The notes: generated by a model from the sequence alone, not told the origin. Positions 1 through 64,000 are shown, numbered from the stretch's first letter. The stretch is 64,000 nt of DNA from Lapillicoccus sp. (GCF_036559105.1 NZ_DATBTV010000021.1:1689-65688), one strand, 5' to 3'. A program made the numbers and translations.

Positions 1-138
1 AACGACGTGGGCCTGCTGTCCGAGGAGTACGACCCGAAGGACCACCGCATGGTCGGCAACTACCCGCAGGCGTTCTCGCACCTGACCCTCATCGGCGCGG
101 CTCACGCGCTCGCTGGGGTCGCTACGGTGAAGGCATGA
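1..138 (+). CDS. 3' end of a glycoside hydrolase family 15 (glucoamylase/trehalase-like) gene, partial
   Basis: Frame 1 reads NDVGLLSEEYDPKDHRMVGNYPQAFSHLTLIGAAHALAGVATVKA-stop. LSEEYD...GNxPQAFSH..LI resembles the conserved GH15 C-terminus. The stop overlaps the next start (ATGA at 135-138). Confidence 0.6.
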   Translation, partial: NDVGLLSEEYDPKDHRMVGNYPQAFSHLTLIGAAHALAGVATVKA

Positions 139-851
139 CCGACCCGACGACGACGCCGAACATGGACTTCCGGACCCACCTCGTCGCCGTCGACCGGCAT
201 ACCGAGCTGCTCCTGGCCACCGCGCGCTCGCTCGACCCCGGCAGCATCGGGGACCCCAGCCTCTGCCCGGGGTGGACCCGTGGACACGTCCTCACGCACA
301 TCGCCCGTAACGCCGACGCACTGCTCCGGCTCGTGACCAACGCGGTGACCGGCTCGTCAGAGCCGATGTACGACAGCCCCGACGCTCGCGACGCCGACAT
401 CGAGGCCGGCGCGGGGCGCCCGCTGGCGGAGCAGGTCACCGACCTGGAGGCGAGCGCCGCGCGGTTCGCGGCGGCGTCGGCCGGGCTGACCGAGGAGATG
501 TCGACCGTTCCGCTGCTCGCCCGCAACAACACCAAGGTCAAGGCCGGCTACCTGCCGTTCATGCGGATGCGCGAGGTGGTGCTGCATCACATCGACCTCG
601 ACGCCGGGTTCTCGTTCGCGGAGGTCGACGACGAGGTGCTCCTGGCCCTCCTGCAGGACACCATCCGGCGGCTGCGCCACAACCCCGAGACCCCGTCGAT
701 GTCGATCCGCACCAACGAGGGCGATGTCTGGTCGATCGGCGACGGTCGCCCGATCGTGTCGGGGACCCGCGCCGCCGTCCTCGCGTGGCTCACCCGCGGT
801 GACGCCGCCGGCGTGGAGGGCACGCTCCCGACGATCCCCTCGCTGGGCTGA
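135..851 (+). CDS. maleylpyruvate isomerase family mycothiol-dependent enzyme (DinB/MDMPI_N fold)
   Basis: 238-aa ORF. The N-terminal segment LCPGWTRGHVLTHIARNADALLRLV is typical of the MDMPI_N/DinB_2 metal-binding fold. Confidence 0.7.
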   Translation: MTDPTTTPNMDFRTHLVAVDRHTELLLATARSLDPGSIGDPSLCPGWTRGHVLTHIARNADALLRLVTNAVTGSSEPMYDSPDARDADIEAGAGRPLAEQVTDLEASAARFAAASAGLTEEMSTVPLLARNNTKVKAGYLPFMRMREVVLHHIDLDAGFSFAEVDDEVLLALLQDTIRRLRHNPETPSMSIRTNEGDVWSIGDGRPIVSGTRAAVLAWLTRGDAAGVEGTLPTIPSLG

Positions 852-864
852 GGAGGCTTCCGGC

Positions 865-1545
865 ATGGCGAACGACGGGTATGCGGGTGCCGTCAGCCCC
901 GGCGGCCCCTCCGACGTGCGGGAGCTGCCGCGGCTGACCATCCGCAAGTGCAGCGTCTCCTCGTTCGACAACAACGCCTACCTGCTGACCTGCCGGTCCA
1001 CGGGGGCGCAGCTGCTCGTCGACGCGGCGGCCGACCCGGACCGCCTCCGCGCCCTGCTCGAGGAGGGCACCGAGCGGCTCGACGTCATCGTGACGACCCA
1101 CCAGCACCAGGACCACGTCGGTGCCCTGCGCGAGATGGCGAGGACCACCGGAGCCCGAACGGCGGCCGGTGCGGAGGACGCCGACGCGCTCCCGGTCGAC
1201 GTCGACGACCGGCTCTTCCACGGTGACACGGTCACGTTCGGCGACGTGACGCTCGACGTGGTGGCCCTGCGCGGGCACACCCCGGGGTCGGTGGCCCTGG
1301 CCTACCGCGACCCGTCCGACCCGGAGGGGTTCACACACCTCTTCACAGGCGACTCACTCTTCCCGGGTGGGGTGGGCAACACCAAGAACCCGGGCCAGAG
1401 CTTCGACTCGCTCTACCGCGACGTCACCGAGCGGGTGTTCGACGTCTACGGCGACGACACGTGGGTCTACCCGGGGCACGGCAACGACACGACCCTCGGG
1501 GTCGAGCGGCCGCACCTCGACGAATGGCGCGCCCGCGGCTGGTGA
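865..1545 (+). CDS. MBL-fold metallo-hydrolase (glyoxalase II-like)
   Basis: ATG at 865 preceded by AGGAGG (851-856). HxHxDH motif THQHQDHVG, later GHTPGS and YPGHG. Confidence 0.8.
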   Translation: MANDGYAGAVSPGGPSDVRELPRLTIRKCSVSSFDNNAYLLTCRSTGAQLLVDAAADPDRLRALLEEGTERLDVIVTTHQHQDHVGALREMARTTGARTAAGAEDADALPVDVDDRLFHGDTVTFGDVTLDVVALRGHTPGSVALAYRDPSDPEGFTHLFTGDSLFPGGVGNTKNPGQSFDSLYRDVTERVFDVYGDDTWVYPGHGNDTTLGVERPHLDEWRARGW

Positions 1546-1573
1546 CATCGCCTTGTCCCGTGGGACGTAGGGG

Positions 1574-2746
1574 TCAGCGCACGGCCGGGTAGAGGACGAG
1601 CACGCGTCGGTTCACCGCGGTTTGGCCGTCGCTGGACTGGGCAGCGAGGGGGTCGGCCGCGCCGAGACCCGCGAAGACGAGCTGAACGGGCCTGCCGGCG
1701 AGCCGGTCCCGCAGAGCCGTCGCCACCGCCGCAGCGCGCTCGGTCGACACCACGGTGTTGCGTTGTGCGGACCCGGTGTCCTCCGCGAAGCCGTGGATGA
1801 ACACGGCACCGGTCAGGTTACGCGCGACGAGTGCCGCGGCCACGGCGTCGACTTGTGCGGTCGACGAGGGCGACAGATCCGCGGAGTCCGAAGGGAACGG
1901 GATCGCCGGGCCGACGGGATCGAGGACCCTAGGCGCGCGGCCGGCACCGGCCGCAAGGATAGGGGCCGGGCCGCCGACGATGTCGGCGACGGCGTCCTGG
2001 GCCGACTGCTGGACGACGACGGGCAGGCCGGCGCTGTTACCGGGCGGAGTCAGCCGGAGCGCGATGGTGCCCGCGACCACGTCGGCAGACGAGAAGATCG
2101 ACCGCGCTCCCTGGCCGATGACGACAACGAGGATCACCACGGCGATGGCCACACCACTCCAGCGGAGGATTCGCGCCGTCCGGACCGCGTGGACTGAGTC
2201 GCGGCGCCGTGCGGGGGCGGTCTCGCCGGGGACGTGCTCCCCGGGCTCCGGGGCGGCCTCACCCGTCGCGTCCGAGGACGGCCCCGGGCCGCTCGTGAAC
2301 CGCCACCCGTCGGGATCGGAGTCCGGCCGGACCAGCTCTTCGGCGAGGAGGTCGCGGCTGCCCCAGAGGGTCAGCATCTCGAGCTGATGATCGTCGGTGA
2401 GGGCGGTCGTCATCCGGACGGACGTCCGCACCCTCCTCGCGCTCGGCTGGGTCCCGAGGAAGGGGCCGATGTGGGTCGCGGTCAGGACCCCGTCCTGAAC
2501 CCGCGCACCACCGATGATCCGACTGGATGACGGCGTCCAGGACAGCTCCATGAAGGACCGGATCAGCGCGTCCACGACGACCGCCGGGGGGTACGACGAG
2601 TAGTCGTGGTGGGATCCGGACACGACGACGGTGGCCCCGGGCGCGAAGCAGCCCAGAGCCGCCTCCCGGTCCCCACGAGCCAACGAGTCGAGCAGCCCGT
2701 CCAGCACGGCCGACGCGTCCGACATGCCACCTCCCGTCGACACCAT
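1574..2746 (-). CDS. membrane protein: N-terminal SnoaL/NTF2-like domain, one TM helix, C-terminal OmpA-C-like peptidoglycan-binding domain
   Basis: 390-aa ORF. N-terminus LDSLARGDREAALGCFAPGATVVV...is NTF2/SnoaL-like. TM segment WSGVAIAVVILVVVIG. C-terminus IHGFAEDTGSAQRNTVVSTERAAAVATAL...NRRVLVLY matches the OmpA-like pattern (GHTD..G....N..LS..RA..V....NRRV). Confidence 0.6.
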   Translation of the reverse strand: MVSTGGGMSDASAVLDGLLDSLARGDREAALGCFAPGATVVVSGSHHDYSSYPPAVVVDALIRSFMELSWTPSSSRIIGGARVQDGVLTATHIGPFLGTQPSARRVRTSVRMTTALTDDHQLEMLTLWGSRDLLAEELVRPDSDPDGWRFTSGPGPSSDATGEAAPEPGEHVPGETAPARRRDSVHAVRTARILRWSGVAIAVVILVVVIGQGARSIFSSADVVAGTIALRLTPPGNSAGLPVVVQQSAQDAVADIVGGPAPILAAGAGRAPRVLDPVGPAIPFPSDSADLSPSSTAQVDAVAAALVARNLTGAVFIHGFAEDTGSAQRNTVVSTERAAAVATALRDRLAGRPVQLVFAGLGAADPLAAQSSDGQTAVNRRVLVLYPAVR

Positions 2747-2801
2747 GACTACATTTCCATCCTCGTCATCGGTACCGGACCGATTCGGCGAAACGGGACG
2801 C

Positions 2802-3719
2802 TCACCCGCCCATGCTCAACCGTTCGGCGGCGAGCGCGCCGATGGCCGCGAAGACCGGCAGCACGCGGGTGCCGCTGTCGGGGCCGCCTATGTCCTCCGG
2901 ATCGGTCAGCCGGTCCGCCACGACGGCCACGGCGACCCAGCGGTGGTCCCGCTCCGCCAGGGCCAGGTCGGCCCGCAGGCCGGGCAGCTCCCCCGTCTTG
3001 GAGGCGGCCACCACGCCCGCCGGGAGCGCGGCGGGCAGTCCGGCCACAAACTGCTGCTCGCGCAGGATCTCGATCGCGAGCCGAGTCGCGTCAGACCCGA
3101 GCAGCCGTCCCGTACGCAGGGCGTCGAGCAGGTCGACAAGGTCCTGCGGGCAGGTCTCGTTCTCCAGACCGGCCGCGATCGAGGCGGGGTCCATCATCGG
3201 ACGCTGCAGGCGGGTATGCCGGGTCGGCACCTCCGCCAGCAGACGGCCGACCTCACCGCTCCGGAGCAGGGCCGCGTGCTCCAGGACCGCATTCGTCGCG
3301 TCGTTGTCGCTCAGCGCGATCATCAGTCGCAACGCCTCCACCAGCGGCAGCGACGTCACCGAGGGCAGCAGGCTGAGCGGCCCGCACCCGCCGACCCGGT
3401 CCTCGAACGCCGCGATGGCGACGGGGTCGTTGAGGTCGAGCCGGCCCTGCTCGACCAGCCGCAGCACGGTCACTAGGATCGGCACCTTGATGGTGCTGGC
3501 CGACCGCGAGACCCGCTCCGCGTCGAAGGACCACGTCCAGCCCCGGTCGTCCCGGGCCGCGACGCCGAGCCGCCCCGGCGACGACTCCGCCACCGCGGTC
3601 AGCCGCTCCTCCAGCGTGTCGGATGCCTCCACGCCGTGCAGTATGCCGACCCGGCGGGCCCGTCCGGACTCAGATGTCTGTCGGTTCTCCGGGCCGGTGC
3701 CCGTTTTGTCGACAAACAT
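2802..3719 (-). CDS. class A beta-lactamase-related serine hydrolase, no signal peptide
   Basis: SxxK (STIK), SDN (SDND) and KTG (SKTGE) motifs in the correct order and spacing. The start is placed at ATG 3719; the longer ORF to 3995 is Arg/Pro junk overlapping the divergent gene. A GTG (VGILHG) slightly downstream is also possible. No hydrophobic leader. Confidence 0.6.
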   Translation of the reverse strand: MFVDKTGTGPENRQTSESGRARRVGILHGVEASDTLEERLTAVAESSPGRLGVAARDDRGWTWSFDAERVSRSASTIKVPILVTVLRLVEQGRLDLNDPVAIAAFEDRVGGCGPLSLLPSVTSLPLVEALRLMIALSDNDATNAVLEHAALLRSGEVGRLLAEVPTRHTRLQRPMMDPASIAAGLENETCPQDLVDLLDALRTGRLLGSDATRLAIEILREQQFVAGLPAALPAGVVAASKTGELPGLRADLALAERDHRWVAVAVVADRLTDPEDIGGPDSGTRVLPVFAAIGALAAERLSMGG

Positions 3720-3760
3720 CTGAGTCCTGACGGGTTTCGGCGGCGTGCCAGGATGACCGG

Positions 3761-4513
3761 ATGCAGATGCGGGCGCGGGTCCCCGTGGCGACGCTCTGGG
3801 TCGCGCCGGACCGGCCGCGCCCCGTCGACCGGCCGGCGGTCGCCGACGTACCCGACGTCGTCGCCTGGTTAGCAGCGCTCGACGCACACCCGGACGACGG
3901 TGAGGACGGCAACGGGCGGCTGGGGCTGCACGGTCGGGTGCACACCCAGGTGCTCGCGGGCGAGCCGGTGACCGTGGTCGGCGACGACGCCGCATACCCG
4001 GGGTGGGTGGAGGTCGTCTGCCCGTGGCAGCCGAGCTCCCTCGACGAGCGTGGCTACCCCGGCTGGCTGCGCGAGGCCCACCTCATCGGTGACGACACCG
4101 GCGGACACGACGACGCGCCCGAGGACGAGTCCTGGGCGGCCCGTCCTGGCCCCGACGGACGCGCCGACCTGGCCCTGGCCCGGGAGCACCTCGGGCTCCC
4201 GTACCTCTGGGGTGGGACCTCGCCGCTCGGTCTCGACTGCTCCGGGCTCGTCCACCTCGTCCACCGAGAGCTGGGACGGGTGCTCCCCCGGGACGCCCAC
4301 GACCAGCAGGCGGCGACCGTACCGGTGGATGCCGCCGACGCCCACCCAGGCGACCTGTACTTCTTCGCCCGGCCCGGCGAGACGGCGCACCACGTCGGGA
4401 TCGTCACCGGCGCATACCGGATGATCCACGCCTCGGAGGCCCGCGCCATCGTCGAGGAGCCGCTCGACGAGCGGCGCCTGGCCACCCTCAGCGGTGCGGG
4501 GCGGGTCCGATGA
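3761..4513 (+). CDS. C40 family (NlpC/P60) peptidase with N-terminal SH3b-like region, no signal peptide
   Basis: Catalytic Cys in GLDCSGLVHLVH, His in HHVGIV and MIHAS. YkfC-like architecture. Confidence 0.8.
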   Translation: MQMRARVPVATLWVAPDRPRPVDRPAVADVPDVVAWLAALDAHPDDGEDGNGRLGLHGRVHTQVLAGEPVTVVGDDAAYPGWVEVVCPWQPSSLDERGYPGWLREAHLIGDDTGGHDDAPEDESWAARPGPDGRADLALAREHLGLPYLWGGTSPLGLDCSGLVHLVHRELGRVLPRDAHDQQAATVPVDAADAHPGDLYFFARPGETAHHVGIVTGAYRMIHASEARAIVEEPLDERRLATLSGAGRVR

Positions 4514-4845
4514 CCCGCGACGAGCTGCTGGCCTACTGCCTGGCCAAGCCGGGCGCGTGGTCGGACCAGCCGTGGGAGGGCGACTACGTCGCCAAGGTCG
4601 CCGACAAGATCTTCGCCTTCACCGGTGAGACGTCGATCGGGGTCAAAGCCGGGGCGAACCGTGACGAGGCCGACGAGTGGATCCGCCAGTACCCCGACGA
4701 CGCCAGCGTGATGGCCTACATCGGGCGGTCCGGCTGGAACTCCCTGCGGCTCGACGGGGCGATCCCCGACGAGGAGCTGCGGGACGCGGTGGACGCCTCG
4801 TACGAGCTGGTCGTCGCGAAGCTGCCGAAGAAGCAGCGCCCCTGA
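4510..4845 (+). CDS. MmcQ/YjbR family DNA-binding protein
   Basis: 111-aa ORF. LAKPGAWSDQPWEGDYVAKVADKIFAF is typical of YjbR. ATGA start/stop overlap with the upstream peptidase gene. Confidence 0.7.
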   Translation: MTRDELLAYCLAKPGAWSDQPWEGDYVAKVADKIFAFTGETSIGVKAGANRDEADEWIRQYPDDASVMAYIGRSGWNSLRLDGAIPDEELRDAVDASYELVVAKLPKKQRP

Positions 4846-4904
4846 CGCCTCGCGACGGTGGACGGAAGTTCGGCGCGTGACCGTCGTGTGACACGATGGT
4901 GGCG

Positions 4905-5020
4905 ACGGAGGGGAGTATCCCCGCTCGCGGTTGCCTCGTCATCACGGTGTCGCCCTTCGGGGCCGGCTCCCGGGGCGCCGGTCCGCACGGAACTCGTTCC
5001 GGCGGGCGGGAGAGACCTCC
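4905..5020 (+). promoter_or_regulatory. candidate yybP-ykoY (Mn2+) riboswitch aptamer
   Basis: GGAGG-GGAGUA at 4907-4917. The 3' partner AGAGACCUCC at 5011-5020 can close the helix (GGAGG/CCUCC). The conserved GGGGAGUA and AGACC blocks have the same layout as known Mn riboswitches. It lies directly upstream of a TerC gene, a classic context. The internal loop was not verified. Confidence 0.5.
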
Positions 5021-5063
5021 GGTCGCCTGCTCATGCATCGTGACCGGAAGGCCCTGATCAACC

Positions 5064-6059
5064 GTGGACGTCTCCGCAACCACCTGGTGGGTCACCATCG
5101 GGGTGCTCATCGTGTTCCTCGTCATCGACGTCGGCGTCATCGCACGGCGCCCGCACGTGCCGTCGATGCGGGAGTGCGCGATCGCGCTCTCGTTCTACGT
5201 CGGTGCGGCGGTGGTGTTCGGGCTCTGGGTGTGGTGGAACTCGGGCGCTCAGTACGCCGGTGAGTTCTACGCCGGCTGGCTCACCGAGTACTCGCTGTCG
5301 GTCGACAACCTTTTCGTCTTCCTGCTGATCATGCGCAAGTTCCTCGTGCCGGAGAAGCTCCAGCAGGAGGCCCTGGTCATCGGGATCGTCATCGCGATCA
5401 TCCTGCGGGGCATCTTCATCGCCCTCGGCGCCGCGGTGATCAACGAGTTCGCCTCGGTCTTCTACATCTTCGGCCTGTTCCTCATCTACACCGCGGTCAA
5501 GCTGGCCCGCGAGGGCTCGATCGAGGACGACGAGTTCAAGGAGAACCGTCTCCTCACGTGGGTGGAGAAGCGGTTCCCGGTGACGCCGGAGTTCCACGGA
5601 CCCAAGATCGCGACGCGGATCGACGGCAAGAGGATGCTCACGCCGATGTTCATCGTCATCGTGGCGCTGGGCACAACCGACCTGCTGTTCGCGCTGGACT
5701 CGATCCCGGCGATCTACGGGCTCACCAAGGAGCCGTACCTCGTCCTCACCGCGAACATCTTCGCGCTCATGGGTCTGCGACAGCTCTACTTCCTCATCGG
5801 CGGGCTGCTCGAGCGGCTGGTCTACCTCAGCATCGGGCTCGCCGTGCTGCTGGCGTTCATCGGCGTGAAGCTGATCCTGCACGCGATGCACGAGAACAAC
5901 CTTCCGTTCATCAACGGCGGCGAGCCGATCCCGGTCCCGGAGATTCCCATCGTGGTGTCGCTGGCCGCCATCGTGGTCATCCTCGGCGTGACCACGGTCG
6001 CGAGCCTGGTGAAGAGCGCCCACGACGACCGCTCGAAGCAGGCCCCGACCGGCTGCTGA
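5064..6059 (+). CDS. TerC family integral membrane protein
   Basis: 331-aa multi-TM ORF. WLTEYSLSVDNLFVFLLI and ALDSIPAIYGLT are TerC signatures. Confidence 0.85.
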   Translation: MDVSATTWWVTIGVLIVFLVIDVGVIARRPHVPSMRECAIALSFYVGAAVVFGLWVWWNSGAQYAGEFYAGWLTEYSLSVDNLFVFLLIMRKFLVPEKLQQEALVIGIVIAIILRGIFIALGAAVINEFASVFYIFGLFLIYTAVKLAREGSIEDDEFKENRLLTWVEKRFPVTPEFHGPKIATRIDGKRMLTPMFIVIVALGTTDLLFALDSIPAIYGLTKEPYLVLTANIFALMGLRQLYFLIGGLLERLVYLSIGLAVLLAFIGVKLILHAMHENNLPFINGGEPIPVPEIPIVVSLAAIVVILGVTTVASLVKSAHDDRSKQAPTGC

Positions 6060-6073
6060 GGCCCACTGTCCCT

Positions 6074-6094
6074 CGCCGAGGCCAGCTCTCGGCG
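6074..6094. terminator. hairpin between convergent genes
   Basis: CGCCGAG-gccagct-CTCGGCG, a 7-bp stem between the TerC stop and the EamA stop. Confidence 0.4.
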
Positions 6095-6096
6095 GG

Positions 6097-7026
6097 TCAG
6101 CCGGCCAGGGCGGGGCCGTCGGTCTCGTCCAGGGTGGAGCCGCGGCGGGTGGTGCCCATGACCAGGGCGCTGGCGCCGACCACCAGCGCGATGCCCAGCA
6201 GCTGGAGCCCGGTCAGCCGTTGGTCCAGCACGAGGAACCCGGCCAGCGCGGCCAGCGCCGGCTCCAGGCTCAGCAGGATCCCGAACACCCGTGAGCTCAT
6301 CCGTCGGAGCGCGAACAGCTCGAACGAGTACGGCAGCACCGACGACAGCACCGCGATGCCGAGCCCCTTGAGGAGGATCTCCGAGGTCCACAGGGGGGCC
6401 GAACCAAGCCCGAACGGGGCCACGGCCAGGCACGCGACGACCATGGCGATGGCCAAGCCGTCCAGCTGCGAGAAGGCGGCCCCGGTCCGCTTCGACAGGA
6501 TGATGTATGCCGCCCAGCAAGCCCCGGCCACGGCGGCCAGCCCCAACCCGATGAGGTCGAGCTCGGCGAAGGGGACGCTGAGGGCCTCGGAGATGAGGAC
6601 GACTCCCGCCGCCGCCCCGACCACCGCGAGGAAGTCCAGGCCGCGGCGCGAGAGGGCTACGGTGAGCACGAGCGGCCCGAGGAACTCGACCGTCACGGCC
6701 ACCCCGATCGGCAGCCGCCCGAGCGAGGCGTAGAACGACCAGTTCATCGCCCCGAGCGCCAACCCGAAGAGGACCACGGTCCCCCACGCCCGGCGGGAGT
6801 GGCCGGTCAGCCGCGGCCGCGCGACGGCCAGGAGGATCAGGGTGCCGATGAGCAGCCGCAGGGTGACCGACCCGGCGGCCCCGATCGCCGGGACGAGGGT
6901 CGCCGCGAGCGCGCCCCCGAACTGGACCGAGACGATGCCCATGAGGACGAGCAGTGGCGCCGGGACCCGGCCGAGGAGGCCCGGTCCCGGCATCGCTGGC
7001 ATACCGTCATCCAACGCCATCGCCAC
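6097..7026 (-). CDS. EamA/DMT family transporter
   Basis: 309-aa ORF with 10 predicted TM segments. Two EamA-like halves (FYASLGRLPIGVAVTVEFLGPL; LPYSFELFALRRM). Confidence 0.8.
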   Translation of the reverse strand: MAMALDDGMPAMPGPGLLGRVPAPLLVLMGIVSVQFGGALAATLVPAIGAAGSVTLRLLIGTLILLAVARPRLTGHSRRAWGTVVLFGLALGAMNWSFYASLGRLPIGVAVTVEFLGPLVLTVALSRRGLDFLAVVGAAAGVVLISEALSVPFAELDLIGLGLAAVAGACWAAYIILSKRTGAAFSQLDGLAIAMVVACLAVAPFGLGSAPLWTSEILLKGLGIAVLSSVLPYSFELFALRRMSSRVFGILLSLEPALAALAGFLVLDQRLTGLQLLGIALVVGASALVMGTTRRGSTLDETDGPALAG

Positions 7027-7056
7027 CCGGCGGGAGGTACCGCCCGCCGGGTCCGG

Positions 7057-9183
7057 TCAGGAGGTGGCGCGGGTCATCTGTCGGAGCTCCTTCTTGAGGT
7101 CGCCGAGCTCGTCCCGGAGCCGCGCGGCCAGCTCGAAGTGCAGGTCGGCCGCGGCCGCGTGCATCTGGGTGGTCAGCTCCTGGATCAGTGAGGCGAGGTC
7201 GGCCGCCGCCATGGACTCCAGCCGTCCACCGCCGGACACGTTGACGTCGACGGCCAGCGCCCCACGACCGCCCCCGCCGGTCTTCGTCGCCCGACCGCGG
7301 GACTGCGAGCGCCCGCTGCCGAGCAGCTGCTCGGTGTCGGCGTCCTCGCGGGCCAGCAGGTCCGTGATGTCGGCGATCTTCTTCCGCAGCGGCTGCGGGT
7401 CGACACCCCGCTCCTTGTTGAACGCGATCTGCTTCTCCCGCCGCCGGGAGGTCTCGTCAAGGGCCTCCCGCATCGACGGGGTGACGTTGTCGGCGTACAT
7501 GTGCACCTGCCCGCTGACGTTGCGGGCGGCGCGACCGATGGTCTGGATGAGCGACCGCGCCGAGCGCAGGAACCCCTCCTTGTCGGCGTCGAGGATGCAC
7601 ACCAGCGACACCTCGGGCAGGTCGAGGCCCTCACGGAGCAGGTTGATGCCGACGAGGACGTCGAACTCGCCGGTCCGCAGCTCCCGCAGCAGCTCCACCC
7701 GGCGCAGGGTGTCGATGTCGGAGTGGAGGTAGCGGACCCGGATCCCCTTGTCGAGCAGGTAGTCGGTGAGGTCCTCGGCCATCTTCTTGGTCAGCGTGGT
7801 GACGAGGATCCGCTCGTTGCGCCCGGTGCGCAGCGTGATCTCGTGGATGAGGTCGTCGATCTGGCCCTTCGTCGGCTTGAGCACGATCTCCGGGTCGACG
7901 AGGCCGGTCGGCCGGATGATCTGCTCCACCGGTGGGCCGGACGTCGCGGCCTTGGCCAGCTCGTAGGGGCCCGGCGTCGCCGACAGGTAGAGGGTCTGGC
8001 CGATCCGGTCGAGGAACTCCTCCCACATCAGCGGGCGGTTGTCCATCGCGCTCGGCAGCCGGAACCCGTGGTCGACGAGCATCCGCTTGCGGGACATGTC
8101 GCCCTCGTACATCGCCCCGATCTGTGGCACGGTCTGGTGCGACTCGTCGATGACCAGCAGGAAGTCGTCCGGGAAGTAGTCGATCAGGCAGTTCGGCGCG
8201 GATCCCGCCGACCGGCCGTCGATGTGCCGCGAGTAGTTCTCGATGCCGCTGCACGACCCGACCTGGCGCATCATCTCGATGTCGTAGGTCGTCCGCATCC
8301 GGAGCCGCTGCGCCTCGAGCAGCTTGCCCTGGCGCTCCAGCTCGGCCAGCCGGTCGGCCAGCTCGATCTCGATGCCCCTGATCGCCCGCTCCATGCGCTC
8401 GGGTCCGGCGACGTAGTGAGTGGCCGGGAAGACGTACATCTCGGTCTCCTCGCGGACCACCTCACCGGTGACCGGGTGGAGCGTGTAGATCCGTTCGACC
8501 TCGTCGCCGAACAGCTCGATCCGGATCGCGAGCTCCTCGTAGACCGGGATGATCTCGACGGTGTCGCCGCGGACCCGGAAGGTGCCGCGGGTGAAGGCCA
8601 GGTCGTTGCGGGTGTACTGCATCTGCACGAACTTGAGCAGCAGCTGGTCGCGGTCCATCTGCTCGCCGACCCGGAGCCGGACCATGCGGTCGACGTACTC
8701 CTGCGGCGTCCCCAGCCCGTAGATGCACGACACCGACGCCACCACGACGACGTCGCGGCGGGTCAGCAGCGAGCTGGTCGCGCTGTGCCGGAGCCGCTCG
8801 ACCTCGTCGTTGATCGACGAGTCCTTCTCGATGTAGGTGTCCGTCTGCGGGATGTAGGCCTCGGGCTGGTAGTAGTCGTAGTAGGAGACGAAGTACTCGA
8901 CCGCGTTGTTGGGCAGCAGCTCGCGGAACTCGTTGGCCAGCTGGGCCGCCAGCGTCTTGTTGGGCGCCATCACCAGCGTCGGCCGCTGGACCTGCTCGAT
9001 GACCCACGCGGTGGTCGCCGACTTGCCGGTGCCGGTCGCGCCGAGCAGCACGACGTCGTCCTCGCCGGCCTTGATCCGCCGGGAGATCTCGTCGATCGCG
9101 GTCGGCTGGTCGCCGCTCGGGGAGAACTCGGAGATCACCTCGAACGGGGCCACCGTCCGCTTGATGTCGGTCGTCGGACGCAT
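7057..9183 (-). CDS. uvrB: excinuclease ABC subunit B
   Basis: Start at ATG 9183 ([16 protein letters not shown]...). Walker A GATGTGKS, helicase motifs, C-terminal UVR domain ([10 protein letters not shown]). Confidence 0.97.
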
Positions 9184-9189
9184 ACGCCA

Positions 9190-9211
9190 ACGGTACGTCC
9201 CGGGTCCGACA
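9190..9211 (-). promoter_or_regulatory. RecA-independent DNA-damage promoter-like motif (RecA-NDp / PafBC type)
   Basis: Minus strand reads TGTCGGAC-N8-TACCGT, fitting tTGTCRgtg-N8-TAnnnT. The -10 ends 6 nt before the uvrB ATG, implying a leaderless or near-leaderless mRNA. Confidence 0.4.
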
Positions 9212-9258
9212 CGACGGCGCCCGACCCTGAACCGGCGGAAGGGTGCGGGCTCCGGTCC

Positions 9259-9278
9259 GCTCGACTGCCAGTCGAGCG
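9259..9278. repeat. 20-nt palindromic repeat, copy 1 (GCTCGACTGCCAGTCGAGCG)
   Basis: Perfect inverted repeat CTCGACTG-C-CAGTCGAG. Identical to the copy at 9310-9329. Confidence 0.7.
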
Positions 9279-9309
9279 ACTCGGCTGGGGTTCTACCGGC
9301 AGCCAAGCG

Positions 9310-9329
9310 GCTCGACTGCCAGTCGAGCG
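9310..9329. repeat. 20-nt palindromic repeat, copy 2 (GCTCGACTGCCAGTCGAGCG)
   Basis: Identical 20-mer, 51 nt from copy 1. Confidence 0.7.
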
Positions 9330-9350
9330 GCACTGCGAGGCGTCGGTGAG

Positions 9351-9388
9351 CCCGTGAGACGACACAGAGCCCGCCACCCCCTCACGGG
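9351..9388 (-). terminator. hairpin downstream of the GH81 gene
   Basis: CCCGTGAG ... CTCACGGG, an 8-bp stem with a 22-nt loop, about 30 nt after the stop at 9420. Confidence 0.35.
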
Positions 9389-9419
9389 TGACGGGCCCTG
9401 GTCGGGGCGCCCGGGGGTG

Positions 9420-11513
9420 CTACGACGCCCTAGTCATGAGCCACGCCTCCATGTAGGCCCGGCTGTTGCCGTCGTCGACCCACTTCGCGTCGAGGCTCGA
9501 CGCCTCCTTGAGCGCGGCGGCCGCATCCTGCTGGCCGGCCAGACCGGCGTACATGAGGAGGTAGTCGCCGAACTGCTGTCCGTACCCCGCCCCCGCGGTC
9601 GCCTCGGTGACCTGAGCACGGATCCGGTCGGGGTCGCCGGCGAGGTAGGCGGCCGAGCTCGGGCTCGCGGGGAGCACGAGGATGGCCAGCATGGCCGCCG
9701 GCGACGGGGAGAACCACGTGGCGTAGTCGCGCTTGCCACCCCAGGTCAACGAGAAGATCTGGTGCCCGAAGCCCTGGTAGACCGGGTCGCTCTTGTCGAT
9801 GCGCAGCCCGTAGAGCAGCGCGGTCGCCTGCTCCCCGGCCAGCATCCAGGTGGCCTCCGCCTTGAGCGGCTGGTTCTTCGTGGTGTCGGCCCAGATGCTC
9901 AGCCCGGTCCAGGCGGTGACCGCCTCCGAGGTGCTCTCCTGGTTGTTGCCGTCGGCGAACGGCGAGGTGCCGCTGGCCCACGAGTGCGCGTTGTAGGCGT
10001 CGAAGGCCCGGCGGTCGGGGAACAGCCCCTTGGTCCCGGTGCCGGCGATGTCGGCGGCGACGAGGTCCATGACCGGCTGCCACTTGGCCACCAGGGCCGG
10101 GTCGTTGGCGGCGAGCAGGCCCGCCGTGTAGAGGAAGTACCCGTAGTGGAAGTGGTGGTCGTTGTACTCGTCCGAGCCGAACGAGGGGGTGAGCCCGATC
10201 ATGCCCTTGCCCTGCGCGTCGTAGACGAAGCAGAACGCGGGGCGCTTCGCGCAGCCCTGGGGGTCGGTCCACTGGTCGAGCTGGGTGACGAGCTTCGCCT
10301 TGAGCGGCGTCGCGACGTCCTCGAGCCCGAGCTGGGTGGCCAGCTGGTACAGCTGGGCCGACCGGTAGAGGGCCTTGCCGCCGAAGTACGTGTCGGCCGG
10401 GAAGTCCTTGGTCTCGGCCACGTCCTTGCGGACCTGGTCGGCCAGGGTCGCCTTGTCGGCGTTGCTGAGCTTGCCGAGGTCCAGCTGGGTGGTGACGGCC
10501 CGGGTGGGCTCGCTCCACGTCAGCGTGTCGCCGCGGCAGACCGAGAGGGTGCCGTAGGCGCTCGGGAAGGTCCCGAGGTCGCAGGTCGTCCCGCCGGCGA
10601 GGCCGGTCTTCTGGTGCGGCATCGCCACCACGACCCCGTCGCCGCCGCCCTCGTGGGCGTACGTGAGGGTGGTGGTCGCCGAGTCCCCGGAGACCGCATA
10701 CGCCGTCTTGCCGGAGGTGACCGGCGCGACGGACGAGGCCATCGCCGCGGCCGAGCCGCCGTCGGGCACCGCGAACCAGGTCACCCGGCCACCGGCTTGG
10801 ACCGAGACACCCGTGTCGCTGGCGGTGGCCTTGTCGAGCAGGAGGCCGTAGGTGCGCCCGGCGACCGTGACGGTCGGCGGCTCACCCGCGGCGAAGGACA
10901 CGTTCTGGCCGAGGGTGACCGCGTCGGTGGCCGTGAAGGTGACCGAGGGAGACCCCTGGGCCAGCACCGTGTGGCCGAGGGCCTTGCCGCCGCTCCCCCG
11001 CTGCTCGAGGGTGACGGTGAGGTCGTCGTAGGCGGACACGACGGTCGACTGGACGCCCGGCACGGTGACGGTGACGTCGGAGACGGCCCCGCCGATGATC
11101 GCCTTGTCCGACGTGACCACCTTCGGTACGCCGAACCCGAAACCGGTCTTCTGCTCGGTGAAGCTGAGCGGCACCGCGAACACGGGGAGCGCCTCCGGCC
11201 CGAGGGCCAGGCTGGAGAACCACTTGTTCGTCGGCGGGACCAGGCCCTGCGCCAGACGGTCCGCCTGGAGCGGCTTGGGGGTCTGCTGGACGACCTTCGC
11301 GGCGTTGGTCTGGAGGGTGGCGGGGTCGATCACCGCGGTGGCGGCGTCACCGCTGCCCTCGACCTTCGAGCCCGCGCCCGCGGCGTCGCCGCTGCTGCTG
11401 GAGCTGGTGGTGCAGGCGGTCACGGTGGCGAGCGCCGCGACGGTGAGCACGGCGAGGCCCGCGCGCAGCGGCCCGGCCCGGCCCCTGGTCAGGGAGTGGA
11501 GGGTTCGCATCAC
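9420..11513 (-). CDS. glycoside hydrolase family 81 (endo-beta-1,3-glucanase) lipoprotein
   Basis: Signal peptide with lipobox LATVTAC. GH81 motifs PTNKWFSSL, YNDHHFHYGYFLY and DGNNQESTSEAV (catalytic Glu region). The start overlaps the upstream stop (GTGATG). Confidence 0.85.
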   Translation of the reverse strand: MMRTLHSLTRGRAGPLRAGLAVLTVAALATVTACTTSSSSSGDAAGAGSKVEGSGDAATAVIDPATLQTNAAKVVQQTPKPLQADRLAQGLVPPTNKWFSSLALGPEALPVFAVPLSFTEQKTGFGFGVPKVVTSDKAIIGGAVSDVTVTVPGVQSTVVSAYDDLTVTLEQRGSGGKALGHTVLAQGSPSVTFTATDAVTLGQNVSFAAGEPPTVTVAGRTYGLLLDKATASDTGVSVQAGGRVTWFAVPDGGSAAAMASSVAPVTSGKTAYAVSGDSATTTLTYAHEGGGDGVVVAMPHQKTGLAGGTTCDLGTFPSAYGTLSVCRGDTLTWSEPTRAVTTQLDLGKLSNADKATLADQVRKDVAETKDFPADTYFGGKALYRSAQLYQLATQLGLEDVATPLKAKLVTQLDQWTDPQGCAKRPAFCFVYDAQGKGMIGLTPSFGSDEYNDHHFHYGYFLYTAGLLAANDPALVAKWQPVMDLVAADIAGTGTKGLFPDRRAFDAYNAHSWASGTSPFADGNNQESTSEAVTAWTGLSIWADTTKNQPLKAEATWMLAGEQATALLYGLRIDKSDPVYQGFGHQIFSLTWGGKRDYATWFSPSPAAMLAILVLPASPSSAAYLAGDPDRIRAQVTEATAGAGYGQQFGDYLLMYAGLAGQQDAAAALKEASSLDAKWVDDGNSRAYMEAWLMTRAS

Positions 11514-12247
11514 TTGAGTCCGATCTTGATGAGGAACGAGCGCAGCCCGTCGGTCGGGCCGGCCAGCGGGCCGTCGTCGCGCAACGAGAGGGTCGCGGCG
11601 ACCGGCGTACCCGGGTGGGTCAGCTCGGCGATCTTCGGGTCCTTGAGCGAGTCGCTCGCGACGGTCACCCGCGTCTTGGCCTGGCCGTTCTCGGTGGTCA
11701 CCGAGACGGACTGGACCGTGCCCTCGACCGTGCGGTCGTCGGGCAGCCGCAGGCTGACGGCTGCGCCCTTGACGATCCGCTCGTAGTCGCGCGGCGAGAG
11801 GACGAAGTCGGCGAGCGCATACTGCGAGCCGTCCGAGGTGATCGTGGCGAGGTTCGCACCGTTCTGGACGAACCCGCCGGTCTGCGCCTTGACGTCGGAG
11901 AGCCGGCCGTCGCTGAGCGCCTTGTAGGTCACGGTGGACGTCTTGGTGTCCACGTCGAACGCGTCGGTCGAGGTGACCTTGAGGCCCTGCGAGAGGTCCC
12001 GCTGCAGGTCGGGGCTGTTGACGGTGAAGAGGGTCTGGCCCTTCTTCACCTCGTCGCCGTCGCCGGCCTCGGTGTTGGTGACGACGCCGCCGTACGCGGC
12101 GCCGACCGAGGCCTGGGCCGAGACGACCTGGCCGGTGGTGCTGAGGGCCTGGGCCTGGCGCTGGTTGAAGACCAGCGTGAGGACGGCGGTGAGAGCGAGC
12201 ACGGCGACGATGCCGCCGAAGAGTCGAAGTCGTTGGGTCCAGGTCAT
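11510..12247 (-). CDS. HlyD-like / membrane-fusion (barrel-sandwich) protein with N-terminal TM anchor
   Basis: 245 aa. TM segment FGGIVAVLALTAVLTLVF. Lipoyl-like hairpin GGVVTNTEAGDGDEVKKGQTLFTVNS and beta-barrel-like C-terminus. ATGA overlap with the GT2 gene. Confidence 0.6.
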   Translation of the reverse strand: MTWTQRLRLFGGIVAVLALTAVLTLVFNQRQAQALSTTGQVVSAQASVGAAYGGVVTNTEAGDGDEVKKGQTLFTVNSPDLQRDLSQGLKVTSTDAFDVDTKTSTVTYKALSDGRLSDVKAQTGGFVQNGANLATITSDGSQYALADFVLSPRDYERIVKGAAVSLRLPDDRTVEGTVQSVSVTTENGQAKTRVTVASDSLKDPKIAELTHPGTPVAATLSLRDDGPLAGPTDGLRSFLIKIGLK

Positions 12248-13995
12248 GACGAGACCTCCTGGGTCGCAGTGGATCCGGCCATCACGAGGTCGTCACGCGT
12301 GAGCACCGCGACAGGGCTGTCGGCGGGGCGCGCGATGACCGTACGCAGGGCTGGCTCGGGAGTCGGTTCGGTGACAGGCTCCGCGGCGGGGCGACGTCGC
12401 CGGGCCAGCTCGCGGAACGCAGCGCCGATGAAGGCGCCGAGGATGATCGTGTTGGTGATGTTCCAGATGGTCGCCAGCGTCAGCTGGCTGTGGTTGATGT
12501 CGCGCCAGATCGCCACGAACGAGGTCGGCAGCAGGAACGTGAACATCAGGACCTGCGGGACCATGAAGGCGAACGGCGAGGCCACCCGGTGATTTCCACC
12601 CGTGACGTGCCACTTGGTGTCCTTGCCGGTGATGACGTTGAACAGCGCCCGCGTGTAGATCGGGAACGACACCGTGGACAGCAGTAGGCACTCCCAGCGG
12701 AACGACCCGAGCGTGAAGAACGCCAGGACGATCTGCATGACGTAGAAGCCGGCGTAGTAGAGCAGCCAGGTGCCCAGGCCGAGGTCCATGGTCACGGGCC
12801 GGAGGTCGAAGTAGATCTCCAGCGGCGGGACGAGCAGGAGCAGCAGCGGTGCGATGCCGGCGAGGTAGTGCGTGGCCGTGACCAGGTACATGATCCGCTG
12901 GTCGGGCGTGAGCCGGCGGCGCGGGCTGAGCGGGTTGTGGGTCATGAGGATCTCGAACCCGCCGGTCGCCCAGCGCTGCTGCTGCTTGGTGAAGCCCTCG
13001 ATGGTGTCCGGGGCGTCGCCCACGGCCAGCTCGTCGGGGATGTAGACACTGCGCCAGCCCCGCTCGTGGAGCAGCAGCGAAGTCCACACGTCCTCGGACT
13101 TGCTGGCGGTGTACATGCCGCCGATGTCGTCGACGGCCTGGCGGCGGAAGACCACGTTGGTGCCGACGCAGAACGCGGCGTTGAAGTGGTTCCGGCCGGG
13201 CTGGATGAACCGGTAGAAGACGGTCTGCATGTAGCCGGCGCCGCGGGCGATGACGGTGTGGAGGTTGCCGTACACCTGCGGCGTCTGGACGAACGCGACG
13301 TCCTCGCTGACGAAGAACGGCAGCGTCTCGAGGAGGAAGTCCTCCTTGGGGACGAAGTCGGCGTCGAGGATCGCGAAGTACTCGCCCTTGGCGATGGACA
13401 GCGCGTGGTTGATGTTGCCGGCCTTGGCGCCGTTGTTGGACAGGCGGCGCACGTAGTGGCAACCCAGCTCGGCCGCGAGGTCCCTGACCCCGTCGGACTT
13501 GCCGTCGTCGAGGATCCAGGTCCGGTGCTTGCCGGTCATGGCTCGCGCGGCCGTGGCGGTCCGGCGGATGGTGTCGACCGGCTCGCCGTAGACGGTGATG
13601 AAGACGTCGACCAGGGTGTCGTTCCCGTTGAGGCGGAACGGCCACTGGGTGGCGTCCTTGCCGTTACGGGCAATGAACTTCGGGTCGAACAGAGCGTCAC
13701 GCGCCGCGTAGTACGCGTAGTCACGTGGGCTGGATGCGCCCGAGAGGATCGTCCACATCGCCAGGAGGGCCTGGACGATGAGGAGGCTCTCGGCGACGAT
13801 GACCATCGAGTACGGCAGCCAGTCGCCGCGGTTCGCGGGGTTGAGGAGAAAGCTCGAGTAGAGGAGAACGCCGAGCGCAGCGATGACCGTCAGGAGGATC
13901 ATGACCGGGCTGTAGTCCGTCGAGACACGCGCTCGACGATCGGTCAGGACCTGGGCATCGCCGCCGGCGAGGTCGTGGGAAGGGTCGAATGACAC
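12244..13995 (-). CDS. processive family-2 glycosyltransferase (cellulose/curdlan synthase-like)
   Basis: DDGKSD, ILDADF, VQTPQ, SEDVWTS and QQQRWATGG (D,D,D,QxxRW), flanked by multiple TM helices. The start is taken as GTG 13995 (VSFDPSHD). The track ORF extends to 14148, so the start is uncertain. Confidence 0.85.
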   Translation of the reverse strand: MSFDPSHDLAGGDAQVLTDRRARVSTDYSPVMILLTVIAALGVLLYSSFLLNPANRGDWLPYSMVIVAESLLIVQALLAMWTILSGASSPRDYAYYAARDALFDPKFIARNGKDATQWPFRLNGNDTLVDVFITVYGEPVDTIRRTATAARAMTGKHRTWILDDGKSDGVRDLAAELGCHYVRRLSNNGAKAGNINHALSIAKGEYFAILDADFVPKEDFLLETLPFFVSEDVAFVQTPQVYGNLHTVIARGAGYMQTVFYRFIQPGRNHFNAAFCVGTNVVFRRQAVDDIGGMYTASKSEDVWTSLLLHERGWRSVYIPDELAVGDAPDTIEGFTKQQQRWATGGFEILMTHNPLSPRRRLTPDQRIMYLVTATHYLAGIAPLLLLLVPPLEIYFDLRPVTMDLGLGTWLLYYAGFYVMQIVLAFFTLGSFRWECLLLSTVSFPIYTRALFNVITGKDTKWHVTGGNHRVASPFAFMVPQVLMFTFLLPTSFVAIWRDINHSQLTLATIWNITNTIILGAFIGAAFRELARRRRPAAEPVTEPTPEPALRTVIARPADSPVAVLTRDDLVMAGSTATQEVSS

Positions 13996-14146
13996 AATGG
14001 CACCCCCGTGCCGTGAAACAGAGTGGGGTCCACCGAGTCCCGTTGGCGGGGCTGCGGCGAAATGACAGCGGCCCCATTGCCTGCGGGAGAGGGTTGAGGA
14101 CCTCGACCCCGCGTGCTTCGAGAGTAGAGGGACGCGGGATGGATGC

Positions 14147-14162
14147 ATGACAACGTTGACAT
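14147..14162. promoter_or_regulatory. near-palindrome ATGACAACGTTGACAT upstream of the glucan synthase operon
   Basis: 14 of 16 positions symmetric around CAACGTTG, in a locally AT-richer stretch. Contains TTGACA. Confidence 0.3.
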
Positions 14163-14225
14163 CTGCGTGCTCAGCGCGTGGTTCAGATCACACCGATGAG
14201 GTATGGCGTTCCACGCTGTGGACGG

Positions 14226-15434
14226 TTACCGAGCGGTAGAGCCGAGCTGGTCCGTCCACCCCGTCCGCCCGACCCAGCCCTCGACCCGCGGGTACGCGTC
14301 GGCGAACCACGGTTCCTTGGCCTCCGTGTACTCGTCGGCGCTGGGAGCGCCGGCCGCGAGGGCCTTCTTCAGCGAGGCGTACTGCTGCCGGGCCTCGGGG
14401 TCGGCACGGAGCCAGTCGCGGAACTGCAGCGCGAAAACCCAGCCAGGAGAACCGAGCTCGCGAACGTGGACGTTCGCGACCCGACACGGGTCCATGGAGC
14501 CGTAGAAGCGCTTGCGCCACCGGCTCGGGTCATCGCCGCGCGGTAGGGGTGAGTCCTCCGTGATCGCCGGCACGTGGACGAAGCCGCGCTGGGTGAGCTG
14601 GGCCACGAACGCCGGGGTGTCGGCGTCGGTCAGCCTCCGGACGCCGACCTGAAGGTCGATGGCGTCCTTGGCCGGCAGGTCGGGCACACTGGTCGACCCG
14701 ATGTGCTCCACCCGAACCGCCCGGTCGCCGAGGGCGTCGGCGACGCGTGCAGCGAGGCGTGCGGCCTGCGCGGGCCACGCGGGGTCCGGTTCGACCACGA
14801 CCCCTCGCTGGAGCCGGCTGCGCTTCCCCGCCAGCAGGTTCGCGTTGAAGGGCAGCAGTCGGCGGGCCCAGAGGTCGCCGACCTGCCGTTGGGTCGCCTC
14901 GAGGGTGCCGTCGTTGTCGACCCACACGTCGGCGGCGGCCCGGCGCTGCTCGTCGGTGGCCTGTCGGGCGATCCGGTGGCGCGCGTCCGTCTCGTCCAGC
15001 CCGCGGTCGACCAGCCGCCGCACGCGGGTCTCGGTGTCCGCGCCCACGACGACGCTGAGGTGCTCGTGGGGCCAGAGGCGGCGTTCGACGAGGAGGGGCA
15101 TGTCGTAGACCGAGACCGCCTGGACGTCCAAGGCGGTCCGCAGCTCGCGCACCCGGGCCGTGATGGCCGGCCCGGTGATCCGGTCGAGATCGGCCAGGGC
15201 GGCCGGGTCCGGGAAGACGATGGCCGCGAGCGCCGCACGGTCGAGGGACCCGTCCGGACGGATGAGGTGCGCCCCGAACCGCTCGGCCACGGCGGCCAGG
15301 GTCGGCCGCCCGGGTTCGACGACCTCGCGAGCCACGACGTCGGCGTCGATGACCTGGGCGCCGAGTTCCCGCAGGGCGGCGGCCACCGTGGACTTACCCG
15401 ACCCGATCCCCCCGGTGAGACCGACGTCGAGCAT
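14226..15434 (-). CDS. coaE: dephospho-CoA kinase fused to a GrpB/UPF0157 domain
   Basis: N-terminal GLTGGIGSGKST. C-terminal VEHIGSTSVPDLPAKDAIDL (GrpB). This fusion is typical of actinobacterial CoaE. Confidence 0.9.
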   Translation of the reverse strand: MLDVGLTGGIGSGKSTVAAALRELGAQVIDADVVAREVVEPGRPTLAAVAERFGAHLIRPDGSLDRAALAAIVFPDPAALADLDRITGPAITARVRELRTALDVQAVSVYDMPLLVERRLWPHEHLSVVVGADTETRVRRLVDRGLDETDARHRIARQATDEQRRAAADVWVDNDGTLEATQRQVGDLWARRLLPFNANLLAGKRSRLQRGVVVEPDPAWPAQAARLAARVADALGDRAVRVEHIGSTSVPDLPAKDAIDLQVGVRRLTDADTPAFVAQLTQRGFVHVPAITEDSPLPRGDDPSRWRKRFYGSMDPCRVANVHVRELGSPGWVFALQFRDWLRADPEARQQYASLKKALAAGAPSADEYTEAKEPWFADAYPRVEGWVGRTGWTDQLGSTAR

Positions 15435-15470
15435 CTCGACAGACTAGAGCCGTCCCCGACGGAGGACATC

Positions 15471-15563
15471 ATGGCGAGTCGTGTCGTCATCACCGGGGGC
15501 GGGAGGGGCATCGGCCGCGCCACCGGTCGTGTGCTGAGCCATGGCCTCTCGCCAACGGTGTGA
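15471..15563 (+). pseudogene. 30-codon stub of a short-chain dehydrogenase (N-terminal Rossmann motif only)
   Basis: GGAGGA then ATG 15471: MASRVVITGGGRGIGRATGRVLSHGLSPTV-stop. TGGGRGIG is the SDR cofactor motif. The reading frame ends about 220 codons early. Confidence 0.4.
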
Positions 15564-15569
15564 GCAGCG

Positions 15570-16673
<1,104 letters not shown>

Positions 16674-16676
16674 GGG

Positions 16677-17993
16677 CTAGAGCTTGGCCTTGATCTGGCT
16701 GTCGATGACCTGCTGCGTCTCGCTGTTGAGGCCGGCGAACGTCTGCGCGACGTCGGCGCCCTGCGCGACCTGGTCGAGGGCCTTGCCGATGCGGGCGCCG
16801 CCACCGGGCACGAACACCCGCGCGTAGTCCTGCGAGCGGGTCTTCGGCAGCTGGTCCACCGCGGTCTTCGCGTTGGGGTTCTTCGCGAGGAAGTCCTTCT
16901 CCGACTGGTTGTCCAGCGCGGACTTCCGGACCGGCATGTACCCGGTCGCCTGGGTGAAGATCACCGTGTTGTCCGCGTTGGTGAGGAACTCCATGAACTT
17001 CAGCGCGTTCTTCTTCCGCTCGTCCGAGATCCCCGCCGGGATCGCCACGCCGGCGCCGCCGGTCGGGCAGTTGCCGTCACCGGGCAGGAACGCCGTCCCC
17101 ACCGAGAACTTGGCCGCCTTGGTGATGCCGCCGAGCGACCCGGTCGACTGGACGATGCACGTCGCGAGGCCGGCGCCGAAGTCGGCCTCCGGCGTCTTGT
17201 TGAACTTGACGTAGCCGGCCTTGGCGAAGTCCTGCAGGAACTGGCCCGCCGCGACGGTCTTCGGGTCGGTGAACGTCGGGGTCCACTCCTTCGAGTAGGC
17301 GCCCCCGAAGTCCCACGCCATGTTCTGGAAGTACCAGTCGAGGTAGTTCGAGCCGTCGGGCATCTCGAAGACCGACTTGTCCGCCCCGGCCGCGGCCTTG
17401 AGCTTCGGCGCCCACTCCTGCAGCTCCTGCCAGGTCTTGGGCCCGCGGTCCTCGAGGCCGGCGGCCTTCCAGAGGTCCTTGTTGTAGTAGAAGAGCGGCG
17501 TCGACCGCGCATACGGCAGGGCGTAGTGCTGGTCCTTGAACTTGTAGTCGTTGTAGAGCGAGTCGACGTAGTCGTCGGTCTTCACGCCGGCCGCCGAGAG
17601 CAGGTCGTCGAGCGGTGCGAACTGCTTGTTGAGCGCGAAGTTGAACCACGTGACGTCCGAGGCGACCACGATGTCGGGCAGGGTCCCACCGGCCAGGGCC
17701 GCGTTGAACTTCTGCGCGACCTCCTCGTAGTTCTTGCCCGCGTCGGTCAGCTTGACGGTGATTCCCGGGTTCGCCGACTGGAAGGCGGTGATGATCTTCT
17801 GCTCGACCTCCTTGGACGTGCCCGGGTGGTTGCTCCAGAAGTCGATGGTGTTCGCGCTGCCGCCACCGCCGCTCTCTTGTGGCGTGCCGGGGCTGCCGGT
17901 GCCGGCACAGGCGGCGAGACCGGCGAGGGCGGCGGCGCCACCGGCTACTCCGAGGAATCCCCGTCGTGAGATCTGGCGGGAGAGGTCGTTCAT
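16677..17993 (-). CDS. ugpB: ABC transporter substrate-binding lipoprotein (UgpB-like)
   Basis: Tat-like leader RRGFLGVAGGAAALAGLAAC. YARSTPLFYYNK, CPTGGAGVAIPA and TGYMPVRKSA resemble mycobacterial UgpB (from memory). Confidence 0.75.
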   Translation of the reverse strand: MNDLSRQISRRGFLGVAGGAAALAGLAACAGTGSPGTPQESGGGGSANTIDFWSNHPGTSKEVEQKIITAFQSANPGITVKLTDAGKNYEEVAQKFNAALAGGTLPDIVVASDVTWFNFALNKQFAPLDDLLSAAGVKTDDYVDSLYNDYKFKDQHYALPYARSTPLFYYNKDLWKAAGLEDRGPKTWQELQEWAPKLKAAAGADKSVFEMPDGSNYLDWYFQNMAWDFGGAYSKEWTPTFTDPKTVAAGQFLQDFAKAGYVKFNKTPEADFGAGLATCIVQSTGSLGGITKAAKFSVGTAFLPGDGNCPTGGAGVAIPAGISDERKKNALKFMEFLTNADNTVIFTQATGYMPVRKSALDNQSEKDFLAKNPNAKTAVDQLPKTRSQDYARVFVPGGGARIGKALDQVAQGADVAQTFAGLNSETQQVIDSQIKAKL

Positions 17994-18023
17994 GGGTATG
18001 CCTTTCGTCTGCGGGTAAGCGGG

Positions 18024-18851
18024 TCAGCTCTTCACAGCGCCGGCCGTGAGGCCCTTGATCATCTGGCGTTGGAGGAAGAGGAACAGGACGAGGATCGGCA
18101 GCATCGCGAGGATGGTGCCGGCCATGACGGGACCCCAGTTGGTGAGGCCCTCGTTGTTCTGGAGCAGGGTGAGCCCGACCGGGAGCGGAGCGACCCGCTC
18201 GTCGTCGGCCATGAGGAAGGGCCAGAGGTACTCGTTCCACTCAATGACGACGGTGATGAGCGAGAACGCCACGAGCGTCGGCCAGGACATCGGCATGACG
18301 ATCCGCCAGAGCAGCTTCATCGGGCCCGTGCCGTCGAGCCGGGCCGCCTCGATGATCTCGCCGGGCAGCGACAGGAACTGGTTGCGCATGAGGAACGTCC
18401 CGAAGGCCACGCCGGCCAGCGGGATGATGATGCCCTGGTAGGTGTTCTTCCAGCCCAGCTGGCTGACCAGGGCGTAGTTCGAGATGACGGTGATCTGGTT
18501 CGGGACCATCAGGGCCGCGATGACGACGAAGAAGACGATGGTGCGCCCGGGGAACCGCAGCAGCGCCAACGCATACGCGCTGAGCACGCCGAGCACGATC
18601 TTCGCCGTCGCCGTGGCGACGGTGATGATCACCGAGTTGCGCAGGTAGCTCCAGAACGCGATCCGCGTCGTGACGTCGACGTAGTTCTCCTTGGTGGCCG
18701 GGTCCGGCCACCACTGCGCCGGCCGGACGTAGATGTCCTGGCGCTCCTTGAACGAGGTGATGAGGATCCAGAACAGCGGCACCGCGATGACGAGGGACAC
18801 GAGGACCATGGCCACATAGCCGGCGGCGGTCCACCCCCTGCCGCGGTTCAC
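18024..18851 (-). CDS. ugpE: carbohydrate ABC transporter permease
   Basis: Start at GTG 18851, overlapping the upstream stop (GTGA). EAA loop IEAARLDGTGPMKLLWRIVMP. Confidence 0.8.
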   Translation of the reverse strand: MNRGRGWTAAGYVAMVLVSLVIAVPLFWILITSFKERQDIYVRPAQWWPDPATKENYVDVTTRIAFWSYLRNSVIITVATATAKIVLGVLSAYALALLRFPGRTIVFFVVIAALMVPNQITVISNYALVSQLGWKNTYQGIIIPLAGVAFGTFLMRNQFLSLPGEIIEAARLDGTGPMKLLWRIVMPMSWPTLVAFSLITVVIEWNEYLWPFLMADDERVAPLPVGLTLLQNNEGLTNWGPVMAGTILAMLPILVLFLFLQRQMIKGLTAGAVKS

Positions 18852-19717
18852 GAGGTGTTCCGATCCATGAAGCGGACCTGGACCACGGTGACGACGAGCA
18901 GGACGAGGAACATGATCGTGGCGACCGTCGCGCCGTAGCCGGCCCGGAGGTTGACGAAGGTCTCCTGGTAGACCTGGTAGACGAGGGTGGTCGTGCCGTT
19001 GCCGACGGGCCCGCCCCGCGTCATCACATTGATGATGTCGAAGACCTGGACCGAGCTGAGCAGCACGGTGATCGACAGGAAGAACGTCGTGGGCCGCAGT
19101 TGCGGGAGCAGGACCCGGGTGAACTTCCGCCACGACGATGCGCCGTCGATCTCGGCGGCCTCGTCGAGGTCGGTCCTGCGGCCCTGGAGGGCGGCGAGGT
19201 AGATGACGAACGAGTACCCGAGGTTCTTCCAGATGTAGGTCACGGTCACCATGAACAGCGCCCAGTGCTGGTTCTGGTAGAAGTCCGGGGACGCGACGCC
19301 GATCCGCGCGAGCAGGTCGCGCACCAGCCCGAAGCTGGGGTCGAAGACGAACTGGAACGCCACGCCGACCGCCGCCCCAGAGATGACGAACGGTGCGAAC
19401 ACCGCGGAGCGGACGAGGTTCCGACCGCGGAGACGCTGGTCCAGCAGCATGGCGAGGGCCAGGCCGACGCCCATCGAGATGACGACGGTGGCGACGGTGA
19501 AGATCACCGTGTTGAGGACGATGGTCCGGGTGTCCTCGCGGGTGAACCACTCGGTGTAGTTCGCGAAGCCGATGTAGTTGGCGATCGGGGCCGAGATGTT
19601 CCAGTCGGTGAACGACAGCCGGATGTTGTCGAGCAGCGGCCGGTAGGTGAAGAGGATGAGCAGGGCGAGGTTCGGCAGCAGCAGCACCGCGGCGAGGAGC
19701 CACTCGCGCCGGCCCAC
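18848..19717 (-). CDS. ugpA: carbohydrate ABC transporter permease
   Basis: MalF/UgpA-like (LLPNLALLILFTYRPLLDNIRLSFTDW; EAAEIDGASSWRKFTRVLLPQL). The start is provisionally GTG 19717; upstream GTGs near 19810 are possible. Confidence 0.75.
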   Translation of the reverse strand: MGRREWLLAAVLLLPNLALLILFTYRPLLDNIRLSFTDWNISAPIANYIGFANYTEWFTREDTRTIVLNTVIFTVATVVISMGVGLALAMLLDQRLRGRNLVRSAVFAPFVISGAAVGVAFQFVFDPSFGLVRDLLARIGVASPDFYQNQHWALFMVTVTYIWKNLGYSFVIYLAALQGRRTDLDEAAEIDGASSWRKFTRVLLPQLRPTTFFLSITVLLSSVQVFDIINVMTRGGPVGNGTTTLVYQVYQETFVNLRAGYGATVATIMFLVLLVVTVVQVRFMDRNTS

Positions 19718-20074
19718 CCCGGACCGCTTCGGGGGTGGCCCGACCGGCTCGGGCGGACCGACCCGGACCGCCGTGTCGCGCGTCGCGGTCGTCAACGGCC
19801 TCGCCACCACGACACGGCCGGAGACGTTTCCGTCGCCCGGTGAACGGTGCGCAGCCCAACCATGAACCCTCCACGAGACGGCGATGTCGGTCGCGGCGGC
19901 CACGTCTGTCGAGATGTGACCGCTCGTCACTAAGTCACGACAATTGCCCCCGCGGCGCACACCATAGCCTCCGACGCGCGGGACTGCATCCGGGCAGCGG
20001 CCTCCGACCGAATCCAGGTCACCGGTGCACTCCACCGACGGGGTGCGCATCCCGGTTCCCCCGAAGGAGACACC

Positions 20075-20392
20075 ATGCGTATGCGCACACCGCTCGGAGC
20101 GTCCGCCGCTCTCGCCCTGGGCCTCGGCCTGACCCTGGTCCCCGCCGCCTCCGCCGGTGCCGCACCCGACACGAGGTGCATGCGGGCCGGCATCGCCTTC
20201 CTCAAGGACAACGGGCTGTTCTCGACGGTGGCCAAGGACGGTCTGCCGATCGCCACCGCGGTCGCGGTCGGCGTCACCCCGCGCGCCGGCACTGACGTCG
20301 CGTCCCTGCCCGACCCGCTGCCGCTCAGCGTCGTGCTCGCCGACCACCGTGCCGGCGAGAGCAGCCTGTTCGTCTACCCCTGGTGCGGCTGA
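20075..20392 (+). CDS. small secreted hypothetical protein
   Basis: GAAGGAGA RBS 6 nt before the ATG. Signal peptide ...LVPAASAGAAP. 105 aa with two Cys (one at the penultimate position, PWCG). Confidence 0.5.
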   Translation: MRMRTPLGASAALALGLGLTLVPAASAGAAPDTRCMRAGIAFLKDNGLFSTVAKDGLPIATAVAVGVTPRAGTDVASLPDPLPLSVVLADHRAGESSLFVYPWCG

Positions 20393-20482
20393 CCACGCCG
20401 CTGACCTCCCGCTGAACCAGAGGCGGGCTGACCCGCGTACCGGCGGCCTTCGGGGGATCGTCGGAGCGGTATCGGCCCCACG

Positions 20483-20518
20483 CGAACGGCCCGGAACCAG
20501 CTGGTTCCGGGCCGTTCG
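20483..20518. terminator. strong bidirectional hairpin between convergent genes
   Basis: CGAACGGCCCGGAACC-AGCT-GGTTCCGGGCCGTTCG, a perfect 16-bp stem about 50 nt after the rpsA stop. Confidence 0.6.
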
Positions 20519-20569
20519 TCGTGCGGGGTCGTGCGGGTCACGGCTCGTCAGGCGAGCCGTGCCGACCGG

Positions 20570-22075
20570 TCAGTTGCCGGTCAGCTTCTCCCGCAGGGCG
20601 GCGAGCGCCTCGTCCGAGGCCAGCGTGCCCTCGGCCGCCGACGGACGGGGCGCGGCCACGTCGTCGGACCCGTCCGAGCTGCTGCTCGAGCCGCTGGAGG
20701 ACGAGTACGACGTCGGCATCTCGCCGCCGCCGGACGCGGCCTCGGCATCGGCCTTGGAGGCCGCCTCGACCTGCGCCTTGTGCGACTCCCAGCGGGCGTG
20801 CGCCTCGGCGTACTGCTTCTCCCACTTCTCGCGCTGCGTCTCGAAGCCGGGGAGCCACTCGTTCGTCTCCGGGTCGAAGCCCTCGGGGTACTTGTAGTTG
20901 CCCTGCTCGTCGTACTCCGCGGCCATGCCGTAGAGCGTCGGGTCGAACTCGGCGACCGGCGCGCTCTCGTCGTTGGCCTGCTTCAGCGACAGCGAGATGC
21001 GACGACGCTCCAGGTCGATGTCGATGACCTTGACGAAGATGTCGTCGCCGACCGTCACGACCTGCTCCGGCAGCTCCACGTGGCGCTCGGCCAGCTCGGA
21101 GATGTGGACCAGGCCCTCGATGCCGTCGTCCACGCGGACGAAGGCACCGAACGGGACCAGCTTGGTGACCTTGCCCGGCACGACCTGACCGATCGCGTGG
21201 GTCCGGGCGAAGTGCTGCCAGGGGTCCTCCTGCGTCGCCTTGAGCGACAGGGAGACCCGCTCGCGGTCCATGTCGACGTCGAGAACCTCGACGGTGACCT
21301 CCTGGCCCACCTCGACGACCTCGGACGGGTGGTCGATGTGCTTCCAGGACAGCTCGGACACGTGGACGAGACCGTCGACGCCGCCGAGGTCGACGAACGC
21401 GCCGAAGTTGACGATCGAGCTGACGACACCGGTGCGGACCTGACCCTTCTGCAGCTCCTTGAGGAACGTGGTGCGCACCTCGGACTGGGTCTGCTCGAGC
21501 CACGCCCGGCGGGACAGGACGACGTTGTTGCGGTTCTTGTCCAGCTCGATGATCTTGGCCTCGATCTCCTTGCCCACGTAGGGCTGGAGGTCGCGGACGC
21601 GACGCATCTCGACGAGCGAGGCGGGCAGGAAGCCGCGGAGACCGATGTCGAGGATGAGCCCACCCTTGACGACCTCGATGACGGTGCCGGTGACGACGCC
21701 GTCCTCTTCCTTGATCTTCTCGATCGTGCCCCAGGCGCGCTCGTACTGAGCCCGCTTCTTGGACAGGATCAGCCGGCCCTCCTTGTCCTCCTTCTGGAGA
21801 ACGAGGGCCTCGACCTCGTCGCCGACCTTGACCACGTCGGCCGGGTCGACGTCGTGCTTGATGGACAGCTCACGCGAGGGGATGACGCCCTCGGTCTTGT
21901 AGCCGATGTCGAGCAGGACCTCGTCCCGGTCGACCTTGACGATGCGACCTTCGACGATGTCGCCGTCGTTGAAATCCTTGATCGTCGCGTCGATCGCGGC
22001 GAGCAGGTCTTCCTCAGATCCGATGTCGTTGATCGCGACCTGAGGGGCGGCCTTGGTGGCCGTGCTGGCAGTCAT
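20570..22075 (-). CDS. rpsA: 30S ribosomal protein S1
   Basis: Start at ATG 22075 (MTASTATKAAPQVAINDIGSEEDLL). Four S1 repeats and an acidic C-terminus. Confidence 0.95.
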   Translation of the reverse strand: MTASTATKAAPQVAINDIGSEEDLLAAIDATIKDFNDGDIVEGRIVKVDRDEVLLDIGYKTEGVIPSRELSIKHDVDPADVVKVGDEVEALVLQKEDKEGRLILSKKRAQYERAWGTIEKIKEEDGVVTGTVIEVVKGGLILDIGLRGFLPASLVEMRRVRDLQPYVGKEIEAKIIELDKNRNNVVLSRRAWLEQTQSEVRTTFLKELQKGQVRTGVVSSIVNFGAFVDLGGVDGLVHVSELSWKHIDHPSEVVEVGQEVTVEVLDVDMDRERVSLSLKATQEDPWQHFARTHAIGQVVPGKVTKLVPFGAFVRVDDGIEGLVHISELAERHVELPEQVVTVGDDIFVKVIDIDLERRRISLSLKQANDESAPVAEFDPTLYGMAAEYDEQGNYKYPEGFDPETNEWLPGFETQREKWEKQYAEAHARWESHKAQVEAASKADAEAASGGGEMPTSYSSSSGSSSSSDGSDDVAAPRPSAAEGTLASDEALAALREKLTGN

Positions 22076-22257
22076 GTAGGAGGAACTCCGATGGTGGACA
22101 GTGAGTTGATGGTGGAAGATGCCGTGAGTGGTACCGGCGCCGACCGGGTGCCCGCCCAACGGCGGGCATGCGTGGTCGACGCACACACGTGTGCCTGCGT
22201 ATCTTACCGGCGCTGTCTGCAGCCGGTCAAAGCACGTCCGCCCGCCACACTGGGCGC

Positions 22258-23115
22258 ATGACCAGCGACGATGCCGCCGGACCTCGGTCGGGACAGGGGT
22301 ATGCGTGGACGGCCTACCCGGTCACGCGCCGGGAGGCCGACCAGCCGGAGACGGTCCACGCCAACCGAGCATGGTGGGACGCCGAGGCCGCCGACTACTA
22401 CTCCGAGCACGGCGCCTTCCTCGGCGACGCCGACCTGACGTGGGGACCGGAGGGCCTTCGGGAGTCCGAGGCGCACCTGCTCGGCGACCTTGCGGGTATG
22501 CGGGTCCTCGAGATCGGCTCGGGAGGAGGCCAGGGGGCGCGCTGGGTGGCCGGCCAGGGCGTCGCCTCGGTGGTCGCCTCCGACGTGTCGGCGGGCATGC
22601 TCGAGCGCGCCCGTCGGATCAACGCCACGGTGGCCGACCCACGGCAGCGGGTCCCGCTGGTGCAGTGCGACGGCGCCGCCCTCCCCTTCCCCGAGGAGGC
22701 CTTTGACCTCGTCTTCACCGCGTACGGCGTGGTCCCGTTCGTCGCGGACTCCGGGCGGGTCATGGCCGAGGCGGCCCGCGTGCTGCGGCCCGGCGGCCGG
22801 TTCGTGTTCTCGACGACACACCCCGTCCGCTGGGCGATGCCCGACGACCCGGGTGAGCAGGGTCTGCGCGTGACCCAGTCGTACTTCGACCGCACCGCCT
22901 ACGTCGAGCAGGACGCCGCCGGCCAGGCGACCTACGTGGAGCACCACCGGACCTTCGGCGACCGGGTGCGCGAGATCGCCGCCGCGGGCCTGCGGCTGGT
23001 CGACGTCGTCGAGCCGGAGTGGCCGGAGTCCAACCTCGAGACCTGGGCCGGCTGGTCGCAGCTGCGCGGGCGGCTCATCCCCGGGACGGCGATCTTCGTG
23101 ACCTGGAAGGACTGA
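22258..23115 (+). CDS. class I SAM-dependent methyltransferase
   Basis: Start at ATG 22258. Motif I VLEIGSGGGQGARW, and a Methyltransf_11-like DLVFTAYGVVPF. Confidence 0.8.
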   Translation: MTSDDAAGPRSGQGYAWTAYPVTRREADQPETVHANRAWWDAEAADYYSEHGAFLGDADLTWGPEGLRESEAHLLGDLAGMRVLEIGSGGGQGARWVAGQGVASVVASDVSAGMLERARRINATVADPRQRVPLVQCDGAALPFPEEAFDLVFTAYGVVPFVADSGRVMAEAARVLRPGGRFVFSTTHPVRWAMPDDPGEQGLRVTQSYFDRTAYVEQDAAGQATYVEHHRTFGDRVREIAAAGLRLVDVVEPEWPESNLETWAGWSQLRGRLIPGTAIFVTWKD

Positions 23116-23146
23116 CAGTCGCACTCGCCGGGAGGATGCTGCTCGC

Positions 23147-23572
23147 ATGGCTCTTCCCGACCCGGACAGCAGCGTCGGCCACTCGTTCGGCCTGGAGCTC
23201 GACGGAGTGACGCTACCTATCACCGACGTGGTCGGCCTCGTCCTCTCGGTGTTCCGGCTCGAGTTCGAGGCGGAGCACGGCGGCATCCCGCCCGGCCCAC
23301 GAACCTCGCGCCACGCCCTGACCCTCGTGCGGCCGCTCAGTGGGGAGAAGTCCTTCGCCGGCTGGGTCCAGCAGGCCAACGACGTGGGGCTGGAGGCGGC
23401 GCGGCGACGTGGGGCGGTCGTCGTCTACGACGACGAGGGCAGGCCCGTCGCGAGGTACCACCTCGAGAACGCCTGGCCGTCGAAGCTGGAGATCGGGTCA
23501 CTCACGGCCGGCGGTACTCAGATGGTCGTGGAGCGGCTGACGGTGAGCTACGAGCGCTGCTGGTTGGAGTGA
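23147..23572 (+). CDS. phage/contractile-injection tail tube-like protein (T4 gp19 / PF06841-like), orphan
   Basis: 141 aa. HSFGLELDG near the N-terminus, ARRRGAVVVYDDEGRPVARYHLENAWPSKLEIGSLTAGGTQMVVERLTVSYE near the C-terminus. This matches my memory of the conserved phage tail region protein family. GGGAGGA RBS. Starts 31 nt after the methyltransferase. Confidence 0.65.
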   Translation: MALPDPDSSVGHSFGLELDGVTLPITDVVGLVLSVFRLEFEAEHGGIPPGPRTSRHALTLVRPLSGEKSFAGWVQQANDVGLEAARRRGAVVVYDDEGRPVARYHLENAWPSKLEIGSLTAGGTQMVVERLTVSYERCWLE

Positions 23573-23585
23573 GACCTCGGGTCGA

Positions 23586-24353
23586 TCAGATGAGCGAGTA
23601 GCCACCGTCGATGACGATCGACTCCCCCAGCACGTAGCTCGAGGCGTCGGACGCGAGGAAGACGACCAGGCCTCGGAGGTCGGCAGGCTCACCGAGTCGA
23701 GCCGCGGGGACGCGGGCGCGCCAGCCCTCGCCGACCTCTGGGTTGGCGTCGATGAACTGTCGGGTCATGTCGGAGAGGAAGTAGCCAGGGGCGATCGCGT
23801 TGACCCGGATACCGCGGTCGACCCACTCGACCGCCAAGGACCGGGTCAGCTGGTCCACGGCCGCCTTGGAGGCGTTGTAGGCCGCCTGCCGTTGTGGGAC
23901 GTTGACCACGAACGCCGACATCGACGACACGTTGACGATGCTCGCGACTCCCCCGGCGTGCAGGACGACCCGAGCGAAGGCCCGACACGCGAGGAACGTG
24001 CCGGTGAGGTTGATGTCGACGACCCGGCGCCAGTCCTCCGCCGATGTCTCCTCGGCCGGGGACCACGCCGCGACGCCGGCGGCGTTGACGAGGACCGACG
24101 GTGGTCCCAGCTCGTCCACCACGCGGTGGAGGGTCCGCGCCAGCTCGGTCTCGTCGGTCACGTCCACCCGCAGACCTACCGCCCCCACGCCGCGTCGGGC
24201 GGCCAGCTCCGCGGCAACCGTCTCAACGCCGTCGCCGACGTCCAGCAGTGCCGTCGCGCACCCCATCTCCGCCAACGCGTCGGCCATCTCCAGGCCGAGG
24301 CCGCGCCCGCCGCCGGTCACCACGGCCACCTTGCCGATCAGGTCGTCGAACAC
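23586..24353 (-). CDS. SDR family oxidoreductase (FabG-like)
   Basis: TGGGRGLG cofactor motif, NAAG, and the catalytic YNASK. Confidence 0.85.
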   Translation of the reverse strand: MFDDLIGKVAVVTGGGRGLGLEMADALAEMGCATALLDVGDGVETVAAELAARRGVGAVGLRVDVTDETELARTLHRVVDELGPPSVLVNAAGVAAWSPAEETSAEDWRRVVDINLTGTFLACRAFARVVLHAGGVASIVNVSSMSAFVVNVPQRQAAYNASKAAVDQLTRSLAVEWVDRGIRVNAIAPGYFLSDMTRQFIDANPEVGEGWRARVPAARLGEPADLRGLVVFLASDASSYVLGESIVIDGGYSLI

Positions 24354-24534
24354 GGCCTCAGCGTGTCACGTGGACGGCGCACACGCACTGCGCGTCGGCC
24401 CCACTCGTCCGGCTCCGGGCTCGAGACCCGGGCACGACCACCCCCGCAACGATGTCGAGATGCGGATCATGGCGGCCAGCACGCCCCGATAGCCGCCGAC
24501 AAGACGTCGAGATGCCGATCGTCGTGGCGGCGCG

Positions 24535-25173
24535 CTAGCGAGCCGGACCGACCAACCGGCCGGATGCCGGGAGACGTCCACCGTCGAACCGATCCGCGCG
24601 CAGGCGGTAGAGGACATGCGTCCGCACGGGACTGTCCGGGTCGAGCTTCGGGTGGTCGAAGTCCTCGGCCGGGTCACGCGTCATCCCGAGGCGTTCCATG
24701 ACGGCTCGGCTGCGCGTGTTGGCCACGGTCGTGAACGAGACCACCTCGTCCAGACCCAGCGAACCGAACGCCACGGCGAGGGCGGCGCGAGCGGCCTCCG
24801 TCGCATACCCCCGGCCCCAGGCCGACCGCGCCAACCGCCACCCGATCTCCGTACACGGCGTGAACGGGGCCGACCACTGCGGTCGGTTGAGGCCGACCAT
24901 CCCGAGGAACGCGCCGGAGTCGAGCGCCCCGACCGCCCAGAGCCCGTACCCGTACACCTCCAGGAGGGCGGCGTTGCGGTAGGCGAAGGCATTCGACTCC
25001 TGCTCGTCGAGGGTCGACGGGAAGTAGCGCATCACCTCGGGGTCGGCGTTGAGGGCGGCGAACGGCGCCCAGTCCTCGTCGCGCCACTGGCGGAGCACCA
25101 GCCGCACGGTGCGCGGCTCGACGAGGGGTATGCGGCGGTCCTCGTCCGGGATCGAGGTCGGGGTCGAGGTCAC
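24535..25173 (-). CDS. GNAT family N-acetyltransferase (RimJ/RimL-like)
   Basis: 212 aa. EIGWRLARSAWGRGYATEAARAALAVAF is the typical acetyl-CoA-binding segment. Confidence 0.8.
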   Translation of the reverse strand: MTSTPTSIPDEDRRIPLVEPRTVRLVLRQWRDEDWAPFAALNADPEVMRYFPSTLDEQESNAFAYRNAALLEVYGYGLWAVGALDSGAFLGMVGLNRPQWSAPFTPCTEIGWRLARSAWGRGYATEAARAALAVAFGSLGLDEVVSFTTVANTRSRAVMERLGMTRDPAEDFDHPKLDPDSPVRTHVLYRLRADRFDGGRLPASGRLVGPAR

Positions 25174-25174
25174 C

Positions 25175-27883
25175 TCAGTGCGCGGCGTCGTGCCAGGACC
25201 GGCCCACCCCGACGCTGACGTCCAGCGGGACGTCCATCACGGCAGCGTGGCCCATCTCGTGGCGGACCAGCTTCTCGACGTCGTCCCGCTCACCCGGGGC
25301 GATCTCCAGGACCAGCTCGTCGTGGACCTGGAGCAGCATCCGGGACTGCGCGCCGGCGTCGGTGAGGGCGCGGTCGACGCCGAGCATGGCGACCTTCATG
25401 ATGTCGGCGGCCGAACCCTGGATCGGCGCGTTGAGGGCCATCCGCTCGGCCATCTCGCGACGCTGCCGGTTGTCGCTCAGCAGGTCGGGCAGGTAGCGGC
25501 GTCGGCCGAGCATGGTCGCGGTGTAGCCGTTGCCCCGGGCCTCCGCGACCAGCTCGCGAAGGTAGTCGCGCACTCCGCCGAACCGGTCGAAGTACATGTC
25601 CATCAGCCCGGCCGCCTCGCTCGTCGAGATCGTCAGCTGCTTCGACAGTCCGAACGCGCTGAGCCCGTAGGCCAGGCCGTAGGACATGGCCTTGATCTTG
25701 CTGCGCTGCGCCGCCGTGACCTCGTCGACCCCGACGTTGAACACCTTCGACCCCACGAAGCTGTGCAGGTCCTCCCCCGACCGGAACGCCTCGATGAGCG
25801 CCTCGTCACCCGACAGGTGGGCCATGACCCGCATCTCGATCTGGCTGTAGTCCACCGACATCAGCGACTCGAAGCCGTCGCCGACGATGAACATCTCGCG
25901 GATCCGGCGGCCCTCCTCGGTGCGGATCGGGACGTTCTGCAGGTTCGGGTCGGTGGAGCTGAGCCGCCCGGTGGCGGCGATGGTCTGGATGTAGGTCGTG
26001 TGGACCCGCTGGTCCTCGGCGACCGACTTGAGCAGCCCCTCGACCGTGACTCGCAGGCGCGCGGCGTCGCGGAACGCGAGCACCGAGGCGAGGAACGGGT
26101 TGTCGACCTTGCGGCCCAGCTCGTTGAGCGCGTCGGCGTCGGTGGTGTAACCGGTCTTGGTGCGCTTGGTCTTCGGGAGGTTGAGCCGGCCGAAGAGCAC
26201 CTCCTGGAGCTGCTTGGGGCTGCCGAGGTTGATGCTCCGGTCGTCGATGGCCTCCCAGGCGTCCTCCTGGGCCTCGCGAACCTGCGCGTCGAAGTCGCTC
26301 TCCAACGACTCGAGGGCCGGAACGTCGACGGCGATGCCGGAGCGCTCCATGCCGGCGAGCACGCCCACGAGCGGGAGCTCGACGTCGCGCAGCAGTCCGG
26401 AGCCACCGGTGCGGTCGAGCTCCACGTCGAGGGCGTCGGCCAGCTCGAGGACCGCGCTGGCGATGACCATCGCCTCGCCCGCCTCGGCGTCCTGGTCGCC
26501 GTCGAAGTCCAACATCCCCTGGCCGCCCGGAGCGGTGTCGTTCTTCAGCTCGCGGTGCAGCATCCGCAGGGACAGGTCGGCGAGGTCGAAGACCCGCTGG
26601 TCGGGCTTGACGAGGTAGGCGGCGAGCGCCGTGTCGCTGGTCAGGCCGACGAGATCCCAGCCGCGGGCGGCCAGGGCGTGGGACGGACCCTTGGCGTCGT
26701 GCAGCGCCTTGGGCCGGCTGGGATCGGCGAGCCAGTCGGCCACGGCCTGCTCGGCCTTCTCGTCGAGGCTCGTGACGTCGAGGTATGCGGCGCGCCCGGC
26801 GGTCGCGACGGCAAGCGCGCGGATGTCACCAGTGCCGCGGGCCCACTGCCCGACGACGTTGACGCCGGTGCGCTCCCCCGCCTTGACGTGCTCGTCGAGC
26901 CAGGCCGGCACCTCAGCCGACGACAGGACGTCGCCGTCGACGTCGAAGCCGGACTCCGCCTCGGCGGTGACCGCGTCGAGGGTCTGGAACAGCCGCTCGC
27001 GCAGCACCCGGAACTCGAGGCTGTCGAACACCTCGTGCACCTGCTCGCGGTCCCAGGTCTGGCGCTCCAGCTCGTCGACGCTCACGTCGAGCTGCACGTC
27101 GCGGACCAGCTGGTTGAGCCGTCGGTTGCGGAGCACGCCGTCGAGGTGCTCGCGCAGGGCGTCGCCGACCTTGCCGCCGATCTGGTCGATGCTGGCGACG
27201 ATTCCCGGCAGGTCGCCGTAGGTGGTGATCCACTTGGCCGCGGTCTTGGGCCCCACGCCGGGCACTCCGGGGAGGTTGTCGGACGACTCACCCACCAGCG
27301 CCGCGAGGTCGCTGTAGCGCTCCGGCGGCACCAGGTAGCGCTCCGTGACCGCGGCCGGGTCCATCCGCCACACGTCGGAGACGCCGCGGACGGGGTAGAC
27401 CATCGTCACGTCGTCGCTGACCAGCTGGAACACGTCGCGGTCGCCGGAGACGATGACGACCTCCATGCCCTGCGCGGTCGCCTGCGTCGTGAGGGTGGCG
27501 ATGATGTCGTCGGCCTCGTAGCCGGGCGCCTCGATGTAGCGGATCTTCAGGGCGTCGAGCACCTCGTGGACCAACGGGATCTGGCCGGAGAACTCGGTCG
27601 GGGTGGCGCTGCGGCCGGCCTTGTACTCCGCATACTCCTCGAGCCGGAAGGTCTGCCGGGACAGGTCGAAGGCGACCCCGATGTGGGTCGGCTCCTCGTC
27701 ACGGAGCATGTTGATGAGCATCGACGTGAACCCGTAGACGGCGTTGGTGTTCTGGCCGGTCTTGGTCGAGAAGTTCTCGGCCGGCAGGGCGTAGAACGCG
27801 CGGTATGCCAGCGAGTGGCCGTCGAGGAGCAGGAGCCGGTTCGCAGGTGCCACGACGTTCACCCTAGGCCCCGGCACCGACAC
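25175..27883 (-). CDS. polA: DNA polymerase I
   Basis: 5'-nuclease N-terminus LLLLDGHSLAYRAFYAL. Pol motif A DYSQIEMRVMAH and motif C QVHDELVLE. The start is uncertain among GTG 27883/27862/27853. Confidence 0.95.
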   Translation of the reverse strand: MSVPGPRVNVVAPANRLLLLDGHSLAYRAFYALPAENFSTKTGQNTNAVYGFTSMLINMLRDEEPTHIGVAFDLSRQTFRLEEYAEYKAGRSATPTEFSGQIPLVHEVLDALKIRYIEAPGYEADDIIATLTTQATAQGMEVVIVSGDRDVFQLVSDDVTMVYPVRGVSDVWRMDPAAVTERYLVPPERYSDLAALVGESSDNLPGVPGVGPKTAAKWITTYGDLPGIVASIDQIGGKVGDALREHLDGVLRNRRLNQLVRDVQLDVSVDELERQTWDREQVHEVFDSLEFRVLRERLFQTLDAVTAEAESGFDVDGDVLSSAEVPAWLDEHVKAGERTGVNVVGQWARGTGDIRALAVATAGRAAYLDVTSLDEKAEQAVADWLADPSRPKALHDAKGPSHALAARGWDLVGLTSDTALAAYLVKPDQRVFDLADLSLRMLHRELKNDTAPGGQGMLDFDGDQDAEAGEAMVIASAVLELADALDVELDRTGGSGLLRDVELPLVGVLAGMERSGIAVDVPALESLESDFDAQVREAQEDAWEAIDDRSINLGSPKQLQEVLFGRLNLPKTKRTKTGYTTDADALNELGRKVDNPFLASVLAFRDAARLRVTVEGLLKSVAEDQRVHTTYIQTIAATGRLSSTDPNLQNVPIRTEEGRRIREMFIVGDGFESLMSVDYSQIEMRVMAHLSGDEALIEAFRSGEDLHSFVGSKVFNVGVDEVTAAQRSKIKAMSYGLAYGLSAFGLSKQLTISTSEAAGLMDMYFDRFGGVRDYLRELVAEARGNGYTATMLGRRRYLPDLLSDNRQRREMAERMALNAPIQGSAADIMKVAMLGVDRALTDAGAQSRMLLQVHDELVLEIAPGERDDVEKLVRHEMGHAAVMDVPLDVSVGVGRSWHDAAH

Positions 27884-27941
27884 CGGACGCCGCCCCCTGG
27901 GGCCCCGTCGGTCGACGTCGGAGGGGCTCCGTGGAGGCGCG

Positions 27942-28544
27942 CTAGAGGTCGGCGGCGTGGGTGGCGGTGCCCTGGCGCACGGCCCGGAACCGCGCGGAAC
28001 GGCGCCGCTGGATGACCTCTTCGAGGCCCACCCGCCGCAGGACCGGCGTGTCCACCGAGGCGGCGAGCTTGCGGTGCAGGGCCGCCGGCGTCGTCACCCG
28101 ACGGACGACGGTCGGCGAGAAGCCGAGCCGGGCGAAGAACCGGTTGGCGTCGCGGACCTGTGAGGGGACGTGGCTGACGATGGCCTCGGCACCGACCCGG
28201 TCGGCGTGAGCGGCTGCGGCGGCCAGCAGCTGGCGCGCCACCCCGTGACGGCGCCACGACGTGGACACGAAGAGCTGGTCGATCGACGTGCACGGCGAGT
28301 CGGTCAACGGTCCCGCGAGGCTGTCCTTGAGGACGACGTAGCCCACGGCGGTGTCCTCGGCGAACGCGAGGAACGCGGTCACCTCGGTGCGCTGCAGCGC
28401 GGTGGTCAGGGACTGCAAGGAGGCGACGCGCAACGCCGCCTCGGTCCCGCCACCGGACTCGACCCGGTTCTCGAGCCACAGGTCCACCAGGTCGCCCTGG
28501 TGAGTCTCGTCGACCAGTCGGACGCTGATCTGAGGACGTGACAC
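27942..28544 (-). CDS. GNAT family N-acetyltransferase
   Basis: Start at GTG 28544, preceded by AGGAGG (28555-28550). WRRHGVARQLLAAAAAHADRVGA is an acetyl-CoA motif. Confidence 0.7.
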   Translation of the reverse strand: MSRPQISVRLVDETHQGDLVDLWLENRVESGGGTEAALRVASLQSLTTALQRTEVTAFLAFAEDTAVGYVVLKDSLAGPLTDSPCTSIDQLFVSTSWRRHGVARQLLAAAAAHADRVGAEAIVSHVPSQVRDANRFFARLGFSPTVVRRVTTPAALHRKLAASVDTPVLRRVGLEEVIQRRRSARFRAVRQGTATHAADL

Positions 28545-28797
28545 ACAAGCCTCCTGACTGCAGCACAACACCGATGGACGTGCAGGCCGCGCGTCCCCTT
28601 CAGGCGACCGGTGTCGGGTGACCGACCGCTCGACTCTAGAGGGCCAGCGCGCCCGCGTGGAAGGGGCCCCGACAAATTGACAGGCGCGGGTCCTGGGCGG
28701 GACCGGTAGGGGTCGTCGGAGTGCTCAGATGAGCCTCCGGTTGACCGAGTTTGGCCCACGATGCGACGTCCAAGAAGCCCCAGATCGGGCCGCCCGT

Positions 28798-29598
28798 ATG
28801 GTGACGCGCGTGCGCGCCGGATTCCCCGGGCTGGGGACGCTCATCAACGTCGTGGCCGTCGTCATCGGCGCTCTCGTCGGGATGGCCATCGGTCACCGGC
28901 TGCCCGAGCGGACCCGAGCCGTCGTCACCGACTGCCTCGGCCTGGTCACCCTCCTCGTCGCCGGCCTGTCCTGCGTCAGCGTCACGGACGCGTCGCTGGC
29001 CGCGGCGGTGGGGCCGGGTGTGCCGGTGCTCATCGTCCTCGGCTCGCTGATCATCGGCAGCATCGTCGGCTCGTTGCTGCGCATCGAGGAACGGCTGGCC
29101 GGCCTCGCCGGCGCGCTGCAGACCCGGGTGGCGCGGCGGATGCACTCGGCCGACGGGGAGACACCGGACGAGGCGCACGCGGCGCGGGAGCGGTTCATCG
29201 AGGGGTGGCTCACCGCCTCCCTGCTCTTCTGCGTGGGACCGCTGACCATCCTCGGCAGCATCTCCGACGGCCTCGGCCGTGGCATCGACCAGCTCGTCCT
29301 GAAGTCCGTCCTCGACGGCTTCGCCGCCCTGGCCTTCGCGTCGACGTTCGGGGTCGGCGTCCTGCTCTCCGCTCTCTCGGTCGCCGTCATCCAGGGGGCG
29401 CTGACCGTCGTCGGGGTGCAGCTCGGCTCGGTCCTGCCGGACGCGCACATCGCGGCCCTCACCGCCACCGGCGGCCTGATGCTGGCCGGGATCGGTCTGC
29501 GGCTACTCAAGATCCGCGATATCCCCGTCGGCAACATGCTGCCCGCGCTGGTCGTTGCGCCGTTGCTCACCCAGCTGGTGGTCGTGATCCGCGGCTGA
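28798..29598 (+). CDS. DUF554 family membrane protein (YdfK/YqgA-like)
   Basis: Start at ATG 28798. GTLINVVAVVIGALVG...GPLTILGSISDGL...LKSVLDGFAALAFAS are DUF554 hallmarks. Confidence 0.75.
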   Translation: MVTRVRAGFPGLGTLINVVAVVIGALVGMAIGHRLPERTRAVVTDCLGLVTLLVAGLSCVSVTDASLAAAVGPGVPVLIVLGSLIIGSIVGSLLRIEERLAGLAGALQTRVARRMHSADGETPDEAHAARERFIEGWLTASLLFCVGPLTILGSISDGLGRGIDQLVLKSVLDGFAALAFASTFGVGVLLSALSVAVIQGALTVVGVQLGSVLPDAHIAALTATGGLMLAGIGLRLLKIRDIPVGNMLPALVVAPLLTQLVVVIRG

Positions 29599-29849
29599 CC
29601 GCCAACGAAGCGGATCGTGGTGACGAGCTGACTCCAGGGGGTCGCCTCCCGATGGAGCGAGATCAGCGCCAGGACACCAACTTCGCTCCGCTGGGGCAAG
29701 CCGCCTAGCGCGGTGAGCGCAAAGGAGGAGCGGGCGGTGGGGGCACCTCCCGCTTGCGGGGGAGCGCCGGAGCGTGCGGAGGCGCGGATGGTCTGCTGCG
29801 CGAGGCATACCCCCGGTCCGACGGACGGGGCGAAAAGGGGGCCAGACCG

Positions 29850-30605
29850 CTACTTGGTCGCCGGCATCTGCGAGATGACCGCGTCGGCCACCTCGCGCAT
29901 ACCGAGCCGGCGGTCCATGGCCGTCTTCTGGATCCACCGGAACGCGTCGGCCTCGGACAGCTTGAGCCGCGTCATGAGGATGCCCTTGGCCCGGTCGACC
30001 GCCTTGCGGGTCTCGAGCCGCTCGCCGAGGTCGGCGATCTCGCCCTCGAGCGCCTTGAGCTCGGCCCACCGCGACGTGGCGATGTCGACCGCGGGTGCGA
30101 GGTCGGCCTGGGTGAACGGCTTGACGATGTAGGCCATGACACCCGCGTCACGCGCGCGCTCGACGAGCTCCTTCTGGCTGAACGCGGTCAGCATGATGAC
30201 CGGCGCGATGCGCTCCTTGCCGATCTGCTCGGCGGCGCTGATCCCGTCGAGGACCGGCATCTTGACGTCCATGATGACGACGTCAGGGCGGTGCTCCTGG
30301 ACCAGCGCCACGGCCTGCTCACCGTCGCTCGCCTGCCCCACGACGTCGTAGCCCAGCTCGGCGAGCATCTCGGCGAGGTCGAGGCGGATCAGGGCCTCGT
30401 CCTCGGCCACGACGATGCGCAGCCCACCGATCCCGGCGCTGGTCGGCGGTTCCTGGTTCGTCGGTTCCTGGATCGTCGGTTCCTGGATCGTCGGCTCCGG
30501 TGCGGTCGGCACGGGGGCCTGCTCCGGCTCGGTCGGCGTCGGCGCTGCCGCGGCCTTGGTGGACGCGGCCTTCTTCGGCGCTGCCGGAGTGGGCTTCTCG
30601 CTCAT
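29850..30605 (-). CDS. pdtaR: ANTAR-domain response regulator with a Pro/Thr/Glu-rich N-terminal extension
   Basis: Receiver domain [19 protein letters not shown]...[15 protein letters not shown] domain [34 protein letters not shown]. Position relative to polA matches Mtb Rv1626. Confidence 0.85.
30447..30500. repeat. 15-bp tandem repeat, about 3.6 copies, in frame within the pdtaR N-terminal extension
   Basis: CGGTTCCTGGWTCGT repeated. Encodes (EPTIQ)2 EPTNQEP on the minus strand. Confidence 0.8.
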
Positions 30606-30640
30606 GACCGGAAGCCTATCGGTGTGCGACGATCCTTCTC

Positions 30641-31732
30641 ATGCGCAGGGAACCGGGGGAACCCGCGCCCGGCGAGGCGGTCGAGCCCACGACGACGGCG
30701 AACGTGCCGTCGCCACCCAACCCACGCCAGTGGGGGCCGATCCGCGACGCCGAGGGCGCTGGACACATCGAGCTGTTCCTTGTCGCCACGGTCGTCACGA
30801 TCACCGTGACCCGCCTCTACCTCCAGGCGACCGGCTTCCCGCAGATCGGCGGCGCCGGCGGCCTGCACGTGGCCCACGTCCTGTTCGGCGGCGTGTTCAT
30901 GCTCGGCGCGATGGTGATGTTCATGCTCTTCCTGGGGCGTTCCTCGCGCTGGTTGGCCTCGCTCCTCGCGGGCATCGGCTTCGGGCTGTTCATCGACGAG
31001 GTGGGCAAGTTCCTCACGCAGGACAACAACTACTTCTTCAAGCCGGCGGCCGCCGTGATGTACCTCTTCATCGTCCTCGTCTACGTGTTCAGCGCCTTCC
31101 TCGTGCGCCGGCGCGCCCTTTCGGACCGCGAGCTCGTCGTCAACTCGCTCAAGATGATGCAGGAGATGGCCGCCGACAACCTCGACGCCTACGAGGCCTC
31201 CGAGATGAGGCGGATGCTCGCAGCCGCCTCCCCCACCGAGCCGCTGCGCAACCCCCTGGTCGACCTCCTCGAGACCGTCGACCGGGAGCCCATCGCGGTC
31301 GGCCGGATCAACCGTGTGTACGTCTGGGTCCGGCGGCGCGCCATCGGCCTGGCCCGGTTGTCGCTGCTCCAGCGGACGGGCGTCGTGCTCTTCCAGATCG
31401 TCATCCTGCTGTCCGTCGTCAAGCCGACCCAGGAGCTGGTCGACAGCCCGTCGACGTTCGCCGGCGTCTGGGCGGGGGCGGCCTGGCTGGTGTTCGCGAT
31501 GGGCGTGGCGGCGACGGTCCTGTACTACCGCGGCCAACACGTGCGGTCGCTCCAGATCTTCGCGCTGGCCCTCACGCTGGAGCTGCTGGTGGTCCAGTTC
31601 TTCGAGCTGCTGGACGAACCGTGGCTCGGCGTCGGCCGGGTGCTCATCAACGTCGTGCTGCTCGGTGTCTGCCACTCGATGCTCTACCGGGAACAGCACC
31701 TGAAGTCCGGGCCGGTCAACCCGTCGCCGTAG
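30641..31732 (+). CDS. hypothetical polytopic membrane protein
   Basis: 363-aa ORF with about 7 hydrophobic helices. No family recognised. Divergent from pdtaR with only a 35-nt spacer. Confidence 0.6.
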
Positions 31733-31758
31733 CACCACCACCGGGACGTCGGCGCCGA

Positions 31759-31844
31759 TGGTGCCGGGAGCGGGACTCGAACCCGCACAGCCTTGCGGCC
31801 AGAGCATTTTGAGTGCCCCGTGTCTGCCATTCCACCACCCCGGC
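31759..31844 (-). tRNA. tRNA-Leu (anticodon CAA), CCA encoded
   Basis: The reverse complement GCCGGGGTGGTGGAATGGCAGACACGGGGCACTCAAAATGCTCTGGCCGCAAGGCTGTGCGGGTTCGAGTCCCGCTCCCGGCACCA folds as a type II tRNA with a long variable arm. The anticodon loop is CTCAAAA. Confidence 0.9.
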
Positions 31845-31990
31845 CGGGACGCTCCCGCCCGGGGAGCGCGCCAGAAGCATACCGAGGCCGAGCCGGTCGG
31901 GGTCCCCGCGAAGCATCGGAGCGAAGCGTGGGCCCCCGCAACGTTCGGAGCGCAGCGAAGAGCGTTGCCGGGAGAACTTTGTGGGGTGAC

Positions 31991-33445
31991 TCAGTAGACC
32001 GCGAAGTCCTCGTAGGCCGGGGCCACCTTGTTCTTCGCGTCACCGATCCGGTGCACCCGCAACGCGTTGGTGGAGCCGGGAATGCCGGGGGGCGAGCCGG
32101 CGACGATGATGACGCGGTCGCCCTCCTCGCACCGGCCGGAGTCGAGCAGCTCCTTGTCCACCTCGAGGGCCATCTGGTCGGTGTGCCTGGCCATCGGCAC
32201 GATGAACGTCTCGATGCCCCACACCAGCGCGAGCTGGGAACGGGTCGCGGCGATCGGCGTGAACGCCAGCATCGGCAACCGGGACCGTAGCCGGGAGAGT
32301 CGCTTCGCGGAGTCGCCGGACTGCGTGAACGTCACGAGGTACTTCACGCCGAGCAGCTCGCCGACCTCGACGGCCGCCCAAGTGACCGCGCCGCCGGTGG
32401 TGTGCGGGCGAGTGCCGAGGGGGTGGATCCGCTCGAGGCCGTGGTCCTCGGTGGCCTCGATGATGCGGGCCATGGTCCTGACCGCCTGGACCGGCCACGC
32501 GCCGACGCTGGTCTCGCCGGACAGCATGATCGCGTCGGCGCCGTCGAGGACCGCGTTGGCGCAGTCGCTGGTCTCCGCCCGGGTGGGGCGGGAGTTCTCG
32601 ATCATCGACTCGAGGACCTGGGTCGCGACGATCACCGGCTTGGCCATCTGGCGGGCGATCTCGACGGCGTTCTTCTGGACGAGCGGCACGTCCTCGAGCG
32701 GCAGCTCGACGCCGAGGTCGCCACGGGCGACCATCACGCCGTCGAACGCGTCGATGATCTCGCGGAGGTTGTCGACCGCCTGGGGCTTCTCGATCTTGGC
32801 GATGACGGGCAGGCGCTTGCCCTCCTCGTCCATGATCTTCTGCACGTCGTCGAGGTCGGCCGCCGACCGGACGAAGGACAGCGCGATGAGGTCGACGCCC
32901 AGCCGCAGGGCCCACCGCAGGTCGTCGATGTCCTTCTCCGACATGGCCGGGACGCTGACCGCCACCCCGGGGAGGTTGATGCCCTTGTTGTTCGAGATGA
33001 CCCCGCCCTCGATCGCCTCGGTGACGATGTCGGTGGCCGTCACCTCGACCGCGCGCAGACTGACCTTGCCGTCGTCGATGAGCAGCACGTCGCCGGCCTT
33101 CACGTCGCCGGGCATGCCCTTGTAGGTCGTGCTCACGCGCTCCTGGTCGCCGGGCACGTCGTCGACGGTGATGGTGAACCGGTCGCCGGGCGCGAGGCTG
33201 ATCGGACCGTTGGCGAACCGGCCGGTGCGGATCTTCGGCCCCTGCAGGTCGACGAGGATCCCGACCGCCCGACCGGTGACGTCGCTGGCCTCGCGCACGG
33301 CGCGGTAGACGCCCTCGTGCACGGGGTAGTCGCCGTGCGACAGGTTGAGGCGGGCGATGTCCATACCCGCCTCGACGAGCGCGAGGATCTGCTTCGAGGA
33401 CGACGTCGCAGGGCCCAGCGTGCAGACGATCTTGGCGCGGCGCAT
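31991..33445 (-). CDS. pyk: pyruvate kinase
   Basis: MRRAKIVCTLGPA...ARLNLSHG...VDLQGPKIRTG...MVARGDLGVE. Confidence 0.95.
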   Translation of the reverse strand: MRRAKIVCTLGPATSSSKQILALVEAGMDIARLNLSHGDYPVHEGVYRAVREASDVTGRAVGILVDLQGPKIRTGRFANGPISLAPGDRFTITVDDVPGDQERVSTTYKGMPGDVKAGDVLLIDDGKVSLRAVEVTATDIVTEAIEGGVISNNKGINLPGVAVSVPAMSEKDIDDLRWALRLGVDLIALSFVRSAADLDDVQKIMDEEGKRLPVIAKIEKPQAVDNLREIIDAFDGVMVARGDLGVELPLEDVPLVQKNAVEIARQMAKPVIVATQVLESMIENSRPTRAETSDCANAVLDGADAIMLSGETSVGAWPVQAVRTMARIIEATEDHGLERIHPLGTRPHTTGGAVTWAAVEVGELLGVKYLVTFTQSGDSAKRLSRLRSRLPMLAFTPIAATRSQLALVWGIETFIVPMARHTDQMALEVDKELLDSGRCEEGDRVIIVAGSPPGIPGSTNALRVHRIGDAKNKVAPAYEDFAVY

Positions 33446-33541
33446 ACGCGAAACCCTATGACCTACGCCTGAGTACGCGCGGAGCCACCGTCGCTCGTCC
33501 CACCACCTGGGCAGCGGGCGGGCAACCGGGTGTGCGGGTGC

Positions 33542-34991
33542 TCAGACGAGCAGCGGTCGGTCGGTCGGGTTGATCGGGCGGGGCAGCTGGCTGGACCCGG
33601 TGAGCCACTGGTCGACGCCGTTGGCGGCGGCCCGGCCCTCGGCGATGGCCCACACGATGAGCGACTGTCCACGTCCGGCGTCCCCGGCGACGAAGACGCC
33701 CGGCACGGAGGACATGAAGTGCTTGTCGCGCTTGACGTTCGACCGTTCGTCGAGGTCGACGCCGAGCTGCTCGACGAGTCCCGGCTTCTCCGGTCCGAGG
33801 AACCCCATGGCGAGGAGCACCAGCTGCGTCGGGATCTCCCGCTCGCTCCCCTCGACCGGCTCGAACCGGCCGCCCCGCATCTCGACCTCGACCAGCTTCA
33901 GCGCGCGGACGCGCCCGTCGTCGTCGCCGAGGAACCGCTCGGTGTTGACGGCGTAGACCCGGTCACCGCCCTCCTCGTGGGCGCTCGAGACGCGGTAGGT
34001 CATCGGGTAGGTGGGCCAGGGCTGGCCCGACGGCCGCTCCTCGGTGGGCCGCGGCATGATCTCGAGCTGCGTCACCGATCGGGCGCCCTGGCGGTGCGCC
34101 GTACCGAGGCAGTCGGCGCCGGTGTCGCCACCGCCGATGATGACGACGTCGAGGCCGGTGGCGAGGATCTGGTCGGGCACCGACTGGCCGAGGGCCGCGC
34201 GGTTGCCCTGCGGGAGGTACTCCATGGCCTGGTAGACGCCCCGGAGCTCGCGGCCCGGCACCGGCAGGTCGCGCGCGACGGTGGCGCCGATGGCCAGCAC
34301 CACCGCGTCGTAACGGTCGACCAGCTGCTGCCCGGTGATCTCGTCACCGACGCTCACCCCACTACGGAAGCGCGTGCCCTCGGCCTCCATCTGGGCGAGC
34401 CGACGGTCGAGCACCGACTTCTCCATCTTGAACTCGGGGATGCCGTAGCGCAGCAGTCCCCCGGGCTTCTCTCCGCGCTCGTAGACCGCGACGGTATGCC
34501 CGGCGCGGGTGAGCTGCTGGGCGGCGGCGAGGCCGGCGGGCCCGGACCCGATGACCGCGACGGTCTTGCCGGACAGCCGCTCCGGCGGCTGCGGCGTGAC
34601 CAGGCCGCCCTCGAAGGCCTGCTCGATGGTCGTGACCTCGACCTGCTTGATGGTCACCGCGGGCTGGTTGATGCCGAGCACGCACGCCGTCTCGCACGGT
34701 GCCGGACAGAGCCGACCGGTGAACTCCGGGAAGTTGTTCGTCGCGTGCAGGCGTTCGATGGCCTCGGTCCAGTCGCCGCGCCACGCCAGGTCGTTCCACT
34801 CCGGGATGAGGTTGCCCAGCGGACAACCGTTGTGGCAGAACGGGATTCCGCAGTCCATGCAGCGTCCGGCCTGGCGCTGGAGCTGTCCGAGCTCTTGCTC
34901 CTGGTAGACCTCGTGCCAGTCCTTGATGCGGACCGGGACGGGTCGCCGCGTCGGCAGCTCCCGCTCACGGACCTTGAGAAAGCCTTGTGGG

Positions 34992-34999
<8 letters not shown>
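33542..34999 (-). CDS. gltD: glutamate synthase small subunit (NADPH)
   Basis: Fe-S Cys cluster [10 protein letters not shown]...GCPLGN. Dinucleotide fold [14 protein letters not shown]. 8-nt overlap with gltB. Confidence 0.95.
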
Positions 35000-39599
<4,600 letters not shown>

Positions 39600-39771
39600 G
39601 TCACCGTCCTGACGTTCCTGTCGGTCTCACGACCAACCAGTGACTCGGGCAGATGACGCGTCTCGCCGCGCTGCGTGAGCGGGCCGGTCGGCGTCAGTGG
39701 CGGCTGGGCGGCGTCGGCCAGTGCGGGGACAGGATATCGGTCGCGTCAAGCGTCCTATATTCCGGGACGAC

Positions 39772-40677
39772 TCATTCCGAATGTTGAGATTCGGCCTGTT
39801 TCGCGGGTTCCTCGGGGTCGGATTCGGGCTCCGGTTCGTCCTGGTCCTCCGGTCGGCGTCCGAACCAGACGTAGAGGAACACGCCCAGCAGGAACACCAG
39901 GACCGACACCCAGGAGTTCACCCGCAACCCGAGGATGTGGTTGGCATCGTCGGTGCGCATGACCTCGATGACCCCGCGCCCGATGGGGTACCCCGCGACG
40001 TAGAGCGCGAAGATCTGGCCGCGGCGGAAGTCGTGCCGGCGGTCCAGCCAGATCAGCAGCCCCGCGAGCAGGACGCAGAAGATCGCCTCGTACAGGAAGG
40101 TCGGGTGGAAGACGCCCAGGACGATCGGGTTGCCGTTGGCGTCGAGGACGGCGTGCCCGGCGGACTGGTCCCACTCGTAGACCTTGAGGCCCCACGGCAG
40201 GTCGGTCGGCGCTCCGTGGATCTCGTTGTTGAAGTAGTTGCCGAACCGGCCCATCGCCTGAGCGACGAGCACCCCGGGGGCGGCGGCGTCGACGAAGTCG
40301 AGGAAGCGGACCCCCTGGCGCCGGCAGCCGATGTACGCGCCCAGCGCGCCGAGAGCGATCGCCCCCCAGATGCCGAGACCGCCCTCCCACACCTTCCAGG
40401 CGTTCCACGGGTTCCCGCCCTCGCCGAAGTAGGCCTGGGGCGACGTGATGAGGTGGTAGATCCGGCCCCCGACGATGCCGAAGGGCACGGCCCAGGCCGC
40501 GATGTCGAGGACCTGACCCGGCTTCCCACCGCGGTCGGCAAGCCGCTTCTGGGTCATCCAGATCGCGACGAGGATCCCGGCCAGGATGCACATGGCGTAG
40601 GCGCGGACGGGCAGCGGCCCGAGGTTCCAGACCCCGGTCGTGGGGCTGGGGATCTCGAGGGGCAGAGCGGTGAGCAT
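39772..40677 (-). CDS. lgt: prolipoprotein diacylglyceryl transferase
   Basis: GGLGIWGAIALGA, GRFGNYFNNE and HPTFLYE signatures. ATGA overlap with trpA. Confidence 0.93.
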   Translation of the reverse strand: MLTALPLEIPSPTTGVWNLGPLPVRAYAMCILAGILVAIWMTQKRLADRGGKPGQVLDIAAWAVPFGIVGGRIYHLITSPQAYFGEGGNPWNAWKVWEGGLGIWGAIALGALGAYIGCRRQGVRFLDFVDAAAPGVLVAQAMGRFGNYFNNEIHGAPTDLPWGLKVYEWDQSAGHAVLDANGNPIVLGVFHPTFLYEAIFCVLLAGLLIWLDRRHDFRRGQIFALYVAGYPIGRGVIEVMRTDDANHILGLRVNSWVSVLVFLLGVFLYVWFGRRPEDQDEPEPESDPEEPAKQAESQHSE

Positions 40678-41492
40678 CAGGAGGTCGCCACCCTTTCGCG
40701 GCTACGGCGGACCCCGGCGGCCAGGTCGCCGACGAGGTCCCGGAGACGGTCGATGCCCTCCTCGGGAGTGGCGGCGTCGACGAGCGTCCGGACGAGCGCA
40801 GACCCGACGATGACCCCGTCGGCGAACTCGCCGACCACGGCGGCCTGGTCGCCGTTGGAGATCCCGAGCCCGACGCATACCGGGAGATCGGTGACCGCGC
40901 GGGTCCGGGCGACCAGTGACTCGGCGGCGGAGCCGACCGTCGCCCGGGTGCCGGTGACCCCCATGAGCGAGGCGGCGTAGACGAACCCGCGGCTGTGCGA
41001 CGTCGCGTTGACGAGACGCTCCGGGGTCGAGCTGGGCGCGACGAGGAAGACGCGGTCGAGGCCGTAGGCGTCGGAGGCGGCGAGCCAGTCGGCCGCCTCG
41101 TCGGGGATCAGGTCGGGGGTGATGAGGCCCGCGGCACCGCTGGCCGCCAGGTCGCGAGCGAAGGCGTCCACGCCTCGGCGCAGGACCGGGTTCCAGTAGG
41201 TCATGACGAGGGCCGGTGCGCCGGTGTCGGCGACGGCGCGGCAGGCCGTGAAGACGTCGTCGACGCGGGTGCCGGCGGTGAGGGCGCCCTCGGCGGCGCG
41301 CTGGACGACGGGTCCGTCCATGAGCGGGTCGCTGTAGGGCAGTCCGACCTCGACGATGTCGACGCCGGCCTCGACCATGGCGGTCATGGCCGCGATGGAG
41401 CCGGGGACGTCGGGATAGCCGACCGGGAGGTACCCGACGAGAGCGGCCCGGCCCTCCGCCCGGCACGCCTCGATGGTGTCGCGGACGTTCAC
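40677..41492 (-). CDS. trpA: tryptophan synthase alpha chain
   Basis: Start at GTG 41492, overlapping the trpB stop (GTGA). [18 protein letters not shown]; [13 protein letters not shown]. Confidence 0.93.
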
Positions 41493-42718
41493 GCCTGCAC
41501 CCCGATCCCCTTGGCGTGCGGCTCCTCGGGCGGCGCCTCGCCGTCCAGCAGCCCGAACCAGGTCGCGGCGGTGTGGACGTCCTTGTCGCCGCGGCCGGAG
41601 AGGTTGACCAGAAGGACGGCGTCGCGGCCGAGCTCCTGGCCGACCTGCATCGCGCCGGCCAGCGCGTGGCTGGACTCGATGGCGGGGATGATCCCCTCGG
41701 TCCGGCAAAGCAGGCGGAACGCCTCCATCGCCTGCTCGTCGGTGATCGAGCGGTACTCGGCACGACCGCTCTCCAGCAGGTATGCGTGCTCCGGGCCGAC
41801 GCTGGGGTAGTCCAGTCCCGCGGAGACCGAGTGGGACTCCACCGTCTGCCCGTCGTCGTCCTGCATGACGTAGGTGAACGCACCGTGCAGGACGCCGGGG
41901 ATGCCGGACGCGAACCGCGAGGCGTGGCGCCCCGAGGCGACGCCCTCTCCCCCGGCCTCGAGTCCGACCAGCCGGACGCCGCTGTCGTCGATGAACCGGT
42001 GGAAGATGCCCATCGCGTTGGACCCGCCACCGACGCACGCGAGGACGACGTCCGGGAGCCGGCCGACCAGGTCGAGGACCTGGGCGCGGGCCTCGATGCC
42101 GATGATGCGGTGGAAGTCGCGGACCATCTCCGGGAACGGGTGCGGGCCGGTCACGGTGCCGAGGACGTAGTGGGTGTCGTCGACGGAGGCGACCCAGTCA
42201 CGGAGCGCCTCGTTGACGGCGTCCTTGAGGGTCTGGCTGCCCGTGGTGACCGGGACGACCTCCGCGCCGAGCAGCCGCATCCGCGCGACGTTGAGGGCCT
42301 GCCGCTCGGTGTCGACCCTGCCCATGTAGACGGTGCAGTCGAGCCCGAGGAGCGCAGCGGCCGTCGCGGTGGCGACGCCGTGCTGGCCGGCACCGGTCTC
42401 GGCGATGACGCGGGACTTGCCCATCCGCTTGGTCAGCAGGGCCTGGCCGAGGACGTTGTTGATCTTGTGCGAGCCGGTGTGGTTGAGGTCCTCGCGTTTG
42501 AGGATCACCCGGGCGCCGCCGGCGTGCTCGGCGAAGCGCGGTACCTCGGTGATGATGCTCGGCCGCCCGGTGTAGGTACGGTGCAGTCGCTCCAGCTCCC
42601 CGACGAACTCGGGGTCGACCATCGCCTTGAGGCGGACCTCGTCGAGCTGTTCCAGGGCGGGGATCAGGGCTTCGGGGACGAACCGCCCGCCGAACCTGCC
42701 GAACCGTCCGGTGGTCAC
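41489..42718 (-). CDS. trpB: tryptophan synthase beta chain
   Basis: PLP-Lys motif [11 protein letters not shown]; GGGSNAMG. Confidence 0.97.
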
Positions 42719-43557
42719 GCGCTCACCCGACGCTTCCGCCGGGTCCCGGGCGTGGCGCGGACCCCGACCGCCGCGAAGTCCCGGACCGCTCCGGCCGGGT
42801 CGCCACCGGTGACCAGGGCCTCGCCGACGAGCACCCCGTGGGCCCCGGCCGCCGCATACTCGCGGACGTCGTCGACACCTCGGACGCCCGACTCGGCGAT
42901 GGTGACGACGTCGTCGGGGATGTATCGGCGGAGCCGGGCGAACACCGATCGGTCGATCTCGAGGGTGCGCAGGTCACGGGCGTTGACCCCGATGACGGCG
43001 GCACCGGCGTCGACGGCGCGGCGGGTCTCGTCCTCGTCGTGGACCTCGACGAGAGCGGTCATGCCGAGCGACTCGGCGTGCTCCCGCAGCGTGACCAGGT
43101 CGTGTTGATCGAGGGACGCGACGATGAGCAGGACGACGTCGGCACCCCAGGCGCGGGCCTCGGTCACCTGGTACCTGGTCACGAGGAAGTCCTTGCGCAG
43201 CACCGGGATCGCGACCCGGCCGCGAACCGCGGCGAGGTCGTCAAGCGTGCCGGAGAACCGGCGCGGCTCGGTCAGCACGCTGACGGCGGTGGCGCCGCCC
43301 TGGGCGTAGGACGCGGCCAGCGTGGCGGGGTCGGGGATGTCGGCCAGGGCGCCCTTGCTCGGGCTGGACCGCTTGACCTCGGCGATCACCGCGATGCCGG
43401 GCTGCGACCGCAGGGCGGCCTCGGCGTCGAGCGCGGGCGGCGCCGCTGCGGCCCGGCGGTCCAGCTCAGCCTCCGGGACGGCCGCCATCCGCGGCGCGAG
43501 GTCCTCGCGGACGCCAGCGACAATGTCGTCCAACACGCTGCGGGTCACGTCGGGCAC
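42715..43557 (-). CDS. trpC: indole-3-glycerol phosphate synthase
   Basis: [26 protein letters not shown]. 4-nt overlap with trpB. Confidence 0.93.
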
Positions 43558-43667
43558 GACCCAAGGCTACGTGCCGCGCGCCGGGACGGCGGACGACGTC
43601 CCGGATGCCGCGCACTCGGCGGCAGCCCATCCGGCTGGACGGGGCCCGTGGCGAGTCGGGGGGCGAG

Positions 43668-43943
43668 TCAGGGGGCGAGGAACCCGGCGAGCGGCACGGC
43701 CGGCAGGTTCCGCCACACGGTGAAGACCAGCAGGACCGCGCCGAGGACGAGCCACCCACGGGTGCCGACCCGCGGCCACGAGTGCGGTCGGCCGGCCCAC
43801 GCGGCGCGCGTGCCGAGCGCCCACCAGACCGCGAGGACCGGGAGCAGGACGAGGACGACGACGTTGAACGACGCGGCCGCCGCGAGGTCGCCGTGGCTGA
43901 GCGCCGCAACGCAGCGCAGACCGCCGCAGAAGGGGCACCACAA
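43668..43943 (-). CDS. DUF2752 domain membrane protein (N-terminus unresolved)
   Basis: The track ORF starts at TTG 43943 (WCPFCGGLRCVAAL...). The conserved CP...TG..CP.CGG.R motif and a TM helix continue upstream in the same frame (GCPLHATTGLWCPFCGG) as far as the TAG at 44166-44168, with no ATG/GTG/TTG in between. Confidence 0.6.
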   Translation of the reverse strand: MWCPFCGGLRCVAALSHGDLAAAASFNVVVLVLLPVLAVWWALGTRAAWAGRPHSWPRVGTRGWLVLGAVLLVFTVWRNLPAVPLAGFLAP

Positions 43944-44165
43944 CCCCGTGGTCGCGTGCAGCGGGCAGCCGAGCAGACCGGCCGGTGCGACCGCATACCC
44001 GCCCGTGTGGTGCAGCCAGGCGGTCGCGGCGCCGACGGCGATCGCGCCACCGACCCACGGGGCGACCCGTCCGCCGACCCACGCGGCCCCGCGAGCAGGC
44101 CGCGCCCGGACCGCCGTGGCGGGTCCGGACGCGGCGAGCGTCGTCCTGCTGGTGCCCGTCGCCGG

Positions 44166-44915
44166 CTACTTCGCCTGCGGCTGGGCGAGGACGACGGTGC
44201 TCATGATCTTGTCGGCGATCGTCTGGCGCTTGTTGTCCCACAGCGGGAACAGCCAGCCGACGTAGCAGATGATGCTGTCGACGATGTGGGCGATGTCGCG
44301 GACGAACGCCATGCCCATGCCGATCGTCTCACCCGTCGACTCCTTGACCAGCTTGTTGCCGGCCACCCCGCGGCCGATGGTGTAGCCGGTCGTCCCGCCG
44401 CGGTACCAGCGGTTGTAGATCCAGAGCGCGAGGATGTACACGCCGCCCAGGTAGTAGAGGAACCCCGGGCTGCTCTGCACGATGCTGTTGCCGACGATCG
44501 TCGTCTTCGGCGCCCCTAGCCAGTAGAGGATGTAGCCAGGGATGGCCAGCGCGAAGAAGTCGATCAACCCGCCGAGCGCGCGCTGCGGCCACAGGGCCAA
44601 GGTGCCGACCGACGCCCCCTGCTCGTAGGGGCCGGTGTAGGCCGGAGCCGCACCATAGCCCTGCTCGCCGTAGGCGGGCGGCGGAGGAGGCGGCGCGTAC
44701 CCGGCGTCGGCGGGCGGCGGCGCCGCATAGCCCCCGGTGGCGGGCGGCGGGGGCGGAGCCTGGCCGTACCCGGGCTGCGGAGCCGCGGGCGGTGGCTGGG
44801 CCTCGCCGTACTGCGGCGGGGGCGGCGGCGGGGACCCGTATCCCTCGGCCGGCTGCTCGGGGTTGCTCGTCGGGTCGGGTCGATCGTCGCCGGGGGGCGG
44901 GGTTCCATACGACAT
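44166..44915 (-). CDS. RDD family membrane protein with Pro-rich N-terminus
   Basis: GAGAGAGG RBS. The RDD-like core WPQRALGGLIDFFAL...YNRWYRGGTTGYTIGRGVAGNKLV...RDIAHIVD. The N-terminal 90 aa are P/G/Y/A-rich. Confidence 0.75.
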   Translation of the reverse strand: MSYGTPPPGDDRPDPTSNPEQPAEGYGSPPPPPPQYGEAQPPPAAPQPGYGQAPPPPPATGGYAAPPPADAGYAPPPPPPAYGEQGYGAAPAYTGPYEQGASVGTLALWPQRALGGLIDFFALAIPGYILYWLGAPKTTIVGNSIVQSSPGFLYYLGGVYILALWIYNRWYRGGTTGYTIGRGVAGNKLVKESTGETIGMGMAFVRDIAHIVDSIICYVGWLFPLWDNKRQTIADKIMSTVVLAQPQAK

Positions 44916-45079
44916 GGTCGAGCCTCTCTCTGGACGTGCGGTTCGTTGCGTGCTTCGTCTGGTTCAGCGCCCCCTGGGACGCGACACCACGACGATAGTG
45001 CGAGCGGGGTCCCTTCGGGGAGCGCCTCGCGGGACGGCGGTCCGCGTGGCGTGCGGGCGCCTCGACCCGGAAGCGGCGG

Positions 45080-45382
45080 CTACTGGGTGCCGCTGTCGAC
45101 CTGGCCGCGACCGGGCAGCTCGGCGCGGTGGGTCGCCTCGTAGGTGCTCTTCTTGCCGCCGTACCCCGCCATGGCGAGCACCTTGCCGGTGATCGCCCCG
45201 AGGACGACGACCACGGCGCCGACGACGAACCACAGCGCCGACGGGAACACGACGGCCAGCGCCATGACCAACGCGCCGAGCAGGATGATCCCCACCGCGG
45301 TCCAGGCGGCGACGCTGTGGCCCTCGCTGTCGTGCTCCTCGCCGCTGTGCTCGACTCCGGAGGTGGGCTGCGTCATAGTCAA
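45080..45382 (-). CDS. HGxxPAAW family small membrane protein
   Basis: GAAGGAAGGA RBS. EGHSVAAWTAVGIILLGALV resembles the HGxxPAAW signature followed by two TM helices. Confidence 0.6.
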   Translation of the reverse strand: MTMTQPTSGVEHSGEEHDSEGHSVAAWTAVGIILLGALVMALAVVFPSALWFVVGAVVVVLGAITGKVLAMAGYGGKKSTYEATHRAELPGRGQVDSGTQ

Positions 45383-45435
45383 GGCGTCCTTCCTTCGTCA
45401 GGCGCTGCGGTGGCGAGTGGGGCCAGTGTGTCAGG

Positions 45436-46224
45436 TCACGTGTCGCTCGGGGAGTGACCCAGGCGCTCGGCGGTGTGGTCGGGGTTCGACTCCGTCGCCG
45501 TCGACGGGGGACGAGGGTCCGCCTGGTCCGCCCGGTCCGCCTGGTCCGCCCGGTCCGCCCGGTCCGCCCGGTCCGCCCGGTCCGACTGGTCCGCCCGGTC
45601 CGCCTCGTCCAGGGTCGGGTCGCGGCCGTCGCTCAGCTCGTCCCACGCCGTGCGGTGCGCGCCGCGGTCGGTCGCGTCCGGGGTCGGTCGCCGTTCGTCC
45701 GCGGGCGGCGCGTCTCCGCTGTCGTCGACCGGGACCTCGAACCGGCTGGACAGCCCCGACCACCGGCCGGCGGCGACGGCCGCGAGGAGGGACGCGAGGA
45801 AGAGGACGACGCCGGCGACCAGGGCGGTCCACGCCCACCCCGACACCTCCGCCGTCGTGCGGACCACACCGGTCCGGCCCAGTCCCGCCGCGGCGACGCG
45901 GCCGAGGGCCTGCTCCGGGTCCGCGAGGGGCGCCACGGTCAGGGCCACGGAACCGGCGGCCGCGAGGACCAGCACCACCGAGGACACCCGCCGGACCACC
46001 GGACCCCCGGTCAGCATCGTGACCAGGGCGACCAGGCAGACGAGGGCGAGGGCGACGACACCGGGAGCCACCTGCGAACCGGTGGCCGACACGGCACCCC
46101 CGCCGAGCAGCGGCTCGGCGGAGCGACCGGTGATCCACGTGCGGGTCGTCGCGAGGAGCAGGACCAGATCCGGAACGGCCACCGCCGCCGAGACCACCCG
46201 CTTGCTCGTCAGCCGTGACGTCAC
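45436..46224 (-). CDS. Trp biosynthesis-associated membrane protein (TIGR02234-like) with repetitive acidic tail
   Basis: Start at GTG 46224, overlapping the trpE stop (GTGA). Four TM helices and the conserved AWDELSDGRDPT near the usual C-terminus, followed by a (DRA/DQA)n extension. Confidence 0.6.
   Translation of the reverse strand: MTSRLTSKRVVSAAVAVPDLVLLLATTRTWITGRSAEPLLGGGAVSATGSQVAPGVVALALVCLVALVTMLTGGPVVRRVSSVVLVLAAAGSVALTVAPLADPEQALGRVAAAGLGRTGVVRTTAEVSGWAWTALVAGVVLFLASLLAAVAAGRWSGLSSRFEVPVDDSGDAPPADERRPTPDATDRGAHRTAWDELSDGRDPTLDEADRADQSDRADRADRADRADQADRADQADPRPPSTATESNPDHTAERLGHSPSDT
45516..45605. repeat. 9-bp tandem repeat, about 10 copies (GGTCCGCCY)
   Basis: Read directly from the sequence. 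It encodes DRADQSDRADRADRADRADQADRADQAD on the minus strand and (GPP)n on the plus strand. Confidence 0.85.
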
Positions 46225-47861
46225 GACACCCACACCGAGGCGTCGGCCTCGGCACCGTGCGCGACCGGCGCACGCATACCTCGCGCGGCCTGGACCGCGC
46301 GGATGACCGCCGCCGCCTTGTGCTGGGTCTCCTCGAACTCGAGCTGCGGTACCGAGTCGGCGACGATCCCCGCGCCCGCCTGCACGTGGGCCACCCCGTC
46401 CTTGATGACCGCCGTGCGGATGGCGATGGCCGTGTCGAGGTCCCCCGCGAAGTCGAGATAGCCGACGACTCCCCCGTAGACCCCGCGCCGCAGACCCTCG
46501 TACTCGTCGATGAGCGCCATGGCGCGCGGCTTCGGCGCGCCGCTCAGCGTGCCGGCCGGGAAGGTCGCGACCAGAGCGTCGTAGGCGGTGCGGCCCGGGC
46601 GCAGGTCGCCGACCACCGTCGACTCGAGATGCATGATGTGGCTGTAGCGACGCGTCGTCATGAACTCGACCGTGTCGACGGTGCCGGCGTGGCATACCCG
46701 TTGGAGGTCGTTGCGCGACAGGTCGACGAGCATGAGGTGCTCGGCGCGCTCCTTCTCGTCGGCCAGCAGCTCCTCGGCCAGGCGGACGTCGTCCTCGGGG
46801 GTCTTGCCGCGCGGCCGCGACCCCGCGATCGGGTGGGTGATGACACGACGGCCGGTGACCTTGACCAGCGCCTCGGGGCTGGAGCCGACGATGTCGTAGG
46901 CGCTGCCGTCCGGGTGCGGCAGGCGGATGAAGTACATGTACGGGCTCGGGTTGCTCGCCCGCAGCGCGCGGTAGACGTCGAGCGCCGGCGCCGGGCAGGG
47001 GAGTGAGAACCGTTGCGAGACGACGATCTGGAACGCCTCGCCGGCCCGAATCGCCTCCTTGCTCCGCTCGACCATGTCGTGGAACTGCTCCTGGGTATGC
47101 GAGCTCGTCACGTCGGCGGGAGTCGGCTCGATGACGGCGACGGTGCTGTCGGCGGGTTCGGCCAGCTGTGCGGTCATCCGGTCGAGCCGGTCGACCGCGT
47201 CGGCCCACGCCCACTCCACACGATCGTCGGTGGCGTCGTAGTTGACCGCGTTGGCGACGAGGAGCAGGGAGCCGTCCGTGTGGTCGAGGACGGCGAGGTC
47301 GGTGGCGAAGAGCATCCCGATCTCGGGCAGGTCAAGCGCGTCGCGACCGGTGTCGGGGACCTTCTCCCAGCGCCGGACCGCGTCGTAGGTGATGGCTCCG
47401 ACCATGCCGCCGGTCAGCGGCGGCAACCCGTCGATCCGCGCGGTGGCGAGCGCGGTCAGCGTCGCGTCCAGGGCGAGGGTGGGATCGCCGCTGGTCGGGA
47501 CCCCGGCCGGGGGCTCGCCGATCCAGTAGGCCTCGCCGTCCTTCTCGGTCAAAGTGGCGTGGCTGCGGGCCCCGACGATCGAGTACCGAGACCAGACGCC
47601 GCCGTGCTCGGCCGACTCGAGGAGGAACGTCCCGGGCTCGTCGCGGGCCAGCTTGCGGTAGAGGCTGAGCGGGGTCTCGGCGTCGGCGAGCAGCCGGCGG
47701 ACCACCGGGATGACCCGCCGCTCGCGGGCCAGCTCCATGAACAGGGCCAGCCGTGGCCAGGTCCGGCCCCAGGTGAGGTCCGCGGTGAGATCCGCCGTGA
47801 GATCCGCGGTGAGATCCGCGGTGAGACCCGCCGTGAGGTCCGCGCTGAGGTCGTCAGCCAC
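46221..47861 (-). CDS. trpE: anthranilate synthase component I
   Basis: [39 protein letters not shown]. The GTG 47861 start overlaps the hisI stop. An alternative ATG (MELARERR) lies about 40 codons downstream. Confidence 0.93.
47773..47856. repeat. 12-bp tandem repeat, 7 copies (GTGAGRYCCGCS)
   Basis: Read directly from the sequence. It encodes [27 protein letters not shown] at the annotated trpE N-terminus. Confidence 0.85.
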
Positions 47862-48270
47862 CGGGACCGCCGGTCACGGCGTCCAGGGGGTGGCTGTCGA
47901 AGCAGGACCGCGCCCCGGTGTGGCAGGCCGGGCCGACCTGGTCGACCCGGACGAGGAGGGCGTCGCCGTCGCAGTCGAGGGCGACGGAGTGCACGTACTG
48001 GAGGTGCCCGGAGGTGTCGCCCTTGCGCCACAGCTCCCGCCGGCTGCGCGACCAGAACGTGACCCGGCCGCTCGTGAGGGTCCGGGTGAGCGCCTCGTCG
48101 TTCATCCAGCCGACCATGAGCACCTCGCCGGTGTCGTGCTGCTGGACCACCGCGGCGACGAGTCCGGCTGCGTCCCGCTTGAGCAGGGCGGCGACCTCCG
48201 GGTCGAGCTGGCCGTCGAGCTGCCCGTCGAGCGGCCGGTCGACCGGCCCGGACCTGGCGTTCTGCGTCAC
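47854..48270 (-). CDS. hisI: phosphoribosyl-AMP cyclohydrolase
   Basis: [10 protein letters not shown]...[18 protein letters not shown]...DCDGDALL...GPACHTG. Confidence 0.93.
48202..48249. repeat. 12-bp tandem repeat, 4 degenerate copies (GTCGAGCTGSCC)
   Basis: Encodes [15 protein letters not shown] at the hisI N-terminus. Confidence 0.7.
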
Positions 48271-48315
48271 CCCGTCATTCTGCCGAATGACCGGGCCGAC
48301 GCATCCAGGGCGTCG

Positions 48316-49053
48316 TCATCTGACCGGGTGCAGCCCGAGCAGCGGCAGCGGGTCGCGGGCGGTGGACAGTCCGCCGGCGACCGAGCGCACCTCGAAATGG
48401 AGGTGGCAGCCGTCCGGCGCTCCTTCGTCGGCGGACAGGGCGATGCGCTGTCCGCGAGCGACGGCCTGCCCCGGCTGGACGTAGACCGTCCGCACGTGGC
48501 CGATGAGGATGTCGACCCCGGCGGCCGCGACCCGGATCCGGAACGCGTACGCACCGTACGCGGCGTCCGGCTTCCCCGGTCCGCTCGCCGGGGCGACGAC
48601 CCCGTCGACGGCGGAGGTGAGCGGCGTGCCACACGGCATGACCACGTCGATCCCGTGGTGGAAACCCTGGCTTCCCGGGCACCGGGGGTCGTGCGCGTAG
48701 TAGGGGGCGGGGGTGCACCCGAACCCGATCATCACCCGGTGCACACCGGCGAACCACGCCGACGTGTAGCGGGTGCGGTCCGTGGTGAAGAACCGCCAGC
48801 GCGGGTCGACCGGGTCCTCGGGGGAGGTCGGGGTGGTCGTCGGTGATGCAGAGGTCGCGCTCGGGGTGGTGGAGCTCGGGCTGGTCGGCGGCGTGCTCGA
48901 CGTCGTGCTGGTCGACGCGCTGGTCGACGTGCTGCTCGACGGGACCGAGCTCGTCGTCGCCGCGACGGTCTCCGGCGCCGGGACGCCCGATGTGCTGCAC
49001 GCGGCGAGAAGGAGAGCCGACCCAGCCAGGGCGACGGCGACGCGCTTCCTCAC
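48316..49053 (-). CDS. M23 family metallopeptidase lipoprotein with Ser/Thr/Pro-rich linker
   Basis: Lipobox LLLAAC. About 60 aa of S/T/P low complexity. HHGIDV (HxxxD) and GCHLHFEV (HxH) zinc motifs. Confidence 0.8.
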   Translation of the reverse strand: MRKRVAVALAGSALLLAACSTSGVPAPETVAATTSSVPSSSTSTSASTSTTSSTPPTSPSSTTPSATSASPTTTPTSPEDPVDPRWRFFTTDRTRYTSAWFAGVHRVMIGFGCTPAPYYAHDPRCPGSQGFHHGIDVVMPCGTPLTSAVDGVVAPASGPGKPDAAYGAYAFRIRVAAAGVDILIGHVRTVYVQPGQAVARGQRIALSADEGAPDGCHLHFEVRSVAGGLSTARDPLPLLGLHPVR

Positions 49054-49195
49054 GCCGCGGCCGCAAGCCCCGAGGCGGTCCGGTCGTCCTCGGACGGGTC
49101 TGCGACGACGGTCGGCTCCGTGTCGGTGCTCACGCGGCGAATTGTGTCAGCCGGGTTCGGGCAGGGGCCCGACACGAGGTGCGCAGGTTCGGGAC

Positions 49196-49245
49196 GGCGC
49201 GCGCAGGATGCACCCTGCGCATCGCGTCCCGATCCTGCGCGCGCC
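49196..49245. terminator. perfect 14-bp inverted repeat (GGCGCGCGCAGGAT ... ATCCTGCGCGCGCC)
   Basis: 22-nt loop containing a nested GATGC/GCATC pair. About 40 nt downstream of the ABC exporter stop on the minus strand. No T-tract. Confidence 0.4.
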
Positions 49246-49285
49246 GTCGCCGACCCCTGGCAGGACGTGCTCCGGTCGGGTGCCG

Positions 49286-51097
49286 TCAGTCGCCCTGCTG
49301 CTGGGACACCCAGGAGGCGTGCAGGGTCGAGTAGACGCCGCCGGCGTCGACGAGGTCACGGTGCGGTCCCCGCTCGACCACCCGGCCGCCGTCGACGACG
49401 ATCACCTCGTCGGCGGCCTGCGCCGTCGACAGCCGGTGCGCGATGGCGATCGAGGTCCGGCCGCGGGTCAGGCTGTCGAGCGCCCGCTGGATCCGGACCT
49501 CGGTGCTGGGGTCGACGGCGGACGTCGCCTCGTCGAGAACCAGCAGGTCGGGGTCGGCGAGGTAGGCCCGGGCCAGCGCCACCAGCTGCCGCTCCCCCGC
49601 CGACAGTGACTCGCCCCGCTGGCCGACGTCGGTGGCCAGCCCCTGCGGCAGGGTGGCCAGCCACGGGTCGAGGCCCAGCTCGGTCACGGTGAGCCGCACG
49701 TCGTCCTCGGTCGCCTCCGGGGCGCCGAACCGGATGTTCTCCAGCAGCGACGCGTCGAAGAGGAACCCCTCCTGCGGCACGAGGACCACCCGGTTTCGCA
49801 GCGAGCCGAACCGGACCCGCCGCAGGTCGACACCGTCGATGGTGACCTCGCCGCTGGACGGGTCCATCAGCCGGGTGAGCAGCTTGGCCAACGTCGACTT
49901 GCCCGAACCGGTCTCTCCCACGATCGCCACCCGGGACCGCGGGGCGATCCGCAGCGACACGTCGTGGAGCACCGTGTCGCCGCCGGGGTAGGCGAACGAG
50001 ACGTCGTCGAACCCGACCGTGATCGGCCCCCGCGGCAGCTCGACGCCTGACTCCCCCGGGTCGGACACGTCGGCGTGGGTGTCGATGATCCCGATGACGC
50101 GCCGCCAGCCGGCGACGGCGTTCTGCATCTCGTTGAGGATCTCGGTGGCCTGCTGGACCGGGGTGGTGAAGAGGTTGACGAGGAAGAGAAAGGCGAGCAG
50201 CTCGCCCAGCGTGAGCGACCCGTTCACGGCGAGCAGGGTGCCGACGACGATGACCACGGCGGTGGTGAGCCCGGACACCAGCTGGCCGGTCGTGAACGCC
50301 ATGACCGCCCGGGTCTGCGCCCGGACCGCGGAGCGCCGGTGGGCCTCGACGGCCGTGTCGATCCGCTCGGCAGTGCGGTCCTCGACGCCGTACGCGCGGA
50401 TGGTCGCCGCCCCGACGACCGCCTCGGAGATGGCCGCGAGCATGTCGCCGACCCGCTCACGAACCGCCGTGTAGGCCCGGCCGACGATGCCCTGGAACTG
50501 CTTGATGATGAAGAACAGCGGGACGTAGCAGGCCCAGACCACGCCCGCGAGCGGCGGGCTGTAGATGACCATGAGCACCGTCGCGAGCAACAGCTGCGCG
50601 ATGTTGACCATGAACATGAGGCCGCCGAACTGGACGAACATCGAGATGGTGTCGACGTCCGAAGTGACCCGCGAGACGAGCGAGCCGCGGCGCTCGGTGT
50701 TCTGGGTGAGCACCGACAGGTCGTGGATGTGCCGGAACGCCTTGATGCGCAGGGACGAGAGCCCGTTCTCCGACGCCGTGAACAGCCGGACGTTGACGAA
50801 GTACGAGCACAGCGCGGTGACCGCGACCCCGACGACGGCGAGGAGCACGTAGCGCAGCACGATCCCGGCGTCGGGACCCCCCGGGGCGAGGATGCCCTCG
50901 TCGGTGGTGCGCTGGACCACGAACGGGACGAGCAGCTTGCCCACCGTCGACAGGACCGCCAGCGCGATGGTGACCCCGATGCCACGCCGGATCTCCGGCG
51001 ACAGCTCGACGCCGCGCTTGAGGGTCTGCCAGGTGGAGCGGCCCTGGCCCGACTCGATGCCGGTGTGGTCGACCGGCGGGGCGGAACGCATACTCAT
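49286..51097 (-). CDS. ABC exporter, fused permease/ATPase subunit
   Basis: Six N-terminal TM helices, Walker A GETGSGKST, signature LSAGERQL, Walker B LLVLDEATS. Confidence 0.9.
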   Translation of the reverse strand: MSMRSAPPVDHTGIESGQGRSTWQTLKRGVELSPEIRRGIGVTIALAVLSTVGKLLVPFVVQRTTDEGILAPGGPDAGIVLRYVLLAVVGVAVTALCSYFVNVRLFTASENGLSSLRIKAFRHIHDLSVLTQNTERRGSLVSRVTSDVDTISMFVQFGGLMFMVNIAQLLLATVLMVIYSPPLAGVVWACYVPLFFIIKQFQGIVGRAYTAVRERVGDMLAAISEAVVGAATIRAYGVEDRTAERIDTAVEAHRRSAVRAQTRAVMAFTTGQLVSGLTTAVVIVVGTLLAVNGSLTLGELLAFLFLVNLFTTPVQQATEILNEMQNAVAGWRRVIGIIDTHADVSDPGESGVELPRGPITVGFDDVSFAYPGGDTVLHDVSLRIAPRSRVAIVGETGSGKSTLAKLLTRLMDPSSGEVTIDGVDLRRVRFGSLRNRVVLVPQEGFLFDASLLENIRFGAPEATEDDVRLTVTELGLDPWLATLPQGLATDVGQRGESLSAGERQLVALARAYLADPDLLVLDEATSAVDPSTEVRIQRALDSLTRGRTSIAIAHRLSTAQAADEVIVVDGGRVVERGPHRDLVDAGGVYSTLHASWVSQQQGD

Positions 51098-52947
51098 CGG
51101 TCGGCCCCCACGGTCGCCCGCTCTTCGTCGGCGGCGACCGCAGCGCGCTCGGCGGCCTCCCGCGCGTAGGCCGTGACGAGGCGCTGGTACCCGTCGCAGC
51201 GGCCGAGCAGCTCGTCGTGGGTGCCGTGGTCGACGACGCGTCCCTCCTCGAGGTAGACGATGTCGTCGGCGAGGGTGATGGTGGCCATCCGGTAGGCGAC
51301 GACGAGCACGGTCGTCCCGCTGCTGGCCTGCCGGAGCGCGGCGAGGATCTGCTGCTCGACGGCCGGGTCGACCGCCGAGGTCGCGTCGTCGAGGACGAGG
51401 AGCTGGGGCCTGCGGATCACCGCGCGGGCCAGGGCGACCCGCTGACGCTGGCCGCCGGAGAGGCTGGTGCCGCGCTCGCCGACGCGAGTGTCCAAGCCGT
51501 TCGGCAGCTTGCCGACGAACCCGTGGCCCTGGGCGACCCGCAGGGCGGCCCAGACCTCGTCGTCGGTGCGCTCGGTGCCGAGGGTGACGTTGCCGCGGAC
51601 GGTGTCGTCGAACATGAAGGTCTGCTGCGACACCAGGGCGGCCGCCTCGGGAACGCCGCCGCGGCGGACCTCACGCAGGTCGACCCCGTCGAGGCGGACC
51701 TCGCCGGAGTCGGGGTCGACGAGGCGTACGACGAGGTTGGTCAACGTCGACTTGCCGGACCCGGTCGGGCCGACCACGGCCGTGGTGCCGCCGGCGGGGA
51801 TGTCGAGGGTCACGCCGCTGAGGGCGGGGTTGCGCTCGGTGCCGCCGTGCTCGAGGTCGACCTCGTAGGCGTAGGACACGTTCTGCGCCTGAACGGTGCC
51901 CGCGCCCTGGTCAGGAACGGCGGCGGTGCCGTAGGTCATCGACCCGGTGGCGTTGAGGACCCCGTGGACGCGGTCCCAGCCCACGACCGAGCGGGGCATC
52001 TCGGCGAGGACCCAGCCGAGGGCCCGGACGGGGAAGGCGAGGATCGAGAAGAGGTAGGCGATCTGGACGACCTCGGCCGCGGTGATGTGTCCCGTGCCGA
52101 TCCGCCAGGCCCCGACGGCGATGACCGCGAGCGTGCCGATGGTGGGGATGGCCTCGATGGCCGGGTCGAAGACGCCGCGGCTGCGTCCGACGCTGATGTT
52201 GGCGTCGCGCAGCTCCTGGGTGACCGCGGTGAACCGCTCGGCCTCCTGGTCCTCGCGGCCGAGGCTCTTGACGACCAGCGCCGCCTCGAAGCTCTCGTGC
52301 GCGACCTCGGAGACCTCGGCGCGCATCTGCTGGACGCGCGTCACCTTCGGGGACATGGCGCGCTGGAACAGCAGGTTCACCACGAGGAGCATCGGGAAGA
52401 CGGTCAGCCCGATCGCGGCGAGGAACGGGTCGACGAGCACCATCTGGACGGCGGCGAAGACGAGCATGACGACCACGCCGAACGCCATCGGCAGCGGCTG
52501 GAAGACGTTCCACGTCGACTCGACGTCGGAGTTCGCGTTGGACAGCAGCTGGCCGGAAGGGTGCCGGTGGTGCCAGGCGAGCGGGAGGCGCAGGTACTGG
52601 CGGGTGACGCGGCGCCGGTAGGTGGCGCCGAGGTTGTAGACGGCGACACCGGCGGCGACCCGGCGCACGACGATGCCGACGACGTTGACGAGGACCACCG
52701 CCACGAGGATCAGCGCCGCCCGGACCAGGTCGGGGGTCGCGATGGACTGCGCCGCGATCGCCGGGGCGACGGTGTCGTGGACGATCCGCCCGATCACCCA
52801 GGCCGTCCCGACGGTCATGATCCCGTAGACGGTGGCCCCGGCGATGGCCAGGGCGACCCAGCCCTTCTCCTCGCGGACCCCATGACCGATGACCCGCCAC
52901 CCCGCACGCAGGGTGGCGGTGGACGCGACCGGGCCGAGGGTCGACAA
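51094..52947 (-). CDS. ABC exporter, fused permease/ATPase subunit (heterodimer partner)
   Basis: Walker A GPTGSGKST, signature LSGGQRQR, Walker B LLVLDDATS. 4-nt overlap with the downstream partner. Confidence 0.9.
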   Translation of the reverse strand: MSTLGPVASTATLRAGWRVIGHGVREEKGWVALAIAGATVYGIMTVGTAWVIGRIVHDTVAPAIAAQSIATPDLVRAALILVAVVLVNVVGIVVRRVAAGVAVYNLGATYRRRVTRQYLRLPLAWHHRHPSGQLLSNANSDVESTWNVFQPLPMAFGVVVMLVFAAVQMVLVDPFLAAIGLTVFPMLLVVNLLFQRAMSPKVTRVQQMRAEVSEVAHESFEAALVVKSLGREDQEAERFTAVTQELRDANISVGRSRGVFDPAIEAIPTIGTLAVIAVGAWRIGTGHITAAEVVQIAYLFSILAFPVRALGWVLAEMPRSVVGWDRVHGVLNATGSMTYGTAAVPDQGAGTVQAQNVSYAYEVDLEHGGTERNPALSGVTLDIPAGGTTAVVGPTGSGKSTLTNLVVRLVDPDSGEVRLDGVDLREVRRGGVPEAAALVSQQTFMFDDTVRGNVTLGTERTDDEVWAALRVAQGHGFVGKLPNGLDTRVGERGTSLSGGQRQRVALARAVIRRPQLLVLDDATSAVDPAVEQQILAALRQASSGTTVLVVAYRMATITLADDIVYLEEGRVVDHGTHDELLGRCDGYQRLVTAYAREAAERAAVAADEERATVGADR

Positions 52948-53116
52948 CGCAGAGCTCCCTTGTCGGGGGGTGGGGTGGACGGACGAACGTCCGCGCTCTC
53001 GACACTGAGCGGCCTACCGGCATACCGACGAGCAACAGGGCGACGGATGCGTCGGGCACTGGGCGGACGACTTCCTACCTTCTCATGCGCCCCCGACAGG
53101 ACCTCACCCGGTTTCG

Positions 53117-53690
53117 CTACAGGCGCCCAAGACTGGCCGTCCGGCGGCTGGACGCCTCGAGCCAGCGGATCGCGACGAGGCCTACCGCCGCGTACAGGGG
53201 GCCGTCGCCGGCCTCTCGCAGCAGCAGGCCACCCACGTCGCCGAGGCTCGCCCCCGCCACGATCTCGCGAGCGGCCGCGATGTGTGGCTGAGCGGCAGCC
53301 ACGGCGAGACCGCGGCCATCCACGGTGGCAGCGCGCTGACGGCGACGTTGGCCGCCGCTGAACAGCAACAGCACCCCGAACACCATGTTGCCCAGCACCG
53401 CCGTCTCCCGGACGCGCAGCCCGATGGCGGCGGCGACCAGGCCGAGGCCGGTGCACGACGCCGCGCCGACGGCGAGGGTCACCGCGAGCGGACCCCACGA
53501 CGACCACGGAATGGTGACGCCGAGGATCAGGCTGCCGACGACCAGGGTGAACAGCGAGACCAGCCACCCGTTGACGACGACGGGCAGCGACCGGCCCAGG
53601 AACAGCGGCAGCCGAGGTGCCGGCGTGGCCAGGACGATGCCGAGGGTCTGGGTCTGCCGCTCGCCGGCGATGGTGGTGGAGTGAAGGGGG
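53117..53690 (-). pseudogene. 5'-truncated ABC-2 type transporter permease remnant
   Basis: The frame reads ERQTQTLGIVLATPAPRLPLFLGRSL... (like E..GTLE.LL.TP) and ends IAAAREIVAG...LRR-like. There is no canonical start after the MFS stop at 53695. About 100 N-terminal residues are missing, and an internal stretch of about 23 codons matches the family only in the +1 frame. Confidence 0.5.
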
Positions 53691-53694
53691 TGCG

Positions 53695-55068
53695 CTAGGG
53701 CTCGGCGGGGATGTCGGCGGGGATGTCGGCGGGGATGTCGGCGCGGGTGTCGGCGGGGGTGGTGGCCGGGGTGTGCCGGTAGCGGATCGCCACGCAGAAC
53801 GACGCGGCCACGACGCACAGGGCGCCGGCGACGTACCAGGCCAGGTCGTAGGTCCCCAGCTGGTCGTGCACGACGCCCGCCCCGAACGCGGCGGCCGCGG
53901 CACCCATCTGGTGCGCCGAGAAGACCCACCCGAACACGACCGGCCCGCGCTCTCCGAAGGCGTTGCGGCACAACGCCATCGTCGGCGGGACGGTCGCGAC
54001 CCAGTCGAGGCCGTAGAACAGGATGAACGCCAGCATGCTGACGTGGACCTCGTCGCCGAACAGCGACGGCAGCAGGAACAGCGAGGCGCCGCGCAGCGTG
54101 TAGTACATCGCCAGGAGGAACCGCGGGTCGTACCGGTCGGTGAGCCACCCCGAGAAGATCGTCCCGACGATGTCGAAGATCCCGACCACTGCGAGCAGCG
54201 ACGCGGCCGTGGTCTGCGGCATCCCGTGGTCGTGCGCGGCGGGGATGAAGTGGGTCCCGACCAGCCCGTTGGTGGAGGCGCCGCAGACCGCGAACGACCC
54301 GACGAGCAGCCAGAACACGCCCCGTCGGCCGGCGATCCGCAGCCCGTCCACGGCCATCCGCGCCGGGTTGTAGGGGAGCGGCGCCTTGATGCTCACCCGC
54401 TCGTCGGCCGGCGCTCCGTAGGCGGTGAGGCCGAGGTCGCGCGGGTGGTCGTGGAACCGCCACAGCACCAGCGGGACGACGAGCAGGGCACCGGTCGCCG
54501 TCGCGATCGCCGCAGAGCGCCACCCGTGGTTCTCGGCCAGCCACGCGAGGAACGGCAGGAACAACAGCTGCCCGGTCGCCCCGGCCGCGGTCAGCACGCC
54601 GCTGACCAGGCCACGTCTCGCCACGAACCAGCGCGCGGTGACGACCGCCACCAGCGACATCGACATCGCCCCGGTGCCCAGCCCCACGAGCAGGCCCCAG
54701 CAGAGGATGAGCTGCCACGACGCCGTCATCCAGATCGGCAGGATCGACCCGACACTGACGAGGACCAGCGCGCAGGCCACGACCCGCCGGATCCCGAACC
54801 GCTCCATCAGCGCCGCGGAGAACGGCGCCGTCAGACCGAACAGCACGAGGTTCACCGAGACGGCGAGCCCGATCAACCCGACCGGCCAGCCGAACTCCTC
54901 GTGAAGCGGGGTGATGAGCACGCCCGGCGTCGACCGGAACCCGGCCGCGCCGATCGCGGTGAGGAAAGCGACGAGGGCGACCCACCACGCCGGGTGGATC
55001 CGCGGCGTCGGGCGCGGCCGCCCGCCGGGCCGGCCCAGCTCCTCCAGTGAGGCGTCGGTCGTCGTCAC
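53695..55068 (-). CDS. MFS transporter (OFA/YhjX-like)
   Basis: 457 aa with 12 TM segments. MERFGIRRV loop motif. Repetitive C-terminal tail ADIPADIPADIPADIPAEP. Confidence 0.85.
   Translation of the reverse strand: MTTTDASLEELGRPGGRPRPTPRIHPAWWVALVAFLTAIGAAGFRSTPGVLITPLHEEFGWPVGLIGLAVSVNLVLFGLTAPFSAALMERFGIRRVVACALVLVSVGSILPIWMTASWQLILCWGLLVGLGTGAMSMSLVAVVTARWFVARRGLVSGVLTAAGATGQLLFLPFLAWLAENHGWRSAAIATATGALLVVPLVLWRFHDHPRDLGLTAYGAPADERVSIKAPLPYNPARMAVDGLRIAGRRGVFWLLVGSFAVCGASTNGLVGTHFIPAAHDHGMPQTTAASLLAVVGIFDIVGTIFSGWLTDRYDPRFLLAMYYTLRGASLFLLPSLFGDEVHVSMLAFILFYGLDWVATVPPTMALCRNAFGERGPVVFGWVFSAHQMGAAAAAFGAGVVHDQLGTYDLAWYVAGALCVVAASFCVAIRYRHTPATTPADTRADIPADIPADIPAEP
53704..53763. repeat. 12-bp tandem repeat, about 5 copies (GGCGGGGATGTC)
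   Basis: Encodes the (ADIP)n tail of the MFS protein. Confidence 0.8.
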
Positions 55069-55139
55069 GACCCCACTCTGTCGGACCGCCCGCAGCGAAC
55101 AGAAGTGGCTCGAAGGACAGGATGTGCAAAGATCCGGCC

Positions 55140-56183
55140 ATGACCTCAGGAGCGACGGTCACCCGCCTGGTCACCGGTGACCCGCCCCCGCACCGCGTCG
55201 TGGTGTTCGCGCTCCCGAGCGTGGTGGCGTTCGAGCTCGGTCTGCCCCACCGCTTCTTCGCGGCGAGCTCGATCGACCCGGCCTGGACCGGAGCCGGCGC
55301 CTACACCCCGAGCCGCGCCCCGGCGTACGAGGTGCTCACCGTCACCGTCGACGACGGCCCGGTCACGACGTCCGCGGGGTACCAGGTCACCCCGACCCAC
55401 CCGAACACCGTGCTGGCGACCGCCGACACCATCGTCATCCCGGGCATCGTGGACCGGTATGCGGGCGGGGACGGCGCCCTCCCGGCCGACGTCGCCGCAC
55501 TGCTCGCGACGGCGCGACCGGGGGTGCGGTGGGTGTCGATCTGCACCGGCGCCTTCGTCCTGGCCGGCGCCGGGCTGCTCGACGGGCTGGAGGCGACGAC
55601 GCACTGGGCGCACGCCGAGCACTTCCGGCGGCTGTTCCCCCGCGTCCTGCTCAACGAGGACGTCCTCTACATCGACAACGGCGACATCCTCACCTCGGCC
55701 GGCAACGCGGCGGGGATCGACCTGCTGCTGCACATCCTGCGGCGCGACCTCGGTTCGGACACGGCCAACCGGGTCGCCCGCGGTGCGGTCGTGGCGCCGT
55801 GGCGGGCGGGCGGACAGGCGCAGTTCATCGAGCGGCCGGTCCCCGAGGCCGGCGACGAGGGCACCGGCCCGGCGCGGTCCTGGGTGCTGGACCACCTGGA
55901 CGAGCCGGTGAGCCTCACCTCGCTGGCGGCCCGGGTGGGGATGAGCGTGCGGACGTTCACCCGCCGCTTCCGCGAGGAGACCGGCGAGACCGCTGGGACG
56001 TGGCTGCTGCGGGTCCGCGTCGACCACGCGCGGCACCTGCTCGAGACCACGGACCTCCCCGTGGACCGGGTGGCGGAACGGTCCGGGTTCGGGACGGCGG
56101 CCTCGCTCCGGCAACACCTCACGGCGGCGGTCGGTATGCCACCGCTGGCCTACCGCCGTACCTACCGCGCCGAGGGAGCATGA
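55140..56183 (+). CDS. GlxA family (DJ-1/PfpI + AraC HTH) transcriptional regulator
   Basis: Start at ATG 55140. VSICTGAFVLAGAGLLDG (DJ-1 nucleophile elbow). The AraC HTH RTFTRRFREETGETAGTWLLRVRVDHARHLLETTD. Divergent from the MFS gene. Confidence 0.85.
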   Translation: MTSGATVTRLVTGDPPPHRVVVFALPSVVAFELGLPHRFFAASSIDPAWTGAGAYTPSRAPAYEVLTVTVDDGPVTTSAGYQVTPTHPNTVLATADTIVIPGIVDRYAGGDGALPADVAALLATARPGVRWVSICTGAFVLAGAGLLDGLEATTHWAHAEHFRRLFPRVLLNEDVLYIDNGDILTSAGNAAGIDLLLHILRRDLGSDTANRVARGAVVAPWRAGGQAQFIERPVPEAGDEGTGPARSWVLDHLDEPVSLTSLAARVGMSVRTFTRRFREETGETAGTWLLRVRVDHARHLLETTDLPVDRVAERSGFGTAASLRQHLTAAVGMPPLAYRRTYRAEGA

Positions 56184-56187
56184 CCCC

Positions 56188-56904
56188 GTGACCGACGTCC
56201 AGGATGCTCTCGACCTGGCCCACGGCGTCGTCCAACGGGTCGACTTCGGCTACTTCGTCCGGCCGTCGACGGAGGCCGAGACCGGCGCGCCCCGGGTCGA
56301 GCCGTTGCTCGGCTACGTCGTCCGGGCCGGCGACGCGGTGCTGCTCGTCGACACGGGGATGGGCTCGCATCCCGAGGTCGACGCCCACTACCGGCCCCGG
56401 CGGCGCTCGCTCCCGGAGGCGTTGGCACCGCTGGCGATGCGGCCGAACGACGTGACCCACGTGGCGAACTGCCACCTCCACTTCGACCACTGCGGGGGGA
56501 ACCCCGCGCTGGGCGGGCTGCCGGTGTTCGTCCAGCGCACCGAGCTCGCCGCGGCGCGGACCACCGAGGACTACACGCTTCCCGAGCTGCTCGACGGGTC
56601 GGACTTCGTCGAGCTCGACGGCGAGGCCGAGATCGTGCCGGGGGTCCTCGTGGTGCCGACCCCCGGGCACACCGACGGGCACCAGTCGTTCGTCGTCCGG
56701 CTGGCCGACGGGTCGGTCGTCGTCGCGGGCCAGAGCCATGACACGACGACGGCGTATGCGGCGGACGTGATGGCGCTGCGGGCGCACCGCGACGGGCACC
56801 CTCCGCCGCTCCCGGAGCCGCGGGGGGCGTGGGTGGCCCGGATCCTGGAGCTGGACCCGAGGATGGTGGTCCTCGCGCACGACCACTCGGTATGGGTGCC
56901 GTGA
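56188..56904 (+). CDS. MBL-fold metallo-hydrolase (N-acyl homoserine lactonase-like)
   Basis: HxHxDH as NCHLHFDHCGG, later TPGHTDGH and LAHDH. Confidence 0.75.
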   Translation: MTDVQDALDLAHGVVQRVDFGYFVRPSTEAETGAPRVEPLLGYVVRAGDAVLLVDTGMGSHPEVDAHYRPRRRSLPEALAPLAMRPNDVTHVANCHLHFDHCGGNPALGGLPVFVQRTELAAARTTEDYTLPELLDGSDFVELDGEAEIVPGVLVVPTPGHTDGHQSFVVRLADGSVVVAGQSHDTTTAYAADVMALRAHRDGHPPPLPEPRGAWVARILELDPRMVVLAHDHSVWVP

Positions 56905-56980
56905 CGGCGACGGCGCTCGGGACGGCCCCCAGCTCGCTCCCTGCCTCGCGCGGACCCAGCGGGGCGCTCGACGGATGAGA

Positions 56981-57020
56981 GCGGAGGGTTCTGGCCCTTC
57001 CGAGGGCCACAACCCTCCGC
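56981..57020. terminator. extended hairpin between convergent genes
   Basis: GCGGAGGGTT-C-TGGCCCT-TCCG-AGGGCCA-C-AACCCTCCGC. Confidence 0.5.
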
Positions 57021-57059
57021 GCAGGCGCCGGCGGTCGGAGATGACGGTCACCGGGGTCG

Positions 57060-57575
57060 TCAGGGCAGGTCGACCCAGTAACGGCGCTTGCCGCCGCGAA
57101 TGTCCTCCATGACCCCGCCGTTGCGCTCGATGACCGAGGCGGACGCGACGTTGGTGTCGTCGCAGGTGATCAGGACCCGGTCGATGCCGAGGCGGCGGCA
57201 CTCCTCCAGGGCGAGCGCGGTGGCGGCGGTCGCATACCCCTGGCCACGCTCGAGCGGCCGGATCGCGTAGCCGATGTGGCCCCCGAGCTCCAGCAGATAG
57301 CCGTTCAGCTCGTGCCGGACCGAGAGGAACCCGACGAGCCGGCCGTCGACGGCGACCCACCGGGTGGTGCTGGCGACCAGGTCCGCCGGTACCCGCGAGC
57401 CGCGCTCGTGGTCGAGCAACATGTCGACCCAGGCGCGGAACACCTCGGGGTCGCGCAGCTCGTCGACGGTCTGCGAACCCATGGCGCCGCCGTCGATCCG
57501 GTCGCGGCCGAACTCCTCGGCCATCGCCAGCCACTCGCCGTGCCGCGAGGCGTCGGGGCGGACCGGCTCGAGCAT
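57060..57575 (-). CDS. GNAT family N-acetyltransferase
   Basis: 171 aa. IRPLERGQGYATAATALALEECRRLGIDRVLITCDDTNVASASVIERNGG. Confidence 0.75.
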   Translation of the reverse strand: MLEPVRPDASRHGEWLAMAEEFGRDRIDGGAMGSQTVDELRDPEVFRAWVDMLLDHERGSRVPADLVASTTRWVAVDGRLVGFLSVRHELNGYLLELGGHIGYAIRPLERGQGYATAATALALEECRRLGIDRVLITCDDTNVASASVIERNGGVMEDIRGGKRRYWVDLP

Positions 57576-57636
57576 CCGGCCAGCGTAGGAGGACGCCCGA
57601 TGCGGCTCCGGCAGGGGCCTTTGACAGGATGGCCGG

Positions 57637-58278
57637 ATGACCTCCTACGCGCAGCAGGAGCGGTCCGCGATCAGCGACTCGTTCCTGCGCCTCGGCCCCG
57701 ACGCCCCCACGATCGACGACCCGTGGCTGGCTCGTGACCTCGCGGCCCACCTTGCGATCCGGGACTCGCGACCGGATCTCAGCGCGGGGCAGTACTTTTC
57801 GGCACTGCGCGGACGACTCGACGACGCGATGCGCAAACTCGCAGCGACCGACTTCGTCGAGCTCGTCGAGCGGGTCCGAGAGGGACCCCCCGGCTGGTCG
57901 GCGGCCCGCATCGCCCGCGTGGACGAGGTCGTCAACGGCGGCGAGTTCTTCATCCACCACGAGGACCTGCTGCGCGGGACGCCGGGGTTCGAGCGGCGCC
58001 GGCTCGACGTCGGACACGAGCGCTTCCTCTGGGACATGCTCAAGCGCGGCTCCCGCCTGTACTTCCGCCAGGTGCCCGTCGGCGTCGTCCTCGTCGCAGA
58101 GGGCCACGGCCGGTACGCCGCCAGGAAACCTACCGACAACGGCACCGCCGTCCTGCGCGGTCGCCCGGGCGAGCTGGTCATGTACGCGGCGGGTCGCGCG
58201 CGGGTGGCAGAGGTCGAGCTCGACGGCCCGCCGGAGGCCGTCGCCGAGATGGAGGCGGCGCGGCTCGGACTGTCCTAG
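57637..58278 (+). CDS. TIGR03085-like DinB/mycothiol-dependent maleylpyruvate isomerase family protein
   Basis: ERSAISDSFLRLGPDAPT...ARDLAAHLAIRDSRPD...FFIHHEDL pattern. Confidence 0.6.
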   Translation: MTSYAQQERSAISDSFLRLGPDAPTIDDPWLARDLAAHLAIRDSRPDLSAGQYFSALRGRLDDAMRKLAATDFVELVERVREGPPGWSAARIARVDEVVNGGEFFIHHEDLLRGTPGFERRRLDVGHERFLWDMLKRGSRLYFRQVPVGVVLVAEGHGRYAARKPTDNGTAVLRGRPGELVMYAAGRARVAEVELDGPPEAVAEMEAARLGLS

Positions 58279-58316
58279 CTCGCTCGACACAACGCCGGTC
58301 TGCGTGAGTGCCGGCG

Positions 58317-59090
58317 TCAGCGGACGGTCACACCCGCCTCGCGCATCGCCGCCTTGACCTCGCTCACGGTCAGGTCGCCGAAGTGGAAGACGCTCGCCGC
58401 CAGGACGGCGTCCGCGCCGGCGGCCACCGCCGGCGCGAAGTCGTCGGCCTTCCCCGCTCCCCCGCTGGCGACGATCGGCACGTGAACCGCCTCTCGTACC
58501 AACCGGATCAGCTCCAGGTCGAACCCGTCCCGCGTCCCGTCGGCGTCCATCGAGTTGAGCAGGATCTCCCCCGCGCCGAGCTCCGCCGCCCGCGCGCACC
58601 ACTCGACCGCATCGAGGTCGACCGCCGTCCGGCCGCCGTGCGTGGTCATGACGAAGTCACCGGTCGGCCACCCGTCGTCCCCACGCCGTCGCCGCACATC
58701 GGCCGACAGCACGAGGACCTGCGACCCGAACCGGTCGGCGATCTCCGCCACCAGCTCCGGCCGCGCGATCGCCGCCGTGTTGACGCCCACCTTGTCGGCA
58801 CCGGCCCGCAGCAGCCGGTCCACGTCGGCCACCGAGCGGACCCCGCCGCCCACGGTCAGCGGGATGAACACCTGCTCCGCCGTGCGGGTCACCACGTCGT
58901 ACGTCGTCTGCCGGTCACCGCTGCTCGCCGTCACGTCGAGGAAGGTCAGCTCGTCGACGCCCTGGCCGTCGTAGACCATGGCCAGCTCGACCGGGTCGCC
59001 GGCGTCGCGGAGGTTCTCGAAGTTGACGCCCTTGACCACGCGGCCGGCGTCCACGTCGAGGCACGCGATGACGCGAGTGGCGACGCTCAT
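58317..59090 (-). CDS. hisF: imidazole glycerol phosphate synthase cyclase subunit
   Basis: Start at ATG 59090 ([21 protein letters not shown]). [27 protein letters not shown]. Confidence 0.95.
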
Positions 59091-59126
59091 GGCGTCACGG
59101 TACCCAGCCCCCGCTACCCTCCCCGC

Positions 59127-59699
59127 GTGCCTCTCGCCACCCGGGACCCCGCTGCCTCCGTCGCGGAGGCGGTCCGGCTGGCCGGCGTCCGGGAGCCCCG
59201 CTGCGGCCCGGTCCGGCTGATCGCGGTCGACGGTCCGAGCGGGTCGGGCAAGTCCACCCTCGGTGCCGCGATCGGGGCCGCCCTCGACGCACCCGTGGTC
59301 CACATGGATGACATCTACCCCGGCTGGGACGGCCTGGCCGACGCCGTCCCTCTCGTGACCACGCAGGTCCTCGAGCCCCTCGCCGTCCGCCGGCCCGCCG
59401 CATACCGGCGGTGGGACTGGGTCCGGCAACGCTGGAGCAGCCGCCGCGTCCCCGTGACCCCGTCGCCCCTGCTGGTCCTCGAGGGCGTCGGCTCGAGCGT
59501 GCTGCCGGCCGGTGACTACGCCGCGGTAAGCGTGTGGGTCGAGGCCGACCGCGCGGTGCGGTTCGCACGAGGCATCGACCGCGACGGCGAAGGCTACCGG
59601 CCGCACTGGGAGCGCTGGGCCCGCCAGGAGGAGGCCCTCTTCGCGGCCGACCGGACCCGCGACCGCGCCGACGTCGTCCTCGACACCACCGCCCTCTAG
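59127..59699 (+). CDS. P-loop NTPase, uridine-kinase-like
   Basis: Start provisionally at GTG 59127. Walker [12 protein letters not shown], then LLVLEGVG. 4-nt overlap with the convergent hydrolase stop. Confidence 0.55.
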
Positions 59700-60508
59700 G
59701 CCCGCTCCGGCGCCATGGCCGCCTCGACGAAGGTGGCCAGCTCAGCCGCCATCGCCTCGGGCACCCACATGTGGTTCGCGCCGGGCAACGCCCGCTGGAC
59801 TGCGTTCGGCACGGCCGCGCAGATGGCGTCCGCCGAGACGAGCATCTCGGGGTAGGTCTGCTCCCCGTAGGTGACCTCGATCGGCAGGGCCGCGTCGGCG
59901 AGCCTCGCCAGCAGCTCGGCCATCGAGGCGGACGACGACCAGACCATCGCCTCGCCGTCCGCCCGCATGCTCGGCACTCCCGCAAGCGTCTCGGCGTAGT
60001 TCGGGCTGCGCCGGGCGCCTTCGAGCCACTCTGGCGGCATGTAGCGCATATAGGTGGCCAACGCGCCGTCGAAGTCATCGGCGTCCACCAGGCGCTCGTA
60101 GTCCCCGATCCATTCGGCCGTGGACCCGTCTGGAGCCCCGAGCGGCGCTTCCCAGAGCATCAGCCCGGCCACGCGGGGGTCGTGCGTCGCCGCGTACGCC
60201 GAGATCCAGCTGCCCGACGAGTGGCCGCAGAGCACGGCCCGGCCGCCGACTCGCTCGATGAGGCCGGCGAGCACGGCCAGCTCGCGGTCCAGCCCGAGTC
60301 GGCCCTCCGCCGGGCTCTCGCCGCGGCCCAACCGGTCGTAGACCACCGTCGTAAGCCCGACGGCAGCCGCCCGCTCAGCGGTCTCGGTCGTCCAGGGGTC
60401 GACCGCGCGGTGCGGCCCGGCGCCCGCGACGAAGACCACCGCCGGTCCGCTGCCGCGCTGGTCGTAGGCCACGCTGTCGCCCATGGCGGTCGTCAAGAGC
60501 TCGGACAT
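59696..60508 (-). CDS. alpha/beta hydrolase
   Basis: Start at ATG 60508. VVFVAGAG oxyanion region and nucleophile elbow GHSSG. Confidence 0.8.
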
Positions 60509-60528
60509 CCCTCGCACCTCCATATTGA

Positions 60529-60571
60529 ACTGGACTGTCCAGTCCATTTGGATCAAACTAGACTGACTAGT
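60529..60571. promoter_or_regulatory. two related palindromic operator candidates in the TetR/hydrolase divergent intergenic region
   Basis: ACTGGAC-T-GTCCAGT (60529-60543, perfect) and ACTAGAC-T-GACTAGT (60557-60571, imperfect), centres 28 bp apart, in the AT-richest stretch nearby. Confidence 0.45.
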
Positions 60572-60598
60572 ACAGCCCGTCAACCCCAGGGGTCCGCC

Positions 60599-61330
60599 AT
60601 GCCCGCTCCGTCTACCAGGACCGCCCCGACCACCACGACCGCCCAGACCGCCCAGACCGCCCAGACCCCCCCGACCCCCCCGACCCCCCCGAGCGACACG
60701 GCCGACGACGCGGCCCCCCGATCGCTGCGCAAGCGCGCGGCGATCCTCGTCGCTGCGGAGCAGGTCTTCCTCGCGAAGGGGTACCTGGGGACGTCGATGG
60801 ACGAGGTCGCTGCGCGGTCCGGGGTGTCGAAGCAGACGGTCTATGCCCACTTCGGCAGCAAGGAGACCCTGTTCGTGGCCCTGGTGTCCGCGATGACGAC
60901 GACCGCGGGCGACGAGGTCCACCCGAGCGACCCGGCCGCCGCAGCCGCGACCGACGACCCAGGGCCGTACCTCCGGGAGTACGCGGAGCGACAGATGGCG
61001 GTCGTCCTCACGCCGAGGATCTTGGCCCTGCGGCGACTGGTCATCGGTGAGGTGGCCCGGTTCCCGGACCTCGCCCGCGCCCTCTACGACAGCGGACCCG
61101 CCCGGGCCATCGAGTCGCTCGCCGCGACGGTCCGGAGCTTCGCCGACCGGGGACTCCTCAACGTGCCCGATGCGACGGAGGCCGCCACGATGTTCAACTG
61201 GCTGGTCATGGGCGGCCCCCTCAACGAGGTGATGCTGCTCGGCGACGCGGTTCGGCTCAACCGGGCCGAACAGCGGCGCCACGCCGCCGAGTGCGTGCGC
61301 GTCTTCCTCGCGGCATACCCGCCGGAGTAG
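60599..61330 (+). CDS. TetR/AcrR family transcriptional regulator with repetitive N-terminal extension
   Basis: HTH AAEQVFLAKGYLGTSMDEVAARSGVSKQTVYAHFGSKE. The N-terminus is TAQTAQTAQTPPTPPTPP. Confidence 0.85.
   Translation: MPAPSTRTAPTTTTAQTAQTAQTPPTPPTPPSDTADDAAPRSLRKRAAILVAAEQVFLAKGYLGTSMDEVAARSGVSKQTVYAHFGSKETLFVALVSAMTTTAGDEVHPSDPAAAAATDDPGPYLREYAERQMAVVLTPRILALRRLVIGEVARFPDLARALYDSGPARAIESLAATVRSFADRGLLNVPDATEAATMFNWLVMGGPLNEVMLLGDAVRLNRAEQRRHAAECVRVFLAAYPPE
60637..60690. repeat. 9-bp tandem repeats (GACCGCCCA x3 then GACCCCCCC x3)
   Basis: Read directly from the sequence, in frame in the TetR N-terminus. Confidence 0.8.
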
Positions 61331-61339
61331 AAGGGAGAC

Positions 61340-61915
61340 ATGGAGCCCCAGGACATGATGGCCGCGGTCACCGACTCGATGGCCGAGCGCACCGGCCGCA
61401 CGCTCGAGAGCTGGGTCGAGGTGGTCCAGACCTCCGGCCTGGACCTGCTGGACCAGAAGGCCGTCCGCCGCTGGCTCAAGGACGTCCACGGCGTCCCCCA
61501 GAACTCGCAGTGGGCCATCGCGTTCGCCGCCGCCGAGGCCGCCGGTTGGGAGCGCCCGTCCACCGAGGGGTATGCGGACCAGCTCTTCTCGGGGGCCAAG
61601 GCGCCGCTGCGCCCACTCCACGATGCGGTCGTCGAGCTGGCCCTCGCCCAGGGCGACGACGCCGAGGCCCACGGCCGCAGCAGCTACATCCCGGTCGTCC
61701 GTAGGAGCCAGTTCGCGGCGGTCGCGCCGGGTCCACGCGGGACGCTGCGTGTCGGGCTTCGGTACCGCGGCTCGGTGCCCGACGACCCCCGGATCGCGCC
61801 GGCCAGGGGCTTCGCCCAGGCCACGCACTGGGTCCAGCTGCCGGGCGACACCGAGCCCGACGCCGTCGCGTGGCTCGAGCCGCTGCTGGCCGAGGCCTAC
61901 CGGCAGAACGGCTGA
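61340..61915 (+). CDS. DUF4287/DUF5655-like hypothetical protein
   Basis: 191 aa. N-terminal ERTGRTLESWVEVV...RRWLKDVHGV resembles DUF4287. 9 nt after the TetR stop. Confidence 0.5.
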   Translation: MEPQDMMAAVTDSMAERTGRTLESWVEVVQTSGLDLLDQKAVRRWLKDVHGVPQNSQWAIAFAAAEAAGWERPSTEGYADQLFSGAKAPLRPLHDAVVELALAQGDDAEAHGRSSYIPVVRRSQFAAVAPGPRGTLRVGLRYRGSVPDDPRIAPARGFAQATHWVQLPGDTEPDAVAWLEPLLAEAYRQNG

Positions 61916-61959
61916 CCACCTGACCCTCCCGGTCGCCGGCGTGTGACACTGGCGGGGCC

Positions 61960-63237
61960 ATGTCGAGCACGGTTCCCGAACGCGCCGCGTCGTCGGCGTC
62001 GACGACGCGGACGAGCGCCGGCGCCTTCCCGTGGCTGCCTCCGTCCTGGGTGCTCATCGTGGCGCTGGTGGCCGTGGCCGCGAACCTGCGACCGGCGATC
62101 GCCGGTGTCCCGCCGCTCGTCCCGCAGATCGAGGCGGAGCTGCACCTCAGCAACGCCTGGCTCGGGGTCCTGACCCTGCTGCCGGTGCTCTGCATGGGGG
62201 TCTTCGCGCCCGTGGCGCACTGGGCCAGCACGATCTGGGGTTCCGCACCCGTGGTGATGGCGGCGACGGTGCTGCTGACCATCGGCTCGGCCATGCGGCT
62301 GGCCGGGTCCAACGTCCTGGTCCTCTACACCGCGACGCTCGTGGTCGGGATCGGCATCGCCGTCGTCGGCACCCTGCTGCCGCGGCTGGTGAAGACGCTG
62401 TTCCCGCCCGAACGGGTGGGCCTCATCACCGGCGTCTACATGTTGGCCATCATGCTCGGCGCGACCATCGGCGCCGGCCTGTCCGACCCGCTCGCCACCG
62501 CCCTGGGCTCCTGGGAGCAGTCGCTCGCCGCGTGGTCGCTGCTCGGCGTCCTCGGCCTCGTCGCCTGGGCGCCCCTCGCACTCGTTGTCTGGCGCCACCG
62601 CGTCCAGGTCACCGCGCAGTCGATCGGTTCGGCGCTGCCCTGGCGCAGTGCGACCGCCTGGCTCATCGCCGCATACCTCGCCACCCAGTCCTTCGCCTTC
62701 TACTCGACCCTCGCCTGGATGGCGCCCTCCTACGTCCAGCTCGGTTGGGAGGCCGACGACGCGGGGTACCTGCTGTCGGCGTTCACCGCGGTCCAGATCG
62801 TCGCCGGGCTGCTGATGCCGGTGCTCAGCGACCGGGTCCGGGACCTGCGGCTGCTTTTGGTCCCCGCGACCATCGCCGCGGCCCTCGGCCTGGTCGGCAT
62901 CGGTGTCGCGCCGACCGCCGCGCCCTGGTTCTGGGCGGCGCTCATCGGGTTCGGGCAGGGCAGCGCGTTCGCCCTGGCCCTGGTGCTCCTCGTCCGGTTC
63001 GCCGCGACGCCCCACGCGAGCGGCGGCCTGAGCGCGATGGGCTTCCTCGTCGGCTACGGCATCGCCTCCGTCGGCCCCCTGGTCATGGGCGCGCTGCGCG
63101 ACGCGACCGGCGGCTTCGAGGTGGTGTGGATCGTCCTCGCCGCCCTCATGCTGCCCCAGCTGGTCATCTGCGCGGCGCTGCGGCCGGGACTGGCCAAGGT
63201 CGGCGCCGAGGTCGGCGCGACGACCGGGGCCACGTGA
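61960..63237 (+). CDS. MFS transporter (CynX-like)
   Basis: 425 aa with 12 TM segments. VAANLRPAIAGVPPLVPQIEAELHLS is typical of the CynX/cyanate permease family. Confidence 0.8.
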   Translation: MSSTVPERAASSASTTRTSAGAFPWLPPSWVLIVALVAVAANLRPAIAGVPPLVPQIEAELHLSNAWLGVLTLLPVLCMGVFAPVAHWASTIWGSAPVVMAATVLLTIGSAMRLAGSNVLVLYTATLVVGIGIAVVGTLLPRLVKTLFPPERVGLITGVYMLAIMLGATIGAGLSDPLATALGSWEQSLAAWSLLGVLGLVAWAPLALVVWRHRVQVTAQSIGSALPWRSATAWLIAAYLATQSFAFYSTLAWMAPSYVQLGWEADDAGYLLSAFTAVQIVAGLLMPVLSDRVRDLRLLLVPATIAAALGLVGIGVAPTAAPWFWAALIGFGQGSAFALALVLLVRFAATPHASGGLSAMGFLVGYGIASVGPLVMGALRDATGGFEVVWIVLAALMLPQLVICAALRPGLAKVGAEVGATTGAT

Positions 63238-63956
63238 TCATCGACGACGCTCTCGCCGACCTCGGACCTCGCCCGCCCGGGCCGGTTGTGCAGGTGCTCG
63301 GCCGGGTCTTTCCCGGGATCCGCGAGGTCCAGGCGCAGACCGAGCCGTACGCGGCGGCGTGGCGCCTCGCGAACCGCGCCGCGCTCACCGCGACCGGCCC
63401 ACTCTGGGTCGCCCTCGGTGACTCGATGACGCAGGGCATCGGCGCGTCCGCATATGACCGGGGCTGGGTCGGTCAGCTGTCCGAGCGGCTGCGGGCCGGC
63501 GGCTGGGACCACCGGCTGCTCAACCTCTCGGTCACCGGGGCCCGCGTCGACGACGTCCTCGAGGCGCAGCTGCCGGCCCTCGGCGCTGCGGTGCGGTCCA
63601 CCGGTCCGGCCGCCCTCGTGACCGTGGTCATCGGGTCCAACGACGTCGTGTCCCCTCGGCACCGGAGCGGCCTCGCGGACCGGTTCGCTGCGATGCTCGA
63701 CCGGCTGCCCGACGGCGCCGTCGTCATGAACCTGCCCAACCCGCACCGCGAGGCCCGTCGCATCGACAGCCTCCTTCGCGACCGAGCGGTGTCCGGACGC
63801 GTCGCCGTGGCCGACATGCGCAGCGAGGGACCTCGCTCGTGGCGGGGGCTGCTCGCGCGGGACTCGTTCCACCCCAACGACCGCGGGTACGCGGCGATGG
63901 CCGACGTCGTCGGGCACGCGCTCCAGCGCGCGGGACTTCCCGAGCCCACCTCGTGA
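63234..63956 (+). CDS. SGNH/GDSL hydrolase family protein
   Basis: Start at GTG 63234, overlapping the MFS stop (GTGA). Block I ALGDSMTQG, block III IGSNDV, block V DSFHPNDRGY. Confidence 0.8.
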   Translation: MIIDDALADLGPRPPGPVVQVLGRVFPGIREVQAQTEPYAAAWRLANRAALTATGPLWVALGDSMTQGIGASAYDRGWVGQLSERLRAGGWDHRLLNLSVTGARVDDVLEAQLPALGAAVRSTGPAALVTVVIGSNDVVSPRHRSGLADRFAAMLDRLPDGAVVMNLPNPHREARRIDSLLRDRAVSGRVAVADMRSEGPRSWRGLLARDSFHPNDRGYAAMADVVGHALQRAGLPEPTS

Positions 63957-64000
63957 CCGCCGGGACCCCGGTCCGCGAGCGGTACCAGGGCCGGATCGCC

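Follow-up and report, generated by a model that had tools for sequence, protein, structure and literature searches.

The window analysed here, a 64,000 nt stretch of a Lapillicoccus sp. genome, contains three overlapping minus-strand genes and an upstream region, with the following features:

12244..13995, minus strand: family 2 glycosyltransferase (GT2) synthase gene, 583 aa from the GTG at 13995, in an ORF extending to an ATG at 14148
11510..12247, minus strand: membrane-fusion adaptor gene, 245 aa
9420..11513, minus strand: GH81 lipoprotein gene, 697 aa
13996..14225 (230 nt), minus strand: presumed operon promoter/leader, between coaE and the GT2 start
13999-14012, minus strand: clade-conserved hairpin GGCACGGGGGTGCC, from an alignment of the upstream regions of nine related loci
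14147-14162: palindrome ATGTCAACGTTGTCAT, within the region from coaE to the GT2 start

Translation of the window gives minus-strand ORFs at 12244-14148, 11510-12247 and 9420-11513. The stop codon of the GT2 gene overlaps the adaptor ATG as ATGA at 12247-12244 (minus strand TCATGACC), and the adaptor and GH81 genes overlap as GTGATG at 11513-11508 (minus strand AAGTGATGCG), reproducing both the coordinates and the overlaps of the three coupled genes proposed in an earlier, sequence-only reading of this DNA. The trio behaves as a single translationally coupled unit, most probably one operon. All of the motifs quoted in that reading are found in the translations of the synthase (DDGKSD, ILDADF, VQTPQ, SEDVWTS and QQQRWATGG) and the GH81 lipoprotein (PTNKWFSSL, YNDHHFHYGYFLY, DGNNQESTSEAV and LATVTAC), and the GT2, HlyD and GH81 families are each recovered by Pfam. 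In this window the trio is positioned inside the conserved polA-rpsA-coaE-uvrB row, while in Friedmanniella it is found at a different genomic position, in agreement with the suggestion that it is an accessory cassette. No c-di-GMP domain, regulator or UDP-glucose supply gene is linked to the trio. A sugar ABC transporter is encoded 1.4 kb upstream of it in this window.

The true start of the synthase is most likely the GTG at 13995, rather than the ATG at 14148, because its homologues are approximately 583 aa in length and have the N-terminus MSFDP or MTFDP. The 13996-14225 region upstream of this codon is presumed to comprise the promoter and leader of the operon; a search of it against Rfam found no match, and a consensus scan detected no sigma-70-like promoter within it. 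The hairpin GGCACGGGGGTGCC is exactly conserved in ten loci, with a version containing a one-base insertion in another (L012), and we infer that its G5 loop is likely to be the ribosome-binding site.

The trio is a real conserved module. Sampling through the adaptor yielded 82 loci, of which the two lacking a GT2 match end at a contig edge; in all 80 loci holding the three genes, they are found in the order GT2-adaptor-GH81 on a single strand, hence this arrangement cannot be attributed to chance. These complete loci extend across several actinobacterial families, including Intrasporangiaceae-like metagenome-assembled genomes (MAGs), Lapillicoccus, Ornithinibacter, Microlunatus, Friedmanniella, Cryobacterium, Curtobacterium, Microbacterium and Demequina, and for many of the carriers, which are MAGs, the label goes no further than uncultured Actinomycetota. 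Even three distant relatives of the adaptor, on contigs of 56, 54 and 48 % GC, each lie within a GT2-adaptor-GH81 trio. The flanking genes vary between lineages, with no fourth gene common to the trio loci across the lineages compared, and the three proteins rise and fall together in identity from locus to locus (Spearman 0.66-0.89). Matches to the scan pattern are patchily distributed, being present in at least 119 of 185,579 species genomes; no Cellulomonas member of the adaptor family was seen among the matches to this lower-bound scan. The families hosting the trio are taken to have no outer membrane.

The synthase matches the Pfam models Glyco_trans_2_3 (1.4e-25), Glycos_transf_2 (6.6e-22) and Cellulose_synt (5.8e-12). 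BcsA is its closest solved relative, with phmmer matches to 4hg6 and 4p00 (3-5e-46) that cover the GT domain and the C-terminal transmembrane (TM) region, extending across TM5-8 to residue 590 of the ORF. The DDG, DAD, SED and QQQRW motifs are invariant when the synthase is aligned to BcsA, BgsA and one CrdS-like sequence, and are retained in 80 of the 82 loci. Hydropathy indicates two N-terminal and about four C-terminal TM segments. The AF2 model is of low confidence (pLDDT of only 63, falling below 50 in places in the TM region); a Foldseek search with this model ranks BcsA best (7e-24), followed by hyaluronan synthases and CesA. Homologues of the synthase carry the database name 'cellulose synthase (UDP-forming)'. 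The protein does not fit the profile of a UDP-forming cellulose synthase of the BcsA type: it scores below the NCBIfam cutoffs for TIGR03030 (CelA; 244 against 699 bits) and PRK11498 (187 against 992 bits), has no PilZ domain detectable by Pfam, the C-terminus extending only about 55 residues beyond the last TM segment, and has AFCVGT in place of FFCGS. At the gating-loop site, WHVTGG is found in place of FxVTxK.

Judged by overall similarity, the synthase is equally distant from BcsA (33 %, 191 bits), BgsA (36 %, 181 bits) and the CrdS-like protein (35 %, 163 bits), and therefore the linkage it forms is unreadable from such global comparisons. AFCVGT, at the acceptor site, and SED are invariant among trio synthases down to 44 % identity and are identical in the CrdS-like synthase, the curdlan side of this comparison being this single sequence from a crdASC-type cluster; the equivalent motifs are AFFCGS and TED in BcsA, and SFCCGS and TED in BgsA.

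The adaptor was claimed to be a TM-anchored protein of membrane-fusion character without a long coiled coil, and this description is supported. It matches HlyD_3 (6.3e-14, 53.1 bits against a cutoff of 22.2) and HlyD_D23 (2.3e-10, 40.6 bits against a cutoff of 30), scores 58 bits with the NCBIfam RND_mfp model, under that model's cutoff, and members of its family have precomputed Pfam BSH_YknX matches. The AF2 model (pLDDT 83.6) consists of an N-terminal TM helix (residues 3-30) followed by barrel-sandwich and beta-barrel domains, with one eight-residue helix (79-86) between the barrel-sandwich halves, where adaptors bear an alpha-hairpin. Foldseek matches it to ZneB, EmrA, MexA, AcrA and MacA (E 2e-10), and also to CusB and the likewise hairpin-less BesA of Borrelia, which gives the best superposition (rmsd about 4 A). 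The length of the protein is constant throughout the family, at 235-248 aa, and its most conserved parts are its membrane-proximal ends: the TM/juxtamembrane FNQR and the C-terminal LRDDGPLAG tail. BesA and the adaptors of the Bacillus subtilis YknX family, with which BSH_YknX matches are shared, work with RND or ABC efflux pumps; by contrast, the putative partner here is encoded by a glycosyltransferase gene, the GT2 synthase being the only membrane protein always adjoining the adaptor in trio loci.

The GH81 assignment also withstands comparison with family models. The C-terminal domain matches Glyco_hydro81C at 6.3e-50 (170.8 bits against a cutoff of 25.6), while the N-domain model alone scores 19.2 bits, under its cutoff of 25.6; residues 88-693 align with the solved Clostridium thermocellum GH81 structure 6fop (1e-52), and the match to BH0236 is about 1e-41. 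The catalytic residues are present in the motifs NDHH (D452) and NNQESTSE (E526 and E530), which are kept in 78-81 of the 82 loci. After the signal peptide and its lipobox come a linker rich in Ser and Gly and then the two GH81 domains, N and C; Pfam found no carbohydrate-binding module (CBM) in the protein. As previously proposed, a lipobox is present: the signal peptide region reads LAVLTVAALATVTAC, and VTAC, with Cys34, fits the pattern [LVI][ASTVI][GAS]C. Most orthologues have a cysteine in a lipobox-like context, while one clade (L015-L026, L030 and L072) has an N-terminal TM anchor and no lipobox cysteine; every clade thus has one anchor or the other. The protein is thus predicted to be a surface-tethered, endo-beta-1,3-glucanase-like enzyme. 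GH81 enzymes are in essence specific for beta-1,3-glucans. Laminarin, curdlan and pachyman are substrates of the characterised members, which have no or minor activity on barley glucan, pustulan and CMC (PMC9609564).

Comparison with known systems reveals several precedents for parts of this arrangement. In Streptomyces, CslA-GlxA-CslZ combines an actinobacterial GT2 cellulose-synthase-like enzyme with a dedicated glucanase to produce a surface glycan, but GlxA is a copper radical oxidase rather than a membrane-fusion protein, CslZ is a GH6 glucanase and the product is of the beta-1,4 type. In the Bcs system, the synthase likewise needs a TM-anchored extracytoplasmic partner and its operon encodes a dedicated endoglucanase; however, the BcsB fold is unrelated to membrane-fusion proteins, BcsZ belongs to GH8, there is an outer-membrane BcsC, and BcsA has a PilZ domain in addition to the FFCGS and TED motifs absent from the trio synthase.

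The assertion that crdASC uses different partners does not hold, as the first gene of a crdASC-type cluster is of the HlyD family. This cluster, on pAtA6, has 84 % identity to the published crdA DNA over the first ~490 nt (mean column identity), and the product of its first gene, annotated as 'HlyD family secretion protein', matches HlyD_3 (24.3 bits against a cutoff of 22.2). Indeed, a HlyD-family gene adjoins each of the CrdS-like, BgsA and pAtC58 GT2 genes. The crdASC system resembles the trio in having a processive GT2 synthase next to a membrane-fusion protein, in the AFCVGT and SED motifs of its synthase and in the predicted beta-1,3-glucan product. It differs in its Gram-negative host, in the order of the genes (adaptor then synthase, rather than synthase then adaptor) and in its third gene, CrdC, which has no Pfam domain and no homologue in the trio, where GH81 occupies that position. 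CrdS is about 120 residues longer at the C-terminus and the CrdS-like protein is only 35 % identical to the trio synthase over the GT domain; CrdA, at about 485 aa, has a predicted long helical region where the trio adaptor has only a short helix, and no sequence similarity is detectable between the two. Transposon insertions in crdA abolish curdlan production, with a polar effect on crdS being possible (PMC10819609).

The two-gene bgsBA operon of Sinorhizobium meliloti pairs BgsA, a GT2 protein 36 % identical to the trio synthase over 281 aa, with BgsB, an adaptor matching HlyD_3 and HlyD_D23, and genetic evidence shows that glucan production requires BgsB (PMC13438883). BgsB, at 412 aa, is about 170 residues longer than the trio adaptor and is proposed to dock TolC; beyond membership of the Pfam family, no orthology of the trio adaptor to either BgsB or CrdA is detectable. 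Furthermore, BgsA makes a (1,3;1,4)-beta-glucan and binds c-di-GMP at its C-terminus, a module the trio synthase lacks, and no glycanase gene is linked to bgsBA. The same three-part logic of GT2, HlyD-like adaptor and product glycanase is found in cyanobacterial operons encoding the synthase XcsA, HlyD-like XcsB and endoglucanase XcsC, which function with TolC (PMC12430437). In this case the polymer is cellulose, XcsA bears a PilZ domain, XcsB is a proposed bridge to outer-membrane TolC and XcsC is a beta-1,4-endoglucanase, not a GH81 enzyme. The claim that such a trio was undescribed therefore needs to be narrowed. With CrdA and BgsB being HlyD-type and synthase/HlyD-like/endoglucanase operons present in cyanobacteria, the synthase/adaptor/glycanase principle is already known; the hairpin-less, GH81-containing actinobacterial version does appear to be undescribed, as a full-text literature search combining GH81, glycosyltransferase and HlyD retrieved no paper. 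The new elements are a setting in families presumed to have no outer membrane, an adaptor of minimal size, GH81 as the partner enzyme and a synthase with no c-di-GMP module.

What the sequences show directly is the family of each protein, the intact state of the catalytic motifs, the features of membrane topology, and genes that strictly occur together in a fixed linear order. The most probable interpretation of the trio, with a probability of roughly 60 %, is a synthase-dependent system, complete in itself, that makes an extracellular beta-glucan; this would most likely be linear and beta-1,3-linked, a curdlan-type polymer forming a capsule, slime or wall-associated layer. A beta-1,3-glucan is a plausible product on account of the GH81 partner, with the AFCVGT and SED motifs in common with the CrdS-like protein adding support. 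Counting against this interpretation are the equal overall distance of the synthase from BcsA, BgsA and the CrdS-like protein, the reliance of the motif comparison on that one curdlan-side sequence, the lack of detectable orthology of the adaptor to CrdA or BgsB, the low confidence of the modelled TM region, the missing regulator, c-di-GMP domain and UDP-glucose supply gene, the divergent gating-loop motif and the fact that the scan matches include no adaptor from Cellulomonas, the known Gram-positive curdlan producer. The following model goes further, inferring a physical complex of the proteins, the identity of the sugar donor, a beta-1,3 linkage and a role for the glucanase. The synthase would polymerise glucose from UDP-glucose at its cytoplasmic GT domain and thread the growing chain through its own TM channel, as in BcsA. 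The TM-anchored adaptor would assemble on the outer face of the synthase as an obligatory extracytoplasmic co-subunit or conduit, the counterpart of CrdA, BgsB, XcsB or BcsB; its lack of an alpha-hairpin is proposed to reflect the absence of any TolC-like partner channel. In favour of such a role are the HlyD-family genes beside the CrdS-like, BgsA and pAtC58 GT2 genes, the effects of losing BgsB or disrupting crdA, and the strong conservation of the membrane-proximal ends of the adaptor. The GH81 endo-beta-1,3-glucanase, anchored by a lipid or a TM segment, would be placed beside the polymer exit, where its cuts may release the polymer, set chain length or clear stalled chains, in the manner of BcsZ, XcsC or CslZ.

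The same architecture could instead make a polymer that is not purely beta-1,3-linked, such as a mixed-linkage (1,3;1,4) glucan, a branched beta-1,3/1,6 glucan or cellulose, with the GH81 enzyme cutting only the beta-1,3 bonds or having drifted in specificity. The highest pairwise identity of the synthase is to the mixed-linkage synthase BgsA (36 %), BcsA gives the highest bit score (191 bits), the databases name it a cellulose synthase, and some GH81 enzymes have minor activity on barley beta-glucan (PMC9609564). Nevertheless, this appears considerably less probable than a linear beta-1,3-glucan, as AFCVGT and SED agree with the CrdS-like protein and not with BgsA or BcsA, the CelA score of 244 bits is far from the cutoff of 699, and known cellulose systems pair with beta-1,4-glucanases, of which the GH8 enzyme BcsZ is one. 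XcsC is another such case (PMC12430437), and the GH81 enzymes characterised so far depend on several successive beta-1,3 linkages, having hardly any effect on mixed-linkage glucan or CMC (PMC9609564).

Alternatively, rather than a secreted slime or capsule, the glucan could be a structural or developmental component of the wall, much as the CslA-GlxA-CslZ glycan is at the hyphal tips of Streptomyces, with the GH81 protein remodelling it during growth, division or a resting stage. The membrane tethering of a glucanase that is not secreted and has no CBM would suit such a role, as would an adaptor able to retain the nascent chain in the wall zone, and the cassette of this window is chromosomal, with housekeeping genes around it. 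The patchy, accessory distribution of the trio and its varied genomic contexts argue against an essential wall function, making this explanation improbable. The sequence holds nothing that separates a wall component from a capsule. Least probable is that the GH81 protein is a foraging or antifungal enzyme acting on exogenous beta-1,3-glucan, such as fungal walls or laminarin, and merely co-transcribed with an unrelated synthase and adaptor. The GH81 enzymes of T. fusca, C. thermocellum, Paenibacillus and B. halodurans are described as degradative (PMC9609564), and a sugar ABC transporter is encoded near the trio in this window. However, the latter is not conserved with the trio, and the solute-binding protein adjoining the trio in Friedmanniella shares only 24 % identity with that of this window; the enzyme is cell-tethered and lacks the CBMs typical of foraging GH81s, and its linkage to the synthase and adaptor, with overlapping codons, is strict at every locus examined despite deep divergence.

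The trio is a concrete three-gene candidate locus for beta-1,3-glucans in Gram-positive bacteria; curdlan-type glucans are known from Cellulomonas, with no genes assigned there (PMC3544764). A broader proposal is more tentative, falling somewhat short of an even chance: that the trio is both a distinct synthase-dependent secretion system of bacteria lacking an outer membrane, in which a hairpin-less adaptor has been repurposed as an obligatory extracytoplasmic synthase subunit with no outer-membrane channel, and the genetic basis of Gram-positive curdlan-type glucan, with AFCVGT and SED serving to mark beta-1,3 as opposed to beta-1,4 synthesis. If this is correct, pairing with membrane-fusion proteins would be general to CrdS/BgsA-like synthases and persist in lineages taken to lack an outer membrane, recasting the adaptor from a bridge to TolC into a conduit or co-subunit of the synthase. 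Were the two motifs to track beta-1,3 linkage, they would aid the annotation of many 'cellulose synthase' genes. The presence of the trio in cultured strains of Microlunatus (such as M. ginsengisoli JCM 16929), Demequina, Cryobacterium, Curtobacterium (such as Curtobacterium sp. Leaf261) and Microbacterium makes direct tests possible, and a compact three-gene curdlan module would be useful in production. Some of the carrier genera are associated with soil and activated sludge, in which the polymer could matter for the formation of flocs and aggregates.

The three minus-strand open reading frames that a sequence-only reading had proposed as a beta-glucan synthesis and export trio were found exactly where it had placed them:

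12244-14148, minus strand: GT2 synthase open reading frame, likely start GTG at 13995
11510-12247, minus strand: membrane-fusion adaptor (HlyD_3, HlyD_D23)
9420-11513, minus strand: GH81 lipoprotein (Glyco_hydro81C)

Both overlaps it described are present, ATGA at 12247-12244 joining the synthase stop to the adaptor ATG, and 11513-11508 joining the adaptor stop to the GH81 start (GTG or ATG), and all of the peptide motifs it quoted occur in the translations. Its family assignments are borne out by Pfam matches of the synthase to Glyco_trans_2_3, Glycos_transf_2 and Cellulose_synt, of the adaptor to both HlyD models, and of the hydrolase to Glyco_hydro81C (6e-50); the last protein also has the signal peptide and lipobox (VTAC) of the lipoprotein it was claimed to be. 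As homologues of the synthase are approximately 583 aa long and begin with MSFDP or MTFDP, translation of this protein most probably begins at the GTG at 13995, leaving a 230-nt leader downstream of coaE.

The level of conservation of this trio was studied across 82 loci, comprising 80 kept from a genome scan, L001 (a close relative) and L002. All three genes were detected by tblastn in 80 of these, always colinear and on one strand, in keeping with the grouping originally proposed, and both of the remaining loci are cut by a contig end. The identities of the three proteins to their counterparts in the window co-vary across loci (Spearman 0.66-0.89). Clustering of flanking ORFs (±6 kb) did not support a fourth conserved gene, the most frequent other family being found in just 21 loci and being lineage-specific. 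The adaptor family is small and uniform, with 302 matches in 5.8 billion proteins, nearly all of around 245 aa; grouped into 50 % clusters, it comprises 99 representatives at E<1e-30 and 271 at E<1e-10, most of them 235-248 aa long. When two motifs of the adaptor were used to scan 185,579 species genomes, at least 119 carriers were identified. Among the best 80 of these 119 matches, the named carriers are all Actinomycetota: uncultured-Actinomycetota MAGs, Lapillicoccus, Ornithinibacter, Microlunatus, Friedmanniella, Cryobacterium, Curtobacterium, Microbacterium, Marisediminicola, Lacisediminihabitans, Frigoribacterium and Demequina. Three further adaptor relatives are distant (profile E 1e-22 to 1e-28), and each is likewise located between a GT2 and a GH81.

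The trios of these three relatives are on contigs of 56, 54 and 48 % GC (L091, L092 and L093, from a JGI metagenome and assemblies GCA_040384005.1 and GCA_034680565.1), hence the cassette reaches lineages well outside the high-GC carriers. The module is duplicated or extended in some genomes. In Demequina iriomotensis (L088, 1-7726), the trio runs directly into a further synthase of 899 aa and an additional adaptor, without another GH81; no Pfam domain beyond GT2 was found in this second synthase, the C-terminal extension of which, approximately 400 residues long, is without a match. One MAG contains two trios (L020 and L021), and on another MAG contig (L090, 1113-10254) synthase, adaptor and GH81 are all in fragments, reflecting either a decaying copy or long-read frameshift errors.

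The genes of the window upstream of the trio are as follows:

25175-27883: polA
20570-22186: rpsA
15570-20347: sugar ABC transporter (MalK-like ATPase, family-1 solute-binding protein, permease)
14226-15434: coaE-GrpB

The trio comes next in this row, followed by uvrB. Relative to the order polA-rpsA-coaE-Rv1632c-uvrB of M. tuberculosis, the trio is therefore an insertion, and the transporter, positioned between rpsA and coaE, is a separate, second one. The view that the trio is accessory, having been inserted between coaE and uvrB, is upheld by this comparison and by its varying flanks elsewhere: L001 retains the coaE/uvrB context, and the trio of Friedmanniella endophytica is found in another. 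The GC content of the trio (0.665-0.74, relative to 0.71 for the window) is not anomalous. No tie between the trio and the sugar ABC transporter could be sustained, as they are not conserved together and the solute-binding protein encoded next to the trio in Friedmanniella shares just 24 % identity with that of the window.

The closest solved relatives of the synthase are BcsA chains (3-5e-46), with the alignment spanning the GT domain to the C-terminal TM helices; hydropathy suggests two N-terminal and about four C-terminal TM segments. The AF2 model, in which the GT domain is confident and the TM part poor, appears most similar to BcsA, then to hyaluronan synthases and plant CesA, although at a mean pLDDT of 63 this is a coarse fold match only. 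The synthase scores far below the curated CelA cutoff (244 vs 699 bits), and no PilZ domain was found in it. Reading the linkage of the product off global similarity had to be abandoned, because the synthase is equidistant from the mixed-linkage glucan synthase BgsA (36 %, 181 bits), a CrdS-like protein, of the curdlan type (35 %, 163 bits), and the cellulose synthase BcsA (33 %, 191 bits). Individual motifs were compared in an alignment with BcsA from two species, BgsA, the GT2 of pAtC58 and one CrdS-like protein. The trio synthases have AFCVGT at the acceptor site and SED as the (S/T)ED motif, as does the CrdS-like protein of pAtA6, the single sequence representing CrdS; the corresponding motifs are AFFCGS and TED in BcsA, and SFCCGS and TED in BgsA. 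The AFCVGT and SED motifs are present in 76-80 of the 82 loci, and are kept in low-GC relatives at 44-52 % identity. The gating-loop motif FxVTxK is represented by WHVTGG, and no c-di-GMP-binding C-terminus is found in the alignment with BcsA and BgsA. This implies that, judging by these residues, regulation of the synthase must differ from that of both enzymes.

The hydrolase aligns with Clostridium thermocellum Lam81A (6fop; 1e-52, residues 88-693), and also with Bacillus halodurans BH0236, and has the catalytic Asp and both Glu in place (D452, E526 and E530). It contains a Ser/Gly linker, and no carbohydrate-binding module was found in it. Cell tethering is predicted in every clade, through a lipobox Cys in most. 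In the Ornithinibacter-like clade (L015-L026, L030 and L072), the GH81 lacks this Cys and instead has a hydrophobic N-terminal TM anchor (…GLVAVIVIPVLVVAAG…), such that tethering seems to be kept by different means; the adaptor in these loci is 248 aa long.

Characterised GH81 enzymes cleave laminarin, curdlan, pachyman and yeast glucan, with no or just minor activity on barley glucan, pustulan and CMC (PMC9609564). The GH81 partner and the synthase motifs are thus two independent hints that point to a beta-1,3-glucan, the rival readings of the polymer being a mixed-linkage or other beta-glucan, or a structural wall glycan. The hydrolase could alternatively be a foraging enzyme, but its tethering and the lack of a CBM would fit an enzyme acting on the nascent polymer of its own cell, like the dedicated glycanases BcsZ and XcsC. 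The sequences show the family assignments, the motifs and the linkage of the genes; with regard to the complex, donor sugar, glycosidic linkage and role of the glucanase, we infer that the GT2 would polymerise and translocate a beta-glucan, most likely beta-1,3; that the adaptor would oligomerise round the extracytoplasmic exit, as a co-subunit or a conduit through the wall zone; and that the tethered GH81 would trim or release the chain.

The predicted structure of the adaptor (AF2, pLDDT 83.6) consists of a TM helix (residues 3-30), a barrel-sandwich domain, a beta-barrel domain and a short C-terminal helix. In agreement with the earlier suggestion that a long coiled coil is missing, just an 8-residue helix occupies the position of the coiled-coil hairpin. 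Foldseek matches of this model include ZneB, EmrA, MexA, AcrA, MacA and CusB, with the lowest rmsd to the hairpin-less BesA. Conservation is highest in the FNQR motif, close to the membrane, and in the LRDDGPLAG tail at the C-terminus, a pattern suggesting that the adaptor contacts a membrane partner and not a distal channel. The carrier families belong to the non-mycolate actinobacteria, which are not known to have an outer membrane, hence loss of a TolC-docking hairpin would make sense.

The sequence-only reading had also held that Agrobacterium crdASC uses different partners. This is wrong: in the three-gene cluster of pAtA6 (L086, 2255-7188; proteins of 484, 655 and 426 aa), the CrdA-type protein adjoining the synthase is annotated 'HlyD family secretion protein' and exceeds the Pfam HlyD_3 cutoff. 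Over its first ~490 nt, the first gene of this cluster has a mean column identity of 84 % to the published crdA fragment (PMC10819609 supplement), with a near-identical ribosome-binding site; the functions of CrdA and CrdC are given as unknown (PMC10819609). Similarly, BgsB of pSymB (L084), a 412-aa HlyD_3/HlyD_D23 protein as compared with 245 aa in the trio, is encoded directly upstream of BgsA; transposon insertions in bgsB abolish mixed-linkage glucan, and TolC has been proposed as a third component (PMC13438883). Another HlyD and GT2 pair is found on pAtC58 (L085, 2756-5926), beside cache-domain and histidine-kinase genes. Membrane-fusion proteins thus recur beside synthases resembling CrdS, BgsA or BcsA. 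The adaptor of the trio is not detectably orthologous to either BgsB or CrdA, matches by BLASTP, tblastn on the plasmids and hhalign being insignificant or very short; by sequence, they appear to have only their superfamily in common. The adaptor is about 170-240 residues shorter than BgsB and CrdA because the hairpin is missing.

The assertion that no synthase/adaptor/GH81 trio has been described stands insofar as a full-text search found no paper combining GH81, a glycosyltransferase and HlyD; however, the cyanobacterial XcsA-XcsB-XcsC operon is a precedent for the synthase/adaptor/glycanase layout (PMC12430437). Nothing on such a system was found in the literature on CrdS, or on GH81 with cellulose synthase, in actinobacteria, and database names are generic ('cellulose synthase (UDP-forming)', 'multidrug resistance efflux pump', 'HlyD family efflux transporter periplasmic adaptor subunit'). 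Cellulomonas produces curdlan with genes unassigned in the literature, and cellulomonads have two CrdS-like GT2s and two GH81s each (PMC3544764), for which no paper giving the genomic neighbours was found. No Cellulomonas adaptor occurred among the best 80 of the 119 scan matches, nor in a search seeded with a Demequina adaptor. The trio is real, with no characterisation found in the literature, and is best regarded as a further version of a known type of system, in which beta-glucan secretion depends on a synthase with a membrane-fusion partner and a dedicated glycanase, rather than as categorically new. It is compact and occurs widely in environmental actinobacteria; it can be tested directly and is carried by cultured strains, among them Microlunatus ginsengisoli JCM 16929, M. 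aurantiacus JCM 16548, Demequina phytophila NBRC 109391, Curtobacterium sp. Leaf261 and Cryobacterium spp.

The idea that the leader or the intergenic regions hold a riboswitch or another known RNA was rejected, as Rfam gave no match at E<=1 and covariation in the conserved leader is almost nil; scans of these regions for consensus promoters and terminators found nothing. Two elements were observed upstream of the synthase:

13999-14012, minus strand: hairpin GGCACGGGGGTGCC, 3 nt upstream of the start codon
14147-14162, minus strand: near-palindrome ATGTCAACGTTGTCAT, farther upstream

The hairpin is invariant in 11 loci, solely of the window's clade (10 exact, and L012 with a one-base insertion), and its G5 loop is probably the ribosome-binding site. 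Of 9 close relatives, 6 retain the near-palindrome. At the other end of the trio, the uvrB ORF (7057-9333, 758 aa) seems over-extended N-terminally; the conserved start MRPTTD at ~9183 would give ~708 aa, in agreement with the 706 aa of UvrB in L001. A 21-nt palindrome, CGCTCGACTG-n-CAGTCGAGCG, occurs twice, at 9258-9278 and 9308-9331, in the 236 nt that separate the GH81 stop from this likely start. The pattern is found nowhere else in the window, and one copy is present at the equivalent place in L007. Its TCGA half-sites are 7 nt apart, a spacing that differs from that of the actinobacterial LexA box, and these palindromes could represent a uvrB operator or a T-less terminator of the trio.
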